From: Klebsiella phage KP13-16
Strand: one strand, 5' to 3'
DNA: 64,000 nucleotides
Sequence record: OP617741.1
The notes under the pieces are model-generated. The model saw nothing but the letters and a program-made list of their open reading frames with translations, was not told the origin of the DNA and made no database searches. Shown here one piece after another: positions 1-64,000 of the stretch. The translations under genes were made by a program, and so were the position numbers. How positions within the stretch are numbered: the first letter of the stretch is position 1; every line of letters begins with the position of its first letter.

Positions 1-192
1 TTTAGTGGGGTCGTTAAACCCCGCCTCTTTAATACTCTTGATCCACTTCTTAAGGATAACTTCAAAAATAGAAGAGTTTACCATACAATTGCCCCTAAGA
101 TTACACCAAACAAGAATCCAACAACGATACCAAAGATAACACATGCACCAATTAGTGATGTCACATTAACTCCCATATTCCACATAAATACC

Positions 193-852
193 TCAACAGA
201 AAGGTTTAAGATTAGGAGATTTGAATGTAAATGGCTTCATTATTTTCCCATTTCCATCTAAAAATACTACTCGATCACCTCGAATTTCCCATTTAACTTC
301 AGAGTACCGTCCTTCTGATCGAGTTTCAATCATAGCACATTCATTATTAAGAGCAAGTTCTCGTTTAGATTTTTGTTTTCCAAATTTTTCAACTTTAGGG
401 AATTTACTATCATTACTAGAGAGTACTTCCTCCAATGCGGCTGTTGCAAAACCATTGAATTGATACAGTAGAGCACAGACATCGGATGTTACCATTAACC
501 CATTATCCAATGTTTCAAAATCATAAATCATACTTGTGTAATAATCAATACCAGATAACGGAGTTAAAATCTTCAGGCTTAAATCTTTTAGTTCTCCATT
601 CATTTGTAGGAAATGATAATAGCTTGCAACTACAAAGATATCACAAAGTGCATCAAGAACTTCAACAGTGTCTGAGGCATCTATTGCTTCCTTAAGTTCT
701 TTGATCTCTTCTGCAACAAGCTCTTTTTGTTTATTTAGTGTTTTATCTGAGAAGTCATGCTTTCCACCACGTGCAGTAGCATTCCATTCAACAACACGTT
801 TAAAATATTTTGAAAAATCAAGTGGCTTCAGATATGTATTAATAGTGTTCAT
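193..852 (-). CDS. hypothetical protein; possible MazG-like NTP pyrophosphohydrolase
   Basis: 219-aa ORF; helical acidic segment AEEIKELKEAI...EVLDALCD resembles the EExxE/D motifs of MazG/HisE-type all-alpha NTPases; weak. Confidence 0.3.
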   Translation of the reverse strand: MNTINTYLKPLDFSKYFKRVVEWNATARGGKHDFSDKTLNKQKELVAEEIKELKEAIDASDTVEVLDALCDIFVVASYYHFLQMNGELKDLSLKILTPLSGIDYYTSMIYDFETLDNGLMVTSDVCALLYQFNGFATAALEEVLSSNDSKFPKVEKFGKQKSKRELALNNECAMIETRSEGRYSEVKWEIRGDRVVFLDGNGKIMKPFTFKSPNLKPFC

Positions 853-853
853 C

Positions 854-2215
854 TTACTCCTTATTCTCTAATTCTTTAGCAATCTCTTTCAGAACTGCAA
901 TTATTGAATCTTTTGCTTCCATACATTCTTCAAATGTATTTGCTTTTGTTTTATCGTTTCTAATCTCAACATACCGTGGTAAGAAAACAGACCAAGTGTC
1001 TTTTGATTCAGAACAAACAATATCATTACCTTTAACAGTAAGGATTTTTAATTTAAAATTCTCAAAAGGTTCCTTTCTTAGTTTATCAGTTAACCCAGAA
1101 CCAACACCGAATTTAATTTTACCGTCTGAACTCTCAACAAGGAGAGATCCAATCCATCCGGGCTTTTTCTTATGTTCAATGTAACCAGTTACAATAAATT
1201 CTGCATCAAATTCATTTTTAATTTTAATACCTTGAGAAACTTTTTTATCTTCCCAAAGGAGTGTAAATGATTTAACTACAGTACCTTCAAGACCTTTTTT
1301 ACGACAAGCAATAAAATGATCAATAATCTCAGAGATAGAGTTTACCACAACACCTTCAATCATTTCAACATGATTTGATTTTAAATGTTGTATGAGACAT
1401 CTAAGTTCTTCACGACGAATATCATAAGTGTCTTCACTTTTACGTGCAAGATACTCCTTATAAGTGACCATATCCCAAGTTACTAATTTAACTTTATCAG
1501 AGTCAATAAGTTCTGGGTCTTGATTCAAGTATCCATTACCTATTTCACGAGGTTGGACTCCATTTGGATAAGATGGATCAATGACAAGGGCTTCTGAATG
1601 AAGAACAAAAGATTCACCAGGATATTCTGCCAATTCTTTAAGCTTACGCTCTTCACTTCCAGGTAAACGGAAATTAAGTTCTTTACCAGACCTTGAACGA
1701 TAAATAATTAAATCTTTATGGACAATAACATCAGCATACAGACCATCTTGTTTTACATCAGAATAAGCTGGAAATTTTAACTTCTTGATCAACTCTGGCT
1801 TAAAGAGTTTGTAACTCATATATGGCGGATCAGTGATAATATCTTTCCATACTTTATTTGTAATTGTTTGTTGAATTCCACATTCAAGATCACGGTTGAT
1901 TACTTTTAAAAGTAGTTCTGGTTCTTTACAAGTTTGCACAAGTTGTGTCATATAGCTTCGTGCATCATTACCTGTATAATTTCTTGAAGCAACCTCATTA
2001 ACAAGCATTTCAATGCTTTCATTAATATCAATTAAACCTTCGGTATTAATTAGATCCACTTTAAATTGACGCACAAAAAAGTTTAAGTCTTTAGAATAAG
2101 TTACTTCAAAAAGACGCTTAAGATCTTTATTATCTTTGTTTTTGATCATGATAGCTTCTTTTTCATTTTTAGAAGAAGTAGAAGCAAGTTCATTAATAAT
2201 CTCAGTTAGTGTCAA
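854..2215 (-). CDS. ATP-dependent DNA ligase
   Basis: 453 aa; nucleotidyltransferase motif I VKQDGLY (KxDG) and ligase-like downstream blocks; size and layout like T4/T7-type ligases. Confidence 0.75.
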   Translation of the reverse strand: MTLTEIINELASTSSKNEKEAIMIKNKDNKDLKRLFEVTYSKDLNFFVRQFKVDLINTEGLIDINESIEMLVNEVASRNYTGNDARSYMTQLVQTCKEPELLLKVINRDLECGIQQTITNKVWKDIITDPPYMSYKLFKPELIKKLKFPAYSDVKQDGLYADVIVHKDLIIYRSRSGKELNFRLPGSEERKLKELAEYPGESFVLHSEALVIDPSYPNGVQPREIGNGYLNQDPELIDSDKVKLVTWDMVTYKEYLARKSEDTYDIRREELRCLIQHLKSNHVEMIEGVVVNSISEIIDHFIACRKKGLEGTVVKSFTLLWEDKKVSQGIKIKNEFDAEFIVTGYIEHKKKPGWIGSLLVESSDGKIKFGVGSGLTDKLRKEPFENFKLKILTVKGNDIVCSESKDTWSVFLPRYVEIRNDKTKANTFEECMEAKDSIIAVLKEIAKELENKE

Positions 2216-2430
2216 GATATAACCTCCAATTCGTCAATATTAAAAACTAATTCTTTTTCGATCTGACCTGTCTCTTGACTTACAAGACTAACAGCAAAAG
2301 GAAATTCATCTGACCGATATCCAATCCTAGAAATATATCCAATCCTACCAGATAAGTCAATATTTTGATTACCTAGCTCATCAAAAACACCATCTTTAAT
2401 CTTAACTTTATCATTTAAGTAAATTTGCAT
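2212..2430 (-). CDS. hypothetical protein
   Basis: 72-aa ORF in tight operon spacing with neighbouring genes. Confidence 0.3.
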   Translation of the reverse strand: MQIYLNDKVKIKDGVFDELGNQNIDLSGRIGYISRIGYRSDEFPFAVSLVSQETGQIEKELVFNIDELEVIS

Positions 2431-2438
2431 ATTTTCTC

Positions 2439-2657
2439 CTAGTTAACACGTTCATAAAGTTCCTCTCCAGGAAGAACAATATTTAAACCATAAACATCAA
2501 CTTGTCGCAATGCTTCTGATTCTTCATAAATGAAGGCGTATTTATTTTTATAAACCTTCATCATATAGTCTCGAATTTGATCCTCATTTTTGCCTTCAAA
2601 TTTCATAAGACTGTTTCTGAGATTATATTTTTGACCAAAGCTAACATAAAGATTCAT
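2439..2657 (-). CDS. hypothetical protein
   Basis: 72-aa ORF, operon context. Confidence 0.3.
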   Translation of the reverse strand: MNLYVSFGQKYNLRNSLMKFEGKNEDQIRDYMMKVYKNKYAFIYEESEALRQVDVYGLNIVLPGEELYERVN

Positions 2658-2659
2658 CT

Positions 2660-2845
2660 CTACTCCTTAATGACTTCAAATAAAACATGGTGATAAATTA
2701 GATGATTAAACTCAACAATATCATCTGGATCACGAAGACTCCTAAGAAATGGTTCTTCTTGTTCATCCCATTCAACTTCTATTTTATCTCCATCTTGAAA
2801 AGAAGCAAGAAGAGAATCTTTAATTATAATATAAAGTTTCTTCAT
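2660..2845 (-). CDS. hypothetical protein
   Basis: 61-aa acidic ORF, operon context. Confidence 0.25.
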   Translation of the reverse strand: MKKLYIIIKDSLLASFQDGDKIEVEWDEQEEPFLRSLRDPDDIVEFNHLIYHHVLFEVIKE

Positions 2846-2849
2846 TGTC

Positions 2850-3626
2850 CTAATTTCCTAATTTTTGCAATGGAGATTTACCTTCAAGATGGTCTTCTAC
2901 AATCTTGATAAAGTTTTTGTTATTAAAAGCTTCAACAGCACCACAACGGAATTGTAACACTCCGTGAATATCGTATTGCTCTTGTTCAAGATAGTTGATT
3001 CCGGGATTTACAACCAAGACCTTAGTTCCACGCTTAACTGCTGGGAACAACTCCCAGTTGAAGTTGATTACAGTATTTGAACATCCAACAACAATAACCA
3101 TATCTTCTGAAGTCAGCCCATCAAGGGTAGTATATAACTCATGATAAGCCGGAGCATTCTCCCCAAAGAATATTACGTTTGGTTTGCACCATCCATAATC
3201 ATCAGGATCAATTTGTGCATATCCAACGTTGATTATCTTCTTAGGAGACCCAGCCTCTGTCTCAATGACAAGTTCTTTGAGATACCCATGAATGTACAGA
3301 GTATCTTCTTTCGGTACACCTGCACGTTCCAACAAATCATCGACGTTAGTCGTCATGTTGATAACTTGTCCAGGATAACGTTTGTACCACTCAGCAACAC
3401 GAAGGTGTGCAGCATTTGGATGTACTGTTGGCAACTCTGCACGACGCTTATTATAAAACATGTGTGTTTTATGATAAAAGTTTCCACGGAAAGAATGGAT
3501 GTTGCAAACCTCCTCAAGATCATATTCATCCCATAAAGCTTTCCCAGATTCAGTATCTGTGCGGAATGTACGTACACCACTCTCCGCAGAGAAACCAGCC
3601 CCACTTATTACTATAAGACGTCTCAT
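2850..3626 (-). CDS. Sir2-family NAD-dependent deacylase/NADase-like protein
   Basis: 258 aa; GAGxS motif ISGAGFSAESGVRTFR, TTNVDDL (TQNID-like), HG and CxxC-like segments typical of sirtuin/CobB fold. Confidence 0.65.
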   Translation of the reverse strand: MRRLIVISGAGFSAESGVRTFRTDTESGKALWDEYDLEEVCNIHSFRGNFYHKTHMFYNKRRAELPTVHPNAAHLRVAEWYKRYPGQVINMTTNVDDLLERAGVPKEDTLYIHGYLKELVIETEAGSPKKIINVGYAQIDPDDYGWCKPNVIFFGENAPAYHELYTTLDGLTSEDMVIVVGCSNTVINFNWELFPAVKRGTKVLVVNPGINYLEQEQYDIHGVLQFRCGAVEAFNNKNFIKIVEDHLEGKSPLQKLGN

Positions 3627-3838
3627 TATTTCTCCTTATCAAAATTTTTATCAAAGCACTTTATAGTTAATCTCGTTATTAATTTATCGGAGACATAACA
3701 CCACAATTGTTTTCCATCATTAGTTTTGACTTCGAAGATCTCATCAGTTTTAGGTGTAAACAAAAATACATCCTTCTTATTCTCATTTGCAAAAACTGAA
3801 TAAGATAAGAATAATAGTACTATTAAAATATGTTTCAT
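3626..3838 (-). CDS. hypothetical secreted protein
   Basis: 70 aa; N-terminal hydrophobic signal-like segment MKHILIVLLFLSYSVFA. Confidence 0.3.
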   Translation of the reverse strand: MKHILIVLLFLSYSVFANENKKDVFLFTPKTDEIFEVKTNDGKQLWCYVSDKLITRLTIKCFDKNFDKEK

Positions 3839-3846
3839 AATTTATC

Positions 3847-4272
3847 CTACTGTAATTTTAATGAGTTTCTAAGACGTCTCTCTTGAGTATCACGGATTTC
3901 CTGTGGGACGTTATGAATAGAATCATTTCCATGTCTATTTTCAACAACCAAACTAACAACTTTATACCCATACTCTTCAGCTAAGTCAATATATGGTTTA
4001 AGTTCTTTTTCAGTAGTTGTAGTGTTAGATACAATTATTTTTACCCAATTACCTAAACCATGAAAATTATCTTCCATGTACATTTTTACTTGATCTTGGC
4101 ACCATTTATGCGCTGCTTGGATATTTTCAGGTTTCCAATCGTAAACACCCTCTTCCGTGTAGTGAAATTTATCTGCTTCACAGATAGGCCACAAACCTTC
4201 TGCAAGCATGTCTGCCACTGTAGACTTACCAGCACCAGACACACCGCGAAGGATAATCAAAGTCTTTTCCAT
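3847..4272 (-). CDS. polynucleotide 5'-hydroxyl kinase (T4 Pnk kinase-domain-like, no fused phosphatase)
   Basis: 141 aa; P-loop LRGVSGAGKSTVA aligns with T4 Pnk ILTIGCPGSGKSTWA; IIVSNTT and LAEEYGYKV align with T4 Pnk ISDTN and FAKEYGWKV. Confidence 0.55.
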   Translation of the reverse strand: MEKTLIILRGVSGAGKSTVADMLAEGLWPICEADKFHYTEEGVYDWKPENIQAAHKWCQDQVKMYMEDNFHGLGNWVKIIVSNTTTTEKELKPYIDLAEEYGYKVVSLVVENRHGNDSIHNVPQEIRDTQERRLRNSLKLQ

Positions 4273-4281
4273 CTCCTCTCC

Positions 4282-4632
4282 TCAGTAATTGTTTCTTAAG
4301 ATCGTGATACGATACTTCAAGAAGCTCTCTTTTGCAAGCATGAACTTTTGTGCCGCAGAAGGGTTAGACGTGTGGACATAGAGTTTAGCATCATCCACAG
4401 GAAGTTTCCCATACACAAGCTTCTCTTCCAAGGCTAACAGGCAGTCATAGCCCTCCATTTCTGAATCTTCGCCGAGGTCATTATCGAAATGCCACTCTGT
4501 GACATAACGATAGAACTTTGACCGATTATCAAGAAAATCCATAAACTTCTGAGAGGTCTTGAACCACAATGCGCCAGGATAACCGTAGTCTTTTGGATCT
4601 CTTAAGTCATCAAGCCATACAACCATTAACAT
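4282..4632 (-). CDS. hypothetical protein
   Basis: 116-aa ORF between kinase and RNA ligase genes. Confidence 0.3.
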   Translation of the reverse strand: MLMVVWLDDLRDPKDYGYPGALWFKTSQKFMDFLDNRSKFYRYVTEWHFDNDLGEDSEMEGYDCLLALEEKLVYGKLPVDDAKLYVHTSNPSAAQKFMLAKESFLKYRITILRNNY

Positions 4633-4832
4633 TTCTCCTCAAAATAAGCCTCGATCCATTTACGACGATATTGAGCATCTTTAACTGCCCATTCCTCTTT
4701 TTCAAAGGCCCAGCGTAAATAATCAATAAGGTTATAATATTCTTCATCAATACGCTTTTTAGCTTCTTTTGGATTGTCCCAGATCATATCCCACTTGTTC
4801 TGTCCACCTCGCATCAGGAACTTCTTCGCCAA
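4626..4832 (-). CDS. hypothetical protein
   Basis: 68-aa ORF immediately 3' of the RNA ligase ORF; track start codon is TTG, an ATG lies a few codons in. Confidence 0.25.
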   Translation of the reverse strand: MAKKFLMRGGQNKWDMIWDNPKEAKKRIDEEYYNLIDYLRWAFEKEEWAVKDAQYRRKWIEAYFEEKC

Positions 4833-4841
4833 GTAATGTGG

Positions 4842-5546
4842 TTACTTGATTTTAAGAAGCAGTTCGCTGTTTTCGTCATCTGTTCCGACATTACGGATAA
4901 CAAAACCTTCGTGAGTTACAGCCTTGGAATACTTGATCACATCACTGAAGAACATATTATGCCATTCAGGACGCTTTGCTCCGATCACTTCAGCTATGCG
5001 ATCAAGACGATATTCTTCAAGCATTGTCCCATTTAAGGCTAAGTCTCGCATACCAATCAAATATGCACCCTCTTCCTCCTCAACAATGTGAGGATCGCTA
5101 CTGTCACAAATTTCAAAGATGAAAGTATAGTCCTCTGGAAATGCAACAAGATCTAATTTCATCTTTTCAAGATATTTCCGTGCCAGATCAGAGAACTCAG
5201 AATCCAAGGTTCCTGTCGTTGATACAAGAAGTTTTTCACCACGTACCGCAGCAGTTGCCATAAATCCGTTGACTTTACGAATGCAAACAACCTGCTGATC
5301 GAGTGGTAAGTCTGTTCCATTCTCGAAACGGTTAAAAATCTTCGTAAAAGGCCAGATAATAACGTTGTCTTCTGCATCAACAACCATACCACGACACTCA
5401 AGCAGACGTGAGTCTGTATGCCACAGGTTGTCCCAGAACACATTGTTCTTATATTTGAGCACAGAAAGACCAGCGAACGGGCCTTCGGTGTAAGTCTTTT
5501 TAGTCACCAGATTTTTAGCAACTAAGTCGTCTACGTTGAACTTCAT
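4842..5546 (-). CDS. RNA ligase, Rnl1 family (T4 RnlA-like adenylyltransferase core)
   Basis: 234 aa; LLECRGMVVD and WPFTKIFNRFEN match T4 Rnl1 ALECRGIMFE and RPMEKFFNLNEN; motif I KVNG (KxDG/NG), motif III-like FIFEI, motif IV EGFVIR, motif V LLKIK at the C-terminus. Confidence 0.6.
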   Translation of the reverse strand: MKFNVDDLVAKNLVTKKTYTEGPFAGLSVLKYKNNVFWDNLWHTDSRLLECRGMVVDAEDNVIIWPFTKIFNRFENGTDLPLDQQVVCIRKVNGFMATAAVRGEKLLVSTTGTLDSEFSDLARKYLEKMKLDLVAFPEDYTFIFEICDSSDPHIVEEEEGAYLIGMRDLALNGTMLEEYRLDRIAEVIGAKRPEWHNMFFSDVIKYSKAVTHEGFVIRNVGTDDENSELLLKIK

Positions 5547-5742
5547 TTTCTCTCCTTCGAGTAAGATTCTTCAAAAGTTTAAGCACTTCTTTTTGTGCTT
5601 CCTTCATATCATTGAAGTCATCATATTCGCTCATATCTAAATTGTCAACATAATCTTCAAGTTCACTCAGAAGAAAAATTACATTCTCAATAAGATCAGT
5701 ATCTTTATGCATCATCTGAACCAAAATTTTTGTGGTGGTCAA
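5515..5742 (-). CDS. hypothetical acidic protein
   Basis: 75-aa ORF, overlaps neighbours by a few codons. Confidence 0.25.
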   Translation of the reverse strand: MTTTKILVQMMHKDTDLIENVIFLLSELEDYVDNLDMSEYDDFNDMKEAQKEVLKLLKNLTRRRENEVQRRRLSC

Positions 5743-6271
5743 CCACTTTTATCTCACGACGCTCCATCTTAGCAATGATTTCATCAAAATGCAAGATCTT
5801 CCCTTGTGCATCCCAACCAACATCTAGCATTTTACCATATATTTCATCAGGAAAACTTCCATGGCTATGTCCATGAAGCATAATTGCACCTCTTCCTTGT
5901 TTATTCCATGAGGCAATAGGGTAATGACAAAGGACAAAGAATTTCTTACCATATTTAACTTCATCATAGTACTTAACTTCACCGTACTTCTCAAGAACTT
6001 CTCTATGCTTTGAATAATCATGGTTTCCAACGATGAATGTAATGTCACCGTTTAAACGAGAAGCAATGAGATCCGTTTCTTCTGGTGTCCCAAAGCAGAA
6101 ATCTCCAAGATGATACATTTTTGTACCAGGTGTTTTTGCTTTTTCATTCCAAGCTAAAATAAGACCTTCTGTCATTTCATGAAGTCTTTCCCAAGAACGA
6201 TATTTAGGACAAAACTCTGAAACTCTCTTATGAAGAAAATGCAGGTCTGAAGTTACATACATATTAAACAC
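5705..6271 (-). CDS. calcineurin-like metallophosphoesterase
   Basis: 188 aa; binuclear MPE motifs SDLHF, LGDFCFG, GNHD, GHSHG in canonical order. Confidence 0.6.
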   Translation of the reverse strand: MFNMYVTSDLHFLHKRVSEFCPKYRSWERLHEMTEGLILAWNEKAKTPGTKMYHLGDFCFGTPEETDLIASRLNGDITFIVGNHDYSKHREVLEKYGEVKYYDEVKYGKKFFVLCHYPIASWNKQGRGAIMLHGHSHGSFPDEIYGKMLDVGWDAQGKILHFDEIIAKMERREIKVVDHHKNFGSDDA

Positions 6272-6755
6272 CTCTTTTATATTGATCTAAAATTTCTTTT
6301 GATTCTTTCAGTTTCATTTCACAATACCTCATTGTCTTAATTGCATTCTGTTGCTCTTGTGATGTGAATTGATCAAAGCTTTTAACATAAGCATACACAC
6401 TAACTTCTTTAAAATCTTCACTAAAATCATCATATTGGTCTACGAATTTTTCAGTATCTTCAATAACAATATGTGAAAAATTCCAATCTTCTGATGTATT
6501 TTCTTTAATAAATTGATTAACATCTTTCCAAAATTTTAACATAAAATCTGGGTTAGTGTAATCATAAGCACGAATTGAGTAGGATTTTACTAAAATTTCA
6601 TCTTCTTTTACATTAAATAACTCTTGAACATGAGATAAAGCTTCACTAAAGCTTTTACGGCATTGCACATAATTAGTGGCATAGAAATCTAACCAGTCAT
6701 CTTCAAGTTTATGACTTAAATGATTAATACCAAGTTCTTCTAAAATGTCTCTCAT
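6264..6755 (-). CDS. hypothetical protein
   Basis: 163-aa ORF, operon context. Confidence 0.3.
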   Translation of the reverse strand: MRDILEELGINHLSHKLEDDWLDFYATNYVQCRKSFSEALSHVQELFNVKEDEILVKSYSIRAYDYTNPDFMLKFWKDVNQFIKENTSEDWNFSHIVIEDTEKFVDQYDDFSEDFKEVSVYAYVKSFDQFTSQEQQNAIKTMRYCEMKLKESKEILDQYKRGV

Positions 6756-7108
6756 TAATATAAATCCTCACTAAATAGTACATCTATAGGATATCCTTTG
6801 GTACGTACAGTGTTAATTTGTCCAGCATGAGTAGCAATAATTAAAGCTTCCTCACGAGTAAAATATTCACCCCATTGGTCAATAAACCCTTGATTATCAC
6901 CACTAACATGGTCTGTTACCAGCTTATCACAAATTAAATCCAAGACATTTGCCATATCAGGAGAATAATGACGAGTACCAGGAATAATGATAGTTCCACC
7001 AGTTTTCAATTCAAATCTATTCGCAGCACATACAATTCGTCGTTGAATTTTACGACCATCTAACCAATCTGCAACTTTAAAGCAAATCTCTGGCAATTCA
7101 AAATTCAT
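6755..7108 (-). CDS. hypothetical protein
   Basis: 117-aa ORF, start overlaps upstream stop. Confidence 0.3.
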
Positions 7109-7413
7109 TTCTTACCTCTTTTAGTTTTCTTTTCATACGTTCCAAACACACGACCTTCTATTGCACATAGCGGTACTTTGGTCAAGCCACGTCTTTTAGC
7201 TTCTGGCAGATCTCTTTCCCAAATTCCCAACCAATACTTGAGTTCTTCAATCCTTTTTCTTTGTTCCGAATCAGGTTGTTGGTATTCAAGAAGATCCTCT
7301 AACTCAGCATAGCAAGCTAGAAGCTTTTCTTCAAGAGCAGATAGATCAGTTTCAAACACAAAAGCAGAAGTATCAAATTTTTCTTTCTTTACTGTTTTTC
7401 CAGTGGTTCCCAT
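7105..7413 (-). CDS. hypothetical protein
   Basis: 102-aa ORF. Confidence 0.3.
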
Positions 7414-7673
7414 TTGAAATCTTTACCTCCGAATTTCATGAAGTTGACATCATTTGTATCTAAGTGTGCTTTGTCTATAGAACCACCTGCAATGCTAACA
7501 TATTCAATAATGGTGTCTAACTGTTTTTCTTGCTCTTCTGGAAGTTTACTTTTCAAATCAACCAAAATCTCTTTTACTTCCACAAGTTCCTTAAAGATAT
7601 CTTGTAGGATGCATGAAACTATCTCTAGATCCATTTGGTCAAATGGCAGACCATCTTCATACTCTTTCATCAC
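7389..7673 (-). CDS. hypothetical protein
   Basis: 94-aa ORF. Confidence 0.3.
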   Translation of the reverse strand: MMKEYEDGLPFDQMDLEIVSCILQDIFKELVEVKEILVDLKSKLPEEQEKQLDTIIEYVSIAGGSIDKAHLDTNDVNFMKFGGKDFKWEPLEKQ

Positions 7674-7987
7674 TCCTCCAATACTTTACAAACAACCATT
7701 GGATAATCTTTACCAGTATGATTAGCCATTTGCCAGCAAATCAATTTCATCTGGATAGCATTTACATAATCCTTAACATTTTTATCAAATTTACAATAGA
7801 TATAAGATACCGAATGATCATTGAAAAGAAATTCTCTACTTGTTGAGATGTCTAAAATTTCTATATCTTCTTTTGACATCTCTGAATATCGGTCTATGGC
7901 AGAGAAAATTACATCCAATTGATCACCAATAAGTTTTTTGTATTCTTCATTGTAAGCCAATTCTGCCAAGATTTGTTCTTTGTTCAT
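7670..7987 (-). CDS. hypothetical protein
   Basis: 105-aa ORF. Confidence 0.3.
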   Translation of the reverse strand: MNKEQILAELAYNEEYKKLIGDQLDVIFSAIDRYSEMSKEDIEILDISTSREFLFNDHSVSYIYCKFDKNVKDYVNAIQMKLICWQMANHTGKDYPMVVCKVLEE

Positions 7988-8016
7988 TTGATCTCCTACA
8001 ACTCAAAAAGGATCTA

Positions 8017-8715
8017 TTAAGCAATTTTACGCCACTGATATACACCATACACTGAGTTTAAGAGATAAGCAATCCACATTACTAACACGACTGCTCCTCC
8101 ACCCTCATGATGCATTGTAGCCTGAATCCAAAGAACAACGGCAACAATGTTAACAATTACCCAAATATACCATTGTTCAGAGTAACGTAGTACCATTAAC
8201 ACTGTAGCTAGCACAGAGAGAATTGCTGTCGCAGAATCTAAGCCAGGAGAATATCCTTTCAACAAGGAAACACCATAAGCATAGGCTGCAATAACGATTA
8301 GTATGCCAACAGTAACAATGAGACGTTGTTGAGTTGTTAACCATTTCTTCACAACATCAGCCTTCTGTCCATCTTCAGAAAGCTTTAACTTTTGAGACCA
8401 AAGAATACCGCCAATTAACTGCAAAGGTGTAAACAATAGAGTATACATAATTGTTTCACCATACATTTTGTATGTGAATGAGATATATGCATACAATGCT
8501 GTTGCAACAAATCCCCAGTAGTAACTTGAGAGTTTACCTTTAGCAACAAGGATCGCACCAATGATCCCTGTAACAGAGGAGACAAATTCAACGAGAGTTG
8601 CACCCATAATTACAGATGTTGCTGCAATAGTTACAGAGCAAACAAAAAGCCAAAGATATTCTAACCTAGACCAACCATAGAAGTCAGTCAAAGTTGTTTT
8701 CAGATAAATATTCAT
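8017..8715 (-). CDS. pnuC: nicotinamide riboside transporter PnuC family
   Basis: 232 aa, about 7 predicted TM helices, Trp/Tyr-rich PnuC-like sequence; sits beside NadR-like gene. Confidence 0.65.
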   Translation of the reverse strand: MNIYLKTTLTDFYGWSRLEYLWLFVCSVTIAATSVIMGATLVEFVSSVTGIIGAILVAKGKLSSYYWGFVATALYAYISFTYKMYGETIMYTLLFTPLQLIGGILWSQKLKLSEDGQKADVVKKWLTTQQRLIVTVGILIVIAAYAYGVSLLKGYSPGLDSATAILSVLATVLMVLRYSEQWYIWVIVNIVAVVLWIQATMHHEGGGAVVLVMWIAYLLNSVYGVYQWRKIA

Positions 8716-9020
8716 TTTAACCCCTTGTGCGAAAGTTCTTGCATTAACTGTTCACCAGTCATTGTCTTACCAGAGACAACATCTTCTTGAGAGATTTCCA
8801 ATAACTTAATCAAAGCTTCAGTTTCTTTTTCCTCATCAACCAATTTGAATCCCCAAACAGAGCCATTCATTGGAATGGGAATTTTGTCAAGATCACCATT
8901 GTTATCTCGTAGTAACATACCGCCATTAGAAAAACCTTCAATAATGTAAATATCGTTAAGAGTATAAATATTATGTGTACTAGTACTACGGGTACATTTG
9001 ACACGATCACCTACTTTCAT
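8712..9020 (-). CDS. hypothetical protein
   Basis: 102-aa ORF between pnuC and nadR-like genes. Confidence 0.3.
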   Translation of the reverse strand: MKVGDRVKCTRSTSTHNIYTLNDIYIIEGFSNGGMLLRDNNGDLDKIPIPMNGSVWGFKLVDEEKETEALIKLLEISQEDVVSGKTMTGEQLMQELSHKGLK

Positions 9021-9034
9021 TCTACCTCCTCTTT

Positions 9035-10081
9035 TTAACTTCCTATAAGTTTTTTAATTTCTTTCATTGCTTCATTGAAGCGGTTTTCGTAAGTCCCACC
9101 AATTTGGATAACTGGACACTTCTCATACACTTTATAAACGTTGTATACAAAATTGTCAAGAACCTTTTGTGATTTTTCTCTGTCATCTTGTGTTGATTTT
9201 TTACGTAAAGGGTCATCTACCCAAGGGATGTCATTACGTAAGTACAAGACAAGATCATATTTCTCAGCAAAACAGATCTCAGATAGCAGTGGTGAATAGT
9301 GTTGCAAGTTATTAAATGTATTCATAGAAAAATCTGTCACAACTGCATTTGTATCACTCAACAAAATCTTGTTTGCATATGGCAAAAGTTCCTTTTCTTT
9401 CATCTTATGCTTCATAGCAACGTATACATAGTCTTCAGGCTTCATGTAAGCCTCTGTGAGTCCATATTCTTGCTCACAGATAGTTCGACCTACCTCCTCT
9501 ACAAAAACCGTCTGTAGAGCTTTAGAGAGCTTTTTAACTAGTGTTGATTTGCCAGTAGACTCTACACCAATGATACAAACTTTTTTCACATAGTGTTTTC
9601 TCATGGCTGGTGCAATAAAATCCCAGTACTTATAGGGATTATTTCTGATCATTGTTGCACTGATAGTCACTTCATCACGGTTAGCATCTACAACGATGTG
9701 CTCAGAGTCTGGAAAATTATCTTTAAGATACTTATCATAACTAGGTTCGCTGGTAAATACTTTATCGAAGTGTAGAGTTCTAGTCTTTTTCTTCAGCATA
9801 TTAGTAAACATTACTTCACCTTCTGGATAACCAGGAACAGCACTTTCATCAATGACATTAACGATGATGTTATTAAAATCTTTAAAGGTTTCAATCAAAG
9901 CTAAATGTCTGTTGGCTTTGGTTAAAGGTTCACTAACACTATGTTCTAATGTATCATTGAATTTTTGATCATAACTTAAGACCACATGCAATGTGTCAAC
10001 CAAAGCAGAAGCTTTGATCACCATGTTGATGTGTCCTAAGTGTAAAGGTGCAAACTTCCCAAAAATCAAACCAATAGTCAT
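9035..10081 (-). CDS. bifunctional NMN adenylyltransferase / ribosylnicotinamide kinase (NadR-like, no HTH domain)
   Basis: 348 aa; N-terminal nucleotidyltransferase motif GKFAPLHLGH (HxGH), C-terminal P-loop IGVESTGKSTL as in NadR kinase domain. Confidence 0.7.
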   Translation of the reverse strand: MTIGLIFGKFAPLHLGHINMVIKASALVDTLHVVLSYDQKFNDTLEHSVSEPLTKANRHLALIETFKDFNNIIVNVIDESAVPGYPEGEVMFTNMLKKKTRTLHFDKVFTSEPSYDKYLKDNFPDSEHIVVDANRDEVTISATMIRNNPYKYWDFIAPAMRKHYVKKVCIIGVESTGKSTLVKKLSKALQTVFVEEVGRTICEQEYGLTEAYMKPEDYVYVAMKHKMKEKELLPYANKILLSDTNAVVTDFSMNTFNNLQHYSPLLSEICFAEKYDLVLYLRNDIPWVDDPLRKKSTQDDREKSQKVLDNFVYNVYKVYEKCPVIQIGGTYENRFNEAMKEIKKLIGS

Positions 10082-10377
10082 TAATGGATCTCCACAATAT
10101 TTTTATCTAAATCTGAAGCTGTAACTTTATCAAGACTCTTCAGTGTGATCAAGCCTCTTTTGTCATAAAGTTTCATCACACTGGTGTACTGTTTGAAGAC
10201 ATCTTCAAAACTTCTTTCTGTTTCCGTTACCACTACAACAGGTTGACCATGGATTACAGAGAGTCTTACACTTCTTACCTGATCTAAGAACAAGACTTCT
10301 TCAGTGGTAGGTTTCTCTTTACGCATACGCTTGTTCGGTTTATCTACCACTGACATGATTGTAGTAAAATCTGACAT
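10081..10377 (-). CDS. hypothetical protein
   Basis: 98-aa ORF, last gene of the minus-strand block. Confidence 0.3.
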   Translation of the reverse strand: MSDFTTIMSVVDKPNKRMRKEKPTTEEVLFLDQVRSVRLSVIHGQPVVVVTETERSFEDVFKQYTSVMKLYDKRGLITLKSLDKVTASDLDKNIVEIH

Positions 10378-10652
10378 AAGTACCTCATAATTATTAATTT
10401 ATGTATAGATACTAACTATCTATTAGACTAAAGTCAAGATTATTTTTAACTTTACTATGTGATCAAAAGATGATAAAACATAAATTTAGATCACAAAACA
10501 ACTGTATAAATTTACATGTGATCTAAATTATATTAATTATTTATAATTAATAATATATAATCATAAGTTAGTCTATAAACTAGATCATAAGTTAGTATTG
10601 TGTGCCTTTTTGGGGACAATTAGGAATGTCTCTTTTTAGGGACAATTAGGTG

Positions 10653-10681
10653 TTGACACTGAAACTGTGAAGTGGTAAAAC
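10653..10681 (+). promoter_or_regulatory. sigma70-like promoter for the regulator-prs-nadV operon
   Basis: TTGACA (10653-10658), 17-nt spacer, TAAAAC; preceded by two 19-nt direct repeats CTTTTT(G/A)GGGACAATTAGG. Confidence 0.4.
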
Positions 10682-10714
10682 TTATAGAGTGAGATACAGG
10701 CAGGAGCAACTTGG

Positions 10715-11098
10715 ATGAAAATAAGGTTAGATGACAATGAGATTACAATAAAAGAGAACTCTTTTGTCTCTATCCCTGTCTACTGGGTTTTCGATAAGAG
10801 GTTGTCTGGTGGTGATTTACAAAGATTGATAAGATTATGGTGGAGATATGACTACTTTTGTCACTTGGCTAAGAAGAAAGACAAGCTTGCAGATTTGACT
10901 AAAGTGTTCTATCCTTCCCAACAAACATTGTGTGAATTACTTGGATTTGGGGAAAAATCAAGAACAAAAGTAACAGAGTTCTTGAAAAGGATGGAAGAGT
11001 ATGGTTATATACAAAGAATCAAGAGTGGTTTTGTAGACCAATCAGGTCATGCAAAACCAAGACATTACATAGTAGTTAATAGAGGAGATTTAAAATGA
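10715..11098 (+). CDS. putative winged-helix transcriptional regulator
   Basis: 127 aa; segment SQQTLCELLGFGEKSRTKVTEFLKRMEEYGYIQR looks like a MarR/wHTH recognition unit; first gene after a repeat-rich divergent region. Confidence 0.35.
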   Translation: MKIRLDDNEITIKENSFVSIPVYWVFDKRLSGGDLQRLIRLWWRYDYFCHLAKKKDKLADLTKVFYPSQQTLCELLGFGEKSRTKVTEFLKRMEEYGYIQRIKSGFVDQSGHAKPRHYIVVNRGDLK

Positions 11099-11895
11099 GT
11101 CTTGAACTTAGACTGAACAAACTTATTGTTCCTGTAGACCACTTTACGTTCAAAGGTGGTGAGGAGCAAGTGAAGATTGACTTGAACCATGTTCCGAAAG
11201 GTAGTATTGGTTTTGTTGATATTACTGCTAAAATCAAAAACTCGACTGACGTCATGGCATTAGCTATGTTAGTAGATGCATGTTCTCGCCTTGAGAATCT
11301 GGATGTTACTACAGAGTTTATTTTAAATTTACCCTACATCCCCTATGCTCGACAGGATCGTGTAATGCAGCCTGGTGAAGCTTTATCCATCAAAGTTTTC
11401 GCTAACATCATTAACTCACTCGGGTTTGATAAGGTAATTGTCGATGATCCGCATAGCGATGTATCCGCAGCACTTCTTAACAACGTTAAAATTCGTGGTC
11501 AGGATACTCTTGTTGCGGAATTCCATGAAGGTCTCGCTGGCAAAGATGTTGTTATCGTTGCCCCTGATGCTGGAGCACGTAAAAAAGCACAGAAAGTTTC
11601 CGACCGCCTACGCCTCCCTCTCGTGGAAGCTGGGAAAGTACGTGACCTGAAGACAAATGAAATTACCGGTACTGCTGTTTTCGGTGATGTTGAAGGCCGT
11701 GAGTGTGTTATTGTTGATGATATCTGTGATGGCGGTCGAACATTCATTGCCCTAGCACAAGTACTGAAGGCAAAAGGTGCAAAACGAGTTATTATTTACG
11801 TAACGCATGGCATTTTTTCCTACGGTAAAGAAGTTATCTACGAAGGTGGTGTGGATGAAATCTACGCTTATCATGATTGGACGGAGAACTTTTAA
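11095..11895 (+). CDS. ribose-phosphate pyrophosphokinase family enzyme (Prs or ADPR-pyrophosphate synthetase type)
   Basis: 266 aa; PYARQDR motif and PRPP-binding loop VIVDDICDGGRT; shorter than canonical Prs. Confidence 0.65.
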   Translation: MSLELRLNKLIVPVDHFTFKGGEEQVKIDLNHVPKGSIGFVDITAKIKNSTDVMALAMLVDACSRLENLDVTTEFILNLPYIPYARQDRVMQPGEALSIKVFANIINSLGFDKVIVDDPHSDVSAALLNNVKIRGQDTLVAEFHEGLAGKDVVIVAPDAGARKKAQKVSDRLRLPLVEAGKVRDLKTNEITGTAVFGDVEGRECVIVDDICDGGRTFIALAQVLKAKGAKRVIIYVTHGIFSYGKEVIYEGGVDEIYAYHDWTENF

Positions 11896-12106
11896 TGCAA
11901 ACATTTTTTGAGATCTATGCGGCATTGTTATTTAGCTTCCTGTTTTGCCTTTGGAGTACAAAAGGATACTTTAACTGGTTTATTAAAATTGCTCTTTTTA
12001 TCGGTGTGGTGTCTGGAATCATCATCAATTATCAAAATTTAGCTTGACATAAAAATGAACGGGTGTAAAATACACCCATCAAAACAAACAAAGGAGATAC
12101 AAAACA

Positions 12107-13791
12107 TGCTGCACAAAGAAAGCCCAATTGCTTTTGCTGATTTTTACAAACCTTCACATATCTCTATGTACGATAAACGTTCTGAGATTGTTCAGGATAA
12201 CATGACACCACGAAACGCAAAGCACTTCATTCACTTCGCTGATAACGACCAGCGTGTTATGATGGCAGGTCTTCAGGGATTCATTAAGTGGTTCCTTATC
12301 GACATGTTTAACGAAAACTTCTTCAAGAAAAGTAAAGAAGAAGCTATTGAACAGTACAAAGAAATTTGTGATCTGAGTATTGGTCCTAACATGGTTGAAA
12401 CTTGGGGATTTGAAAAGCTGCATGACCTTGGTTATCTGCCACTGGAAATCCGTTCGATTCCTGAAGGTACTCTGTCTCCGGTACAGGTTCCGCTGTTCAC
12501 CATTCAGAACACGCATCCTGATTTTTACTGGTTACCTAACTTCCTGGAAAGTGTGATCTCCGCAGAAACTTGGAAAACTATTACGACTGCAACTACGTTC
12601 TGGCAGTATCGCAAGCTGTCTGAAAAATGGGCTGCTGAGACTTGCGATAACAACTTGCATGTTCCTTTCCAGAACCACTGTTTCGCATATCGTGGTGAAT
12701 CTGGGACGCACGACGCAGCACAGAGTGAGTTTGGTCAACTGATCAACTCAATGGGTACTGATACTATCCCAGCAATTCTGTATGCAAATCGTTATTACAA
12801 CATGAAAGGCAAGTTCGTTGCTGGTTCTATTCCTGCATCTGAACACTCTGTTGCAACAACGAACATCGGTTTCATCGTTGGTCGTTTACAAGGCGAAAAC
12901 CCTGACCTGACTCTTGACGAAGCACGTTTCTTGGCTGAGGTTGAGTTCCTGCGTCGTTACATTACGGAAATTTTCCCTAAAGGTTTTGTTTCCTACGTGG
13001 CAGACAGTTATGACTTCTGGGCGATTATCACCAAAGCAGCAGCGATCCTGGAACAGGACATCATGGCCCGTGATGGTCGTGTAGTGTTCCGTCCTGACTC
13101 AGGCATCCCTGAGCATATCATTGCTGGCTATCGTAGCCTCGGTGAGTTTGATGACTGGTCTGATGCACACTCAGCACTACAGGAAGATTCAAATTCAGAA
13201 GTTGCCAAGATTGAAGGTAAATACTACCGGATTCTTGTTGACGATGAGAATAATGCCTACTTCGACTTCCAACCTTCAGGTCTTGAAGAACATGAGGTTA
13301 AAGGTGCTGTACAGTGTCTGTGGGAAATCTTTGGTGGTGAAGTTAACTCCAAAGGTTACAAAGTTCTTGATAGTCATGTTGGTCTGATTTACGGTGACTC
13401 CATCACTGTTGCTCGTGCAAAAGACATCTTTGAACGTTTGAAAGAAAAAGGTTTTGCATCCAGCAACATTGTTTACGGCGTCGGTTCTTTCACCACGCAG
13501 TACACAACTCGTGATTCACTGAGTATGGCTGTCAAAGCAACTGGTCTGGTTATTGATGGTCAGCAGATTATGATTGTCAAAGAACCGAAGACAGACCTTG
13601 GCAAGAAATCTGCGAAAGGTTTTCTGAAAGTTGTTCGCAACATGTTCGGTCAGTTAGAACTGATTGACAATTGCCAGCTTGAAGAGGTACAGTCTGACGA
13701 TAACGAGTTGCGTCGTGTGTTCTACAACGGCAAGCTAATTGTCGATGAAGACCTGACAACGATTCGTGAGCGAGCAGCTTCACAACTTTAA
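12107..13791 (+). CDS. nadV: nicotinamide phosphoribosyltransferase (NAMPT/NadV family)
   Basis: 561 aa from ATG 12107 (RBS AGGAG 12093-12097; track ORF starts earlier at 12055); length and sequence typical of NAMPT-family enzymes. Confidence 0.75.
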
Positions 13792-13796
13792 AAGTT

Positions 13797-13826
13797 AAGC
13801 CCCTTAATCGGGGCTTTTTATTTTGT
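13797..13826 (+). terminator. rho-independent terminator after nadV
   Basis: AAGCCCC-TTAATC-GGGGCTT hairpin followed by TTTTTATTTT. Confidence 0.55.
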
Positions 13827-13902
13827 TAATTTGACATAAAATCTTACTCTGGTGTATAGTAATATTACCAAACTATTAACTATAACCTTTTTGTGAGATT
13901 TT

Positions 13903-14145
13903 ATGGATAAACCCAATAACAATAATAAACCAACTTATAATTTTTATTTTAGATGTAAAGCCTGTGATGCCCCTCTTAACCACAATTCCTACAATGTCAA
14001 AAATGGTATAAATGAATCACCATACTGCTCCAGGTGTGCTTCATACTCTTTTGATAACTCAAACTCAGATCGAGAATATGAACATCAATACTTAAGCGAA
14101 CTAGATTTTTCTGGAAATGGAATAAAATCTGAAGATTTTGATTAA
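13903..14145 (+). CDS. hypothetical zinc-ribbon protein
   Basis: 80 aa; CKACDAP...CSRCASYS cysteine pairs. Confidence 0.3.
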   Translation: MDKPNNNNKPTYNFYFRCKACDAPLNHNSYNVKNGINESPYCSRCASYSFDNSNSDREYEHQYLSELDFSGNGIKSEDFD

Positions 14146-14227
14146 AATTTTAAAAACATACTTGACTTCAGTTTATGACTTTTGCTATAGTTCATTTCGA
14201 ACGAGTTAATAAACAAAGGAGTTAATT

Positions 14228-15667
14228 ATGTCTAAGCTGTTTGATGCATCCCGTAGTAAGTCCCAACTGACACTTAATGGTGCAGTTACTCATGAATCTT
14301 CACTGAATAAAAATGTGGATTTGTTTTTCCAGATTGGTACTTTACGTAAGAATCCAAATGTTGTTTCTGATGATCTTTTCTGGCAAGCTCTTAGTGAAGA
14401 TGCGGAAACTGCTGTACGTATTCTTCTATACTCCCGAGATATTCGCGGAGGTATGGGTGAAAGAAATATTTTTAGAAAAACATTTAAAAACATTTGTGAC
14501 CAGAATCCAAAACTCGCAACACGTTTGTTAGTTAAGATTCCAGAACTTGGTCGTTGGGACGATGTTCTTGAAGCTATTGGAACACCAGTTGAAAAAGAAG
14601 CCTTGCAGTTTATCGCTGACTGTTTAACAGATAAGACTAACGCAGGACTATGCGCAAAATGGATGCCACGTATGCGTGGAAATAACACAGTTAAAAATAA
14701 AAATAATGCAAAGGTACTTGCTAAATTTATGAAACTGAGTTATCAGGAATATAATAAACTCTTGTCATCTTTGTCTAATACTGTGGAACAGAGTCTTTCT
14801 CGCAAAGAATACGGTGCTATTGATTATAGCAAGCTGCCATCGCTTGCAGCAGCACGTTATCAGGCACTATTTAATCGTGTGGACAGTGAACGTTATGCAC
14901 AGTATCGTGAAAGCCTGATTAAAGAAGATGGACAAGCTAAGATCAATGCAGGTGCTGTTTATCCGTATGATATTGTAAAATCTTGTATGCACGGAGATAA
15001 GTCAGTAGCAAATGCCCAATGGAAAGCATTGCCAGATTATACTGAAGGTACAAGTGAAAACATTATCTGTTTATCTGATGTTTCTGGTTCTATGACATTC
15101 CCAGAGGCAAAAGTTTCTGGTGATATTTATGCTCTTCATGTAGGGATTGCTTTATCTCTTTACATTGCTGAACGTAATAAAGGTATCTTCAAAGATCAGA
15201 TGATGGTATATTCAACAAATCCTTATTTTATCGATGTAGGAAGTTCCTTGACTCTTGCACAGAAACTTGCTAAGGTACAAGAACATGTTGAGTATGGATC
15301 AACTGATATTATGAAAGCTTTTGCAAGAATTCTTGAGTTAGGTAAGAAACACAACTTGACACAAGAGGATATGCCTAGTAAAGTTATCGTATTCTCTGAT
15401 ATGGAATTTAACCAAGCCATTTCAGGTATGACAAACTTTGAGTCTATTGCTCTTATGTATAGTCAATCTGGATATACCTTGCCTCAGCTTGTTTTCTGGA
15501 ATCTTGCAGCCCATCAGAGAGGCAACGTGCCAGTTCAAGTAGGTCAGAAAGGTACAGCATTGGTTTCAGGATTTTCACCAGCGATTATGAAAGGACTCTT
15601 GACAGGTGAGTTAGAACCTGTTAAAGTTATGCAGAAGTTAGTTAACGTACCACGTTATGATTTCTAA
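14228..15667 (+). CDS. vWA (MIDAS) domain protein with N-terminal alpha-helical domain; candidate Ro60/Rsr-like (TROVE/DUF2828-type) RNA-binding protein
   Basis: 479 aa; MIDAS DxSGS motif CLSDVSGSMTF plus downstream GSTD and FSDME elements; long helical N-domain; sits immediately upstream of the Y-RNA-like elements, mirroring bacterial rsr-yrl operons. TROVE assignment not verifiable by eye. Confidence 0.4.
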   Translation: MSKLFDASRSKSQLTLNGAVTHESSLNKNVDLFFQIGTLRKNPNVVSDDLFWQALSEDAETAVRILLYSRDIRGGMGERNIFRKTFKNICDQNPKLATRLLVKIPELGRWDDVLEAIGTPVEKEALQFIADCLTDKTNAGLCAKWMPRMRGNNTVKNKNNAKVLAKFMKLSYQEYNKLLSSLSNTVEQSLSRKEYGAIDYSKLPSLAAARYQALFNRVDSERYAQYRESLIKEDGQAKINAGAVYPYDIVKSCMHGDKSVANAQWKALPDYTEGTSENIICLSDVSGSMTFPEAKVSGDIYALHVGIALSLYIAERNKGIFKDQMMVYSTNPYFIDVGSSLTLAQKLAKVQEHVEYGSTDIMKAFARILELGKKHNLTQEDMPSKVIVFSDMEFNQAISGMTNFESIALMYSQSGYTLPQLVFWNLAAHQRGNVPVQVGQKGTALVSGFSPAIMKGLLTGELEPVKVMQKLVNVPRYDF

Positions 15668-15689
15668 ATAATTAAAAATAGGGGTTGAC

Positions 15690-15720
15690 AAGGTGTTAGC
15701 CCCTATGCTAAAGTAAATAC
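15690..15720 (+). promoter_or_regulatory. putative sigma70-like promoter ahead of the Y-like RNA/tRNA array
   Basis: TTGACA inside hairpin TAGGGG...CCCCTA, 17-nt spacer, TAAAGT. Confidence 0.3.
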
Positions 15721-15755
15721 ATAGTTTAGAAACAAAGATTTATCTATAAAAGGTT

Positions 15756-15780
15756 CTTGAAGATTTACAGCAAATCTAAA
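15756..15780 (+). repeat. stem+TTTACAGCAAAT motif element E1 (no tRNA module)
   Basis: GAAG-ATTTACAGCAAATCT; hairpin AGATTT-ACAGC-AAATCT. Confidence 0.4.
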
Positions 15781-15824
15781 ACAACATTACACTTGAAATG
15801 TAGCGAAAAGAATATCTTCTGAAT

Positions 15825-15864
15825 CTTTTATAAATAAATCTTGGTAAGAAGAAATACAGCAATT
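15825..15864 (+). repeat. stem+motif element E2 (no tRNA module)
   Basis: TCTTCT (15825-15830) pairs with AGAAGA (15847-15852), followed by AATACAGCAATT. Confidence 0.4.
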
Positions 15865-15904
15865 TTAAAATTTCATGCATAGAAAATAAATTCTTCTGCC
15901 GACA

Positions 15905-16047
15905 ATTTTATCAAAGAAGCTTTACAGCAAATAAAATCTAATGGGAACTTTGGGTCGTAGGTTCAAATCCTGCTTCCCCGAACAAGTAACGGGGAATAGC
16001 TCAGTCTGGTAGAGCAAAAGTATAGAAAAATAGCTTCTGATAATTAA
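15905..16047 (+). ncRNA. Y-RNA-like (YrlA-like) permuted tRNA mimic 1
   Basis: Order: helix strand AGAAGCT (15915-15921), motif TTTACAGCAAAT, ACTTT-GGGTC-GTAGG-TTCAAAT-CCTGC-TTCCCCG-A, 8-nt loop, CGGGGAA-TA-GCTC-AGTCTGGTA-GAGC-A-AAAGT, A-rich, helix strand AGCTTCT (16032-16038). Acceptor strands 7/7 complementary, anticodon-stem strands 5/5. Extended bulged helix TTATC/GATAA. Confidence 0.5.
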
Positions 16048-16059
16048 ATTAGCCGACGT

Positions 16060-16205
16060 AGTTATACAGCAAAATATACTGGAAAATAGTAAAACTCCCG
16101 ACATATGTCTTCGCTGGTTCGAATCCAGTCTTCCTCCACCAAACATTCTATGGAGGAATAGGGAAGTGGTTAAACCCAGGAGTCCAAAAACAAAACTACT
16201 GGCAA
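16060..16205 (+). ncRNA. Y-RNA-like permuted tRNA mimic 2 (type-II tRNA-like, long variable arm)
   Basis: GCC..GTAGTT (16062-16073) + ATACAGCAAAAT, then ACTCC, variable arm CGACATATGTCTTCG, T-arm CTGG-TTCGAAT-CCAG, TTCCTCC-A-CCA, 9-nt linker, GGAGGAA-TA-GGG..CCC-A-GGAGT, A-rich, then AACTAC-T-GGC (16194-16203) pairing with the leader. Confidence 0.5.
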
Positions 16206-16208
16206 ACA

Positions 16209-16336
16209 AATTCGAGAAGGTTTTCAGCAACTAATATCTTTCACTGGTAATGAAGAGTTGTCGGTTCGAGTCCGGCTCAGGTCTTTAGACTTGATAGTTT
16301 AATCGGGAAAACGTTATGATAAATACCTTCTGAATA
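16209..16336 (+). ncRNA. Y-RNA-like permuted tRNA mimic 3
   Basis: Leader AGAAGGT (16215-16221) + TTTTCAGCAACT, T-arm GTCGG-TTCGAGT-CCGGC, TCAGGTC-T, 3-nt loop TTA, GACTTGA-TA-GTTT...AAAC, then ATAAATA + ACCTTCT (16325-16331) complementary to leader; anticodon-like stem not resolved. Confidence 0.4.
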
Positions 16337-16343
16337 GTATTAA

Positions 16344-16419
16344 GCTCCAATAGCACAACAGGCAGTGCAGTTCCCTTGTAAGGATCAGGTTGGGAGTTCG
16401 ATTCTCTCTTGGAGCACCA
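16344..16419 (+). tRNA. tRNA-Thr(TGT)
   Basis: 76 nt; acceptor GCTCCAA/TTGGAGC, D-arm GCAC/GTGC, anticodon loop CTTGTAA, T-loop TTCGATT, encoded CCA. Confidence 0.7.
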
Positions 16420-16616
16420 AATTTGCTCTCCTGTAGAGACCTTAGGGCTTGCAGGATTTACGTGTGGCGTATCAGAGCAAACTAAATGAGAAGGCCGGGG
16501 ACGCCCTGCTAAAGCCGTCCATCTGAGTAGGTCTAAGATTAAGTATGTGAGGAAATTTATTGCTTGCATTAAAAACTCCGCTTAAAGACATTCACTACAA
16601 AGGGGCGCAAAAATTT

Positions 16617-16692
16617 GGGGTCGCATGTACTAAGGTAGCGAGGGAGGTTTGCACCTTTCCTGTAAAGGGTTCAATTCCCTTCGACTCCACCA
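16617..16692 (+). tRNA. tRNA-Ala(TGC)
   Basis: 76 nt; acceptor GGGGTCG/CGACTCC (one G-T), anticodon loop TTTGCAC, T-arm AAGGG-TTCAATT-CCCTT, CCA. Confidence 0.55.
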
Positions 16693-16907
16693 AATTTGTT
16701 AGACTGCTAACAAGCTCTGGACTACCGCAGGCGAGATGGGTTCACGGGATTAAAATACCGTCTAGGGAGCAACAATTTATTGAAAAGAATTATGCAAGAT
16801 GATGTATCTCGAAACAAACATCGGAAGTGCTATCCGGTAATGCTGCCAATGTATGTTTGTGGGGTGTAGGTATTCAGAGTCACGATCTCCATCTTGCACC
16901 TAATAAT

Positions 16908-16984
16908 TGGGGATTCGCCAAGTTGGTTAAGGCACAGGACTTTGATTCCTGTATACATGTGTTCGAATCACATATCCCCTGCCA
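16908..16984 (+). tRNA. tRNA-Gln(TTG)
   Basis: 77 nt; anticodon arm CAGGA-CTTTGAT-TCCTG, T-arm ATGTG-TTCGAAT-CACAT, disc G + CCA; 1-72 T-T mismatch. Confidence 0.55.
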
Positions 16985-16993
16985 AATTATTAT

Positions 16994-17082
16994 GTGGGAA
17001 TAGCACCGTAGAGGTAGCGGCGTTGACTGTAAATCAACTTTCCGAAAGGAATCGGGTGGTTCGACTCCATCTTCCCACACCA
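16994..17082 (+). tRNA. tRNA-Tyr(GTA)
   Basis: 89 nt type II; acceptor GTGGGAA/TTCCCAC, anticodon arm GTTGA-CTGTAAA-TCAAC, long variable arm TTTCCGAAAGGAATC, CCA. Confidence 0.7.
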
Positions 17083-17088
17083 AATTAA

Positions 17089-17165
17089 GCGTCTGGGGCT
17101 GGCTAGGTAATGGTACTCCCCTGTCACGGGAGAGAATGCGGGATCGTAACCCGTCGGACGCGCCA
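17089..17165 (+). tRNA. tRNA-Asp(GTC)
   Basis: 77 nt; acceptor GCGTCTG/CGGACGC, anticodon arm CTCCC-CTGTCAC-GGGAG, T-arm GCGGG-ATCGTAA-CCCGT (non-canonical T-loop), CCA. Confidence 0.5.
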
Positions 17166-23269: not shown

Positions 23270-23449
23270 ATGATTAGACATAGTAATAGAATAAAAGCTA
23301 AGAAGTCTAAAAAATCATATCATTATTGCTCTTGTGATTGCAACATGATCAGTCCAGGACAAAGATGCAAACTTTGTGGCAATATTTCCTTGAAAGGGAA
23401 AAGAAAGTTTAAAAAAGATGTTGACGTAGATTTAGAAGAAGTGTTATAG
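23270..23449 (+). CDS. small zinc-ribbon protein
   Basis: 59 aa MIRHSNRIKAKK...YHYCSCDCNMISPGQRCKLCGN...; below the 60-aa cutoff of the ORF track. Confidence 0.25.
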   Translation: MIRHSNRIKAKKSKKSYHYCSCDCNMISPGQRCKLCGNISLKGKRKFKKDVDVDLEEVL

Positions 23450-23463
23450 TCAACTCCAGATTA

Positions 23464-23539
<76 letters not shown>

Positions 23540-23562
23540 AAATTTTTAAGGAGAATAAAAAT

Positions 23563-23679
23563 ATGAAAGATCAATTTGATGGTTTTATTGGTTATGGTGA
23601 AGGAATCTTTAGTGATGAGTGGTATCACGATGATGAGAGACCAGATCTTATCAAATCTGAAGAAAATTGGGGTTTTTAA
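23563..23679 (+). CDS. small hypothetical protein
   Basis: 38 aa MKDQFDGFIGYGEGIFSDEWYHDDERPDLIKSEENWGF; RBS AAGGAG upstream. Confidence 0.2.
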   Translation: MKDQFDGFIGYGEGIFSDEWYHDDERPDLIKSEENWGF

Positions 23680-23686
23680 TTAATAT

Positions 23687-23764
23687 AGATCGCTAGCTCA
23701 ATTGGTTAGTAGCATCCGACTTTTAATCGGAAGGTTCTGGGTTCGAGTCCCAAGCGGTCTACCA
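23687..23764 (+). tRNA. tRNA-Lys(TTT)
   Basis: 78 nt; acceptor AGATCGC/GCGGTCT, anticodon arm TCCGA-CTTTTAA-TCGGA, T-loop TTCGAGT, CCA. Confidence 0.6.
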
Positions 23765-23868
23765 AACATCAAAGCAGAGTGATGTACTGTAAAGACTCAA
23801 AGACTGGAGTAGACCTCTTCACTGAAAGGGGCAAGCATAATTCTATTTTAAATGACGAGGAGAAAGTT

Positions 23869-24168
23869 ATGACTAAAAATACTAATAAGAAAGTTTCTGC
23901 AATTGATGCAATTATTCACCCTTTTCAGTTTGAAAGCAAGTCTACACAAACTGAATCTAAACCAAAACAGATTAATCTTGGTGGTCGTTCAGTAACTAAA
24001 ATGGTTTATAACGAAGATCGTAAACAGTGGGAATCTGTTACCACTGTGGAAGGTGGTGTTGATGTTGTAGTGACTCATCGTATTCGTACTGGCAAAACTG
24101 CACGAGAGAAGGTTGGTAAGAAAGTAGAGAAACCTGTAGTTGAACAGAAGAAAGGTAAAAAGAAATGA
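23869..24168 (+). CDS. hypothetical lysine-rich protein
   Basis: 99 aa from ATG 23869 (RBS GAGGAG); track ORF extends upstream to 23779. Confidence 0.3.
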   Translation: MTKNTNKKVSAIDAIIHPFQFESKSTQTESKPKQINLGGRSVTKMVYNEDRKQWESVTTVEGGVDVVVTHRIRTGKTAREKVGKKVEKPVVEQKKGKKK

Positions 24169-24194
24169 ATAGTACAGAATTAATTTAAAAATAT

Positions 24195-24220
24195 AACCCG
24201 CCTTGTGCGGGTTTTCTTTT
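24195..24220 (+). terminator. rho-independent terminator
   Basis: AACCCGC-CTTGT-GCGGGTT hairpin followed by TTCTTTT. Confidence 0.5.
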
Positions 24221-24289
24221 ATGTAAATTTGACTAAATTTTAACATTGGGTTATGATAACATTAGGAAGTTATTATATTTGGAGGAAAA

Positions 24290-25834
24290 TTGGCAAGAAA
24301 TGTAATCACATTTAAAGCCCAAGAAGGTAAGCAAAAAATGGCGTTAGATAAGAAAGTGGATGTTCTTATCTATGGTGGTGCAGCAGGGTCTGGTAAGTCA
24401 AGATTGATTCTCTTAAAAGCTTTAAAGTATGCTGCAAATGATAAAGATTTTGAAGGAGTACTTTTCCGTAGAACATCTCCACCATTAAAAGCGGCAGGTG
24501 GTTTATTTACTGAGGCTAAAAAATTATACTCACCACTGAGACCTAAAATTCGTGAAAAAGATATGGAAATCATATTTAATAATACAAGTGGCGGGACACT
24601 TAAATTTACACACCTAGAAAATGAAAATGACGCAGAGGGAAACCATCAGGGTCTTCAATATTCAATGGTGGCTTTTGACGAATTAACACACTTTACTCAA
24701 ACCCAATTCTTATATCTTTTAGGTCGTCTCCGTTCAGCATCAGAGACTGACTCTTTCTGTATGGCCTCTACAAACCCTGATCCTGATTCTTGGGTAATGA
24801 ATTGGGTTTTATGGTATCTTGATGAAAAAGGTTATCCAAGAGAAGATAGATGTGGTGTTGTAAGATATTTCGTTATTGTGAACGATGCGCCAGTATTTGC
24901 AGATACAGAAGAAGAATTAGCTAAAGATTATCCAGAACTTTGTTATGTTGAAGATCCTACAACTGGAGAAACAAAGTATGTACCACCAATGACTTTTGCT
25001 TTCATTGGAGGAACAATTTTTGATAATCCAGAGCTTATTAAAGCTAACCCTAAATATTTATCTGCATTGAAAGCACAAAGCAAAGTTAACCGTGCAAGGC
25101 TGTTAGATGGTTGCTGGTTTGCCCGTGCTGAAGGATCTAACAACTTTCAAAGAGAGTGGTTAACAAAGGTGACTAGAAGTGAAGTACCACCTTTAAAACT
25201 TGTTAGAGCGTGGGATAAAGCATCTTCTGAACCTTCAGACCAGAACAGACACCCTGACTTTACAGCCTCAGTTAAAATGGGTAAAAGTGCAGATGGTATT
25301 TTTTATATTTTTGGTGATTTTGATCCAGAAACATTAGATGAAAAGACAATGATAGCTGGTAAATTCAGGAAAAGGGCTGGCTCTAGAGACCTGTTAATAA
25401 AAAATCAAACAGAGATCGATGGTGAACATGTTACAGTAATTCTACCAAAAGATCCAGGTGCAGCAGGACAAGTAGAATATCAAGAAAGTGCCAAGAAATT
25501 AAATATTTTAGGTTTTAAAGTAAAACCAGATCCTATGCCAAACAATAAATCTAAGCTTACAAGATTTATGCCATTCTCAAGTGCATGTCAAAATGGTCTA
25601 GTTTGTATTGTAGAAGATAGTTTTACAAATAAAGCCACCTTAGAGGCTTTCTATAAGGAACTAGAAGCATTTAATGGTGAAAGGTCCACAAGTGAAAGGA
25701 AAGATGACTGGGCAGATGCTGCGGCTTCTGCATACAATGCTTTGTGTAAAGAAAGAAGTTTTGTAGCAGCAGCTATTCCGAGAGTATCAGCACCAACGTT
25801 GACTAAAAGATCTGGTTTAAATACTAGACATTGA
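24290..25834 (+). CDS. terminase large subunit
   Basis: 514 aa; Walker A LIYGGAAGSGKSRL near N-terminus, ATPase+nuclease layout; first gene of the structural module. Confidence 0.8.
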   Translation: MARNVITFKAQEGKQKMALDKKVDVLIYGGAAGSGKSRLILLKALKYAANDKDFEGVLFRRTSPPLKAAGGLFTEAKKLYSPLRPKIREKDMEIIFNNTSGGTLKFTHLENENDAEGNHQGLQYSMVAFDELTHFTQTQFLYLLGRLRSASETDSFCMASTNPDPDSWVMNWVLWYLDEKGYPREDRCGVVRYFVIVNDAPVFADTEEELAKDYPELCYVEDPTTGETKYVPPMTFAFIGGTIFDNPELIKANPKYLSALKAQSKVNRARLLDGCWFARAEGSNNFQREWLTKVTRSEVPPLKLVRAWDKASSEPSDQNRHPDFTASVKMGKSADGIFYIFGDFDPETLDEKTMIAGKFRKRAGSRDLLIKNQTEIDGEHVTVILPKDPGAAGQVEYQESAKKLNILGFKVKPDPMPNNKSKLTRFMPFSSACQNGLVCIVEDSFTNKATLEAFYKELEAFNGERSTSERKDDWADAAASAYNALCKERSFVAAAIPRVSAPTLTKRSGLNTRH

Positions 25835-25869
25835 TGCGACTTTATGATTTTACTTTTAATAAGAATTGA

Positions 25870-25898
25870 CAAAACCTTGTAATATCTGATAATATGAT
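25870..25898 (+). promoter_or_regulatory. sigma70-like promoter ahead of the portal/head genes
   Basis: TTGACA, 17-nt spacer, ATAATA. Confidence 0.4.
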
Positions 25899-25971
25899 AT
25901 TAATTGTTTACTATTAAAAGTTGGTAAATAATTATTTTTACTTTTAGTAACTTTATTATTTGGAGAGGTAA

Positions 25972-27552
25972 ATGTCAACAGTTAAAAGAAAATATACTAA
26001 AAAATCTGATTACTGGGACAAGATTAAATCTCCTCAGACTACAAAAGAAGTTAATAAGGCAGGAAACACAGATCAGACTACATCCAGATTAAAATTAGGT
26101 GAGATTGGTACAACAGCACTTAATACAATCAACGTGTATGCAAACTGGATAAGACCTTATGAGATTTCGTGGCCTCGTTGTCTTGATACATACAGTCTCA
26201 TGGCAAATGATGCAGACGTTGCTACGGCTTTAACTGCAAACTATCTTTTTGTAGAAAGGGCTTTTGATGAGTTTGAGGTAAAATATAAAAAAGGTAATCG
26301 CAAATCTGAGAAAGCTGCAAAGTTTGTAGAATGGTGTTTAAAGAACATGGATTCACAAACACTACGACAGGTTGCAAGAGAAGCATTAACCTATAAAGTA
26401 TATGGTTTTTCTGTTCTGGAAAAAGTTTTTACTAAAGTAACTTCTGGTGAGTATGCTGGAAATTATAAAATCAAAAAATTAGCATCAAGGCCACAATCAA
26501 CACTGAGAAGAAATAAACCATTTAGATATTCTGATGATGGTAGAGACGTTCTTGGTGTTTATCAAGTGATCCCAAACAAAAGCACTTTCTCAACAGACAC
26601 GGATGTAAGTCTGGTTGGTGAGATTTATATTCCTAGAAATAAGTTTCTGTTGTTTGGTGAGCAAATTACGGATTCTAATCCTACAGGTGTCTCACCTCTT
26701 TCGTCTATTTATATTACATGGAAAGAAAAAACACTTATCTCTGAATATGAAGTCGTAGGTGTGGGTAAAGACTTAGGTGGTACTCCGGTATTAAAAGTGC
26801 CAACAGACATCCTTAATCGTGCTGCTGTTGATCCTAATAGTGATGAAGCGATGAGCATTGAGACTCTAAAAGCTAACCTCGCTAACCTTCATGCAGGTGA
26901 ACAGGCTTACATGATTATCCCATCGGATCTTCATGATCAAAGCACAACACCACAATATGAAATCAAATTCCTTGGTATCGATGGTTCAGGTAAGCAATTT
27001 GATACTACAGAATTAAAACAGCAAAGGAAAAAAGAAATATATGACAGTTTTGGTGCTGGTTTTCTTATTATGGGTAACAGTGAAACTGGTTCATATTCTT
27101 TAAGCGATAATAAACAAACTCTTCATTCTCAATTTATTGAACATGATGTCAAAGGGATTTCTGAAGTTCTTAATAAAGATCTCATTCCACAACTCCTGGC
27201 TTTAAATGGTATGTATCTTACTGATGAAGAAATGCCTGTATTTGAACCTGGTGATGTTGGTGATCCTGACATTGAAGGCAATTCTAAAATGATTCAACGT
27301 GTAGTAGCTGTAGGAGCAATTCCTCTCAATGCTGAGACAATGAATGAAATGCTAGAGATGTGCGGTTTTAAATATAGAATTCCTGATGACATAGTTTCTG
27401 ATCCAGAGAAAGCTGCCGAATTTATTGCAAATAATGTTCCGGCATCCACAAGTAGATCTGGAGATGGAATTGCCGCAGGTGGGTTAAATGGCACTTCAAC
27501 TTCTGTTTCTTCAACAGATACCTCAACTATGAATAATGAGAATGCTGCTTAA
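25972..27552 (+). CDS. portal protein (putative)
   Basis: 526 aa, immediately after terminase; size and position typical of portal. Confidence 0.55.
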   Translation: MSTVKRKYTKKSDYWDKIKSPQTTKEVNKAGNTDQTTSRLKLGEIGTTALNTINVYANWIRPYEISWPRCLDTYSLMANDADVATALTANYLFVERAFDEFEVKYKKGNRKSEKAAKFVEWCLKNMDSQTLRQVAREALTYKVYGFSVLEKVFTKVTSGEYAGNYKIKKLASRPQSTLRRNKPFRYSDDGRDVLGVYQVIPNKSTFSTDTDVSLVGEIYIPRNKFLLFGEQITDSNPTGVSPLSSIYITWKEKTLISEYEVVGVGKDLGGTPVLKVPTDILNRAAVDPNSDEAMSIETLKANLANLHAGEQAYMIIPSDLHDQSTTPQYEIKFLGIDGSGKQFDTTELKQQRKKEIYDSFGAGFLIMGNSETGSYSLSDNKQTLHSQFIEHDVKGISEVLNKDLIPQLLALNGMYLTDEEMPVFEPGDVGDPDIEGNSKMIQRVVAVGAIPLNAETMNEMLEMCGFKYRIPDDIVSDPEKAAEFIANNVPASTSRSGDGIAAGGLNGTSTSVSSTDTSTMNNENAA

Positions 27553-27687
27553 AATTTTAACCAAGGATGGTTATTTTACTACAAATAAGTTTTAAATTAT
27601 TAAATAAAATATACTTTTCTAATCTAATAGTGTTGACATTATAAAAATAATACTATAAAATAAGTATTAGAGAAGGTAACTAACTTT

Positions 27688-28176
27688 TTGGAGGAACCTT
27701 TGTTTAACAAAGAATCTCTTGTTGAGCTATTTAAAAAATTTCTCGACACGACTTCTGAAGATGAATTAAAACATTCCACGGAAAAGCCTTCTAATGTAAA
27801 TCTCCCCGTCATTAAGAAATTTGAAGATGAGAAAATGGAGAGTATTGAAGTTCTTTATTGTGCTCCGTTAGAAGCAGATGCACATGGCGAGGGAATGACA
27901 GAAGTTGAAATTCGTAAAATGGTAGATAACTTCAATGCCAATATAGATAAGATTAAAGGTAACTTTGGTCATGCAATTAACACAGATAAATTCTCTCCAG
28001 TTAAAGCCTGGGTAAATGAATGCGATTGTGTTATTGGTGAAGAAGAAGTTAAAGAAGGTTTACCATTAGTCAAGTTGAAGTTCCATGATCCAGAACTTTT
28101 TCAGAAAAGAAAAGATGGCGTCTTTAAGGGTATCTCTATTGGTGCTCAAGGCAGACGTAAGAAAGTGGAGAAATAA
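27688..28176 (+). CDS. head morphogenesis protein (function unassigned)
   Basis: 162 aa between portal and scaffold-like gene; TTG start in track. Confidence 0.3.
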   Translation: MEEPLFNKESLVELFKKFLDTTSEDELKHSTEKPSNVNLPVIKKFEDEKMESIEVLYCAPLEADAHGEGMTEVEIRKMVDNFNANIDKIKGNFGHAINTDKFSPVKAWVNECDCVIGEEEVKEGLPLVKLKFHDPELFQKRKDGVFKGISIGAQGRRKKVEK

Positions 28177-29516
28177 TGCCAGAACTTAACACTTATTTAG
28201 AAGATGTTAGTTTTGACTTTGAAGAATCAGAGGATAGTCTTGGTGCACACATTGCACTCACATTTGACTTCCAAGGTGGTGCAGCTTCTGGCTATAATAA
28301 ACCACTTCTTTTCAAAGCAGACAACACAGAAATTAATAAAGATTTAATCATTAAGTTGAAAGAACTTGGTGAAGATACTACAGACCTTGAAAAAGCAATG
28401 TATGCTAATGACCTTAGAAACATGCTAAATCAAAAAATCAGAGAAAAAGAGTTTGTAGATAAATATGATTATGTTTGGGTCTCTGACTGGAATGATTCAG
28501 TTGCAATATTTACAACAGACTCAGGCACTTATTCAGTAGATTATACCTCAGATGGTACAAATGTTGAAGTTGGTGATGTAGCTAATCCAGTAGTTCCTAT
28601 TCAAGACTATGTTGTTATCGGAAATGATATCCTTGTTTCTGAAGACCTAATGGATTCTATGGAACAAGATGTTTATGATATGTTAGCTAAATCCCTAAGT
28701 CAACCAGCTACCGTAGAAGTTATTAAAGCTGCTACTAAGAAAGTTGGTAGTTCAACGCTTACAGCTTCTGATTATGCTTATACACCAGATAAAGAAAAAC
28801 CTTCCACCTGGAAACTTAGAATTGATGATGCAAGACATACATCAGCGGCTGTAGCTGCTCTTGGAAAAGGTTTCAGAGGAAATAAAGTTGAAATTCCTGA
28901 AGAAGATCTTGCTTCTGTTAAAGCTAAAGTTCGTAAAGCATATAAAAAATTCTTCCCGGATAATGATGTCCCAGACATTATTAAATCTCTGGAAAATAAA
29001 AACTCTGTGATTGAATCAGAGGATAAAGATAAATCAGAGGGGAATTCCTCTGGAAAAATCACTAAAAAACAAGGAGCCAATATTGTGGATCTGAATGAAC
29101 TATTAAAAAGTGCTGAAGCACAAGAAATGCTGAAATCTCTTATTGCAGATGCAACCAAAGAGAAAGATGCAGAAAAAGAAGAACTGGCTAAATCTCTGAA
29201 ACAAGCTAATGAAAGACTTGAAGCAGTAGAAAAAGCAGAACAGAAACGTATTAAAACTGCATACGAAGATGTGGTCAAAGGTTTCGGTTTCGTAGAAGAA
29301 GATAAAGTAGAAGAAGTAGTTAAAGCTCTGATGGCTGATACTGAAAATTCTGTAATCTTTATTGAAATGCTGAATAAAGCACATGAAGAAATCGAAAAAG
29401 TAAAAGCTGAATTTGCCTCCGAAAAAGGTTCTGACCGCAAGGCTGAAGCCCCGAAAGATGGTGTAGAAAAAGTTAAAGCTATTGCTGCTGTTCTTAAAGC
29501 AAAACAATCTAAATAA
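28176..29516 (+). CDS. scaffolding-like protein
   Basis: 446 aa, highly acidic with long K/E-rich coiled-coil C-terminal half, directly upstream of capsid genes. Confidence 0.5.
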   Translation: MPELNTYLEDVSFDFEESEDSLGAHIALTFDFQGGAASGYNKPLLFKADNTEINKDLIIKLKELGEDTTDLEKAMYANDLRNMLNQKIREKEFVDKYDYVWVSDWNDSVAIFTTDSGTYSVDYTSDGTNVEVGDVANPVVPIQDYVVIGNDILVSEDLMDSMEQDVYDMLAKSLSQPATVEVIKAATKKVGSSTLTASDYAYTPDKEKPSTWKLRIDDARHTSAAVAALGKGFRGNKVEIPEEDLASVKAKVRKAYKKFFPDNDVPDIIKSLENKNSVIESEDKDKSEGNSSGKITKKQGANIVDLNELLKSAEAQEMLKSLIADATKEKDAEKEELAKSLKQANERLEAVEKAEQKRIKTAYEDVVKGFGFVEEDKVEEVVKALMADTENSVIFIEMLNKAHEEIEKVKAEFASEKGSDRKAEAPKDGVEKVKAIAAVLKAKQSK

Positions 29517-29531
29517 TAAGGAAGGTAAACA

Positions 29532-29933
29532 ATGCCAAAACAAGCTTATGTGCCAACTGACCGCCGTATGCCTTACTACTCAGATCTAGTTCTGGGTTAT
29601 GTAATGGGTAGTGACATTGGTCACGCTTTCCGTGAGGTTAGCCTGACAATGACTGCGACTCTTCAGTTTGGTTCCGTTATTGCCGATGACCTGACAGAAG
29701 CTGCTGCCGCTGCTGATGCAGACACCGTATTCGTATGGGCTGACCAGCCATTTGGTCTAGATGCTATCCCAGTAGGTACTTCATTCCGTGCTGTTGTTGC
29801 TAAACAAGATGCAACTCTGAATCGTTACCGTGTTGTCTATTCCGATGGTTCTGCCATTGATGACGCAGGTGTAATCGCACTGGAAGCGAAAGGTCTGAAA
29901 CTGACTGATAAAGTCCTTCTGCCTACTACTTAA
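29532..29933 (+). CDS. putative capsid accessory/decoration protein
   Basis: 133 aa, Ala-rich, between scaffold and major capsid; elevated G+C and biased codons suggest high expression. Confidence 0.3.
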   Translation: MPKQAYVPTDRRMPYYSDLVLGYVMGSDIGHAFREVSLTMTATLQFGSVIADDLTEAAAAADADTVFVWADQPFGLDAIPVGTSFRAVVAKQDATLNRYRVVYSDGSAIDDAGVIALEAKGLKLTDKVLLPTT

Positions 29934-29950
29934 TAAAGGAGAATATCTAA

Positions 29951-30949
29951 ATGCCTAATTTTTTAACTAACCAGTTTTATGATCTGTCTCCACTGATTGA
30001 GATCACTACTCGTACTCCGGGTGTTGTTGAATCTCTGGACCTGTTCGATATTAACTATGATCGTTCTACAACTGTACGTGCACAGCGTATTGTTGATGAA
30101 CAAGTTCTGATCGAAGCTCGTCAACGTCAAGGTGAACGTAACTGGATCACTGGTAATCAACCTTCAGAAGTGGCCTTTATTGTACCATTCTTCCCAGTTG
30201 ATGCTAACATTAAAGCTGTAGATGTACAGAACTTTACAAATCTTCTGGATCTTGGTGAAGATACTCCTGCTACAGTACAGCAAGCTGTTACTCGTAAGCT
30301 GAATCAGATTCGTAATGCAGAGTCTGTCACTAAAGAGCGTATCTTTACTGAAGCTGTTATGGGCCGTAGCTACGCAGGTGTTACTGCTGCAAACGCTAAC
30401 GAGCACTATGACTACTACCAGACTTGGGGTGTAACCCAGGAAGTTGTTGATGTAGCTTTCAGTTCTACCACTGTTAACCCTACTGATACTATTGAAAGTG
30501 AAATTCGTGGTTTCATTATCGATAACAAAGGTACTGGTACTGCTGTTACTGATATTGTTGCACTGTGTGGTCGTCAGTACTTCCAGGCTCTTGTAAGCAA
30601 CTCGTTTACTCGTGCAGCTTATACTGGTATTGCTGGTCAGTCTCCTCTGCGTGATCGTATTGGTGGTAACTCTGATGCTCGTTCTTGGTTCTTCAACGGT
30701 GTTCTTTATGTAGAAGATCCGTATGGAACTATCCCGACTAATGAAGCTTACTTCTTCCCACGTGGTATTCCGAATATGTTCCAGGCATTCTATGCTCCTG
30801 CTGATGCTATTTCTGATGCCAACGAAGTTGCTCAAGACTTCTATATGTACATGATTCAGGATCATCGTACTGCTCACATTGAAACAGAGTTCTCTCTGCT
30901 GGCTGTGAACACTCGTCCTGAACTGGTTGTACGTAGCACAATGTCCTAA
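29951..30949 (+). CDS. major capsid protein (putative)
   Basis: 332 aa, position after scaffold/decoration genes, highly expressed-type codon usage. Confidence 0.55.
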   Translation: MPNFLTNQFYDLSPLIEITTRTPGVVESLDLFDINYDRSTTVRAQRIVDEQVLIEARQRQGERNWITGNQPSEVAFIVPFFPVDANIKAVDVQNFTNLLDLGEDTPATVQQAVTRKLNQIRNAESVTKERIFTEAVMGRSYAGVTAANANEHYDYYQTWGVTQEVVDVAFSSTTVNPTDTIESEIRGFIIDNKGTGTAVTDIVALCGRQYFQALVSNSFTRAAYTGIAGQSPLRDRIGGNSDARSWFFNGVLYVEDPYGTIPTNEAYFFPRGIPNMFQAFYAPADAISDANEVAQDFYMYMIQDHRTAHIETEFSLLAVNTRPELVVRSTMS

Positions 30950-31015
30950 GTATAGCGTCCTTATCTAAAGGGAGATAGTGAGAGCTATCTCCCTTTATTT
31001 ATATCGGAGGAACCG

Positions 31016-31426
31016 ATGTTTGTAACAAAAGAAAATCAGAAAAGTTTTTGGAACTTTAGTGAGTTTTTAATCTTTTTAAATAAAATTAACAGTGACGTTG
31101 AATTAAATAAGCAAACCCCTAATTATGCAATGTTTAGTAAATCTAAAGGCATTATCGGTGGATGTAATTTTACACACCTTTGTGAGCTAATCAAAGAAAC
31201 ATTTGGTGTTAAGCTTATTCCGTCTGGTTGCATTGAAGCTAATTTCGGATATCTTGTAACCTTTGAAGATGGCTATCTTGATCAAGTAGAAAAAGAATTA
31301 GCTAAAAGTACTCTTGAAGAAAAAACTAAAGCTGAACTGCTTGCCATGGCTCTTGAAAAAGGTCTTGAAGTAAAACCAACCCTGAAAAAAGAAGAAATCA
31401 TTAATCTCCTTAAAACTGAGGGGTAA
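31016..31426 (+). CDS. hypothetical protein with C-terminal Rho-N/SAP-like helical motif
   Basis: 136 aa; C-terminal KTKAELLAMALEKGLEVKPTLKKEEIINLLK. Confidence 0.3.
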   Translation: MFVTKENQKSFWNFSEFLIFLNKINSDVELNKQTPNYAMFSKSKGIIGGCNFTHLCELIKETFGVKLIPSGCIEANFGYLVTFEDGYLDQVEKELAKSTLEEKTKAELLAMALEKGLEVKPTLKKEEIINLLKTEG

Positions 31427-31428
31427 TT

Positions 31429-31935
31429 ATGGCTACTCCAGAACAAATTCTTAAAGTTAGGTCATATTGCTTTTATCCGACAGAACAAGAATTGCCAGAT
31501 GAAATTATTGCAGCAAATATTGATAAATGGACTGCAATATACCCTGATCCAAGACAAGAACCTGTTGTTCTTTATAATGCCACCATAGATTGTTTATATT
31601 ATCTTATTTATACAGACCCAAATGGTAGTGGTGGAGCTGCTGGTTCTACACGAAGGGAAAAGGTTGGACAGGTTGAAGTTGAAGTTGGTTATACTGCTGA
31701 TTATGTTTCTAAATGGCAGAAAATACTGGATGGATATCTGAATGGAGATTTATGGATACCTGGAACAACAAGACCAATCGCTAAAGGTGTAATTATCGGT
31801 GGTGTTGAAAGATGCGAGGTCGATAGGGTTAAATGTGATCCTAATAGTGTTAATGGTCTGTGGGGTTTTGGAGTGGATAACAGGAGACCAAGAGGGACTT
31901 TTGTAGATCCATATAATCCTTGGAGAAGAAGATAA
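31429..31935 (+). CDS. head-tail connector/adaptor (putative)
   Basis: 168 aa, position between capsid and tail genes. Confidence 0.3.
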   Translation: MATPEQILKVRSYCFYPTEQELPDEIIAANIDKWTAIYPDPRQEPVVLYNATIDCLYYLIYTDPNGSGGAAGSTRREKVGQVEVEVGYTADYVSKWQKILDGYLNGDLWIPGTTRPIAKGVIIGGVERCEVDRVKCDPNSVNGLWGFGVDNRRPRGTFVDPYNPWRRR

Positions 31936-32405
31936 TGTCTTTGAAAATTGACAGTAAATGGGATACATCTTTTTTTGACCAACTTGAAGAAAGAACTTAT
32001 AGGTTAGATCAAGTATCTGTAGAGTATGGCTATTATGATGACAAAACGCATGATGCTTCTGGTTTACCTATTGGTTCTTTAGCCCTTATTCAAGAATATG
32101 GTAGTGTTAAAAGAAATATTCCAGCAAGACCTTTTGTTTTTTATAGTGTAAAACTATTAAATGATAAAGATATTTCTGCAATGAGAAAGGGAATGATAGA
32201 TTATCTCTTCAAAAGGAAAGATGCTAATTCTTCATTCAAGCCAGTAGGTGTGACTGGTGTAAGAACAATACAAAGAAGTATTATGTCTCAAAGATTTACT
32301 CCATTAGCACCATCCACTGTTGCGAAAAAAGGAAGTTCCACAATTCTTGTAGAAACTTCTGAATTACTTAATAGCGCAGAATATAAGATTAATGAGAAGT
32401 CTTGA
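31920..32405 (+). CDS. neck/head completion protein (putative)
   Basis: 161 aa, overlaps previous gene stop. Confidence 0.3.
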   Translation: MEKKIMSLKIDSKWDTSFFDQLEERTYRLDQVSVEYGYYDDKTHDASGLPIGSLALIQEYGSVKRNIPARPFVFYSVKLLNDKDISAMRKGMIDYLFKRKDANSSFKPVGVTGVRTIQRSIMSQRFTPLAPSTVAKKGSSTILVETSELLNSAEYKINEKS

Positions 32406-32450
32406 TTATTATACTATTTTCGTGCTAAAATTAAGTGTAGAGGAGGTTTT

Positions 32451-32870
32451 GTGTTATTAGAACAATTAACACTCATAGAATTAAAAAATTATCAAGGAAG
32501 ACATAGAGAATATGTTAAATCAACCCAAAGCGTCTTTAAAAATTCCTACGCTACAGTTAATTACACAGATTTTACCATCGAAGATTGTAGTTTGCAACCA
32601 ATAGATGGAAGAACTCTTCAAGCTCTACCAGAAGGTTATAGATCAAAAGCTGCTTATCAGTTCTGGTGTAAAACAGAAATGAAAGGTTTAGAACAGAATA
32701 CTAACCAATTAGCTGATCAAATACAAATTAATGGGGAGTGGTTCTCTATATATAATTTCAAAGATTGGACCAGAACATCTTATCTATCACACTACCATTG
32801 TGCAGCAGTTCGAGAAGAAATTAATAACTCAATGGACTCTTCAAATACAACTGGAGGAAACTATGGTTAA
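32451..32870 (+). CDS. tail completion protein (putative)
   Basis: 139 aa. Confidence 0.3.
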   Translation: MLLEQLTLIELKNYQGRHREYVKSTQSVFKNSYATVNYTDFTIEDCSLQPIDGRTLQALPEGYRSKAAYQFWCKTEMKGLEQNTNQLADQIQINGEWFSIYNFKDWTRTSYLSHYHCAAVREEINNSMDSSNTTGGNYG

Positions 32871-33438
32871 TGCAGATAAAATGGAATTAGTCGAAGACTA
32901 TCTGCTTGAGAACATAGGAGCCTTCATTCAAGAAGTAACTGGTTTAAGTTTATTTCTGATAGATCAACCATGGCCTGATGAAACAGTACCATCTGTGGGT
33001 GTCCATATTTTATCATATGACGACTCAAATGGATGGGGTAATACTAATGAAATCAATGAAGATGGTAGATATATAGCTAAAACAGATTTAACCTTTACTG
33101 TAGAATTAGTAGCAAGATTTGGAAGACCTATGGCAACACTTGCACTACTAATACAAGCTTTTAGAGGTTTTCAAGAATTAAGATATCAACATCTCTACTC
33201 TAAAGGAATTGGTTTATTAGATGTTTCTAATGCCACACCTGCTAACACTGTCTTTGATGGAATTGAAACAGAAAAAAGAGCAAGAATGCTTGTAACATTC
33301 AATGCAAGAATCTCTTCACTTGATACTAATGCCCCTAATTTAGTTGAAACTATAACAGGGTCAATATATACAAATAAATACGAGGGAGATGTTAACCCCG
33401 TTATTCAAGGCATAAATGTCACTTTCCTTACAACTTAA
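32863..33438 (+). CDS. structural protein (putative neck/tail terminator)
   Basis: 191 aa from ATG 32863 (RBS GGAGGA); track ORF 32731..33438 starts in the previous gene. Confidence 0.3.
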   Translation: MVNADKMELVEDYLLENIGAFIQEVTGLSLFLIDQPWPDETVPSVGVHILSYDDSNGWGNTNEINEDGRYIAKTDLTFTVELVARFGRPMATLALLIQAFRGFQELRYQHLYSKGIGLLDVSNATPANTVFDGIETEKRARMLVTFNARISSLDTNAPNLVETITGSIYTNKYEGDVNPVIQGINVTFLTT

Positions 33439-33455
33439 AAAGGGGATCTATTGTA

Positions 33456-34823
33456 ATGGCAACTTTAATTGATAAAGTTATTGACGTAACACTAGTCTTC
33501 GGTTCAGCAGTAATTGAAACTGCTGTATTCGATATTGCACTGATCCTGGCAGCACACAACGTCACTGAAAATACTGTTGATGTTTATACTTCAACTGATG
33601 CAATGCTTCAAGCAGGTTTTGCTAGTGACTCCCCAACATACCAAATGGCATCTTTAATGTTCCAGGGTGTTGGTGCTCCAGATCAGATCGTCATCGGACG
33701 TAGACAACTAGAAAATTATACTATCACTCCAACTGCTGTAGCAAATGCTATTTACACAGTTACTTTAAAACATGGCTCAGTATCTAAAGCATTCCAGTTT
33801 GTGGCGACTTCTTCACCAACAGTAACAGAAATTGCAACTGGACTGCAAACTTTAATTAGTGCAGATACTACATGGAATACCAGAGTAACAGCATCTGTAA
33901 CTGGAAACAATCTGGTACTTACCCCTGTAGAAGGTGAAGCATTAGATGTATCTGTAGGGACTAATTTAGTTCAGGTACGTAATGTAAGTTCAGATATTCT
34001 GGAAGATATTACTGCTGTTGCAGACGTGAATAATACTTGGTTCTGGATGGTTTCTGATAGTCATGTACCAGCAGATGTTATGAATCTTGCAGGTTATGCC
34101 CAAGAGCATGATAAGATTTATTGGACAAGTTCACAAGATACCGCTGTAGTCAACGCAGAAGATGGCAACATTCTTCAAGAACTGATGCTCTCAGGTTATC
34201 GTAATACTGGTTTTGCAATGTGGCGTACAGATGCAGATACTACATTCCCAGAAGCTGCTGTTGTAGGTGCTATTGCTGCTGCTGATCCTGGTACTACTAC
34301 CCTACATGGTAAAACCCTAATTGGTCTTGCAGTACAGAAACTAACAACTACACAAGAAACAAATATCGTAGCTCAGAATGGTAACATCTATCGTCGTGAA
34401 TATGGACAGAACTTCTATCGTGATGGTAGAATGGTCGATGGTAACTTCTGTGATACAATTCACCATGCATTGTGGGCTAAAGCTCGTGTAGCTGAAAGCC
34501 TGTTTGCACTGCTTAAACGCCGTTCTGATCTGTTATCTGGAGTAAGATTTACTTCTGTAGGTCTGGGTCAAGTTCGTCAAGCTATTTGGGATAATCCTCT
34601 TAATCAGGGTATTTTAAATGGATCTATTGCGAATGAAATCAACGTCTCTACTGAAACAGGTATGAGAGAAGATTTAAGACCTACTGTCTATGTCCCTAAT
34701 AGAGCAGATATTCCTACGAATGACATTGCACAACGTGTTCTGAATGGTGTTGTGGTTGAATATGTTTATGCTGGTTTCATTCACTACATCAAAGTTCAGG
34801 TAAACGTTCTGGTTGACCGTTAA
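33456..34823 (+). CDS. tail sheath protein (putative)
   Basis: 455 aa, followed by about 155-aa tube-sized gene, two small chaperone-sized genes and tape measure: canonical myovirus order. Confidence 0.5.
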   Translation: MATLIDKVIDVTLVFGSAVIETAVFDIALILAAHNVTENTVDVYTSTDAMLQAGFASDSPTYQMASLMFQGVGAPDQIVIGRRQLENYTITPTAVANAIYTVTLKHGSVSKAFQFVATSSPTVTEIATGLQTLISADTTWNTRVTASVTGNNLVLTPVEGEALDVSVGTNLVQVRNVSSDILEDITAVADVNNTWFWMVSDSHVPADVMNLAGYAQEHDKIYWTSSQDTAVVNAEDGNILQELMLSGYRNTGFAMWRTDADTTFPEAAVVGAIAAADPGTTTLHGKTLIGLAVQKLTTTQETNIVAQNGNIYRREYGQNFYRDGRMVDGNFCDTIHHALWAKARVAESLFALLKRRSDLLSGVRFTSVGLGQVRQAIWDNPLNQGILNGSIANEINVSTETGMREDLRPTVYVPNRADIPTNDIAQRVLNGVVVEYVYAGFIHYIKVQVNVLVDR

Positions 34824-34865
34824 TTATAAAGGGGAGTAAAGCTCCCCATATTACTGGAGAATATA

Positions 34866-35333
34866 ATGGATCAAATGCTAACAGGTCTAATGGCCTACGA
34901 TCCTTCAGAAGTTACGTTACTTCTGGGTGGTTGGGCACCTTATGGTTTTGCTACAGATACTAAAATCACTATTACTAAGACCAGTGATATCATTGTTCCT
35001 TATTCAGGGACAGATGGTGACGTATCTCTTGCCCTGCAAAGAAATAAACTAGGAACTCTTACTCTATCACTGCAAGCAACGTCTAGTGCTAATGATGTTA
35101 TTACAGCGTATCATGAGCAGATGTATTTAACAAGAGAAGTTGCTTTCCCTGTGTATATGGAAGACCCCCGTGGTTTTATTATTAATACAATTGGCTGGAT
35201 TCAAAGTCAAGGTGAAAATACAATCGGTTCAGAAGTTACTTCTGTAGATTGGGTGATTGGACTTAAAGATTGTAGTCTTGTAAGAGGAACTACTGCAATT
35301 TCTCTGAACTCTATCCAAGGTATTACTGTTTAA
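34866..35333 (+). CDS. tail tube protein (putative)
   Basis: 155 aa, after sheath gene. Confidence 0.45.
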   Translation: MDQMLTGLMAYDPSEVTLLLGGWAPYGFATDTKITITKTSDIIVPYSGTDGDVSLALQRNKLGTLTLSLQATSSANDVITAYHEQMYLTREVAFPVYMEDPRGFIINTIGWIQSQGENTIGSEVTSVDWVIGLKDCSLVRGTTAISLNSIQGITV

Positions 35334-35385
35334 GTTGTTTTAAAATAAAAATATTTATGTTATAATAAAAGCACGGCACAATGTC

Positions 35386-35901
35386 GTGCTTTATTTTTAT
35401 GGAGATAATATGCAAAGTATTCAAGGTATGCAACAGCAATCTACAATGAAAAGATTAGCTGCACCAGAGACAACGTTTACTGCTGAGTGTATTAGCGGTG
35501 AAAAAATGAATTTCAGGATTATCCACTGGAGTCCAACTAAAACTTTTTCAAGAATTTCTAAAATCGGTAAGTATTTTGCTGTACCTGTTTCTATGATGGT
35601 CGATACAAAGCCAGGAGAAGCTAGCTTTTCTGAAGCCCTTCCTGCTGCTCTGTTACAGCTATTTAATACAATGGATGAAGATGATCTTCTTCAATTCATT
35701 GCTCTGTTGTTAGATGAAGTTTATTATGAGAATACAAGTGTTCTTGAAAACTTTGATACTCTTTTTATGGGTAAAAACGAGGTTATTTTACAACTAATGG
35801 CTAAAGTTGTTGAGATAAACTACTCCCCTTTTTTCAAGACAGGTTTCGGAAAACTTATTCGCTCGATCATTCCAGTGGTGGGTCTGAGCAAAGCCGAGTA
35901 A
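35386..35901 (+). CDS. tail assembly chaperone (putative)
   Basis: 171 aa upstream of tape measure; probable true start ATG 35410 (MQSIQGM, RBS GGAGAT). Confidence 0.35.
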   Translation: MLYFYGDNMQSIQGMQQQSTMKRLAAPETTFTAECISGEKMNFRIIHWSPTKTFSRISKIGKYFAVPVSMMVDTKPGEASFSEALPAALLQLFNTMDEDDLLQFIALLLDEVYYENTSVLENFDTLFMGKNEVILQLMAKVVEINYSPFFKTGFGKLIRSIIPVVGLSKAE

Positions 35902-35921
35902 ACCCTAGCATCAAAAGAGCC

Positions 35922-36143
35922 ATGGATGTTGCTAGGAAAAGTTCGTCTTTAACTTGGTATGATTATATGTTTTTTAAAGTAGTATCAGAGACATCAGAAA
36001 CGAGATACTCTTTAGATCAATATGGTATTGACTATTTCTTACAACTTCATGAAGCAATTGCACTTAAAGAGTATATAAGAGATCTTGAATATAGAGATAT
36101 TGAGGTTAAAAGACTTTCTGAGAAAAATAAACCTAAAATATAA
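35922..36143 (+). CDS. tail assembly chaperone 2 (putative)
   Basis: 73 aa, immediately upstream of tape measure. Confidence 0.3.
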   Translation: MDVARKSSSLTWYDYMFFKVVSETSETRYSLDQYGIDYFLQLHEAIALKEYIRDLEYRDIEVKRLSEKNKPKI

Positions 36144-36154
36144 CAGGAGTTATT

Positions 36155-38098
36155 ATGGCTACTAAGGTAGAAGCCGCAACACTTGTCAACAGGATTGTCT
36201 ATAAAACAGACACCAAGAGTTTGAAAGCTGTCAGAAATGACATGAAAAAGCTTCAACAAGAGTTTTCTAAAACTGCTTCTAATGCCATAGCATCTCCTGT
36301 AGCTGCGAGAGCAACCGTAAGAAATGCTAAAAAAATAGCAACCCAAGTTATGGATGCTCATATAAAAGCTATGGAAGATGTTGCAAAGCTTAGAAGTAAA
36401 CAAGCGGCAAAAAATGTTCAAAACTCATATAATAAAATACTTGGTGTAAATAAGACACCTGGGAAATCTGCAAGAGATAGTGCTAACGTTTTTAAAAAAG
36501 CTTTTGCAGAAGATAACGAAAGGGTAAAAAGACAAAATGCTGAAATGGCAAGATATACTAGGGATATGCTTGATCAGCAAAAAAACGTAGATAAAATTCG
36601 TGAAAGGATCGCAAGAGAAGCTTTGCTTGCAAGAAGAAATCAAGAAAAACGAGATAGTAAATCTGGCTTAAGAAGTAATCAATTAGCTTTTGAAGTGAGT
36701 AGATTAAATCTTGGTGCTAAAGAAGCTAGACAATTCTCAAGAGAACTAGAGAACTTAAACAGAAGATATCGTTCTGGTAAAATAGAATTAGATCAATATA
36801 GAGAAAGCACAAGACAGCTTTTAAGAAGCACAAGAGATCTTTCAAAAGAGCATATGACTCTCAGAGAGAGGATTGGTGACTTAAGAAAAGGTGGATCAGG
36901 TGGTCTAGGCTTCGGCGGTGCTATTGCAGGGGCTGGATTAATAGGTGCAGGTGCATTAGGTTACATGGGCTACTCTCGTGCCGTCATGGCTCTCCAGAGC
37001 GCCGTATTGCAATCTAGAGGGTTAAGTCGTGTTAGCTCTATGGGTATCATGCCTGAAGAGACCCAAGCTTTGCAACTTGCAGCCCTAAGATCAACAGGAT
37101 TCGATCTATCTTTCGAGAAAATTTCTGATATTTCTAAAGACGTGCAGGATAAAATTGGTCAGTTAAGCCTTGGTGAATGGAAACAAAATAAGAAAACTGG
37201 GGATTGGTCTTTTAGCGGTGGTGGTGAAATGGCTGACTGGTTAAAGATCATGACTGAACGTGGTGGTTTTAGCCGTGAAGGTGCACTGGCAACACTAAGA
37301 AGCGTAAAAGGCCCAGTTGAACTGGCAGTCTTACTTGAAGGTTTACGTAAAAGTGCGAAACTTACAGATTCTGAATTTACTGCGTTAGCAGAAGCAATAA
37401 ATGACTTCTCTTATATTGCTAAATCTGTTGGTAGAGATGGTGAAAATGTTGTTGCAACTCTTAATGAACTAACAGACGCAGGTTTGCTTTATACCAAAGT
37501 TCAACGGGATAATTTGAAAGATCTTTCGGATATGTCTGCAACCTTTAGTAAAACAGCAGATTTTATGGAAGGTCAATTTGGTGCTGCGTTTGTTCAAGGC
37601 TTGAAAGATGCAGGTATAAATAGCAACAATCTTTCAAAAGAATTGTCAGGTTTCGTTCCTGTTATTCAAGCTTTAGGTAAAGTCACAGGTGATTTAACTG
37701 GTTCATTAATCAAGCTTGGTGGGGCTATTAATAGTCTTTTAGACTGGAGAAAGAACTTCCAAGCTTCTTTAGGCATTACTCAAAGTGATTTGCCTTTAGC
37801 TGTGATTGACCCTACTTCTATGAGTCTATCTGATCAGTTAACATACCTTTGGGATAACTGGTTCTCAAGTGGTTCTAACGCACCAAGTGCTATGTATGCA
37901 AATCAGAATAACTTTGGTGGGAATAATCCATTTAACCTTCCACAGTATAATTTAAATATTACACCAGCACCTGTGGTAGTTCAAGTAGAACCTTCTGAAG
38001 AATTTGGCAACCTGATTGATGCACGTGCTGACCAAAGAATTGAGTGGGCATTCGATGATCAGAACTTCCAAATTAATCAAAGTATTTTAGGGGAATAG
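36155..38098 (+). CDS. tail tape measure protein
   Basis: 647 aa; helical, R/K/E-rich N-half, glycine-rich segment GGSGGLGFGGAIAGAGLIGAGALGY typical of tape measure proteins. Confidence 0.6.
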   Translation: MATKVEAATLVNRIVYKTDTKSLKAVRNDMKKLQQEFSKTASNAIASPVAARATVRNAKKIATQVMDAHIKAMEDVAKLRSKQAAKNVQNSYNKILGVNKTPGKSARDSANVFKKAFAEDNERVKRQNAEMARYTRDMLDQQKNVDKIRERIAREALLARRNQEKRDSKSGLRSNQLAFEVSRLNLGAKEARQFSRELENLNRRYRSGKIELDQYRESTRQLLRSTRDLSKEHMTLRERIGDLRKGGSGGLGFGGAIAGAGLIGAGALGYMGYSRAVMALQSAVLQSRGLSRVSSMGIMPEETQALQLAALRSTGFDLSFEKISDISKDVQDKIGQLSLGEWKQNKKTGDWSFSGGGEMADWLKIMTERGGFSREGALATLRSVKGPVELAVLLEGLRKSAKLTDSEFTALAEAINDFSYIAKSVGRDGENVVATLNELTDAGLLYTKVQRDNLKDLSDMSATFSKTADFMEGQFGAAFVQGLKDAGINSNNLSKELSGFVPVIQALGKVTGDLTGSLIKLGGAINSLLDWRKNFQASLGITQSDLPLAVIDPTSMSLSDQLTYLWDNWFSSGSNAPSAMYANQNNFGGNNPFNLPQYNLNITPAPVVVQVEPSEEFGNLIDARADQRIEWAFDDQNFQINQSILGE

Positions 38099-38102
38099 TA
38101 AA

Positions 38103-38804
38103 ATGGCAACTAAATCTACAGTGTCAAATACCTCTGGGAGTACTTCTCAGGAGGGAAATACTGTAACATATTTATTTCTTGCCTCTCGACTGTTTACTGC
38201 CAAGGAAGGTGGTAATATAAAAACTGATGAGCAAGGAAATAAAACACAGAGTGATCAGCAAAAAATAATTGCACTAGATGTTACAACAAAGTTCAATACT
38301 AAGTGGGAAGGTGATTTAACAAAGTATCCTGTGTCTCAAGGTTCAGATATTACTGATCACATTACCATAAGAAATAATAAATTTACACTAGAGGGTGTTA
38401 TTTCAAATACTCCTTTCGAAACTCATGATGGAGAGTATTTCAGTACTTACGGGACAGGCACACAAAGAACTAAGGCTGCTGTAGACTATCTTGAAGAATT
38501 CTTTAAAAATAAAACATTATTTACCTTGTATAGTGAGTTTCAAAAGATAGATAATTGTATTATCACTGGTATAGAATTTGATCAAGAAGCACAGGAGGCT
38601 ATTAATTTTAAAATAGCCATAGAACAAACTCGTTTAGCTTTTGCTAAACAGGTAACTTTAAATGTTTCAAAAAGTACTAAGAAGAGTGTGGCATCTAATA
38701 CTAATAGTGGTGGTTCTGCAAAATCTGAAGCTGCTGTTGCAGCACAGGATAAGTATAAAACTGAAAGAGATGCAGCAATAAAAAGAAATGAGGCAAATAA
38801 TTAG
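38103..38804 (+). CDS. tail protein (post-tape-measure, DNA-circulation/gpN-like position)
   Basis: 233 aa. Confidence 0.3.
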   Translation: MATKSTVSNTSGSTSQEGNTVTYLFLASRLFTAKEGGNIKTDEQGNKTQSDQQKIIALDVTTKFNTKWEGDLTKYPVSQGSDITDHITIRNNKFTLEGVISNTPFETHDGEYFSTYGTGTQRTKAAVDYLEEFFKNKTLFTLYSEFQKIDNCIITGIEFDQEAQEAINFKIAIEQTRLAFAKQVTLNVSKSTKKSVASNTNSGGSAKSEAAVAAQDKYKTERDAAIKRNEANN

Positions 38805-38812
38805 CTGGAGGT

Positions 38813-39154
38813 GTGATGTCAGTTTGGTATCTAAAAAGTGGAGAAGATGTTGATGTCACTTATACTGTTGTGCTGGAAGGTAACACTTACGATCTAAGAT
38901 TAAAATGGATTGATAGAGATGAATCTTGGCAAGCATATATAGGTATTACAGGTGAAGATCCTTCTGCTTCATTTAAAATAACTAATGGATTTGATTTATT
39001 AAGACCATATAAATATATGGATGGTGTACCTAATGGATCTCTTTATGCCATAGACCTTGTAGCTATATGGGGAAGAGTAGACTACGATAATTTTGGTATT
39101 GATAAGAGATATAGATTAGTTTACTTTGATTCAACAGAAACTGTAACATTATGA
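38813..39154 (+). CDS. tail/baseplate protein
   Basis: 113 aa. Confidence 0.3.
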   Translation: MMSVWYLKSGEDVDVTYTVVLEGNTYDLRLKWIDRDESWQAYIGITGEDPSASFKITNGFDLLRPYKYMDGVPNGSLYAIDLVAIWGRVDYDNFGIDKRYRLVYFDSTETVTL

Positions 39155-39163
39155 GGAACTTAA

Positions 39164-40129
39164 ATGGAAAATTATAGATTTCTTCATCAGTACAGGTTAA
39201 GATTTGGTACTGGTGTACCTTTATCACAAAATTTATCCACAAATTCTTCCTTCACAGTGCCTGTTGATTTAGATAAAAATATTCAGGATTCTAAAGGAAG
39301 AACAAATGCTTATGAGTTGACAACTCATCAAATTTCCTTTACAATAAAGAAAGATAATAATAAAGAGCCTAATAGTACTGAGATAACAATATTTAACTTA
39401 GATGATAACCTTGTAAACTATATTAAAACTAATATTGAAAACTATTTAGTTCTAATTTTAGAAGCTGGCTGGGTTGGAGAAGTTAAAACTGTCTTTAAAG
39501 GTACTGTTGCAAAAATAATTGATAAATGGGAAAGGGAAACAAGACAAACTACACTTAAATGTGCAGATGGTGCTGTGAATGTAAAAGAGGCACTAACGTC
39601 AAGGACGTACCCTGCTGGGACAACATATGATCAGATCTTTAATGACCTAGCAAAAGATTTAGGAACTCCTGTAGGTAGAATTGAAATAGACTCTTCTGTG
39701 CCTACAACTACAACGCCTGTTTCTTTTGTAGGTGGAACATCTAATCAATTAGGAAATCTTGCCAGTGGGATTAACCACTCTTATTCAATTCAAGACGGCT
39801 CTATTTATGTGTTACCTAATAATAAAAGATTAACTCAGCAATCTGCGTATTTGTCAGATGAGACGGGACTCAAACAGGGACCAGAGCCATTAAGTCAGAG
39901 TGAGAAAAAATCTAAAAAGAATAAAACACCTGCAAACGGTATATCTTTGGAGTGTCAACTTGATGGTGCTATTATTCCTGATTCTACAATTTATGTCAAG
40001 GCCCGGGGCTATGACGGTGCATTTAGAGTCACAAAAGTTACTCATAAAGGAAGTTATGAAGAGTCTGAGTGGACAACCCGTGTAGAAGCAGTTCCAATAG
40101 ATGCTACTATATCAAAACAGGGGGCTTAA
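39164..40129 (+). CDS. baseplate hub-like protein
   Basis: 321 aa, positional. Confidence 0.35.
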   Translation: MENYRFLHQYRLRFGTGVPLSQNLSTNSSFTVPVDLDKNIQDSKGRTNAYELTTHQISFTIKKDNNKEPNSTEITIFNLDDNLVNYIKTNIENYLVLILEAGWVGEVKTVFKGTVAKIIDKWERETRQTTLKCADGAVNVKEALTSRTYPAGTTYDQIFNDLAKDLGTPVGRIEIDSSVPTTTTPVSFVGGTSNQLGNLASGINHSYSIQDGSIYVLPNNKRLTQQSAYLSDETGLKQGPEPLSQSEKKSKKNKTPANGISLECQLDGAIIPDSTIYVKARGYDGAFRVTKVTHKGSYEESEWTTRVEAVPIDATISKQGA

Positions 40130-40783
40130 GTGAATCCAGATAGATTTACAACAACATTAGGAGATCTGGTCACAAGTAAACTGGCAGATGTCCATACAGC
40201 AGTTCCGGCGAGATTAACCTCTATTAACTATGGCTTAGGGAAAGGATCTGCACAACCACTTGTGAAAACTGCCATAGGTACAAGTAAAACAATACCCTAT
40301 CCAGAATTGTTAGATATTCCTATTGTAGTACAATCTGGTAATGGTGGTAAAGCAAAAATTACTTTCCCTATTAAACCGGGTGATACAGTGTTAGTGGTCT
40401 TCTCTGAAAGAGACCCATCTAACTTCCTTTCTGGAAATAATGGTGACAATTTAAGTGAACCTGCTCAGAGAACTTATTTAGGTTTATATCCTATTGCGAT
40501 TATACCATGTTTATCTGCTGGAAATAGTTCAACAGAAATAGATAGTGAAAATTTGGTCATTGCTAATGATCAATCTAAATTTACCTTATATCCAGATGGA
40601 ACAATTATTATTGAAAATTCTGGGGGGAAAATTGAAATGGGTTCGGATGGAACTATTAACTTAAATGGTTTAAAAATATCTCCTACTGGACAATTAACAC
40701 TTGTAGATGGTTCTGTTGTTGATAAACATACCCATGGTGGTGTTGAGAGTGGTGGAAGCAGTACTAATCCACTTGGGAGTTAA
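40130..40783 (+). CDS. baseplate spike/gpV-like protein
   Basis: 217 aa, GTG start abutting previous stop; Gly-rich C-terminus. Confidence 0.35.
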   Translation: MNPDRFTTTLGDLVTSKLADVHTAVPARLTSINYGLGKGSAQPLVKTAIGTSKTIPYPELLDIPIVVQSGNGGKAKITFPIKPGDTVLVVFSERDPSNFLSGNNGDNLSEPAQRTYLGLYPIAIIPCLSAGNSSTEIDSENLVIANDQSKFTLYPDGTIIIENSGGKIEMGSDGTINLNGLKISPTGQLTLVDGSVVDKHTHGGVESGGSSTNPLGS

Positions 40784-40785
40784 TT

Positions 40786-41310
40786 ATGAGTTTTGATTTT
40801 AAACTTGATAAGGATACAAATGATCTTATTTTTGTGGATCAAGATTTAACTTTTACATCTAAGAAAGACGAAGAGTTAGGTCAAAGATTGAAAATAAGAC
40901 TTAATACTTTTGAAACTGAGTGGTTTATAAACCAAGATTATGGGATACCCTATCAACAAGAGATTATAGGTAAAGCCCGTAATAAAAAAGATGTAGATAC
41001 AATTTTTCTTAATGAAATTAGACAAGAAGAAGGAGTTAACTCTATTGATTCCTTCTCATCTACATGGGATAGACAATTAAGAATTTATGATCTAAAAGTT
41101 TCTGTAGTAACAGACGATGGTGTTATTTTTGTTGATGCAGAAATTTCTCCACAGGCTGAATGGGAATACCCAGATTTTGGTGATGATAACCCTCATATTG
41201 ATTGTGGATTAGGGGATCAAATAACTTATGTGAATAAACTATACGAGTTTATTAATTTTAATGGTCTACCTATAAACACTTATGCAACTTGGTGGAATAA
41301 CTGGGGATAG
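40786..41310 (+). CDS. baseplate wedge (gp25/gpW-like) protein
   Basis: 174 aa, positional. Confidence 0.3.
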   Translation: MSFDFKLDKDTNDLIFVDQDLTFTSKKDEELGQRLKIRLNTFETEWFINQDYGIPYQQEIIGKARNKKDVDTIFLNEIRQEEGVNSIDSFSSTWDRQLRIYDLKVSVVTDDGVIFVDAEISPQAEWEYPDFGDDNPHIDCGLGDQITYVNKLYEFINFNGLPINTYATWWNNWG

Positions 41311-41316
41311 TTAGAG

Positions 41317-41604
41317 GTGCAAATGATAAATTTTTTAAAATCTTTTTTATTTGCCTTTAGACCTGGTGGGCAATATTCACATACAAGGTTTTGGAGTAAT
41401 GTTGGCTTTCTATCTATGACCTCAGTATTCATTTACTTTGGTTTTTTCATAGGATTACCTGAATGGTATGCATGGATTTATGCATGTATCGTAGTTACCC
41501 CTAATCTTGCAAGTAAATTAATGAAGTATCGTTACGGAGATTTTAATCAAACTGAAGACGATCAAGAGCCTAGACCTAAAGGTAAGGACGTAAATAATGA
41601 GTGA
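41317..41604 (+). CDS. small membrane protein
   Basis: 95 aa with two hydrophobic helices. Confidence 0.25.
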   Translation: MQMINFLKSFLFAFRPGGQYSHTRFWSNVGFLSMTSVFIYFGFFIGLPEWYAWIYACIVVTPNLASKLMKYRYGDFNQTEDDQEPRPKGKDVNNE

Positions 41605-43081
41605 CTTTGGATTAAAGGATTTCGGTTTCATAATGCCTTCTTATGATGACTGGAGATCTGCATATTATGAAAACGCAAGGGCAACATTTGGTAGTGATGT
41701 AAATATCGGAGACTCTTCTGTTATAGGACAGTTTCTGAGTATCTTTGCATTTCAGGATATCTACACTTGGCAAGGATTGCAAGCTGTTTATAATAGCCAA
41801 ACTTTGAATGGTGCAGAAGGTATTTATCTGGATGAAATCCTCTCAAGACGTGGTGTATTTAGAAAGACAAGCGCAGCCGGGAATGGTTATGCATTTATTA
41901 AGACAAATAATACTGCACTATGGACGACAAGTATTCCGCTGTCAACATCTTTTAGATCATCTAGTGGTCAAACATACCAAGTGTCTATAGAAACAGCATT
42001 ACGAGATCGTATTGCTGCTTACACTGTTACTAAATCTCAATTGACTTCTGCTGGGTCATCTATTACATTTTATATTACAAATGTAGTTAGTGGAGCCTTG
42101 AATACTGCAACTTTTGCAACAAACTCTTCAACATTGATGACAGATCTGGCAACTTTTATATCTTCTAACGTTGCATCATCTGAGACCAGTAAAGTTTTTG
42201 TTCAGAATAATACTTTATATGTAGGATTTAATAGTACAGATTTAACCAATCCTGTTGGTTTAAATTCTTCTGTTAAATTCTATGCAACAGTTAACGTAGG
42301 AACTAAGTGGAGTCTTATTCCTGTAACAGCAACTGAGACTGGGGTTTATGATGTCTTTCCTGGTGGGATTGTTAGTATAACACCTTCCATTACAGGGCAA
42401 CTTGCTGTAGGTAACTTTACTGAGTTTTATCCTGGTCGTGATGTTGAGACAGACGCAGAGTATCGAGCAAGATTCAATGATGTTATTGATGAATCAAATG
42501 CTGCAACAAGACCTGCAATTTATAAAGCTATCTCTGATTTAGATGGTGTTGAAAAAGTTAGAATCTATGATAATCCAACTATTAATGATACACCAGAGGC
42601 TCCAGCATTTACATTTAACACAGTAGTACTAGGTGGAGATCCTCAAGAAATTGCAACTACGTTATATAATAAAAAACCTATTAACACTCTGACATCAGGT
42701 ACTGTGAGTTATAATCAAGCGCTTCCAGATGGTGGTATTGAAGTTATAAAATATACTCCTGCTACTGAAACTGAATATAGTCTCAGAGTAAGATATAGAA
42801 CAGTAGATGACTCTCCATTGACACCAGAAGAGCAGACAGTTATTCAAAATAACTTTGTTAATCTGGCTTCATCTTTTGAGATTGGGACAACCATATTTAA
42901 CGTTCAACTTCAAAGTGTTGTTTTTAGTTCTATTACTTTCGGGAGATTGAGTTACTTAGAAGTTCAAACTAAAAAAGCATCTGATCCTGATTCAAGTTTC
43001 TCTACTTCAGACATTACTCCAGCGTTTTCTGAAATTGCAGCCATCTCTACAGAAAATGTTTCGTTTGAACAAGTGATTTAA
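41597..43081 (+). CDS. baseplate J-like protein
   Basis: 494 aa, positional. Confidence 0.4.
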   Translation: MSDFGLKDFGFIMPSYDDWRSAYYENARATFGSDVNIGDSSVIGQFLSIFAFQDIYTWQGLQAVYNSQTLNGAEGIYLDEILSRRGVFRKTSAAGNGYAFIKTNNTALWTTSIPLSTSFRSSSGQTYQVSIETALRDRIAAYTVTKSQLTSAGSSITFYITNVVSGALNTATFATNSSTLMTDLATFISSNVASSETSKVFVQNNTLYVGFNSTDLTNPVGLNSSVKFYATVNVGTKWSLIPVTATETGVYDVFPGGIVSITPSITGQLAVGNFTEFYPGRDVETDAEYRARFNDVIDESNAATRPAIYKAISDLDGVEKVRIYDNPTINDTPEAPAFTFNTVVLGGDPQEIATTLYNKKPINTLTSGTVSYNQALPDGGIEVIKYTPATETEYSLRVRYRTVDDSPLTPEEQTVIQNNFVNLASSFEIGTTIFNVQLQSVVFSSITFGRLSYLEVQTKKASDPDSSFSTSDITPAFSEIAAISTENVSFEQVI

Positions 43082-43090
43082 GGAGGTCAC

Positions 43091-43714
43091 ATGGCTAACA
43101 GTGTTGACCATATCCAATATAATCCTGATTATGTAAAAGATACCTTTGATTTACTTTTAGAACAGTTTAAAGGATCTGATAATCTTGTCAAGCTTTTACA
43201 AGTTATTGCTAGTATGAAAAAGCAAATAGATGACGAAGTTATCTTTTTGGGTAAACATAGAACCATAGACACAGGAACAGGGATTGTTCTTGATAATATT
43301 GGGGAAGAACTAGGGGTTCCTAGAAATGGGGCTTCTGATGATGACTACAGGAATATACTAAAAATAAGATCTTATAGAACTAAAACTTCTGGAACTATGC
43401 CAGAAATTATAGACCTTTTAGTTAGGTTTACCGGAGTAGATGCACAAAGCATAAATATTTATATTGGTAGTCAAAAATCTTTTGATATTGCATTTTATGA
43501 AGGATGTTTAAATGCAGAAAAGGCAGAAGAGGAATTAACAGAGATTTTCCCAATTCTTAGTAGTTACAGACTTCTATTGAAATCAGGGACACCTTTGGGT
43601 TTTGGATCAGTCTATGATGATACACCTTCGGATGTTTTCCAAGGATTTGGTTCTGTATTTGATGAGAATTCATATGGTGGGCATTTACCTTCACTATTAA
43701 CCGCCACACCTTAA
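43091..43714 (+). CDS. baseplate/tail-fibre attachment protein (gpI-like position)
   Basis: 207 aa. Confidence 0.3.
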   Translation: MANSVDHIQYNPDYVKDTFDLLLEQFKGSDNLVKLLQVIASMKKQIDDEVIFLGKHRTIDTGTGIVLDNIGEELGVPRNGASDDDYRNILKIRSYRTKTSGTMPEIIDLLVRFTGVDAQSINIYIGSQKSFDIAFYEGCLNAEKAEEELTEIFPILSSYRLLLKSGTPLGFGSVYDDTPSDVFQGFGSVFDENSYGGHLPSLLTATP

Positions 43715-43726
43715 AAAGGAGATATA

Positions 43727-44644
43727 ATGGCACAACCTACATACTATCCTGATTGGGCTACAGAAGATACTACATTGCCTTCTACAGGACAAACAAATAA
43801 GGTTAGACCTAAGAATAGCCTTTTAACTATTGGCTGGGATAAAGGTCAAATCCCTAGTGCAGAAGAGTTCAACTGGGAACTAAATAATCTTGGTCAATGG
43901 ATTAGATACTTAAATGATGAAGTTATCGCAGGACTTCCTGATGTGTACTTACCTAAAAATGGTACGCAATTAACCTTTGAAGGAGATATTTCAGGAACTG
44001 CTACTTGGAATGGTGACGCTGTTACTTCTGTGACTCTATCCTCTGCAACCTTAAATGCAGCAACTTATAACCCTACTCCAAATACTCTTGTAAAAAGAGA
44101 TAGTGGTGGTGGATTTGGAGCACTACAAAACTTTTATGGATATGCTCCAGCAGGTCAAAATTTTGACTATAGAATTTATGACCAAGCCGCAAGTAATGTT
44201 CAAAAAGCATCCTTTGCTTGGGATAGATCAGCAGATGTCGTTACTTTATATAGAGGGACTCCTACAGCAAAAACATCTGAAATTGTTCTATATGTAGGTA
44301 GAGTAGAATTAACTTCTCCTCGATCAAGAAGTACACAAGGTACAGATAATGCAGACCTTACAAGAAAAGATTATGTTGATGGTATAAAAAATACCCTACA
44401 AACTAATATTGATATGGTAGCAAATGACTTAAGTAACTTTATTACTACAGCAAACAACACTTATGTTAAAGCTATTAGATTAGGTACAAGAGGTACAATA
44501 GGTGTTTCAGGTTCCTTACAAGATGCCCCTGACGGAAACGTACTTGTTGGTGGTGGTGATTTCGGTGCAGATGATGGTTCTTATGCTTATCGTTTACTAC
44601 AATATCAAATTAATGGAACTTGGTACACAGCTAGTGTAACGTGA
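43727..44644 (+). CDS. tail fibre protein (putative)
   Basis: 305 aa, Gly/Thr-rich. Confidence 0.35.
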   Translation: MAQPTYYPDWATEDTTLPSTGQTNKVRPKNSLLTIGWDKGQIPSAEEFNWELNNLGQWIRYLNDEVIAGLPDVYLPKNGTQLTFEGDISGTATWNGDAVTSVTLSSATLNAATYNPTPNTLVKRDSGGGFGALQNFYGYAPAGQNFDYRIYDQAASNVQKASFAWDRSADVVTLYRGTPTAKTSEIVLYVGRVELTSPRSRSTQGTDNADLTRKDYVDGIKNTLQTNIDMVANDLSNFITTANNTYVKAIRLGTRGTIGVSGSLQDAPDGNVLVGGGDFGADDGSYAYRLLQYQINGTWYTASVT

Positions 44645-44650
44645 GGATAA

Positions 44651-45190
44651 ATGAAATATTTAAATTATAAATTGAAAGAAAATCTTTCTGAATTTGAACA
44701 AACATTAAGAGACCAACATGGTATAGTTTTTCTTGAAGATGAAGATCAGAATGATTGGTATGAGAGTTTAAAGGAGATAATGTCAGAAGGTTTTAAGATG
44801 ACACTTAAAATTTCTTCTACCGGGGACATTATCTCTTACTCTACTGATCCAACTTCATTACTAGCTGAAGAATCTATTTCATTAGTTCCTTTAGAAAAAG
44901 AATTTAACTTTAAACCAGATGTTAAATACAGATATAATTTTAAAAAATCCTGTATTGAGACTAGAGAATTAAATTCAAAAGAAAGAATTCATACAAATCG
45001 CAAGGCTGTTAAAAATAAAAAGACAGAACTTCGAGACCTAATTTTTACACTTAAATGTAAGGAAGATTTAGGATTACTAACCAAAGACGAAGAAAAAGAA
45101 CTTTTAACTTTTAAAAATATTTTTGTGAAATTGTCAGAATTATCAGATGAAGACTTAGCAGATAAGAATTTTAAACTACCAACAGAATAA
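44651..45190 (+). CDS. hypothetical protein
   Basis: 179 aa, very AT-rich. Confidence 0.25.
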   Translation: MKYLNYKLKENLSEFEQTLRDQHGIVFLEDEDQNDWYESLKEIMSEGFKMTLKISSTGDIISYSTDPTSLLAEESISLVPLEKEFNFKPDVKYRYNFKKSCIETRELNSKERIHTNRKAVKNKKTELRDLIFTLKCKEDLGLLTKDEEKELLTFKNIFVKLSELSDEDLADKNFKLPTE

Positions 45191-45202
45191 GGGGAAACAA
45201 TA

Positions 45203-45529
45203 ATGCTTTCATTGCCTATACTTTGGGATATTGTTAAAGTTGCAGTTTTCCCTGTCTTGGGTTTAATTTATGCAATATTCCAACAAAAACTTTCTAGGAT
45301 GGATATGGATATTGAAAAGTTGAATATGGCAAATTCAGACCTTGAAAAGAAAATAATCAAAATGGAATCCTCATTTGTAACTCAAGACCAAATGAGGGAT
45401 CTATTCCAAGAATTCTTAAGCAATCTTGAAAAAAGTAATAATACGTTGGAGACAAGAATCGAGAAAACAATGGACCTAAAAATCGGTCCTGTCAAGGATA
45501 TGTTGTCTAAACTTATTGATAAAAAGTGA
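45203..45529 (+). CDS. hypothetical TM + coiled-coil protein
   Basis: 108 aa. Confidence 0.25.
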   Translation: MLSLPILWDIVKVAVFPVLGLIYAIFQQKLSRMDMDIEKLNMANSDLEKKIIKMESSFVTQDQMRDLFQEFLSNLEKSNNTLETRIEKTMDLKIGPVKDMLSKLIDKK

Positions 45530-45558
45530 TTTTTAATGTAGAATAACTAGGAGGTAAG

Positions 45559-46044
45559 ATGTTATTGTATGAACAATATCTTCTAATATACCTCCTGGGA
45601 ATCTTTTTGATTAAAGATACAAACATTAAAATTGTTTTTATCATTTTGTGTCTGGACTACCTATTTGATACGATACTTTATGATCTACTAGTTTCACCTA
45701 TTGAGTATCTAATTAGTATAACATTTCTAGAAATGATTCTAATGTTTATAGGATTACCTTTTGTAAAAGATATTAGACTGAGATTAGTATTTTCTTTTGC
45801 TGTAATTCTAACATTGTTAAATCCAATGTTTATACTTGCGATTGATTTCTTTATACAAAGAGATGATGCATTAAGTTACTATCTCTACTTGTTTTGTAAA
45901 CATTCTTCTGCTTATGCAAACGAGATTTTAATTACCTACCTTTTGACTGTATTAAAAAGAGTAGATAAAAGAACAAATTTTTGGCTAACTTTTGTAGCAT
46001 GTAACTACATACTTGTTATTGCCTCACACTTTAAGGAGATATGA
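45559..46044 (+). CDS. hypothetical polytopic membrane protein
   Basis: 161 aa, about 4 hydrophobic helices, very AT-rich. Confidence 0.25.
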   Translation: MLLYEQYLLIYLLGIFLIKDTNIKIVFIILCLDYLFDTILYDLLVSPIEYLISITFLEMILMFIGLPFVKDIRLRLVFSFAVILTLLNPMFILAIDFFIQRDDALSYYLYLFCKHSSAYANEILITYLLTVLKRVDKRTNFWLTFVACNYILVIASHFKEI

Positions 46045-48947
46045 TGGCAGATAATTTTCCACAATACCCTGCTACTTCATTCGACCAAGCTGTAGATCTT
46101 ACAATATACGCTAGTAACCAGCTTGGTGATGTAATCAATGGGGATGCAACTTCAGTCGTAAGTACTGAGAGTGGTGATATCCCAACATTAAGAAAAGCTT
46201 TAATTGATAATTTTTATTTTAAAAATCCTATTCAATGGAATCCGGGAAATACTAATACAGTCTTTAACCAACTTTATGTTTTTGATACAGATAATATCAA
46301 TAAAGGTTGGTACTATGCACCTACAGCGACAGCTACAAACCCAATTTTAATGGGTAGCACCCCAGTTGGTGATGCAAACTGGAAGCTTTACTCATTAGTT
46401 GCTACAGGGATTCCTGCACAAGTATTTCCTTGGTCAACAGAGATCACCCAGGTAACAAGTTCTATAGTCCCTCCATATGAATTTGATACAGCTATTGTAA
46501 CGTATAATAGTGGGGTTTTAGTACCAGGCAAAGATTATACTATTGCAAATAATACTATTACTTTTACTCCACCATTATCGCCAGAACCTGACGCAGAAGT
46601 CCCTGATATTTTATTTTGTTATATTGGTAAAGTGGAGGAAGGTAATCCTAATATTAACTATGTAACTTATAATAGTTTAGCTGCCCCTACAGCAGCGGAT
46701 ATCATTGGAACAAGTTCCGGTGAAACTGTGCAAACAGTGTTAAATAATAAAATAAATATAAATGAACTTAATTATGTTACGCCGGAAATGTCAGGCTTTG
46801 TAACTGGTGTAGGTAACGCTGATGACGATACCGCTGCTATCCAGTGGGCGCTCAATCAGGGGGCGGCACTCGTAGTTTTCGATTCGACAAAAACATATAA
46901 CATCCAGCCTGGAGTTATTCAGCACACCGGTAAAATCAATGTTGATGCCGGGACAGCTAAAATTGTCTGTGACGGCATAGCTGTTGATATTATTGACGGT
47001 GCTGGTTCCGTATGGAAAGGTGGTAACTTACTTAGCAAAACAACTCCGTGGACAGTTGTCTATGACGAAGATTTCAACATTGTTGAAAGCGGAAACCTGG
47101 GTTATGGTCGTATGCCATACCAGGACGATGCAAACGTTGATTCTTCTCACTATTACCAGCAAATTTGTTGCTCCCTTGTGTTTCGTTCCTCTACCTCGGA
47201 CGTTCTTGACGGGTTAACTGTATCTGGTGTGAATGGCAGTTATGCCGCAGTTGTGGCTGCTGGTTTCAAGAATACCAAGTGGACGCATAACAAGATTCGA
47301 GGTGGTGCTCTTGCTGGGGCAATCATGGTACTCAATGACTGTGAGTTACCTGTTACGGCTGGTTTTGGATGGAATGCTGGCGTAGACGTGTCTTATGGAA
47401 ATCCTTTTAAATGGGCGCGTGGAAGCAATCACACCTTTGAAAACTGTGACCTCTTCGAAAGTCGGCAGATGGGTCTTTGCGTCACTGGCTCAGACTGTGT
47501 GACCATTTCTAACGTCAACACCTATGATAATGCAGAATCTGGTGTCCAGACAGGTCAATACAGTTCCGCGTACCCACAAGAAAGCATCATCTGTAAGCAC
47601 GTCATTCAGATAGGGTGTAAATCGTGGGGTAACTATTATGACGGTCTTGACCATGCCTCAGTAACTAGCGGTGCTGCTGGTCCCTACTTCGATAAATACC
47701 TTAACGTCTCTAACTGTGAGAGCTTCAATAACCGTGCTACTGGTATATTTGCCCAGGGCAACAATCTTCAAATTAAGGGAAATAACTTTCACGACAATGG
47801 CGCTCACGGGATACGGGTTCAGGATTCAGCAGTCGTTGACCTTTCACGTAACCAATGTACCTATAACGGGAGGTTAGCAGGTGGTTATCAAATAGCGGCC
47901 GTAGGTTCAGATATGTCTGTGGATGATAACACAGTTTTGAATACCTCGCAGACTGATTCCCACTTAGTCAACATCAGCATTGGATTGCAAACACAAAAAC
48001 AGTTTGGTGTTAAGTTTAAAAATACACCCCTAAGCACTCGTTCTTCCCCTAAGACTGTCATTGGCATAGGGGTGTTGATGAGCAGTGACGAAAAGACATC
48101 AGATGGAAGTGATGCATCTTATTCTGGGGTCAGAGCTTCAGGGTATATTCCGGCCCCCATTGCTGGGGTCACAAGCACAAAGAGTGTAGCTTCAGAGGCA
48201 GGAGCAGTTGCCGCATGGAAACACCCGACTACTGGTGCCTGGATGCGGTTGTTTACCAACGACCTGACTGGTGCAACTAACACCGGTTTCTCATTCGGCT
48301 ATAACTGGGGGAAAAACACAAATAGCCCGTCAGGTTATTGGGATAATGCCGGTATAGGCGGTACGTTACTTACACTTTACCCAACAGCTATTGTATTCGA
48401 TATACATGCCGCAGGAAACATGTCTAGTGTTGGTGGTATTACGATTGCCTCGACCGTTCTACGTCCTAATATTGATAATGCAATATCGGGCGGCCAATCT
48501 ACATTCCGTTTTACCCAGTTATTTGCAACCAATAGTACGATAGGTACTTGTGATGCAGATGAAAAAATGGAGCCTGTTGCCCCTAATGAAGCGGAAATTA
48601 ATGCTTTCTACGAAATAAGTCTGCTGCCTTGGGTGTGGCAGTGGCTTGAAAAATATCAAGTAGAAGGTGATAACGCGAGATTGCACTCAGGGCCAACGGT
48701 GCAAGCAGCAATCGCCATAATGGATAAACATGGTCTTGACTGGACTCGCTATGCCGCATTTTGTTATGACGAGTGGGACGCCTGGGAGGGTGGTATTGAC
48801 CCAGAAACTGGAAAATACGTAGCACCTTATGAAGCTGGTCATCGTTATGGATTCAGGAAAGAAGAACTGCTTCTGTGGATGCTGCGAGCAATGGTGGAGA
48901 AACAAAAATCTCTGGAAGACCGAATACTAGTGCTGGAGAATAAATAA
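46041..48947 (+). CDS. tailspike / depolymerase with pectate-lyase-like beta-helix and C-terminal intramolecular chaperone domain
   Basis: 968 aa; GNADDDTAAIQWALNQGAALVVFD (pectate-lyase-3-type motif); C-terminal block ...GDNARLHSGPTVQAAIAIMDKHGLDWTRYAAFCYDEWDAWEGG... typical of auto-cleaving tailspike chaperone domains; G+C rises sharply after about 46.8 kb. Confidence 0.55.
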   Translation: MMADNFPQYPATSFDQAVDLTIYASNQLGDVINGDATSVVSTESGDIPTLRKALIDNFYFKNPIQWNPGNTNTVFNQLYVFDTDNINKGWYYAPTATATNPILMGSTPVGDANWKLYSLVATGIPAQVFPWSTEITQVTSSIVPPYEFDTAIVTYNSGVLVPGKDYTIANNTITFTPPLSPEPDAEVPDILFCYIGKVEEGNPNINYVTYNSLAAPTAADIIGTSSGETVQTVLNNKININELNYVTPEMSGFVTGVGNADDDTAAIQWALNQGAALVVFDSTKTYNIQPGVIQHTGKINVDAGTAKIVCDGIAVDIIDGAGSVWKGGNLLSKTTPWTVVYDEDFNIVESGNLGYGRMPYQDDANVDSSHYYQQICCSLVFRSSTSDVLDGLTVSGVNGSYAAVVAAGFKNTKWTHNKIRGGALAGAIMVLNDCELPVTAGFGWNAGVDVSYGNPFKWARGSNHTFENCDLFESRQMGLCVTGSDCVTISNVNTYDNAESGVQTGQYSSAYPQESIICKHVIQIGCKSWGNYYDGLDHASVTSGAAGPYFDKYLNVSNCESFNNRATGIFAQGNNLQIKGNNFHDNGAHGIRVQDSAVVDLSRNQCTYNGRLAGGYQIAAVGSDMSVDDNTVLNTSQTDSHLVNISIGLQTQKQFGVKFKNTPLSTRSSPKTVIGIGVLMSSDEKTSDGSDASYSGVRASGYIPAPIAGVTSTKSVASEAGAVAAWKHPTTGAWMRLFTNDLTGATNTGFSFGYNWGKNTNSPSGYWDNAGIGGTLLTLYPTAIVFDIHAAGNMSSVGGITIASTVLRPNIDNAISGGQSTFRFTQLFATNSTIGTCDADEKMEPVAPNEAEINAFYEISLLPWVWQWLEKYQVEGDNARLHSGPTVQAAIAIMDKHGLDWTRYAAFCYDEWDAWEGGIDPETGKYVAPYEAGHRYGFRKEELLLWMLRAMVEKQKSLEDRILVLENK

Positions 48948-49048
48948 TTCTAGAATTATTTATTCTCTTATATCAAGGCTAATATATAAAGCTAAAATTT
49001 GATAAATATAATTTTATCATTTTTATTAAATTTCAACTTGGAGATTTT

Positions 49049-51206
49049 AATGATCCAATTAACACAACCAAAAGGTATGGTCTCTAAGGAGACCAATAAA
49101 GAAGCAATAGCCCGAGTTTTCGGGCTTAAAAAGAGACAAGTTGGATATTTATCTACTTCAGCCGCAGTAGATTCATATACAATTTTATATGATTCAGCTA
49201 CTCAGACTTCTTGGTTTAGAGGTTCAGCTACTGGAACCCCGTCAAGCTGGACTATCACAAATGGGGTAATGGTTTTAGTTACCTCAGCAGGGACTTTTAA
49301 CTTAAGTCTTGCTGATCTTCGTCAAAACTTGGGTTCAAGTGACGGGGCTGGACTGGTTGGTCTTTCACAAGGCGGGTTTGTCAGCGATGCTATCAAATGG
49401 GTAACACCGGAGATGTTTGGTGCTGTTGGCGATGGTGTTGCTGACGATTCTGACGCACTACAAAACGCAATGAATGCTTGTGTTGATTTCGTATGGCAAG
49501 GAAATGTTTCTGATACTGATGCTCGCGGGGCAACTGTTAAATACTATTTGATGCTGCCAGGACGTTATCGTTTCACCAGAACTATGATAATTCCACCTTA
49601 TCTCCGAATGAGTGGAATTGCACAATCTTATTTGGGTGATCCAACGAATAATTTCACAAAGTTCATTCCAGATTTTTCCATGCAGGATGGCTATGCATTT
49701 GAATCACTAAACCTTGATCAAACAGGTGCGCACACGGCAAAGGTTGATTCATATTCTGCCAGTGCGAGCGACAGGCGAGAAATCACGCGCTGCCCTGGGT
49801 TACTATTGGAGAATTTCTCCGTTGTTGCTGGGGCCAACACTTCCCTGAAGGGGATTTTCAATTTCCGCCTCACACATGGTGCAGTACTCAAGAGCATTTG
49901 TGCACGCATTACATCCCGAGCAGCAGTGGGGGCCAACCTCACCTGTACGTGGAATGGTGCATTCAGGGATTGCATTTTCAGGACTGCAACAATTGCTCTG
50001 ACACTGAGAAATAACGTTACGACTTGGCTGTTTGATAACTGCTACTTCCAGACTACCCAGGGGCCAAACCCACTGTCATGGTTTACTGATTTCCCTGAAT
50101 TCTATGGGTATTCAACAAGACAAGCCTGGACAGCTTGTGTGGCTGGGTCATGGTCGTCCCCACATTTTAAGGATTGCACACTAGAAAATTCTCAAAACGG
50201 TTACAGGCTTCACAGATGCCAGGGTGGTTCTGAGCACGGAACTTACTTTGAGAATATCGAAGAAGAATGCTACGCCCTCATGGAGTGCGTAATGAGTATG
50301 ACCCCTGGTTATTTTTACAATAATAAAGGGGCAGCAGCTACCACACGCATGGTGTTTTTGTCAGGGTCTCCTGCAAACTCAGCAAGTATTGACATGACCA
50401 ATACTAACTACTTTAGCCAGACTGTTGACCCATATAACTGTCCTGGTTCCAGTAAGTTGGTTGTAAAACACGCTGGCGATATGCGAACCAGGATGAAAAT
50501 TACATACCCTAACAAGGTTATTTTTAACTGTTACTCTCAGTTTTCTGGTTATTGCGATATCTATATCTCGGCATCCGGTGATGACAGTTATAACGGGTAT
50601 AGCTCAAGCTATCCAGTTAAGACATTGCAGGAAGCATTGCTTCGCTGCCAGCCAAATTATAAAAACAGGATTTATATTGCTGCTGGTAATACGGTAACAA
50701 CAACCAAATACTACTCAGATGGCTACCAGCCAAACAGTAGGTTTTTTGAGAATTATGATATTCAGGTAGTTGGTGATGCCACAACAAGACCTACTCTAGA
50801 AATTGGAGAAGACCCAGCATGGTTGTCAGGAATTGGGATTAAAAATGGGAGAATTTCATTCAAAAATTTGAATATCACTCTCACCTTATCCTCATCAACA
50901 AGTGCCGCAGCAAAGGCATTTGGTGCTCTGGTTTATGTTTATGGTGACTGTGGGGTTTCGTTTGATAACTGTACAATATCAGGAAGTGATGCCACTTATA
51001 TACCGTTCCTTGTTTCTCCTGCTCAGAAACCAGGTGTAGTAAAACTATCGCTGAATTCCTGCTCATTATCAAATATGAACATAGTTCAGGGATCGAATAT
51101 AAGCGGGTTTGGCCTTGCTTATATCCTAAACCACGATTCTTGTACTTTTTCTTCAGTTGCTGAAGGTAGTACAATTGCTAAAATTTACTCGCGTGCAATC
51201 GCGTAA
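49049..51206 (+). CDS. second tailspike / depolymerase (pectate-lyase-like beta-helix)
   Basis: 719 aa from ATG 49049 (RBS GGAGA); PEMFGAVGDGVADDSDALQNAMNA motif; G+C-rich middle section. Confidence 0.5.
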
Positions 51207-51217
51207 AGGATAAAAAA

Positions 51218-51484
51218 ATGTCATTTACAATATCAAAGCAGTGTTCAGTTGTTAAAAACTATCCAGAACTTGGAATAGTTAGTCCATCAGATAGCGAAAT
51301 TCTAACAACAACTTATGAGGCCATCATGGTAAATTCTGTAGCCGCAGGGATAGCTGAGGTTCAGTTCAGTGTAAAAGCTGACGGGATCGGTGAAGGGATA
51401 ATTACTTATTCCTTCCCCCATAATGGATTAGATAACCTACTGGTACAGGCAGAAACCTCGCTAGAATCCAGTCTTAGTGGTTGA
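51218..51484 (+). CDS. hypothetical protein
   Basis: 88 aa. Confidence 0.25.
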   Translation: MSFTISKQCSVVKNYPELGIVSPSDSEILTTTYEAIMVNSVAAGIAEVQFSVKADGIGEGIITYSFPHNGLDNLLVQAETSLESSLSG

Positions 51485-51569
51485 TGCTTTCCGATTAGGC
51501 AGACCTCCTGTAATAAAATACTGGAAGTCAGTAAAGAAAAAGGGAGCCATTAGGCTCCCTTTATTTGTA

Positions 51570-52439
51570 TTAGAACGGAATATCATCGTCAAAATCGATT
51601 GGCGGTTCTGGAAGGTCTGAAGGATTCTGCTTAGGTTCTTCCTTTTTAACTTCTTTCTTTGCTTTTGGTTTTACAGATTTAGCTTCTTCTTTAACTTCAC
51701 CCTTGATAAATTTAGTTACTTCTTCTGCAATAGCCAGAACACGTTTAGCCTCTGCAATCAGTTCATCCTTATCAATCTGACCACCTTGGAAGTTGCGGCA
51801 AGCATTAAGAACAGCATGGCCTACAGAAGCACCGATGTCATAATCAGAAACATCTACTCCTTTCTCTTTTGCAACTTCTGCTTTTAGGTCTACAGTAATC
51901 TGATGAACCAGTTTAGCCAGTTCTACTTCATCATCCACAACAGAACCACCACGTAAAAGCTCCAGAGCACCATTCAGGGCGTGTCCAGTCTCCATCCCTG
52001 TCATATCACGTTTCTTATAAGAACTCTGCCCTACGTTTGATTTAGGTGCCTCATTTTGACTACCAGCATTCTCATTACGCTTGGTTACTTTAATACGAGA
52101 AACAGAGGTCTGATAATAAGTTTTATCACCTACTTTATTGACGTCTTTCATCTGGATTTTAACTTCATCTCCAGCATTAAGAGTGTGCCAAGTTTCACTA
52201 CCTTTCTTACCTTCAGCATAACGAATCTGAGGCTCTTGCCCATCTTTAATTTTAAGAGAGAGGTTTACGAAAACATCATCTTCACCTTGAGCCGCCAGAA
52301 TAATAGAGGCGTTATGAGTAGTATCATATTTCTTCTGTGCTGCACTTGCATCTTTAAACAGAATACGTTTTACAAGGCCAGTAGCCAGGGTTACTTCGGA
52401 ATCATCTACAGGGTTAACTACAGTAGTAATAATAGACAT
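51570..52439 (-). CDS. ssb: single-stranded DNA-binding protein
   Basis: 289 aa; C-terminal acidic tail ...DFDDDIPF identical in character to the bacterial SSB tail DDDIPF; Gly/Gln-rich linker before it. Confidence 0.6.
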   Translation of the reverse strand: MSIITTVVNPVDDSEVTLATGLVKRILFKDASAAQKKYDTTHNASIILAAQGEDDVFVNLSLKIKDGQEPQIRYAEGKKGSETWHTLNAGDEVKIQMKDVNKVGDKTYYQTSVSRIKVTKRNENAGSQNEAPKSNVGQSSYKKRDMTGMETGHALNGALELLRGGSVVDDEVELAKLVHQITVDLKAEVAKEKGVDVSDYDIGASVGHAVLNACRNFQGGQIDKDELIAEAKRVLAIAEEVTKFIKGEVKEEAKSVKPKAKKEVKKEEPKQNPSDLPEPPIDFDDDIPF

Positions 52440-52527
52440 AAATTTGAGTCTCCTCTTTTAGTTTTAGAAAATAGCCAGATTAACTGGCTGGGTTATATTA
52501 CAACATTTATATATGGTAAGTCAAGAA

Positions 52528-55500
52528 TTAATGGCAGCTAGCCCAAGAATTACCAATATCATATCCAGCAGTAAGTTCTACATTAAGGTTATAGAATTCT
52601 CCTGCTTTTTTAACAGCAATTGAAGCTAATTCTCCTGCACGACTATATGCAGTAAACCAACCTCCTTTCGGAGATTCATGAACATTCGCCCAAATCTTCC
52701 CTGTTTTGCTTTCCTCCTCATGTTTCCATGCATTTACTTTAGCAATACATTCTTTGTCGATTTTTTCTTGTTCTTTTTCATCTTCGACTTGTTTCCAACC
52801 AAGTGATTCTTTAGGGAACCATTTGAATTCTACCAAATCACGAGTTACTTCCAATTGTGCCTCATCATGATAGGCAATCATTTGCTGAACAAAGGATTTA
52901 TTTTTCCAGTCATCAACGAAGAAGTCAACAGCTAAACCTTCCTCTTCAATTAAGTCATCATAAATTACCATCGCTCGTTTCGCACAAATCACACCACCAC
53001 TTTGAAAAAGAGAGTTTAATATTGCATGAGCGGATCGCGTAGGTACTTTACGACCATCAATACCTAAGATATATTTCTTACCAGTTTTAACCCAGAAATC
53101 ATGAAGTTTTTCTTTAAGTAACGCTAAAGGTTTAGCAGCTACCCAGAAAGCATTATATACTAATTCCCCTGTGTGAAGATCACTACCAATAGTCTTTGCT
53201 ACCTTAGCAGCTTGACTACCATAAGTAATTCCATACTTAACGCTTTTAGCTGGAGACCGTTCAAATTTACGACCAATAACTTCAGTAATACGTTTAGCCA
53301 TCATAGTATGAACATCGTTAGGTTTTTCCAACAACAATGCATTACAATACTCATGAGGTTCTTGCTCATATCTCCAACAATTACCTGTGATGGTAATACA
53401 ATCACCTTGACGCATTACCCAAGTACCTAACTCGGTTTGAGGGCACCATACATCCTCCACACCCCATTCACTGACGGTAAGACTTTGAACAGGAATGTGT
53501 GAGCGGTTCGCTAATGTCGCAACCTTGACCTTTTGTTCCTTTGTATTAAATGCAACTGAAATATTTCCAGGGTGTACTAAGTAAGAAGCAGTCAGTGCAG
53601 CTTCAAATAGCTCACCAGGGTTTTGCGCCCATCTCCAAACAGGTTTCTGTTTATGCTCATGCCAGTAACCATCTGCAATCAAAAAACCTTCCAAGAAAGC
53701 AATACGTTCTGCATGAGACATGTTTACGATACGTTCCACCCAAGGCTTATTATATTTACCTTGCATCACTCCTGAAAGACTGTTATCACAGTCTTGCTCT
53801 ACATTAAACGGAGCGTTACAGATAATATTATCACCTGTGCTTAGTTCTAACGTAGTTTTTACTTTAGGTACGTATGTATTACCGTGACTACGACTATTTA
53901 CATACCAGCGATGATCAGCAGTGGCACGATAAGTATGAGATTTACCTTTAATCTCAAAGGTCTTACTGTTGGGATAGAAAACTTTACCTTTAACTTTTGT
54001 CCACTCTTTCAAGCCAGTTTCTGCATTGTAACCTAAAATCTCATCTCCCTCTTTAAGATCGTGGTATCCTATCCATCCTTTACGAGTTAATGCTTGAGCA
54101 TCCATAGGTACGCAATAATGGCTCTCTATTTTTGCTTCTAATGAATCAAAGTCATAACCTATCTGAAAATATCTTGGCACTTCTACACCAAACATGTTTC
54201 TCATTTCAAAACCATATAGAGATGTTACACGAGGTATATTAGCTACCAATCTATGCTTCATACGTGAAGTAGCAGCATCACATGTCGCAGCAGGAGTTGG
54301 TATTCTCCCATCAGCACGAACAGCAGCCAAGAATCCTTTATTGTACTCTGGGTCTTCTTCTTCCTCTTCCCATTCTGCTCCACCTCCAAGAATAGAATTC
54401 CTACGGTGTTTGTAAGTCAAATACTCTACGATTTGTGTAGCATAAGGAAATTTTTCACCTAACTTTTGCAGATTAGGACAGATCTCTTTTTCTTGCCCTT
54501 TAGTAAACGATGGATTAGTAAGTACTTTGACCCCACGACCGTTTGACTTTTTAATCCTATCTCTTAGTTTCCATTCTAAAGTTTCTGGAGTACATTCTAA
54601 ATGTTCACAACGATCAGCACAAAAATTCGACTCTAAGGTTTGTTTAACATAGTCTACAATACCTTTCTCTAGTTCCTGCTCATTTTTCTTGATTTTAGTC
54701 CCTGATTTAAGTGTTAAATCTTTATCTTTATATTCAGAAGGACTCCAGCCTAATCCAACGAGCCAATTTTTAATATGTGTTGTATCATTCAATGTAGCTG
54801 GGACATTTGGATCACATATAGGCTCTCCTTCTGCAAGTGGTAATGTTAACTCCTTACCGAATATTTGTAAAACTATTTCATCATTTTTATTTACTAATGT
54901 ACCACCATGTTTTTCAACAAAAGATATCAAACGGCTAGATGGTTCTCCATTTTGTTTAAATTGTAATTTTGGTGGAATGAATGCTTTTAGATATCCTTTT
55001 GTTGCTGGTTTAAGTGGAAGAATAGGTTCAATCAAAATACGAGCAGCTTCCATTTTCTTATCTAAATCTTTAATATTTTCTTCTGCTTGTTTTAGATTGA
55101 ATTGAAATCCACGGTGCTCTTGTCTGGTGATGATGTCTGCAATACGTAATTCCAGTTTAAAAGGCTCTTCCCATTTTTTATAATCACCCCATTCTTCCAT
55201 AAGATAATTATAAACAGCGGTATTAGCCTTATTATCATAGATACAGTAATACAACATATCCGCAGCAAATGTTTTAAATCGATCTTCTACAGGAATGTTT
55301 TTTCTAAAATCTATTTTAACATCTCCGCCAGCTTTTTTAGATAAATCTTCCAAGCTGTGACCACCAAAACGATCTGGATTAAGTGTTTTACTTAATACCA
55401 AGGAATCACAAATTTCAACTTTAGATTTGCCCCAAGTATTATACTTCACACTATAATTAAGACCAAAAAATAATTTAGTAGCCAACCAGTCAAAATTTAT

Positions 55501-55854
55501 GCCGTTATGAGCCACAGCTTTAGAGATTCTATACTGAGGAGTATTTTTAAAACGGCCTTCAGCATTAACAAAATCAGGAAAATCATTTAAAGGGAAGTGT
55601 GTGTAATCTTGAGCAATATACTCCTTGAGCGTATAAGTATATTTATCATCCTTTTCAATATAAGGTCTTCCATCAAAGATATATTTCGGACCATCATGAA
55701 ATGCTACAATCTCTCCCGTTTCATGATTTTCTAAAACTATACAATGAATCTTGAATGTATCTTTTAGTTTATAAGGACTAGCTAAATAATCTATAGTTTC
55801 ATTATTTAAAAGATTAGTAGACTCAATATCCCAAGTCCAACATTGCTCTTTCAT
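52528..55854 (-). CDS. family A DNA polymerase (3'-5' exo + pol), interrupted by an intein
   Basis: 1108 aa; Exo I WDIEST; motif A YDFDSLEAKIESHY; motif B RSPAKSVKYGITYGSQAAKVAKTIG; about 248 aa inserted between motif A and the DVH motif. Confidence 0.85.
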   Translation of the reverse strand: MKEQCWTWDIESTNLLNNETIDYLASPYKLKDTFKIHCIVLENHETGEIVAFHDGPKYIFDGRPYIEKDDKYTYTLKEYIAQDYTHFPLNDFPDFVNAEGRFKNTPQYRISKAVAHNGINFDWLATKLFFGLNYSVKYNTWGKSKVEICDSLVLSKTLNPDRFGGHSLEDLSKKAGGDVKIDFRKNIPVEDRFKTFAADMLYYCIYDNKANTAVYNYLMEEWGDYKKWEEPFKLELRIADIITRQEHRGFQFNLKQAEENIKDLDKKMEAARILIEPILPLKPATKGYLKAFIPPKLQFKQNGEPSSRLISFVEKHGGTLVNKNDEIVLQIFGKELTLPLAEGEPICDPNVPATLNDTTHIKNWLVGLGWSPSEYKDKDLTLKSGTKIKKNEQELEKGIVDYVKQTLESNFCADRCEHLECTPETLEWKLRDRIKKSNGRGVKVLTNPSFTKGQEKEICPNLQKLGEKFPYATQIVEYLTYKHRRNSILGGGAEWEEEEEDPEYNKGFLAAVRADGRIPTPAATCDAATSRMKHRLVANIPRVTSLYGFEMRNMFGVEVPRYFQIGYDFDSLEAKIESHYCVPMDAQALTRKGWIGYHDLKEGDEILGYNAETGLKEWTKVKGKVFYPNSKTFEIKGKSHTYRATADHRWYVNSRSHGNTYVPKVKTTLELSTGDNIICNAPFNVEQDCDNSLSGVMQGKYNKPWVERIVNMSHAERIAFLEGFLIADGYWHEHKQKPVWRWAQNPGELFEAALTASYLVHPGNISVAFNTKEQKVKVATLANRSHIPVQSLTVSEWGVEDVWCPQTELGTWVMRQGDCITITGNCWRYEQEPHEYCNALLLEKPNDVHTMMAKRITEVIGRKFERSPAKSVKYGITYGSQAAKVAKTIGSDLHTGELVYNAFWVAAKPLALLKEKLHDFWVKTGKKYILGIDGRKVPTRSAHAILNSLFQSGGVICAKRAMVIYDDLIEEEGLAVDFFVDDWKNKSFVQQMIAYHDEAQLEVTRDLVEFKWFPKESLGWKQVEDEKEQEKIDKECIAKVNAWKHEEESKTGKIWANVHESPKGGWFTAYSRAGELASIAVKKAGEFYNLNVELTAGYDIGNSWASCH
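53380..54123 (-). other. intein (248 aa) with degenerate LAGLIDADG homing-endonuclease motif inside the DNA polymerase
   Basis: Starts CVPMDAQALTRKGW...GDEIL (block A), TADHRWYV (block B TxxH), LEGFLIADGYW (LAGLIDADG), ends ...DCITITGN followed by +1 Cys (CWRY); inserted right after pol motif A. Confidence 0.55.
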
Positions 55855-55864
55855 TCAACCTCCT

Positions 55865-57679
55865 TTAGTAACCTCCTGATTCTGAAAAATTATCAGGATT
55901 ATTAAAATAATCATTATAATCGTGACATTTACTTTTGTCAAACTCATAATACCATTTGCCAGCCGCCCCTGTCTTACCACCACGACATTTTGGTAAATCA
56001 ACTTCTGTAGTATTTCTTTCTACAGGATTCTCTGAAAGTTTATCTCTATTCAGAACAATATTGTATGCAGCAGACTGTACAAAACTACCTGTACCTAAAG
56101 CATCATATTCTGTAACTTTACGAATCTTGCCATCTGCACTTTGTCCAGGTTTACGTGTGTGTAAAACATTCACAGTGGTAACACCATTCTTAGCCATATT
56201 TCTTTGGAAGTTCATATGATCTTCGGAATGTTCTTCACTGGAACCACGGAGCAAATCTGAAAGCACATCAATAACAAAGAGTTTACTATCATGTTTCCTG
56301 TAAAGCATTTCTAATTCTGCTTCCAAATCTTTAATGCTACCAGCCCGTTCATCTAAGATAAAGAATCGCGGCTGTCCGTCTTCTTTATAAGCAAGTTCCC
56401 GATATACCTTTTGACCTTCTTCTGTCTTCATCCACGTGATAATTTCTTCTGGGGTCATTTTCCAGAGTAAGTTTACTTCTAAATGAATGGATAACATTTC
56501 CAGCATATACTGTGCAGCAGTTGCTTCAAGACTGACAATAGTTGGAGTAACAGGACTGTTGAAAATCCAATGATAGACCATACGGTTAACATGGGTAGAT
56601 TTACCACTAGATGTATCTGCAATGATGTTTGCAATCCTACCTTGAATCATACCCCCACCCATCATTACCTGCATCTCATGCATGTATTCTGGAAGGGTAA
56701 TACGTGGCTTTCTTAGCTCTTCTTCAATCTCATCCAAGCCGTCTGCTGCACTTTTTACACCATGGGGAGTATAAGGTTTAGCTGCCCAGAAATCATTGAT
56801 GAACTCTTGTTCTTTATGGACTAATTTACCTGTTTCTTTATTATAAATGTATTCATTAGGATCTTTATAGCGCATTTTCATCACAAAGACTTTACCTTTT
56901 GGTAAAACTTCATGAATTCGTTCAGTGGCTTCAGCACCTGCTTTATCTGCATCCATACAGATGACAATCTTCTTAAACTGATTAATGAAATCATAATTGT
57001 TTTGAAGCTGTTTGTAAACAGAAGATTCCCCAGTTGTGCCACTAACTACTGCAATTGGATCATAATTCTTATTTTTCTGAGCGTCAACTAACATTTGATA
57101 TGCCGCTAACTGGTCATGTTCCCCTCCAACTATTAACAAAGTATTGCTGAAGGTCTTAAAGCGGAATTGCCCAAATAAGTCACACTCTTTTCCAGTTTCA
57201 CCAATTGGTCCTGGTGACTTAAAGTTTTTAGGATGTGTTCTTTGTTTATAACCAGATATCTCATAAGAAGTAGTTGTAGGATAAAGTACAGCTTTTACTG
57301 TTTTACCATCTGTTTCATCATATTTGTATCTTACACCGAAGAATTTTGAGATTTCATCTCTAATCCCTCTATAACCATTGGATTTAAGGCCAGTGGTTTC
57401 TTTAAGTTTTTCATGAATTTCTGAGTTAAACTCACTACCCAATATATCCTCCTCTTCATAATCTTCATCATTTTCTTCCATCCAAACTTGGTCTGGTATG
57501 TGGTGATCATCATTCTTGAAGCAGTGAGCACCTTTGTGTTTACCATCCGAGTCCAGACCATATACCATTAAGTTATCACCATTTCTGTCGCCACCTTCTT
57601 TTCTACACCAAGGGCAAGCGGTGTGACCTTCTATGGACAAATCTACGGTATACCCAAATAACTTCTTAATAAAACTCAT
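55865..57679 (-). CDS. primase-helicase (T7 gp4-like)
   Basis: 604 aa; N-terminal zinc ribbon CPWCRKEGG...HCF, TOPRIM-like middle, DnaB-type Walker A IIADTSSGKST and helicase blocks. Confidence 0.75.
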   Translation of the reverse strand: MSFIKKLFGYTVDLSIEGHTACPWCRKEGGDRNGDNLMVYGLDSDGKHKGAHCFKNDDHHIPDQVWMEENDEDYEEEDILGSEFNSEIHEKLKETTGLKSNGYRGIRDEISKFFGVRYKYDETDGKTVKAVLYPTTTSYEISGYKQRTHPKNFKSPGPIGETGKECDLFGQFRFKTFSNTLLIVGGEHDQLAAYQMLVDAQKNKNYDPIAVVSGTTGESSVYKQLQNNYDFINQFKKIVICMDADKAGAEATERIHEVLPKGKVFVMKMRYKDPNEYIYNKETGKLVHKEQEFINDFWAAKPYTPHGVKSAADGLDEIEEELRKPRITLPEYMHEMQVMMGGGMIQGRIANIIADTSSGKSTHVNRMVYHWIFNSPVTPTIVSLEATAAQYMLEMLSIHLEVNLLWKMTPEEIITWMKTEEGQKVYRELAYKEDGQPRFFILDERAGSIKDLEAELEMLYRKHDSKLFVIDVLSDLLRGSSEEHSEDHMNFQRNMAKNGVTTVNVLHTRKPGQSADGKIRKVTEYDALGTGSFVQSAAYNIVLNRDKLSENPVERNTTEVDLPKCRGGKTGAAGKWYYEFDKSKCHDYNDYFNNPDNFSESGGY

Positions 57680-57686
57680 GAGCCTC

Positions 57687-57938
57687 CTACTCTAAATATA
57701 ATGTTTGGGAGATAACAAGTTCACGAATATATTCACGACAAATTTGCTTAAGTTTATTCAGATTTATTTCATCAGGATAATTAGAGGCATAGTCTACAAT
57801 ATCAAAACATCCATAATAATCCCAGTCAGAATCATTTTGATTTAAATCTGGGAGTTGATAATCAATTTCAACATCTACATAAAATGTCTGTGAAGTAGAT
57901 GTATTGTACGGGACGCACAAAGAGATAATATTTTTCAT
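57687..57938 (-). CDS. hypothetical protein
   Basis: 83 aa. Confidence 0.25.
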   Translation of the reverse strand: MKNIISLCVPYNTSTSQTFYVDVEIDYQLPDLNQNDSDWDYYGCFDIVDYASNYPDEINLNKLKQICREYIRELVISQTLYLE

Positions 57939-57974
57939 AACACCTTCCGTAAAATGCCCAAAGGATGGACAATG

Positions 57975-58979
57975 TTAATTAAATGATTCAATAATATGTT
58001 TTCTTAAGATATTAATATCTTTTAAATTATACTGTAATCTTACATGTTCAGATAAAGCTTTACCTACATCTTCATTGTATGCTTCATATTTTATAAGATT
58101 ATTTACATGTGTTTCCCATTCATGTTTTGTTTCTGCATATAAAACATATTTGGAATCAATAGAATTGTAGTAGGGTTCTACTTTAGAGCAGACGATAGGT
58201 AATCCTTTAGCTCCAGATTCTAACACTTTTAAGTTAGATTTGCAAGCATTAAAGTCAGAATTTAATAAAGGTGCAATGCTAACTTTATGACCATCGTATA
58301 AGTCCATATAATTAGACTCTTGTAATCCTTTTTCATATGTGGCTGTCGGATGATCATCTCTGATCTTTAACCACTCCTCATGTGTAAGTCCTGGTTTAGG
58401 TTCATAGCCACAAAGCGTCGGTGGCTTGATAAAAGAACAACCTTTAATTTCTTTTAAATCTGGATAATGAGATGCACCACCAACCCATACAATAGGACTT
58501 TTGAAGTCTTTATCTCTACTAATTGTAAACTGGCTTTCATCAAAAGGTAAAGCGTTAGGAACAACAAAAATATTTTTATTGTAGCCTTTTAACCGACTAG
58601 CTAACAGGGGAGTAGTTGTCAATACCACATCCGCCAATTTCAAGTTAGCTATGATATGAGCAGTCATTCCTGAACTTTTAAATATTTCATATAGATAATG
58701 ATCTTTACTTAGAAAAGGTAGATCATCTATATCCATAATGATTTTAATACCTTCTTTCTTCATTTTATATAGAGCATCTAAACCCAAAGAGGATATTCTA
58801 TTAAAGATATAAATAGGAACTTTAGGTTTGACCTGAAGGTACTTAAAAGGCACTGTTACCCTATGATAATCACAAGAACTTCCATGTTTAATATCCAGAG
58901 TAAGATATTTATCAAAACTCGTAGAAGAGTTTATCACTTCGGATTTCTTTGTTATAAGTTTCTTGATTTTGGTGAACAT
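57975..58979 (-). CDS. glycosyltransferase (GT-B, group-1-like)
   Basis: 334 aa; C-terminal LESGAKGLPIV resembles the GT1 E-x7-E region; overlaps next gene by 68 nt so the true start may be later. Confidence 0.4.
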   Translation of the reverse strand: MFTKIKKLITKKSEVINSSTSFDKYLTLDIKHGSSCDYHRVTVPFKYLQVKPKVPIYIFNRISSLGLDALYKMKKEGIKIIMDIDDLPFLSKDHYLYEIFKSSGMTAHIIANLKLADVVLTTTPLLASRLKGYNKNIFVVPNALPFDESQFTISRDKDFKSPIVWVGGASHYPDLKEIKGCSFIKPPTLCGYEPKPGLTHEEWLKIRDDHPTATYEKGLQESNYMDLYDGHKVSIAPLLNSDFNACKSNLKVLESGAKGLPIVCSKVEPYYNSIDSKYVLYAETKHEWETHVNNLIKYEAYNEDVGKALSEHVRLQYNLKDINILRKHIIESFN

Positions 58980-59547
58980 ATTTTAGTTTTTCCTCCATAG
59001 TCATATTTTGGATAGCTGTTACTCCAAAGATATCTTCACTATGGATGTAAGCCAAACCACGTAAAGGGAATGAGAAATAGTGTGGATCTCCTGTCATGCC
59101 AGCTTTCCTTGCCCTATAAGTCCTTGCAGCGTCTTCTAAGCCATACTTGACATAAGCATTATTGTAGCCGCCAATAGCCTCTATACAATATCTTGTTTGA
59201 TAAATGAAACAACCACAAGCACCATCCCAAAACATCATTTCCCCACAATTCTGACCTTCAAACCCTGTTTTAAATACCTCTGGGATAGCCATATAATCTA
59301 CTCCAGCTTCATTAGCTTGGTCAATAAAATACTTTTCCCAGCCGTCCATTACAGGGTAACAATCATCGTCAAAAAGGAAAATATAATCGCACCCTTCATC
59401 ATAAAGTTTACGTAAACATTGATTACGTGCATAAGCTGGACCTTTACGTTCTTTGTCTACAAAGGTATAGAATTGTGTACCTTCTGCAAGACGGTAATTT
59501 TTAAGGGGTCTAATACCCGCAGTAATTACACCAACACCTACTTTCAT
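58912..59547 (-). CDS. glycosyltransferase family 2-like (GT-A)
   Basis: 211 aa; N-terminal Rossmann start VGVGVITAG and DxD motif FLFDDDCYP. Confidence 0.5.
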   Translation of the reverse strand: MKVGVGVITAGIRPLKNYRLAEGTQFYTFVDKERKGPAYARNQCLRKLYDEGCDYIFLFDDDCYPVMDGWEKYFIDQANEAGVDYMAIPEVFKTGFEGQNCGEMMFWDGACGCFIYQTRYCIEAIGGYNNAYVKYGLEDAARTYRARKAGMTGDPHYFSFPLRGLAYIHSEDIFGVTAIQNMTMEEKLKYVHQNQETYNKEIRSDKLFYEF

Positions 59548-59557
59548 ATTACCTCTT

Positions 59558-60112
59558 TTAAAATTTGTGACAATTTAAAATATGATCTATTTCAATGAAT
59601 GGATTCTCTGCTTCATATCTATATAAATGAAATAAATAAATTCCTTCGCAGATACCTAGTTTACCACCAGAGTTTTTAATTTGTTCAGATAAGATCATGT
59701 CAAATTGAATGGAATGTTCTTGAAACTTGAATTTATCCCATAAAGATTTCCTGAATAGCATAAACATACCAGCAACAACTTCTTTTTTAGGAAGTGGTGT
59801 TATGTCTCCATAATACAAGGTTTCTCTTTCTTTTGCAACCTGAATATGCTTTAAAATTGAATCTTCCCAAAACATATCGTAAATAGCTTGACATTGAGAT
59901 TTTAAACGGTTTGTTCTGCATCCCAGTAAGTCATACTCAGGATTTTTATCTACTATGTCTTGGATTTGTTTTTGTTGTAAAGGTGTTAGGAAAAGCGTAT
60001 CACTATCTCTGAGGCAAATCCAGGCATTATCTGGAAGGATCTCAATACATTCATTGATACCCTTTCCAATGTTACCTTCGCAGTATGGTGTGATGTAAAA
60101 AACTTTACTCAT
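59558..60112 (-). CDS. GT-A-like glycosyltransferase (putative)
   Basis: 184 aa; CLRDSDTLF DxD-like motif. Confidence 0.3.
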   Translation of the reverse strand: MSKVFYITPYCEGNIGKGINECIEILPDNAWICLRDSDTLFLTPLQQKQIQDIVDKNPEYDLLGCRTNRLKSQCQAIYDMFWEDSILKHIQVAKERETLYYGDITPLPKKEVVAGMFMLFRKSLWDKFKFQEHSIQFDMILSEQIKNSGGKLGICEGIYLFHLYRYEAENPFIEIDHILNCHKF

Positions 60113-60290
60113 TATTCTTCCGATTACTAATCTCTAATTCAATATTAATATATCGTTGATTAGCTTCTTCATACTCTGAGAAACAATCCCTTACGTTGTC
60201 TTTAGCAACGTCACGAAGTTTATACAGCTTGTCCAGGGATACTTTTGTGAGATCGGTATAATCTTTAGTTGTCATTTTTATAAACTCCAA
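60105..60290 (-). CDS. hypothetical protein
   Basis: 61 aa. Confidence 0.2.
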   Translation of the reverse strand: MEFIKMTTKDYTDLTKVSLDKLYKLRDVAKDNVRDCFSEYEEANQRYINIELEISNRKNNE

Positions 60291-60756
60291 AAACTTTAGT
60301 AATTAATTCATCAGCCCATTTTGTGCTTGGCACTTCAGTACTTTCAGTAGCAGTATTCCAAACAAGATCTACTAACTCACGTAATTTATGTTGTTCAAAA
60401 TTTACCATAATATCTTCATCTAAAGAAAAAGGTAAAATATCTTTATGCAGCATCTTTTGAGAGGATAGATTATCTAAGGCTTTTATAACACGAAGTTCAT
60501 CAAACACTCCCGACCTATATGCAAGATAACCAACTACTTGATAAGATTCAGCACAAATATTTTTCAACTCATCAACTGTTTCTTCTAGTGTTTTATTATC
60601 TTCCCTAAGTTGCTGTAATTCAGTAACTAAACTCAACACATTCCCAGGGTAGACTAGGTTATAGAATTCTTGTTGATAATTAGGATCAGAATGGCACATG
60701 GCCTCTCCTGCATACCATTTAATATTTGATAATTCTGTATTTGACAAGTTATTCAT
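60265..60756 (-). CDS. hypothetical protein
   Basis: 163 aa. Confidence 0.3.
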   Translation of the reverse strand: MNNLSNTELSNIKWYAGEAMCHSDPNYQQEFYNLVYPGNVLSLVTELQQLREDNKTLEETVDELKNICAESYQVVGYLAYRSGVFDELRVIKALDNLSSQKMLHKDILPFSLDEDIMVNFEQHKLRELVDLVWNTATESTEVPSTKWADELITKVFGVYKNDN

Positions 60757-61169
60757 TTATAAATGATCTCAAGTTTTATATTAGATTCATTACACGCTTC
60801 AGAGAAAGCTTTTACACAAGAATCTACTGTGTCTTTATGAAACTGATAAAAAGCTTTTGCTACCCATGGAGCAAAGGTGTTTGGCTCTGATGTATATTTT
60901 AACACCACAGTAATAGCTCTGTTATCCGGCACTACCGGCTGCTGCGCGTGGTGATAAATCGGTGCAACCTTGGTCCCAGCAGAGACAGAGATTGCCTTCC
61001 TCATCCTAGCTGTATCGGTTGAACAGAAAAGTTTTCGTTCCTTGCAATCTGGCTCGCTGTCCATTGCGGCCAGCGCCATGCGGGCGAGATACGATGCCTC
61101 ACCACACTGCACGTGATCGGTTTCAATAATTTCGAGTAACTGCTCTCTGGTTATGGTTGATTTGGTCAT
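60753..61169 (-). CDS. hypothetical protein (3' half G+C-rich)
   Basis: 138 aa. Confidence 0.3.
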   Translation of the reverse strand: MTKSTITREQLLEIIETDHVQCGEASYLARMALAAMDSEPDCKERKLFCSTDTARMRKAISVSAGTKVAPIYHHAQQPVVPDNRAITVVLKYTSEPNTFAPWVAKAFYQFHKDTVDSCVKAFSEACNESNIKLEIIYK

Positions 61170-61180
61170 TTGCTAAATCC

Positions 61181-61720
61181 TTAATGTAGTTCGATATCGT
61201 TGGGGAACATCTCAACGTACTCCTCGCCATTTTCATCAATTCGATACGGAAGCATTTCAACATGACCATTAGAGTACGTTGTTAAAACGCCGTCTTCCTT
61301 TAATTCTTGAAGGACGATTCTTATCTTCTCAGCCTCCACCTCGATGCCAGCGGCGGCGAGCGATACCAGTACTTCATCCACTTTGTAGACCATTTCGTTG
61401 TGATAGTCGTTGAATCCTTTGCGAAACTGCGTGATGTGACGCTGAGGCAGCTTCACGGTGCGGGACTCCAGCTCGGCGATGCGCTGCTGCGCCTTCTCCA
61501 GCTTTTCACTGACAGCGGTAGCTGTTTTTCTCCACGTTGCGCAAATACGTTTCTCTGATTCCAGTGCCTCTACCAGCGCGAGGATATTTTCCGGCGTTAC
61601 AATTCTTTCCCAGATTTCAGAAGTTTCGGAGACATCTCGGCAAATCATCTCTCTATCTGCTGCCGCTTTCAGGCTCTGCGCCAGTTCGGTGATATCAGTC
61701 ATTGCTGTCTTCCTCATCAT
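61181..61720 (-). CDS. hypothetical protein in G+C-rich island (enterobacterial prophage Ea22-like flavour)
   Basis: 179 aa; coding region much more G+C-rich than the surrounding phage DNA; helical/coiled-coil. Confidence 0.35.
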   Translation of the reverse strand: MMRKTAMTDITELAQSLKAAADREMICRDVSETSEIWERIVTPENILALVEALESEKRICATWRKTATAVSEKLEKAQQRIAELESRTVKLPQRHITQFRKGFNDYHNEMVYKVDEVLVSLAAAGIEVEAEKIRIVLQELKEDGVLTTYSNGHVEMLPYRIDENGEEYVEMFPNDIELH

Positions 61721-61955
61721 ATTTCCACTTACAATCTTCAGCAGTTGCTTTTATATCCAGGGAGCAATTCTTGCATATTGCTTCTTCAGAACGTTGTTTA
61801 GTTCCTTCACGAAGAATAATTCTTGGCATATTCTCTTTATCTTTGCGAGAATCATACTGGAAAGCTGTTTTGCAAACAAGACATTTCCAAGGTGTAATTA
61901 CATATTTTTCAATCTTTTTCTTTTCTTTGAAATCAAAACTGATAACTTCACCCAT
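61695..61955 (-). CDS. zinc-finger protein
   Basis: 86 aa; CLVCK...CKNC. Confidence 0.3.
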   Translation of the reverse strand: MGEVISFDFKEKKKIEKYVITPWKCLVCKTAFQYDSRKDKENMPRIILREGTKQRSEEAICKNCSLDIKATAEDCKWKYDEEDSND

Positions 61956-62367
61956 TGAAATACTCCTCGTTAAATTTAATACGATTAGTAGATGTTTGCC
62001 AGTGTTTCTTCTTTTTGTTCCACTGAAGATAAATCTTAACCAGAGGAGAAGAGTTGACAGCTTCTTTTAGATCAAACGTATAACTCTTAACATAATGTAC
62101 ATGCATTTGAGGAACTTGGTAAAATCCTTTATCACCAATAAGAAAGAAACCAGTATTATGCAAAATTACTGCATCTTTCCAGGTAAGTTCCTTTGGAAAA
62201 CGTTTATCCTCTCCTTTGTAAGTAAAGGTAGTTCCGTTCTTATTCTTGTAAACATAGTTTAGAGAATCCATGAACATTCCCAGACTTGCCAGTTGCAATC
62301 CTACCGTAGACAACTCTTCTTTTGATTCTGACAGGATCTGTTTCAGAGAGATAATTAATGATTTCAT
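61948..62367 (-). CDS. hypothetical protein
   Basis: 139 aa. Confidence 0.3.
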   Translation of the reverse strand: MKSLIISLKQILSESKEELSTVGLQLASLGMFMDSLNYVYKNKNGTTFTYKGEDKRFPKELTWKDAVILHNTGFFLIGDKGFYQVPQMHVHYVKSYTFDLKEAVNSSPLVKIYLQWNKKKKHWQTSTNRIKFNEEYFNG

Positions 62368-62591
62368 AATTGTTCCCCTGTTAAAACATCAACAAATGGT
62401 TTAAAAGAATCATCAACAATTGTTGAATTTAAATATTCACAAATGGATTTTATCATTCCTGCATGTGTTACCGGTTCACCTTCATATGAAGTTTCAAAGT
62501 GAAAATACTCAAATTTCAACTTTTTGCCATCGAAAGTGATATGACCAAATTGTTCAACTTTCATGCAATTCCCCTTATTTATTTTTACCAA
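62364..62591 (-). CDS. hypothetical protein
   Basis: 75 aa. Confidence 0.25.
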   Translation of the reverse strand: MVKINKGNCMKVEQFGHITFDGKKLKFEYFHFETSYEGEPVTHAGMIKSICEYLNSTIVDDSFKPFVDVLTGEQL

Positions 62592-63399
62592 GATACCACA
62601 TCAGAAATTTAAAGTTAATCTGATATTCTTTAATCTTATGATAACCTTCACTTAAGCAACCATAGTATAATTTCTGGATGAACTCAATGTCAAGGTCTTT
62701 AATAACTTTTTCAAATTCCGCAGGATCACGGCTCATCAGGAACTTAATAGGACGCACAATCAGATGGTGGTTCTTTTCTGCTGTCAATGCGACATAATCT
62801 CGTGCATCACGGATCCCGGCAAAGTTCAATGCTGCTTCAATATTAGCATCTACTGCACCTTTTGTGTACTTAGCATAGTACAGGAAATATGCATCATTTT
62901 TAATTTCATTCTGATCCAAGATTTCAATCAGTTTGTCTTCATGCGTCCCAGTGATATTGACGTCGTCGATAAAAATGAGTTTCTTACCTTCAAGAAAACC
63001 TTTGTTCAAATGGAACACATCTCCATCAATCAAAGCTTTACGCTTCTCTTTATCGAGGAAACCATAGTCGTTAATATAAGAAACTTTACGATTAATGACA
63101 GACCATTCGAGATTTGAACCACCATGAGAAACCAACAGGTCATTCATACGATCCATGAAATGTTCAGACATGATTGTTGCAGCATTCTTAACTTGATTAT
63201 AAGGTGATGGAATAACTACACCTTTGTGTTCAATAAAATCATCACCATAATGCTTGAAGAATGAGTCTGCAAGATCATAACCAAATTCTTTAGCTACTTT
63301 ATCACTACCAAACTTCAAACGAGAATATTTCTCAGGTGAAAATGGTGCAGATTTCAGTTCAGAAAAAGCGTGAGTAAAGAATTGAGTTTCATTACGCAT
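62575..63399 (-). CDS. phosphoribosyltransferase-domain protein
   Basis: 274 aa; PRPP-binding-type motif LIFIDDVNITGTH. Confidence 0.4.
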   Translation of the reverse strand: MRNETQFFTHAFSELKSAPFSPEKYSRLKFGSDKVAKEFGYDLADSFFKHYGDDFIEHKGVVIPSPYNQVKNAATIMSEHFMDRMNDLLVSHGGSNLEWSVINRKVSYINDYGFLDKEKRKALIDGDVFHLNKGFLEGKKLIFIDDVNITGTHEDKLIEILDQNEIKNDAYFLYYAKYTKGAVDANIEAALNFAGIRDARDYVALTAEKNHHLIVRPIKFLMSRDPAEFEKVIKDLDIEFIQKLYYGCLSEGYHKIKEYQINFKFLMWYLGKNK

Positions 63400-63926
63400 T
63401 AGATTACTTCTCCATTAATAAGTTTGTTTAAAAGGTCTTCAGGGTTTTTAATATGGCAGAACTTAAATCCTAAGTCAACACATTTTCCATCAAAAACTTC
63501 ACTATCCCCAATGTGCAAAATTTCGTAGTTTGCTAGGTTAGACAGCTTACTAGAAAGCAGAGTTTTAGCAAAGAATAAAATGTCTGGTTTACAAAGCAGA
63601 TGTTCATCCGAGAAATGCATAAAACTCCACCAGGGCATTCTATCAAAGCCTACAGCTTCAGACAAGATCCTTCCTGAAATAAAGTTAGTATTGCTTTTAA
63701 TACTCAGTTCATACTTGTCATCAAGGCTTATTAATTGGTCAACTAAATCTTCATTTAAACGTGGTGAGAATGCAAGAAAAGCTTCTTCACATTCGCGTTG
63801 CATTTGAGTAATTGCTTTTGGTTCCATGTTTAAATTTTTACCTAAAACATGCCAAGCAGTCGAGGTAAAACTACAAATACCTTTTTCTGCGTTTTGGTCT
63901 AAATATTTCTTTACTTTCCTATACAT
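63399..63926 (-). CDS. hypothetical protein
   Basis: 175 aa. Confidence 0.3.
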   Translation of the reverse strand: MYRKVKKYLDQNAEKGICSFTSTAWHVLGKNLNMEPKAITQMQRECEEAFLAFSPRLNEDLVDQLISLDDKYELSIKSNTNFISGRILSEAVGFDRMPWWSFMHFSDEHLLCKPDILFFAKTLLSSKLSNLANYEILHIGDSEVFDGKCVDLGFKFCHIKNPEDLLNKLINGEVI

Positions 63927-64000
63927 TGTACCTGCTTCACGATCAGTTACATTTGCATACTTTGCAATTATTTTAGTACGAATTTCACTATATAAAGGAT

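Follow-up and report, generated by a model that had tools for sequence, protein, structure and literature searches.

The closest described systems are two phage NAD+ reconstitution pathways. NARP1, which consists of Adps and Namat, is known from Bas63 (genes 79-80), SpbetaL1 and Fado, and deletion of genes 79-80 sensitised Bas63 to SIR2-HerA (Osterman et al. 2024). Structures have been reported for SpbetaL1 Namat (NAR 2026, gkaf1492) and ICP1 Adps (NAR 2026, gkag901). NARP3 consists of the PnuC-like protein Bas30_87 and the NadR-like protein Bas30_86 of phage TrudiRoth, and was tested outside its native phage (Yan et al., Sci Adv 2026).

The window analyzed here is a stretch of 64,000 nucleotides from KP13-16 (OP617741.1), an rV5-like Klebsiella myophage whose DNA is ~95% identical to that of vB_KpM_FBKp34. 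Judging from what the sequences show, namely the genes present, their homologies and signature residues, the arrangement of the operons and comparisons of synteny, the locus at 8017-13791 very probably encodes two independent phage NAD+ reconstitution pathways that diverge from one 337-bp intergenic region. Both pathways have already been described and the genes themselves are ordinary; only their back-to-back placement is unusual. A sequence-only reading of this DNA had placed pnuC and nadR-like genes on the minus strand and a regulator, a Prs-like and a NAMPT-like gene on the plus strand. Every one of these ORFs was recovered at the same coordinates, chance matches are ruled out by the domain E-values, and ORFs of 98, 102 and 50 aa have been added to the two arms. 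The features are as follows.

2850-3626, minus strand: CobB-like Sir2, context only (PF02146, 1.2e-21; phrog_2162, 8.8e-108)
8017-8715, minus strand: PnuC-type nicotinamide riboside transporter, predicted NARP3 transporter, Bas30_87-like (PF04973, 6.9e-38; phrog_1880, 1.7e-68)
8712-9020, minus strand: 102-aa ORF between nadR-like and pnuC (weak DUF7244 match, below cutoff)
9035-10081, minus strand: NadR-like, predicted bifunctional NR kinase/NMN adenylyltransferase, NARP3 enzyme, Bas30_86-like (CTP_transf_like and AAA_28 domains; phrog_3462, 3.1e-116)
10081-10377, minus strand: 98-aa ORF, first of the minus arm, its stop overlapping the nadR-like start (phrog_4868, 6.5e-18)
10409-10437, minus strand: promoter-like site of the minus (NARP3) arm, TTGACT-17-TAGTAT, at a position homologous to a promoter annotated by the FBKp34 depositors
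10560-10650, no strand: two direct-repeat pairs, ATCATAAGTTAGT twice and TTTTTRGGGACAATTAGG twice, candidate operator sites ending 3 bp before the plus-arm -35
10653-10681, plus strand: promoter of the plus (NARP1) arm read from the sequence, TTGACA, 17 nt, TAAAAC, at a position homologous to an annotated FBKp34 promoter
10715-11098, plus strand: 127-aa winged-helix protein, candidate DNA-binding regulator (HTH_36, weak, 9e-4; phrog_8453, 7.2e-47)
11095-11895, plus strand: 266-aa Adps-type PRPS homologue, predicted ADP-ribose pyrophosphate synthetase of NARP1 (three PRPS Pfam domains)
11895-12047, plus strand: 50-aa hydrophobic ORF that separates adps from namat and whose ATG overlaps the adps stop (TAATG)
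12044-12071, plus strand: promoter-like site upstream of namat, TTGACA-16-TAAAAT, 11/12
12106-13791, plus strand: 561-aa Namat-type Nampt homologue, predicted nicotinamide ADP-ribose transferase of NARP1 (PF04095; phrog_448, 2.9e-195)
13797-13816, plus strand: intrinsic terminator closing the plus arm after namat, a 7-bp GC-rich stem followed by a T-run

On the minus arm, the proposed combination of PnuC with a NadR-like fusion that lacks the HTH domain was borne out. PnuC scores 117.6 bits against TIGR01528 (cutoff 42.45) and is 37% identical to Bas30_87. It keeps two of the three key residues (NR-binding Q94 and N180), and the equivalent of N45 is Gly; the N45A mutant of Bas30_87 lost NR binding (Yan et al., Sci Adv 2026). 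The NadR-like protein aligns with positions 65-407 of the 411 positions of the full-length NadR model NF005988, and the start of this alignment at position 65 indicates that the N-terminal HTH is absent. Its best PDB match is 9x6f, 'nicotinamide-nucleotide adenylyltransferase' (2e-61), and the GxFxPxHxGH, ISAT and Walker A motifs are readable in its sequence. Moreover, it is 38% identical to Bas30_86 and has 15 of 17 key residues, the exceptions being D115 (Ser) and D164 (His); among those kept, K10, F11, S37, E80, P84, G89, F110, S112, E230 and D275 cause loss of function when mutated in Bas30_86. By homology and these residues, PnuC and the HTH-less NadR are identified as a NARP3 match. The 102-aa ORF between them had no match in PHROG or PADLOC; one IMG/VR phage (L034) has a homologue at the corresponding position, and the middle part is unlike the FBKp34 version. 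The 98-aa ORF is conserved in FBKp34 and is not a general neighbor of NadR.

For the 266-aa Prs-like protein on the plus arm, it had been suggested that the product might be an ADPR-pyrophosphate synthetase, and phylogeny was named as a check. The trees gave no firm grouping with housekeeping Prs: the protein was separated from cellular PRPS (the Adps/PRPS split) in all 200 bootstrap trees and fell inside the clade bracketed by the verified Adps enzymes of Bas63 and ICP1 in 167 of them. Its PP loop, DDICDGGRTF, is identical to that of Bas63 Adps, whereas the equivalent loop in the three PRPS sequences compared reads DDM(I/V)DT(G/A)GT(L/I). In addition, R86, H120, D158, K181, D208, D209 and D212 are kept, and all named acceptor and catalytic residues of ICP1 Adps are present. 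Identity amounts to 40% with Bas63 Adps, 37% with ICP1 Adps and 29-33% with PRPS. The protein also belongs to the more PRPS-like members of its clade, since it scores 170 bits against the generic PRPS model TIGR01251 (138 for Bas63 Adps) and matches a solved PRPS at 5.6e-27, whereas ICP1 Adps had no match to solved PRPS structures at 1e-15. Tree position and signature residues together identify it as an Adps-type enzyme. For both this protein and the Nampt-like one, the orthologues of the nearest relatives, FBKp34 and KNP2, are present in the supplementary tables of Adps and 'Adps-associated' Nampt homologues (Osterman et al. 2024).

The Nampt-like gene ends at 13791 as previously read, and its longest ORF begins at 12055; the start of the CDS is most likely 12106, given an AAGGAG Shine-Dalgarno sequence upstream and a length of 561 aa both in an independent gene call and in the FBKp34 annotation. 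The protein is 42% identical to Bas63 Namat. Its match to the solved Namat 9w5w/9w5x (1.4e-123) surpasses that to every true Nampt by roughly 70 orders of magnitude (about 1e-47 for the human enzyme to 1e-53; Xcc Nampt, 1.3e-52). The SCH adenine-clamp motif of Namat reads GSFTTQYTTRD, in which Phe and Tyr occupy the adenine-stacking positions 3 and 7 and position 5 is a non-aromatic Thr; the SCL is TPRNAKHF, with His at the stacking position, and the catalytic SEHS and RPDSG are present. As judged from these matches and motifs, this is a Namat-type enzyme, in agreement with the earlier view of the gene pair as a phage NAD+ reconstitution pathway. The 50-aa ORF upstream had no match in a family search; it corresponds to a 147-bp insertion relative to KNP2, and an HNH homing endonuclease occupies its site in FBKp34.

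The same genes could in principle form a classical salvage module, in which Prs would supply PRPP, the Nampt-like enzyme would combine this with nicotinamide to form NMN and the NMNAT domain of the NadR-like enzyme would turn NMN into NAD+, as a NARP2-like boost of NAD+ for phage metabolism. Database names and generic models do label the proteins Prs and NAPRTase/Nampt, but these names are non-discriminating because the verified Bas63 Adps and Namat bear them too. In vitro, Namat can still make NMN from PRPP, about half as actively as human Nampt; the Prs-like protein is relatively PRPS-like, as described above; and an NMNAT-bearing enzyme is encoded ~1 kb away. However, Adps and Namat are favored by the PP loop, by the placement in the trees and by the clamp motif alike, and NARP1 of Bas63 was functional without host NMN-to-NAD enzymes (Osterman et al. 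2024). In relatives, moreover, the NadR-like gene lies ~50 kb from the pair, which is thus independent of it. We therefore consider the salvage module very unlikely and retain the assignment to Adps and Namat.

Promoter-like sites flank the intergenic region on both sides and agree with the promoters annotated in FBKp34; the -35 of the plus-arm promoter is conserved in KNP2. The ATCATAAGTTAGT and TTTTTRGGGACAATTAGG motifs are each found nowhere else in the 64 kb, and their layout is conserved in Mydovirus KNP2, where the same change occurs in both copies. The 127-aa protein has an AF2 model of winged-helix topology (pLDDT 82), with weak fold matches to the TFIIE-alpha winged helix, DnaD-N, RepA_N initiators and MarR. 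The phrog_8453 gene occurs in 73 rV5-like phage records; in those checked, it either immediately precedes the Adps gene or is found no more than ~1 kb from it. The fold and the operator-like repeats suggest that the protein is a candidate regulator of the plus arm, with the GGGACAATTAGG repeats as its candidate target, through which it may act on the promoter at 10653; the regulator proposed from the sequence thus holds only as far as fold and repeats go. Alternatively, the protein and the repeat-rich, AT-rich intergenic region might be a replication initiator and its origin, with the adjacency to NARP1 being mere synteny. The direct repeats are iteron-like, the region contains a perfect 13-nt inverted repeat and the minimum of cumulative GC skew, PHROG families of replication initiation proteins and of a DnaD-like loader are matched weakly (~1e-4), and the gene is annotated as a replication initiation protein in one relative. 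The fold and profile matches, which include DnaD-N and RepA_N plasmid initiators, are nevertheless all weak (E above 1e-3, TM 0.4-0.55), and MarR and TFE-type regulators match just as well. Furthermore, the paired repeats lie right against the -35 of the promoter of the arm itself, as operators typically do, and a change in transcription direction is by itself expected to switch the skew. An initiator and origin therefore appear unlikely, and a candidate regulator remains our preferred reading.

By analogy with homologues tested elsewhere, Adps would move pyrophosphate from ATP onto ADP-ribose to give ADPR-PP, which Namat would join with nicotinamide to yield NAD+, so that the NARP1 arm would remake NAD+ from the very products that host NADase defenses release. 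PnuC would import nicotinamide riboside, and the HTH-less NadR-like enzyme would phosphorylate it to NMN and adenylate this to NAD+, a route that would be independent of usable ADP-ribose. Together, the two arms may maintain phage NAD+ against depletion by Sir2-HerA, DSR, Thoeris, SEFIR-type or similar systems. These predicted reactions and the anti-defense role should apply to the KP13-16 locus, with the tested enzymes only 37-42% identical. Another possibility is that the module chiefly feeds the phage's own NAD+ consumers, for example the Sir2 at 2850-3626, instead of opposing depletion by the host. This Sir2, encoded in the same strand block at a distance of 4.4 kb, is a catalytically plausible sirtuin: its best PDB match is E. 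coli CobB, and it keeps GAGxSAESG and the catalytic His of IHG, with only one Cys in the region of the Zn-binding cysteines of CobB. It is found at the same position in KNP2 and is syntenic with NARP1 across Mydovirus-like phages. No defense-SIR2 match was obtained in PADLOC, and its features identify it as a conserved CobB-like neighbor, not a defense-type NADase. The gene noted earlier as an added NAD-consuming activity is thus present. It is also a neighbor in related phages without the nadR-pnuC cassette at this site, and only circumstantial evidence ties it to the locus. Against a role in feeding it, homologous NARP1 and NARP3 modules are active against NADase defenses, the DNA ligase of this phage is ATP-dependent rather than NAD-dependent, two dedicated synthesis routes for sirtuin turnover seem unlikely, and no Sir2 is annotated in the inspected flanks of the pathways in Bas63, ICP1 and Bas30. 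This possibility is very unlikely in our view, and countering NAD+ depletion remains the favored role.

Compared with known systems, the plus arm resembles NARP1: its Prs-like and Nampt-like genes are neighbors on the same strand, the former with the PP loop and catalytic residues of Adps and the latter with the clamp motif and catalytic core of Namat. It is a basic rather than an 'extended' NARP1, because it is without the Macro-domain Adpp phosphatase. Unlike known NARP1, it is headed by a winged-helix gene restricted to rV5-like phages, its adps and namat are parted by the 50-aa ORF and an internal promoter-like site, and the SCH position 5 and SCL stacking residues are Thr and His. Like NARP2 (NadV and NatV of KVP40), the phage combines a Nampt-family enzyme with NMN adenylyltransferase activity, which makes a PRPP-to-NMN-to-NAD+ route chemically conceivable. 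The Nampt homologue is of Namat type, however, and the NMNAT is of NadR type with a kinase domain and no detected Nudix domain; in tblastn, it matches the KVP40 gene annotated nadR at an identity of only 23%.

The minus arm shares with NARP3 an HTH-less NadR (NMNAT and RNK domains) and a PnuC transporter on one strand, with most functionally tested residues kept. It differs in that the abutting Bas30 pair is here split by the 102-aa ORF and preceded by the 98-aa ORF, in the missing N45 equivalent, and in its phage, an rV5-like myovirus rather than a T5-like siphovirus. The nearest relatives of the two proteins also differ: PnuC is 65-73% identical to PnuCs of rV5-like phages, and NadR only 37-47% identical to any NadR outside FBKp34. 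Both gene pairs are also found in the Mydovirus/rV5-like phages compared (KNP2, KPP-1, PVP-SE1, 4MG, Ro1, AV124 and VLCpiM5a), along with the same arrangement of repeats ahead of the HTH gene and a block of Sir2, RNA ligase and phosphoesterase genes that runs divergently to the HTH-adps-namat arm. In these phages, however, NARP1 and NARP3 stand ~50 kb apart, and ~2 kb of small ORFs separate NadR from PnuC. Adps or Namat within 8 kb of a NadR-like gene was found in none of 32 other NadR-like phage loci. Only in the lineage of the window (FBKp34 and KP13-16) does the four-gene nadR-pnuC cassette lie at the divergent promoter region of the NARP1 arm, directly back-to-back with it, and this juxtaposition of NARP1 and NARP3 is the undescribed aspect of the locus.

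The phage genome segment analyzed here is densely packed with small ORFs organized in strand blocks and contains 19 tRNA genes. Its nearest record is that of Klebsiella phage vB_KpM_FBKp34 (95.7% identity across 81% of the first 25 kb). A sequence-only reading had proposed a two-armed NAD+ locus at 8017-13791 together with a Sir2 gene at 2850-3626, and all of the genes that it listed are present, with family E-values of 1e-21 to 1e-195 that exclude chance matches. The genes and the small ORFs among them are as follows:

2850-3626, minus strand: Sir2, a CobB-like sirtuin
8017-8715, minus strand: PnuC, with family profile matches
8712-9020, minus strand: ORF102 (102 aa), between the nadR-like gene and pnuC
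9035-10081, minus strand: NadR-like enzyme without helix-turn-helix (HTH) domain, with family profile matches
10081-10377, minus strand: ORF98 (98 aa, phrog_4868), heading the minus arm
10715-11098, plus strand: 127-aa HTH-like ORF, with weak fold/profile matches
11095-11895, plus strand: Prs-family protein (266 aa), with three PRPS Pfam domains
11895-12047, plus strand: 50-aa hydrophobic ORF, between the Prs-like and Nampt-like genes
12106-13791 (likely), plus strand: Nampt-family protein (561 aa, PF04095)

The start of the Nampt-like coding sequence is most likely at 12106, giving 561 aa, because an upstream AAGGAG ribosome-binding site, the annotation of FBKp34 and an independent gene call agree; a strong terminator lies directly 3' of this gene. 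We consider it highly probable that the locus encodes two NAD+ reconstitution routes that are independent of each other and divergently expressed, with enzymatic steps predicted from homologues. The plus arm (NARP1) would recycle the products of NADase defences, with Adps converting ADPR to ADPR-PP and Namat combining the latter with nicotinamide into NAD+. The minus arm (NARP3) would draw on external nicotinamide riboside (NR) via PnuC, followed by conversion to NAD+ by the NadR-like enzyme. It is known that aRES yields ADPR-1''-phosphate, which is unusable by NARP1; the NARP3 route should still run when ADPR has been made unusable in such a way.

For the plus arm, the reference enzymes are those described by Osterman et al.: Adps, a Prs-like enzyme that forms ADPR-PP from ADPR and ATP, and Namat, a Nampt-like enzyme that forms NAD+ from ADPR-PP and nicotinamide. 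Deletion of the corresponding genes 79-80 sensitized phage Bas63 to SIR2-HerA in the same study. Pfam, NCBIfam and PHROGs place the same Prs/NAPRTase labels on the proteins of this locus and on the verified Bas63 pair; these generic libraries therefore cannot tell Adps apart from Prs, or Namat apart from Nampt, and structure-derived determinants were used. A PDB search with ICP1 Adps as the query gave no match at E<=1e-15. There was no Adps structure in the PDB copy searched, and the Adps assignment was therefore built on alignment, motifs and trees.

The Prs-like protein is 40% identical to Bas63 Adps. In neighbor-joining bootstrap trees with three PRPS sequences as the outgroup, two of which were partial, and with split frequencies computed directly from the replicates, Adps-like proteins were separated from PRPS in 200/200 replicates, and in 167 of these the Prs-like protein was placed inside the clade spanned by Bas63 and ICP1 Adps. 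Thus, the phylogenetic check suggested by the sequence-only reading gave no grouping with cellular PRPS. The PP loop, a donor-site loop that is remodelled in the ICP1 Adps structure and conserved among Adps homologues, reads DDICDGGRTF (D208 to F217), the same as in Bas63 Adps; it is DDICDGAASF in ICP1 Adps and DDM(I/V)DT(G/A)GT(L/I) in the PRPS of E. coli, Burkholderia and Mycobacterium. The catalytic Lys185 of ICP1 Adps and its acceptor residues Arg87, His121, Asp161, Asp212, Asp213 and Asp216 are all kept (K181, R86, H120, D158, D208, D209 and D212, respectively). These residues are common to PRPS too, and therefore by themselves show catalytic competence and not specificity. ICP1 Phe18 corresponds to F19, and the position of ICP1 Phe92 is occupied by Met, as it is in Bas63.

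The namat gene begins 211 bp downstream of the Prs-like gene on the same strand, and Osterman et al. reported that 97% of the Adps clade have a Namat gene immediately nearby. Moreover, their supplementary tables include the FBKp34 and KNP2 orthologues among Adps and "Adps-associated" Nampt homologues (KNP2 being a Mydovirus relative), so the Adps/Namat conjecture for this phage lineage is already published. The suggestion that the Prs-like protein could be an ADPR-pyrophosphate synthetase is borne out by the PP loop, the clade position and these tables. We therefore predict, from its homologues, that the 266-aa protein is of the Adps type and forms ADPR-PP from ADPR and ATP. Judged from its sequence, it is among the more PRPS-like members of the Adps clade.

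The Nampt-like protein is 42% identical to Bas63 Namat. Its best PDB match is SpbetaL1 Namat (9w5w/9w5x, 1.4e-123; gkaf1492 cites 9w5w); Xcc Nampt scores 1.3e-52 and human Nampt about 1e-47. The catalytic core is kept (SEHS at 245, RPDSG at 329; positions refer to the 561-aa protein). The selectivity-clamp helix carries the motif GSFTTQYTTRD, with Phe at position 3, Tyr at position 7 and Thr, which is not aromatic, at position 5; its counterparts are GSFTYQYNTRD in SpbetaL1 Namat, GSYTYQYMTRD in Bas63 Namat and GGALLQKVDRD in Xcc Nampt. In the selectivity-clamp loop of Namat, the third residue is Arg, Lys or Tyr, and a stacking residue occurs there or at the fourth position. The loop after TPR reads N-A-K-H-F here versus S-D-K-W-F in Bas63, that is, the third residue is Lys and the fourth is His (then Phe) versus Trp, and this His-Phe loop appears compatible with the rule. 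Both the Namat-type motif and the margin in E-value (1.4e-123 versus 1e-47 to 1.3e-52) agree with the view that the Prs/NAMPT adjacency represents the phage NAD+ reconstitution pair, and comparison with homologues predicts a Namat-type enzyme that forms NAD+ from ADPR-PP and nicotinamide. The main rival explanation, classical PRPP-dependent salvage instead of ADPR recycling, is disfavoured by the specificity signatures of Adps and Namat, although Namat is known to keep a residual PRPP-dependent Nampt activity, which would still allow cross-talk with the NMNAT domain encoded nearby. In addition, a second solved protein named nicotinamide phosphoribosyltransferase (PDB entries 9ke8/9keo) is a strong match to the Namat of this locus (5e-106); its clamp-helix region is GAQTYQRNTRD, without the Namat aromatic residue at position 3.

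The adps-namat gap is a hotspot, located at 11895-12047 (plus strand) here, at 15768-16361 in L002 and at about 4706 in L044. It holds a 147-bp insert with the 50-aa hydrophobic peptide in this phage, an HNH homing endonuclease in FBKp34 and nothing in KNP2. The C-terminal half of FBKp34 Adps is also divergent, with DDIADGAFTF. This suggests recombination around the gap.

With regard to the minus arm, Yan et al. (Sci Adv 2026) reported that in phage TrudiRoth the PnuC-like transporter Bas30_87 imports nicotinamide riboside, from which the HTH-less, NadR-like Bas30_86 yields NAD+, and that co-expression of the two rescued phages from Sir2-HerA and DSR1. The PnuC and NadR-like proteins of this locus are 37% and 38% identical to Bas30_87 and Bas30_86, respectively. 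The NadR-like protein covers positions 65-407 of the 411 in NF005988, matches TIGR01526 at 3e-70, contains AAA_28 and CTP_transf_like domains and lacks the N-terminal HTH; its best PDB match is 9x6f (2e-61). Of the mapped Bas30_86 residues, 15/17 are identical or conservative, with Ser in place of D115 and His in place of D164, and all of the loss-of-function positions (K10, F11, S37, E80, P84, G89, F110, S112, E230 and D275) are kept. PnuC clearly belongs to its family, scoring 117.6 bits against TIGR01528 (cutoff 42.45). Among its NR-binding positions, Q94 and N180 of Bas30_87 are kept (Q99 and N189), and the N45 position is Gly50. The N45A substitution abolished NR binding by Bas30_87 (Yan et al., Sci Adv 2026), and the four residues listed as coordinating NR in N. 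mucosa PnuC do not include the N45 equivalent. The gene order is enzyme then transporter on the same strand, with ORF102 between them and ORF98 at the head. Taken together, the minus arm is predicted from its homologues to be of the NARP3 type, with NR import followed by conversion of NR to NMN and NAD+. ORF98 and ORF102 were also considered as conserved extra NARP3 components, and this was rejected, as, of the other loci fetched, a single one has a homologue. PADLOC gave no match for the small ORFs or for Sir2.

The two arms are separated by a 337-bp intergenic region with promoter-like sites in both directions, which match annotated FBKp34 promoters. Two direct-repeat pairs, ATCATAAGTTAGT and TTTTTRGGGACAATTAGG (two copies each), end 3 bp before the -35 element of the rightward promoter, and each of the two sequences occurs at this spot alone in the 64 kb. 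KNP2 keeps the repeat layout, and the core of its second repeat is altered alike in both copies (CGGGAATAATTAG); such a paired change is as would be expected of protein-binding sites. The 127-aa protein was modeled as a winged helix (pLDDT 82), and a Foldseek search with this model gave weak, mixed matches (all E>1e-3) to TFIIE-alpha/TFE, DnaD-N, RepA_N initiators and MarR. Of the "winged-helix-like regulator" proposed earlier, the winged-helix part is upheld by the model; the regulator part, for which the fold and the operator-like repeats argue, stays at the level of a plausible role. That the protein is a replication initiator, a class represented among the Foldseek matches, seems to us quite improbable. 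Its family is confined to 73 rV5-like phage records, and in those checked the gene immediately precedes the Adps gene or is found no more than about 1 kb from it. No homologue was detected in Bas63 or ICP1. With this absence and the limitation to the 73 rV5-like records, the ORF was rejected as a general NARP1 component. The intergenic region (10378-10714) is AT-rich. Beyond the paired repeats near the promoter, it has a perfect inverted repeat of 13 nt (AATTTAGATCACA / TGTGATCTAAATT, arms 21 nt apart) and several repeats with TGATC in them, and the cumulative GC-skew minimum of the 64-kb stretch falls within it. It could be a regulatory or an origin-like region.

A number of rV5-like relatives (KNP2, KPP-1, PVP-SE1, 4MG, Ro1, AV124 and VLCpiM5a) have both the NARP1 pair and a NadR-like/PnuC pair, roughly 50 kb apart. 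IMG/VR was searched with a four-sequence NadR-like alignment, as a single NadR-like sequence matched nothing. In the 32 NadR-like loci other than this one, PnuC lies within about 3 kb in 30, and none has Adps or Namat within 8 kb. FBKp34 has a NadR-like protein 98% identical to the one here, and identity drops to 44.6% in the next best phage record. In KNP2, a leftward block of phosphoesterase, RNA ligase, cREC, ATPase, Sir2 and DNA ligase genes diverges from a rightward HTH-Adps-Namat arm, as here; compared with KNP2, this lineage adds a four-gene cassette (ORF98, nadR-like, ORF102 and pnuC) at the junction. By protein identity, the cassette is mosaic: its PnuC shares 65-73% identity with rV5-like PnuCs, and its NadR shares only 37-40% with rV5-like NadRs and 44-47% with those of Eneladusvirus jumbo phages. 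A further, doubtful proposal is that the back-to-back placement serves a function and is no accident: the cassette would have moved to the divergent promoter region of NARP1, so that both routes are turned on at the same time, perhaps through binding of the winged-helix protein to the paired repeats, in a three-route network (ADPR recycling, NR salvage and a NARP2-like bypass) robust to ADPR-spoiling defences such as aRES. If this were true, residual PRPP-dependent NMN synthesis by Namat could feed the NMNAT domain of the NadR-like enzyme.

Sir2 had been mentioned as an additional NAD-consuming activity. The gene is present and its family is NAD+-dependent, but a mechanistic tie to the locus did not emerge. 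The protein, a CobB-like sirtuin of one domain, has retained the NAD-binding motif and the catalytic His, with only one Cys in the region where CobB has Zn-binding cysteines. It did not match the PADLOC models of defence SIR2 NADases (the type of ThsA, DSR and SIR2-HerA) and has no sensor/effector fusion; its best match is the CobB deacylase. Sir2 occupies the same position in KNP2, which has no nadR-pnuC cassette there, and belongs to the conserved core genes of the group. Within its strand block, a 219-aa protein with a MazG/PRA-PH-type nucleotide pyrophosphohydrolase domain (193-852, minus strand), a further nucleotide-metabolism gene, adjoins an ATP-dependent DNA ligase (854-2215).

Several other neighbors were observed. 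An RNA-repair-like run (3847-6271, minus strand), kept in KNP2, comprises an AAA_33 kinase (3847-4272), a cREC_REC "cyclic-phosphate processing receiver" domain protein (4282-4632), a T4-type RNA ligase (4842-5546) and a calcineurin-like metallophosphoesterase (5705-6271), and could serve as a tRNA/RNA repair module that counters anticodon nucleases of the host. On the plus strand, a 479-aa protein with DUF2828 and DUF7788 (14228-15667; phrog_850, "RNA-binding protein"), which also matches vWA weakly and below threshold, comes with a promoter-like site of its own and immediately precedes the 19 tRNA genes, which form two arrays (16344-18548 and 21941-23764). A 419-aa TnpB/IS605 OrfB-like ORF with a Cas12f1-like TNB domain (19531-20790, plus strand) lies between the arrays, and a "transposase accessory protein" resembling it is encoded in the corresponding region of FBKp34.

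The labels "Ribose-phosphate pyrophosphokinase" and "nicotinamide phosphoribosyltransferase" thus mask what is probably a counter-defence pathway, and the DDICDG..F loop and the GS-F/Y-x-x-x-Y-x-TRD helix could serve as signatures for re-annotation. rV5-like phages of Klebsiella, Salmonella and Escherichia commonly carry two NAD+ reconstitution pathways, which are fused into one divergent locus in one lineage. If such phages were used therapeutically against Klebsiella, they would be expected to withstand NAD+-depleting defences through two routes independent of each other, and the compact 5.8-kb module could be engineered into other phages. The underlying biology has been published before, and the gain is incremental.

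Compared with known systems, the extended form of NARP1 carries a Macro-domain Adpp phosphatase in the operon; no Macro domain was found in the ORFs scanned within 193-15667 (several small ORFs of this span were left out), so that this locus has the basic form among the ORFs scanned. NARP2 combines a PRPP-dependent Nampt with an NMNAT/Nudix enzyme, whereas the Nampt-like protein here is of the predicted Namat type, the NadR-like protein has no Nudix domain in Pfam, and it is 23% identical (tblastn) to the KVP40 gene annotated as nadR. The NARP3 of Bas30 is a compact two-gene operon, whereas here ORF102 intervenes and ORF98 precedes. In their discussion, Yan et al. place the three pathways "across diverse phages", NAD genes are not a topic of the FBKp34 genome paper, and a literature search of limited extent found no description of NARP1 and NARP3 in one locus. 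The components are of known kinds, with NARP1 orthologues already catalogued, and their back-to-back dual arrangement is a modest, apparently undescribed variation on these systems.

What the first reader, a model, noticed from the sequence alone, without database searches (positions are those of the whole stretch)
14228..16336. Ro60/Rsr-like vWA gene followed by three circularly permuted tRNA-mimic RNAs (Y-RNA/YrlA-like module) heading the phage tRNA operon
Three consecutive units (15905-16047, 16060-16205, 16209-16336) have tRNA parts in inverted order. The T-arm with GGTTCGAAT/GGTTCAAAT and the 3' acceptor strand come first. A 3-9 nt linker follows, then the 5' acceptor strand and a canonical D-arm (TAGCTCAGTCTGGTAGAGC in unit 1).

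The two acceptor strands of a unit are perfectly complementary: TTCCCCG/CGGGGAA, TTCCTCC/GGAGGAA and TCAGGTC/GACTTGA. In units 1 and 2 the split anticodon-stem strands also pair 5/5 (ACTTT/AAAGT, ACTCC/GGAGT).

Each unit is bracketed by a leader/trailer helix next to a conserved TTTACAGCAA(AT) motif. The helix sequence differs between units but stays complementary: AGAAGCT/AGCTTCT, GTAGTT/AACTAC(+GCC/GGC) and AGAAGGT/ACCTTCT. That is covariation, so the fold is probably selected.

This is the architecture described for bacterial YrlA-type Y RNAs: a Ro-binding stem formed by the RNA ends plus a tRNA-like module whose acceptor stem is capped by a loop. The gene immediately upstream (14228-15667) has a clear vWA/MIDAS domain (DVSGSM) after a long helical N-domain, as in Ro60/Rsr. 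The order Ro-like gene then Y-like RNAs matches bacterial rsr-yrl operons.

The elements are fused to the 5' end of a 16-gene tRNA operon, and the phage also encodes Pnk-like kinase, phosphoesterase and Rnl1-like RNA ligase genes. A phage-encoded Ro/Y-RNA-like RNA surveillance or tRNA-decoy system has not, to my knowledge, been characterised.
Basis: partly seen in the sequence, partly recalled or inferred. Interest (0 to 1): 0.9.

Follow-up and report, generated by a model that had tools for sequence, protein, structure and literature searches.

The report
Phage Ro60-like protein with Y-like RNAs
This Klebsiella phage carries a divergent Ro60-like ring-protein gene followed by a row of small RNAs that share a conserved "handle", three of which carry rearranged tRNA look-alikes; the same gene-plus-RNA pairing recurs in hundreds of phages, and the RNA class is absent from Rfam and from the searched papers.

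Summary
Three units (15915-16041, 16052-16203, 16215-16334) have the order T arm, 3' acceptor strand, loop, 5' acceptor strand, D arm. A 6-7 bp helix closes each unit, next to U-W-C-A-G-C-A-A.

Two shorter units (15752-15825, 15841-15902) and an insert in a tRNA-Asp (17199-17236) carry the same handle.

The handle travels with this gene:
- A strict descriptor is 16-23x enriched next to it.
- It occurs in 58 of 80 independent loci.
- All 72 covariance-model hits lie on the gene's strand.
- The helix is 97% paired, and its inner pairs use all four Watson-Crick types.

Rfam gives only sub-threshold YrlA hits.

Its claim that phage Ro/Y systems are uncharacterised is wrong: Chen 2014, Hu 2025, and Bas63 gp130, a 51%-identical homologue that counters the Ppl defence. 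Protein-RNA binding and function are inferred, not shown. This is a new variant of a known kind.

The parts
14162..14191 (+). Sigma-70-like promoter candidate for the protein gene (TTGACT-18-TATAGT)
   Evidence: Consensus scan, 10 of 12 matches. FBKp34 annotates a promoter at the equivalent place. No evidence of function.
14228..15667 (+). Gene for a 479-aa Ro60-like protein: DUF2828 helical N-domain plus DUF7788 vWA domain with a MIDAS motif (D284, S286, S288, T359, D391)
15685..15714 (+). Promoter candidate for the RNA operon (TTGACA-18-TAAAGT with TG), embedded in the hairpin TAGGGG...CCCCTA just after the stop codon
   Evidence: Consensus scan, 10 of 12 matches. The same hairpin-with-TTGACA layout is kept in L082, L084, L085, L087 and Bas63. 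Inferred, not tested.
15752..15825 (+). Short Y-like unit a: handle helix GAAGAT/ATCTTC + TTACAGCAA, small internal hairpin, no tRNA-like domain (YrlB-like)
   Evidence: Sequence. MFE recovers the closing helix. Covariance-model R1 hit at 28.8 bits. Orthologous units in L001, L082, L084, L085 and L087.
15841..15902 (+). Short Y-like unit b: AGAAGAA/TTCTTCT + ATACAGCAA
   Evidence: Sequence. Descriptor hit. MFE closing helix. Orthologues include variants TTCCGCAA and TACCGCAA.
15915..16041 (+). Unit 1: handle (AGAAGCT/AGCTTCT + TTACAGCAA) closing a circularly permuted tRNA-like domain with a 7-bp acceptor hairpin
   Evidence: Rfam YrlA 39.7 bits against a gathering score of 69. R1 101.4 bits. 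Compensatory acceptor changes in L082: TCTCCCG/CGGGAGA.
16052..16203 (+). Unit 2: handle (GTAGTT/AACTAC, plus GCC/GGC) closing a permuted class-II-like tRNA mimic with a long variable arm; the 3' acceptor strand is followed by an encoded ACCA
   Evidence: R1 72.4 bits. The orthologue L084 4690-4833 has different but complementary acceptor (CCTTCCA/TGGAAGG) and anticodon-stem (TCTCA/TGAGA) strands.
16215..16334 (+). Unit 3: handle (AGAAGGT/ACCTTCT + TTTCAGCAA) closing a permuted tRNA-like domain
   Evidence: Rfam YrlA 25.8 bits, partial. R1 89.4 bits. Orthologues in L082, L084, L085 and L087.
17172..17285 (+). tRNA-Asp(GUC) carrying the handle as a 38-nt insert (17199-17236: hairpin AACTTCT/AGAAGTT + TTTACAGCA) between the D stem and the anticodon stem
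   Evidence: Sequence. ARAGORN calls tRNA-Asp only when the insert is deleted. FBKp34 annotates it as a 114-nt tRNA-Asp. L019 5025-5137 shows the same design in a tRNA-Gly(UCC).
16344..18548 (+). tRNA array that starts 9 nt after unit 3 and is presumably co-transcribed with it (context)
   Evidence: ARAGORN and Rfam. The scan found no terminator-like site within 14100-16500, which covers unit 3 and the first tRNA.
3847..6271 (-). RNA-repair-type genes (context; a link to the module is only inferred): AAA_33 kinase 3847-4272, Rnl1-type RNA ligase 4842-5546, metallophosphoesterase 5705-6271
   Evidence: Pfam AAA_33 1e-8, RNA_lig_T4_1 8e-11, Metallophos 3e-7.

Best explanation
The locus encodes a phage Ro60/Y-RNA-type ribonucleoprotein module of a divergent kind.

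**The parts.** The protein has a helical ring and a vWA/MIDAS domain, as Ro60 has, but belongs to the DUF2828/DUF7788 sequence family. It is followed by an operon of at least five small RNAs. Each RNA is closed by a helix formed by its two ends (consensus 5'-AG-R-NNNN ... NNNN-Y-CU-G-3'). A nearly invariant single-stranded U-W-C-A-G-C-A-A follows the 5' strand directly.

**Inferred working.** I take this 'handle' to be the docking site for the Ro60-like protein, by analogy with the Ro60-binding stem of Y RNAs. The interior is exchangeable cargo. In this phage the cargo is:
- two small hairpins (YrlB-like);
- three circularly permuted tRNA-like domains (YrlA-like), joined to the handle through the anticodon stem.

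The handle is also grafted into an otherwise intact tRNA-Asp(GUC).

The 7-bp acceptor hairpins should be RNase P substrates, as shown for M. smegmatis YrlA. Cleavage would give two-piece RNAs with tRNA-like ends. Unit 2 already encodes ACCA.

**Most likely role.** The RNP modulates host RNA nucleases or anti-phage defences during infection. The tRNA-like cargo would recruit or decoy tRNA-recognising enzymes. Three findings point this way:
- Bas63 gp130 counters the Ppl defence.
- Thermus phage Ro60 with its Yrl RNAs attenuates host PNPase.
- The neighbouring genes are for NAD salvage and RNA repair.

**Shown here:** the fold similarity; the RNA architecture and its covariation; the co-occurrence and co-orientation of gene and handle.

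**Inferred:** protein-handle binding, RNA processing, and function.
For: **Protein.**
- AF2 model, pLDDT 85.8.
- The Foldseek top 11 hits are all Ro60/TROVE.
- The MIDAS residues are invariant.
- Homologues are annotated 'Ro-like RNA binding protein' in mycobacteriophages. One of these is also DUF2828+DUF7788.

**RNA.**
- An unguided MAFFT alignment of 21 units, folded with RNAalifold, recovers the closing helix, the T arm and the D arm.
- In that alignment 95% of cells are paired, 13 of 15 pairs show double changes, and 0 of 500 shuffles reach the observed value. Slid controls give 35-50% paired.
- In 66 distinct covariance-model hits the closing helix is 97.4% paired. Its inner pairs use CG, GC, AU and UA.

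**Association with the gene.**
- A strict descriptor is 16-23x enriched within 300-1500 nt downstream on the gene's strand. Some of the remaining hits lie upstream of the gene on the same strand.
- All 72 covariance-model hits lie on the gene's strand.
- In an independent set of 80 genome loci with 32-42% protein identity, the + strand has 113 units in 58 loci. The - strand has 28.
- 43 of 60 viral loci have no tRNA within 3 kb, yet many of them keep the handle units.
- The same layout occurs in mycobacteriophage Nicholas, Listeria phage P200 and Bas63.

**Literature.**
- The Listeria homologue has three highly transcribed unannotated regions on its strand, within 2 kb upstream of it. In the related Listeria phage P200, the three handle units lie just upstream of the homologue (PMC12282133).
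- Bas63 gp130 counters Ppl.
- phiLo Ro60 binds its Yrl RNAs and host PNPase.
- RNase P cleaves an M. smegmatis YrlA that has a 7-bp acceptor stem.
Against: - There is no direct evidence that the protein binds these RNAs, or that the RNAs accumulate with the predicted ends in this phage.
- By sequence the protein is not TROVE.
- The RNAs miss Rfam's YrlA threshold and lack the GNCGAA motif.
- Bas63 gp130 alone, expressed from a plasmid or from T7, restores plaquing on Ppl hosts. At least that activity therefore does not need the phage RNAs.
- The nearest relative, FBKp34, has lost half of unit 2 and all of unit 3, so individual units are dispensable.
- Thermodynamic z-scores are weak for unit 3 and the short units.
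- Many sequences in the covariation alignments were picked with a helix-requiring descriptor or fitted to the model, which inflates the pairing statistics.
Confidence: 0.7

Rival explanations
1. The handle is a processing or stability signal of phage tRNA/ncRNA transcripts. A host RNase or another phage factor would recognise it, and the Ro60-like protein would not. Its position next to the gene would reflect shared operon history only.
For: In this window the units sit in a polycistronic RNA operon, directly ahead of tRNAs and between them. The helix is short (6-9 bp) and ends in a conserved CU-G, which could be a cleavage context. No binding data exist.
Against: 43 of 60 viral loci have no tRNA within 3 kb of the gene, and many of them still keep handle units directly beside it. 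The pairing with the gene persists across Proteobacteria, Actinobacteria and Firmicutes phages down to about 31% protein identity, and the units sit either upstream or downstream of it. The handle is also found inside mature-looking tRNAs, where a cleavage signal would destroy them.
Confidence: 0.12
2. The protein and the RNAs act independently. The protein would be a protein-only counter-defence factor, like gp130 against Ppl. The tRNA-like RNAs would be free decoys or substrates for tRNA-targeting nucleases or tRNA enzymes.
For: gp130 alone suffices against Ppl in T7 and from a plasmid. The Listeria homologue is found in virions. Phage tRNAs are known to counter tRNA-cleaving defences (titles).
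Against: This does not explain why a sequence-conserved handle, rather than the tRNA-like cargo, is the feature that travels with the gene. That includes units with no tRNA-like part at all. Characterised Ro60 proteins, including the Thermus phage one, bind the cognate RNAs encoded near their genes.
Confidence: 0.1
3. The units are scrambled tRNA pseudogenes, left behind by recombination between T arms in a tRNA array, and have no function.
For: T-arm/T-arm recombination does occur here: FBKp34 lacks window 16143-17061, with the junction in GGTTCGA. The ACCA kept after the 3' acceptor strand of unit 2 looks like a tRNA-tRNA junction. In L019 the model can read across two adjacent handle-bearing tRNAs.
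Against: The same permuted architecture is kept in phages whose proteins are 31-81% identical. Compensatory changes occur in the acceptor, anticodon-stem and closing helices. The acceptor strands within a unit are complementary, which a chance junction of two different tRNAs would not give.
Confidence: 0.04
4. The units are true circularly permuted tRNA genes. Cleavage, ligation (phage Rnl1/Pnk) and end processing would mature them into functional tRNAs, as in Cyanidioschyzon merolae.
For: The 3' half precedes the 5' half and a leader-trailer helix is present. Unit 2 encodes ACCA. The phage encodes a kinase, a phosphoesterase and an Rnl1-type ligase.
Against: Joining the ends would give a 7-bp helix plus about 35 nt of conserved internal loop where the 7-nt anticodon loop should be. 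No anticodon can be assigned. The non-permuted L019 form keeps the same module in place of the anticodon loop. There is no bulge-helix-bulge motif. Short units have the same handle with no tRNA parts.
Confidence: 0.03

Closest known systems
Bacterial Rsr (Ro60) with YrlA/YrlB RNAs (Salmonella rsr-yrlBA-rtcBA; M. smegmatis) - Chen et al. 2014, PMC4201824; Rfam RF02553
   Same: A ring-plus-vWA protein gene sits next to several small RNAs on the same strand. One class has T arm, closed acceptor-like stem and D arm in that order, joined to a terminal protein-binding stem. A second class is shorter and lacks the full tRNA mimic. A 7-bp acceptor stem predicts RNase P cleavage, as in M. smegmatis. 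RNA-repair genes lie nearby: RtcB in Listeria phage P200, and Rnl1/Pnk in this window.
   Different: The protein family is DUF2828/DUF7788, not Pfam TROVE. The RNAs score 26-47 bits against the gathering score of 69. The conserved element is U-W-C-A-G-C-A-A after the 5' strand, plus CU-G at the 3' end, instead of GNCGAAN0-1G. Five or more tandem units head a tRNA array. The handle is also inserted into real tRNAs.
Thermus phage phiLo Ro60 with Yrl1/Yrl2 (Hu et al. 2025, PMC12135203; PDB 9kop, 9l5y)
   Different: No detectable sequence similarity: a profile search against the PDB does not find it at E<=10. Its RNAs are described as stem-bulge-stem. PNPase binding is shown there and untested here.
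Escherichia phage Bas63 (JohannRWettstein) gp130, counter of the Ppl defence (bioRxiv 10.1101/2024.10.10.617714)
   Same: A full-length homologue: 51% identity, E 1e-164. It sits in the same position, directly upstream of the tRNA array. Bas63 has four handle units in the gaps between its tRNAs, one of them a permuted tRNA mimic.
   Different: The anti-Ppl activity was shown for Bas63 only and needs no phage RNA. The authors guessed that some annotated tRNAs might be Y RNAs. The handle RNAs found here lie in unannotated gaps.
Metazoan Ro60 with Y RNAs (PDB 1yvp)
   Different: About 13-15% sequence identity, a different RNA motif (GGUCCGA with a bulged helix), and no tRNA mimicry of this type.
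Circularly permuted tRNA genes of Cyanidioschyzon merolae
   Same: The 3' half is encoded upstream of the 5' half, and leader and trailer pair with each other.
   Different: There is no anticodon loop, no bulge-helix-bulge motif and no assignable amino-acid identity. The junction is a conserved protein-binding-type module, not an intron-like spacer.

Membership tests
Ro60 / TROVE protein family | Helical (HEAT-like) ring domain followed by a C-terminal vWA domain | tested here: met
Ro60 / TROVE protein family | Sequence match to Pfam TROVE (PF05731), or significant sequence similarity to solved Ro60 proteins | tested here: not met
   Pfam gives DUF2828, DUF7788 and a weak VWA_CoxE only. phmmer against the PDB finds nothing. 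The profile search hits Ro60 1yvp at E 0.54, vWA part only.
Ro60 / TROVE protein family | MIDAS metal site in the vWA domain (DxSxS...T...D) | tested here: met
   D284, S286, S288, T359 and D391 are invariant in 36 homologues. The DVSGSM stretch aligns with Ro60's DVSASM in the alignment.
Ro60 / TROVE protein family | Binds Y RNA on the outer ring surface and RNA 3' ends in the central hole | not testable with these tools
   Needs EMSA, CLIP or a structure.
YrlA (Rfam RF02553) | Covariance-model score at or above the gathering threshold (69 bits) | tested here: not met
   Unit 1 scores 39.7 bits and unit 3 scores 25.8 bits (partial). Unit 2 is not hit. Relatives score 37.9-47.1 bits.
YrlA (Rfam RF02553) | tRNA-like domain in the order T arm, closed acceptor-like stem, D arm, joined through an anticodon-stem-like helix to a terminal stem | tested here: met
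   Sequence and folds. The Rfam alignment of unit 1 covers model positions 1-114.
YrlA (Rfam RF02553) | GNCGAAN0-1G motif near the 5' end (proposed Rsr contact) | tested here: not met
   Read directly from the sequence: there is no G-N-C-G-A-A in the 5' parts of the units. U-W-C-A-G-C-A-A occupies that place.
YrlA (Rfam RF02553) | Encoded within about 4 kb of the Ro60 orthologue, on the same strand | tested here: met
   The units start 85 nt after the stop codon on the + strand. All 72 model hits are on the gene's strand.
YrlA (Rfam RF02553) | Bound by the Ro60 orthologue; carries tRNA modifications (TruB, DusA) | not testable with these tools
   Needs an experiment.
Circularly permuted tRNA genes (C. 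merolae type) | 3' half upstream of the 5' half, with leader-trailer pairing | tested here: met
Circularly permuted tRNA genes (C. merolae type) | Circularisation restores a complete anticodon arm; a bulge-helix-bulge processing motif is present | tested here: not met
   The junction is a 6-7-bp helix plus conserved loops of about 10 and 25 nt. There is no 7-nt anticodon loop.
Canonical tRNA | Recognised by ARAGORN or Rfam RF00005 at threshold | tested here: not met
   The units are not called. Only spurious sub-threshold tRNA hits span them, at 18.5-19.3 bits.
DUF2828 / PHROG 850 phage 'RNA-binding protein' family | Full-length match to the family profile | tested here: met
   PHROG 850 at 3.7e-148 over residues 1-479. 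Pfam DUF2828 and DUF7788 above their cut-offs. More than 6500 homologues. 709 GenBank phage records.
Anti-Ppl counter-defence (Bas63 gp130) | Orthology to gp130 | tested here: met
   51% identity over the full length, E 1e-164, and the same genomic position.
Anti-Ppl counter-defence (Bas63 gp130) | Restores plaquing on Ppl-carrying hosts | not testable with these tools
   Needs a phage genetics experiment.

The most novel reading that the evidence does not exclude
DUF2828 proteins and their handle RNAs would form a large, previously undefined class of phage 'handle-and-cargo' ribonucleoproteins. In this reading one conserved docking module (the AG...CU-G helix plus UWCAGCAA) is combined with interchangeable cargo:
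- permuted tRNA mimics;
- normal-order tRNA mimics;
- small hairpins;
- complete tRNAs with the handle inserted at position 26 or in place of the anticodon loop.

The Ro-like ring would then display tRNA bodies as decoys or sensors for tRNA-targeting host defences, or escort damaged tRNAs to the phage repair enzymes.
Probability: 0.3. Interest if true: 0.85.

Novelty: new variant of a known kind. Interest (0 to 1): 0.68.

Why it matters
**Scale.** Homologues of this protein occur in 709 of 50,697 GenBank phage records. These include Felixounavirus, Listeria P100-like phages, Staphylococcus, Enterococcus, Vibrio and Campylobacter phages and mycobacteriophages.

**What was known.** One homologue is already a proven counter-defence factor with no known mechanism. 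Two papers guessed that 'Y RNAs' might lie near such genes, but did not find them.

**What this analysis adds.**
- It defines the candidate partner RNAs. They have a simple recognisable signature, strong covariation and tight linkage to the gene.
- It shows that Rfam does not cover them.

**What becomes testable.**
- How a phage Ro60-like RNP works can now be tested, using defined RNAs and defined point and compensatory mutants.
- The handle-tagged true tRNAs suggest a way for phages to tether tRNAs to a protein ring.
- Many 'gaps' in phage tRNA arrays can be re-annotated.

Tried and rejected
- **Rfam at gathering thresholds.** It found only tRNAs in the window. E-value mode gave sub-threshold YrlA hits, plus chance hits such as Dicty Class I RNA and the rpsL leader, which I discarded.
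- **Sequence searches against the PDB.** With the single protein and with a 36-sequence profile they were uninformative. Only fold comparison linked the protein to Ro60.
- **'DUF2828' in the literature.** Only plant and tardigrade papers came up. A search for the motif ACAGCAA together with Ro60 found nothing relevant.
- **TTTACA...TACACT in unit a as a promoter**. Rejected as the meaning of the motif, for three reasons. The invariant part is CAGCAA, not TTTACA. GC-rich mycobacteriophage units read GACAGCAA or CACAGCAA. The flanking strands covary as RNA helices on one strand only.
- **My first descriptor** (6-bp helix) was too loose, giving only 1.9x enrichment. Tightening it to >=7 bp, <=1 G-U and a G after the 3' arm gave 16-23x.
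- **Likely artefacts among the covariance-model hits.** Window 18272-18350 and 23480-23568, and L019 4944-5069, read from one tRNA's T arm into the next tRNA's D arm. I do not count them as units.
- **Supplementary tables of Chen 2014** (the phage list) are not held.
- **Profile-profile comparison of DUF2828 with TROVE** was not run, because no TROVE alignment could be assembled with the tools.

Full report
**Source of the window.** It comes from a Klebsiella myophage close to vB_KpM_FBKp34 (Stephanstirmvirinae). The region 14228-16143 is 97.9% identical to that genome, and the protein is 99% identical.

**1. Checking the observation**

- Unit 1 (15915-16041) runs AGAAGCT, TTACAGCAA..., ACTTT, a 5-nt variable loop, T arm GTAGGTTCAAATCCTGC, TTCCCCG, a 9-nt loop, CGGGGAA, TA, D arm GCTCAGTCTGGTAGAGC, AAAGT, ATAGAAAAAT, AGCTTCT.
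- Unit 2 (16052-16203) has the same plan with a long variable-arm hairpin. Its 3' acceptor strand is followed by ACCA.
- Unit 3 (16215-16334) also has this plan. Its acceptor pairing includes one G-U, so 'perfectly complementary' is slightly overstated.

MFE folding recovers the closing helix, T arm, acceptor hairpin and D arm for unit 1 (z -2.7). Energies are unremarkable for units 2 and 3. ARAGORN and Rfam's tRNA model do not call the units. Rfam's YrlA model aligns unit 1 end to end at 39.7 bits and part of unit 3 at 25.8 bits, against a threshold of 69.

- Two shorter units upstream (15752-15825 and 15841-15902) have the same helix-plus-TACAGCAA signature and no tRNA parts.
- A 114-nt tRNA-Asp(GUC) at 17172-17285 has a 38-nt insert between the D stem and the anticodon stem. 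The insert is a hairpin AACTTCT/AGAAGTT followed by TTTACAGCA.
- ARAGORN calls a tRNA-Asp there only when the insert is removed.

**2. The protein**

Pfam assigns DUF2828 and DUF7788, not TROVE. PHROGs places it in family 850, 'RNA-binding protein'. Sequence searches against the PDB are not significant.

An AlphaFold2 model built on 36 homologues is confident (pLDDT 85.8, pTM 0.84).
- Foldseek's top 11 PDB hits are all Ro60/TROVE structures, aligned over the full length (E 5e-10 to 4e-7). vWA-only proteins follow at E>1e-3.
- The MIDAS residues are invariant.

The protein therefore works like a Ro60 at the level of fold. It fails the sequence-family test for TROVE.

The family is large and mostly phage-borne.
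- More than 6500 homologues were found.
- 709 GenBank phage records hold one.
- Only 282 loci turned up among 185,579 species genomes, mostly in MAG contigs.
- Mycobacteriophage members are annotated 'Ro-like RNA binding protein'. One of them is likewise DUF2828+DUF7788.

**3. The RNAs in relatives**

*Close relatives.* Phages with 81%, 72%, 64% and 61% protein identity keep the same order: a hairpin with an embedded promoter-like site, two short units, permuted tRNA-like units, then tRNAs. Changes are compensatory. The acceptor stem TTCCCCG/CGGGGAA becomes TCTCCCG/CGGGAGA. Unit 2's acceptor and anticodon stems differ completely but stay complementary in L084.

*Distant phages.* The same signature lies beside the gene.
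- Bas63 has four units in the gaps between its tRNAs, one with a permuted tRNA mimic.
- Mycobacteriophage Nicholas has three units just downstream. The middle one is a YrlA-like unit at 37.9 bits.
- Listeria phage P200 has three tandem units just upstream, and an RtcB ligase gene 1.3 kb downstream.

*Consensus from 66 distinct sequences.* It reads 5'-A-G-R-N-N-N-N, then W-U-W-C-A-G-C-A-A, then the variable interior, then N-N-N-N-Y-C-U-G-3'. U, C, G, C and A of the motif and the 3' G are nearly invariant.

**4. Statistics**

- A strict descriptor (>=7 bp, at most one G-U, motif CNGCA[AC], G after the 3' arm) is 16-23x enriched in the 300-1500 nt downstream of the gene on its strand. Some of the 'background' hits lie upstream on the same strand.
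- 44.5% of downstream motif instances have such a helix. The figure is 4.2% elsewhere and 3.9% after shuffling.
- An unguided MAFFT alignment of 21 tRNA-like units, folded with RNAalifold, returns the closing helix, T arm and D arm.
- Pair counting on that alignment gives 95% paired cells and 13 of 15 pairs with double changes. None of 500 shuffles reaches the observed value, and slid controls give 35-50%.
- A covariance model built from that alignment finds 72 matches at E<=0.01 in 697 kb, all on the gene's strand.
- In the model-fitted alignment the closing helix is 97.4% paired. Its three inner pairs are spread over CG, GC, AU and UA.
- In an independent set of 80 loci from bacterial and archaeal assemblies (32-42% protein identity), the descriptor finds 113 units on the gene's strand in 58 loci. 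It finds 28 on the other strand.

Caveats: the loci are related to one another, and the selection by descriptor and the model fitting both favour pairing.

The handle follows the gene, not tRNAs. 43 of 60 viral loci have no tRNA within 3 kb, and many of them still have units directly after the stop codon.

No Rfam family other than sub-threshold YrlA matches any of these RNAs in the 30 related loci scanned in E-value mode.

**5. Modularity**

The handle is constant and the cargo varies.
- Small hairpins, as in units a and b.
- Permuted tRNA mimics attached through the anticodon stem, as in units 1-3.
- A normal-order tRNA-like domain between the handle strands (L162 1397-1500).
- The inverse arrangement, with the handle closed by a loop and inserted into a tRNA scaffold. 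It either replaces the anticodon loop (L019 4895-5015, with normal ends and ACCA) or sits at position 26 of an otherwise intact tRNA (L019 tRNA-Gly; window tRNA-Asp).

L019 4895-5015 and window unit 1 are circular permutations of one fold. Even the joining strands correspond: GUAGAAAAACG against AUAGAAAAAU, and UAUUCAGCACUCAAAUUCUCAAUGGUAA against UUACAGCAAAUAAAAUCUAAUGGGA.

**6. How it most likely works**

*Shown here:* a Ro60-fold protein gene, a conserved and covarying RNA handle linked to that gene in position and orientation, and tRNA-mimic cargo.

*Inferred, from established Ro60 biology and from papers on homologues:*
- The handle is the protein's docking site, as the terminal stem of Y RNAs is for Ro60.
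- The RNAs are cut out of a transcript that starts at the promoter-like site 15685-15714.
- The 7-bp acceptor hairpins are cleaved by RNase P, as shown for M. smegmatis YrlA.
- The RNP acts on host RNA nucleases or defences.

*Support for the last point.* Bas63 gp130 counters Ppl. phiLo Ro60 with its Yrl RNAs binds host PNPase and attenuates it. In Listeria phage CKA15, three very highly transcribed unannotated regions lie within 2 kb upstream of the homologue, on its strand. That homologue is also found in virions. In this window the module lies between an NAD-salvage cluster and the tRNA array, with a kinase, a phosphoesterase and an Rnl1-type ligase about 9 kb upstream.

*A point against a strict RNP requirement.* gp130 alone rescues T7 on Ppl hosts.

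**7. Comparison and novelty**

Phage Ro60/Y-RNA systems are, however, already known (PMC4201824, PMC12135203). A close homologue already has an experimental phenotype.

Relative to Rfam 15 and the searchable literature, three things are new:
- a definition of the RNA partners of the DUF2828 branch;
- their distinct handle motif;
- their handle-and-cargo modularity, which includes handle-tagged real tRNAs.

I class this as a new variant of a known kind and score interest at 0.68.

Noticed in passing
window 16143-17061, compared with L001 7837-7920: The nearest relative, FBKp34, lacks about 920 bp. The junction lies in GGTTCGA, joining the T arm of unit 2 to the T arm and 3' end of tRNA-Tyr. The deletion removes half of unit 2, unit 3, tRNA-Thr, the tRNA-Ala-like gene, tRNA-Gln and most of tRNA-Tyr. 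This looks like T-arm/T-arm recombination.
   Followed up: partly
window 16617-16692: A tRNA-Ala(UGC)-like gene with G3:U70 and an encoded CCA. ARAGORN and Rfam tRNA at threshold both miss it, and Rfam matches only tmRNA end segments (31.6 bits, below threshold). Related Klebsiella phages annotate tRNA-Ala here.
   Followed up: partly
window 16420-16616 and 16693-16907: Non-coding stretches between tRNAs with no assignment. The 16415-16695 stretch, which covers the first of them, is about 93% identical in other Klebsiella phages. There is a weak sub-threshold hit to permuted tmRNA (23.4 bits) at 16643-16850.
   Followed up: no
window 8017-13791: An NAD salvage cluster just upstream of the Ro-like gene: PnuC-type NMN transporter (8017-8715, -), NadR-like adenylyltransferase/kinase (9035-10081, -), PRPP synthetase (11095-11895, +) and Nampt (12055-13791, +). 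A Sir2-family gene lies at 2850-3626 (-). The Nampt and PRPP synthetase genes lie upstream of the Ro-like gene in L084 and L085 too, and Nampt also in L082 and L087. The whole region may be a counter-defence island.
   Followed up: partly
window 19531-20790: A TnpB/IS605 OrfB-type gene (Cas12f1-like TNB, OrfB_IS605) inserted inside the tRNA region. FBKp34 has an IS200/IS605-family 'transposase accessory protein' gene downstream of its own tRNA array.
   Followed up: no
L050 5616-6089; L068 6729-7220: Phage-encoded tmRNAs (70.9 and 85.5 bits, above threshold) lie 1-2 kb downstream of the DUF2828 gene and its handle RNAs.
   Followed up: no
L091 6351-7562 (Listeria phage P200): An RtcB-type RNA ligase gene lies 1.3 kb downstream of the DUF2828 gene on the same strand. 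This echoes the Salmonella rsr-yrlBA-rtcBA operon.
   Followed up: no
L162 930-1940: A Ruminococcus MAG contig has at least seven tandem handle units upstream of the gene. One uses a variant motif (GGCAGCCAC), and one encloses a normal-order tRNA-like domain.
   Followed up: partly
window 14228-15667 protein, residues 70-79, 108-112 and 144-148: Invariant arginine-rich motifs in the N-domain: R70-D-x-R73-G-G-x-G-E-R79, then G108-R-x-D-D, then K144-W-x-P-R148. They are candidate RNA-contact residues. I did not map them onto the Ro60 Y-RNA-binding surface.
   Followed up: no
L085 5500-5600; L084 5790-5890; L087 4985-5105: Relatives carry a further handle unit with a different structured interior (...CAAUUGGUGAAA...hairpins...). 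It is absent from this window.
   Followed up: no
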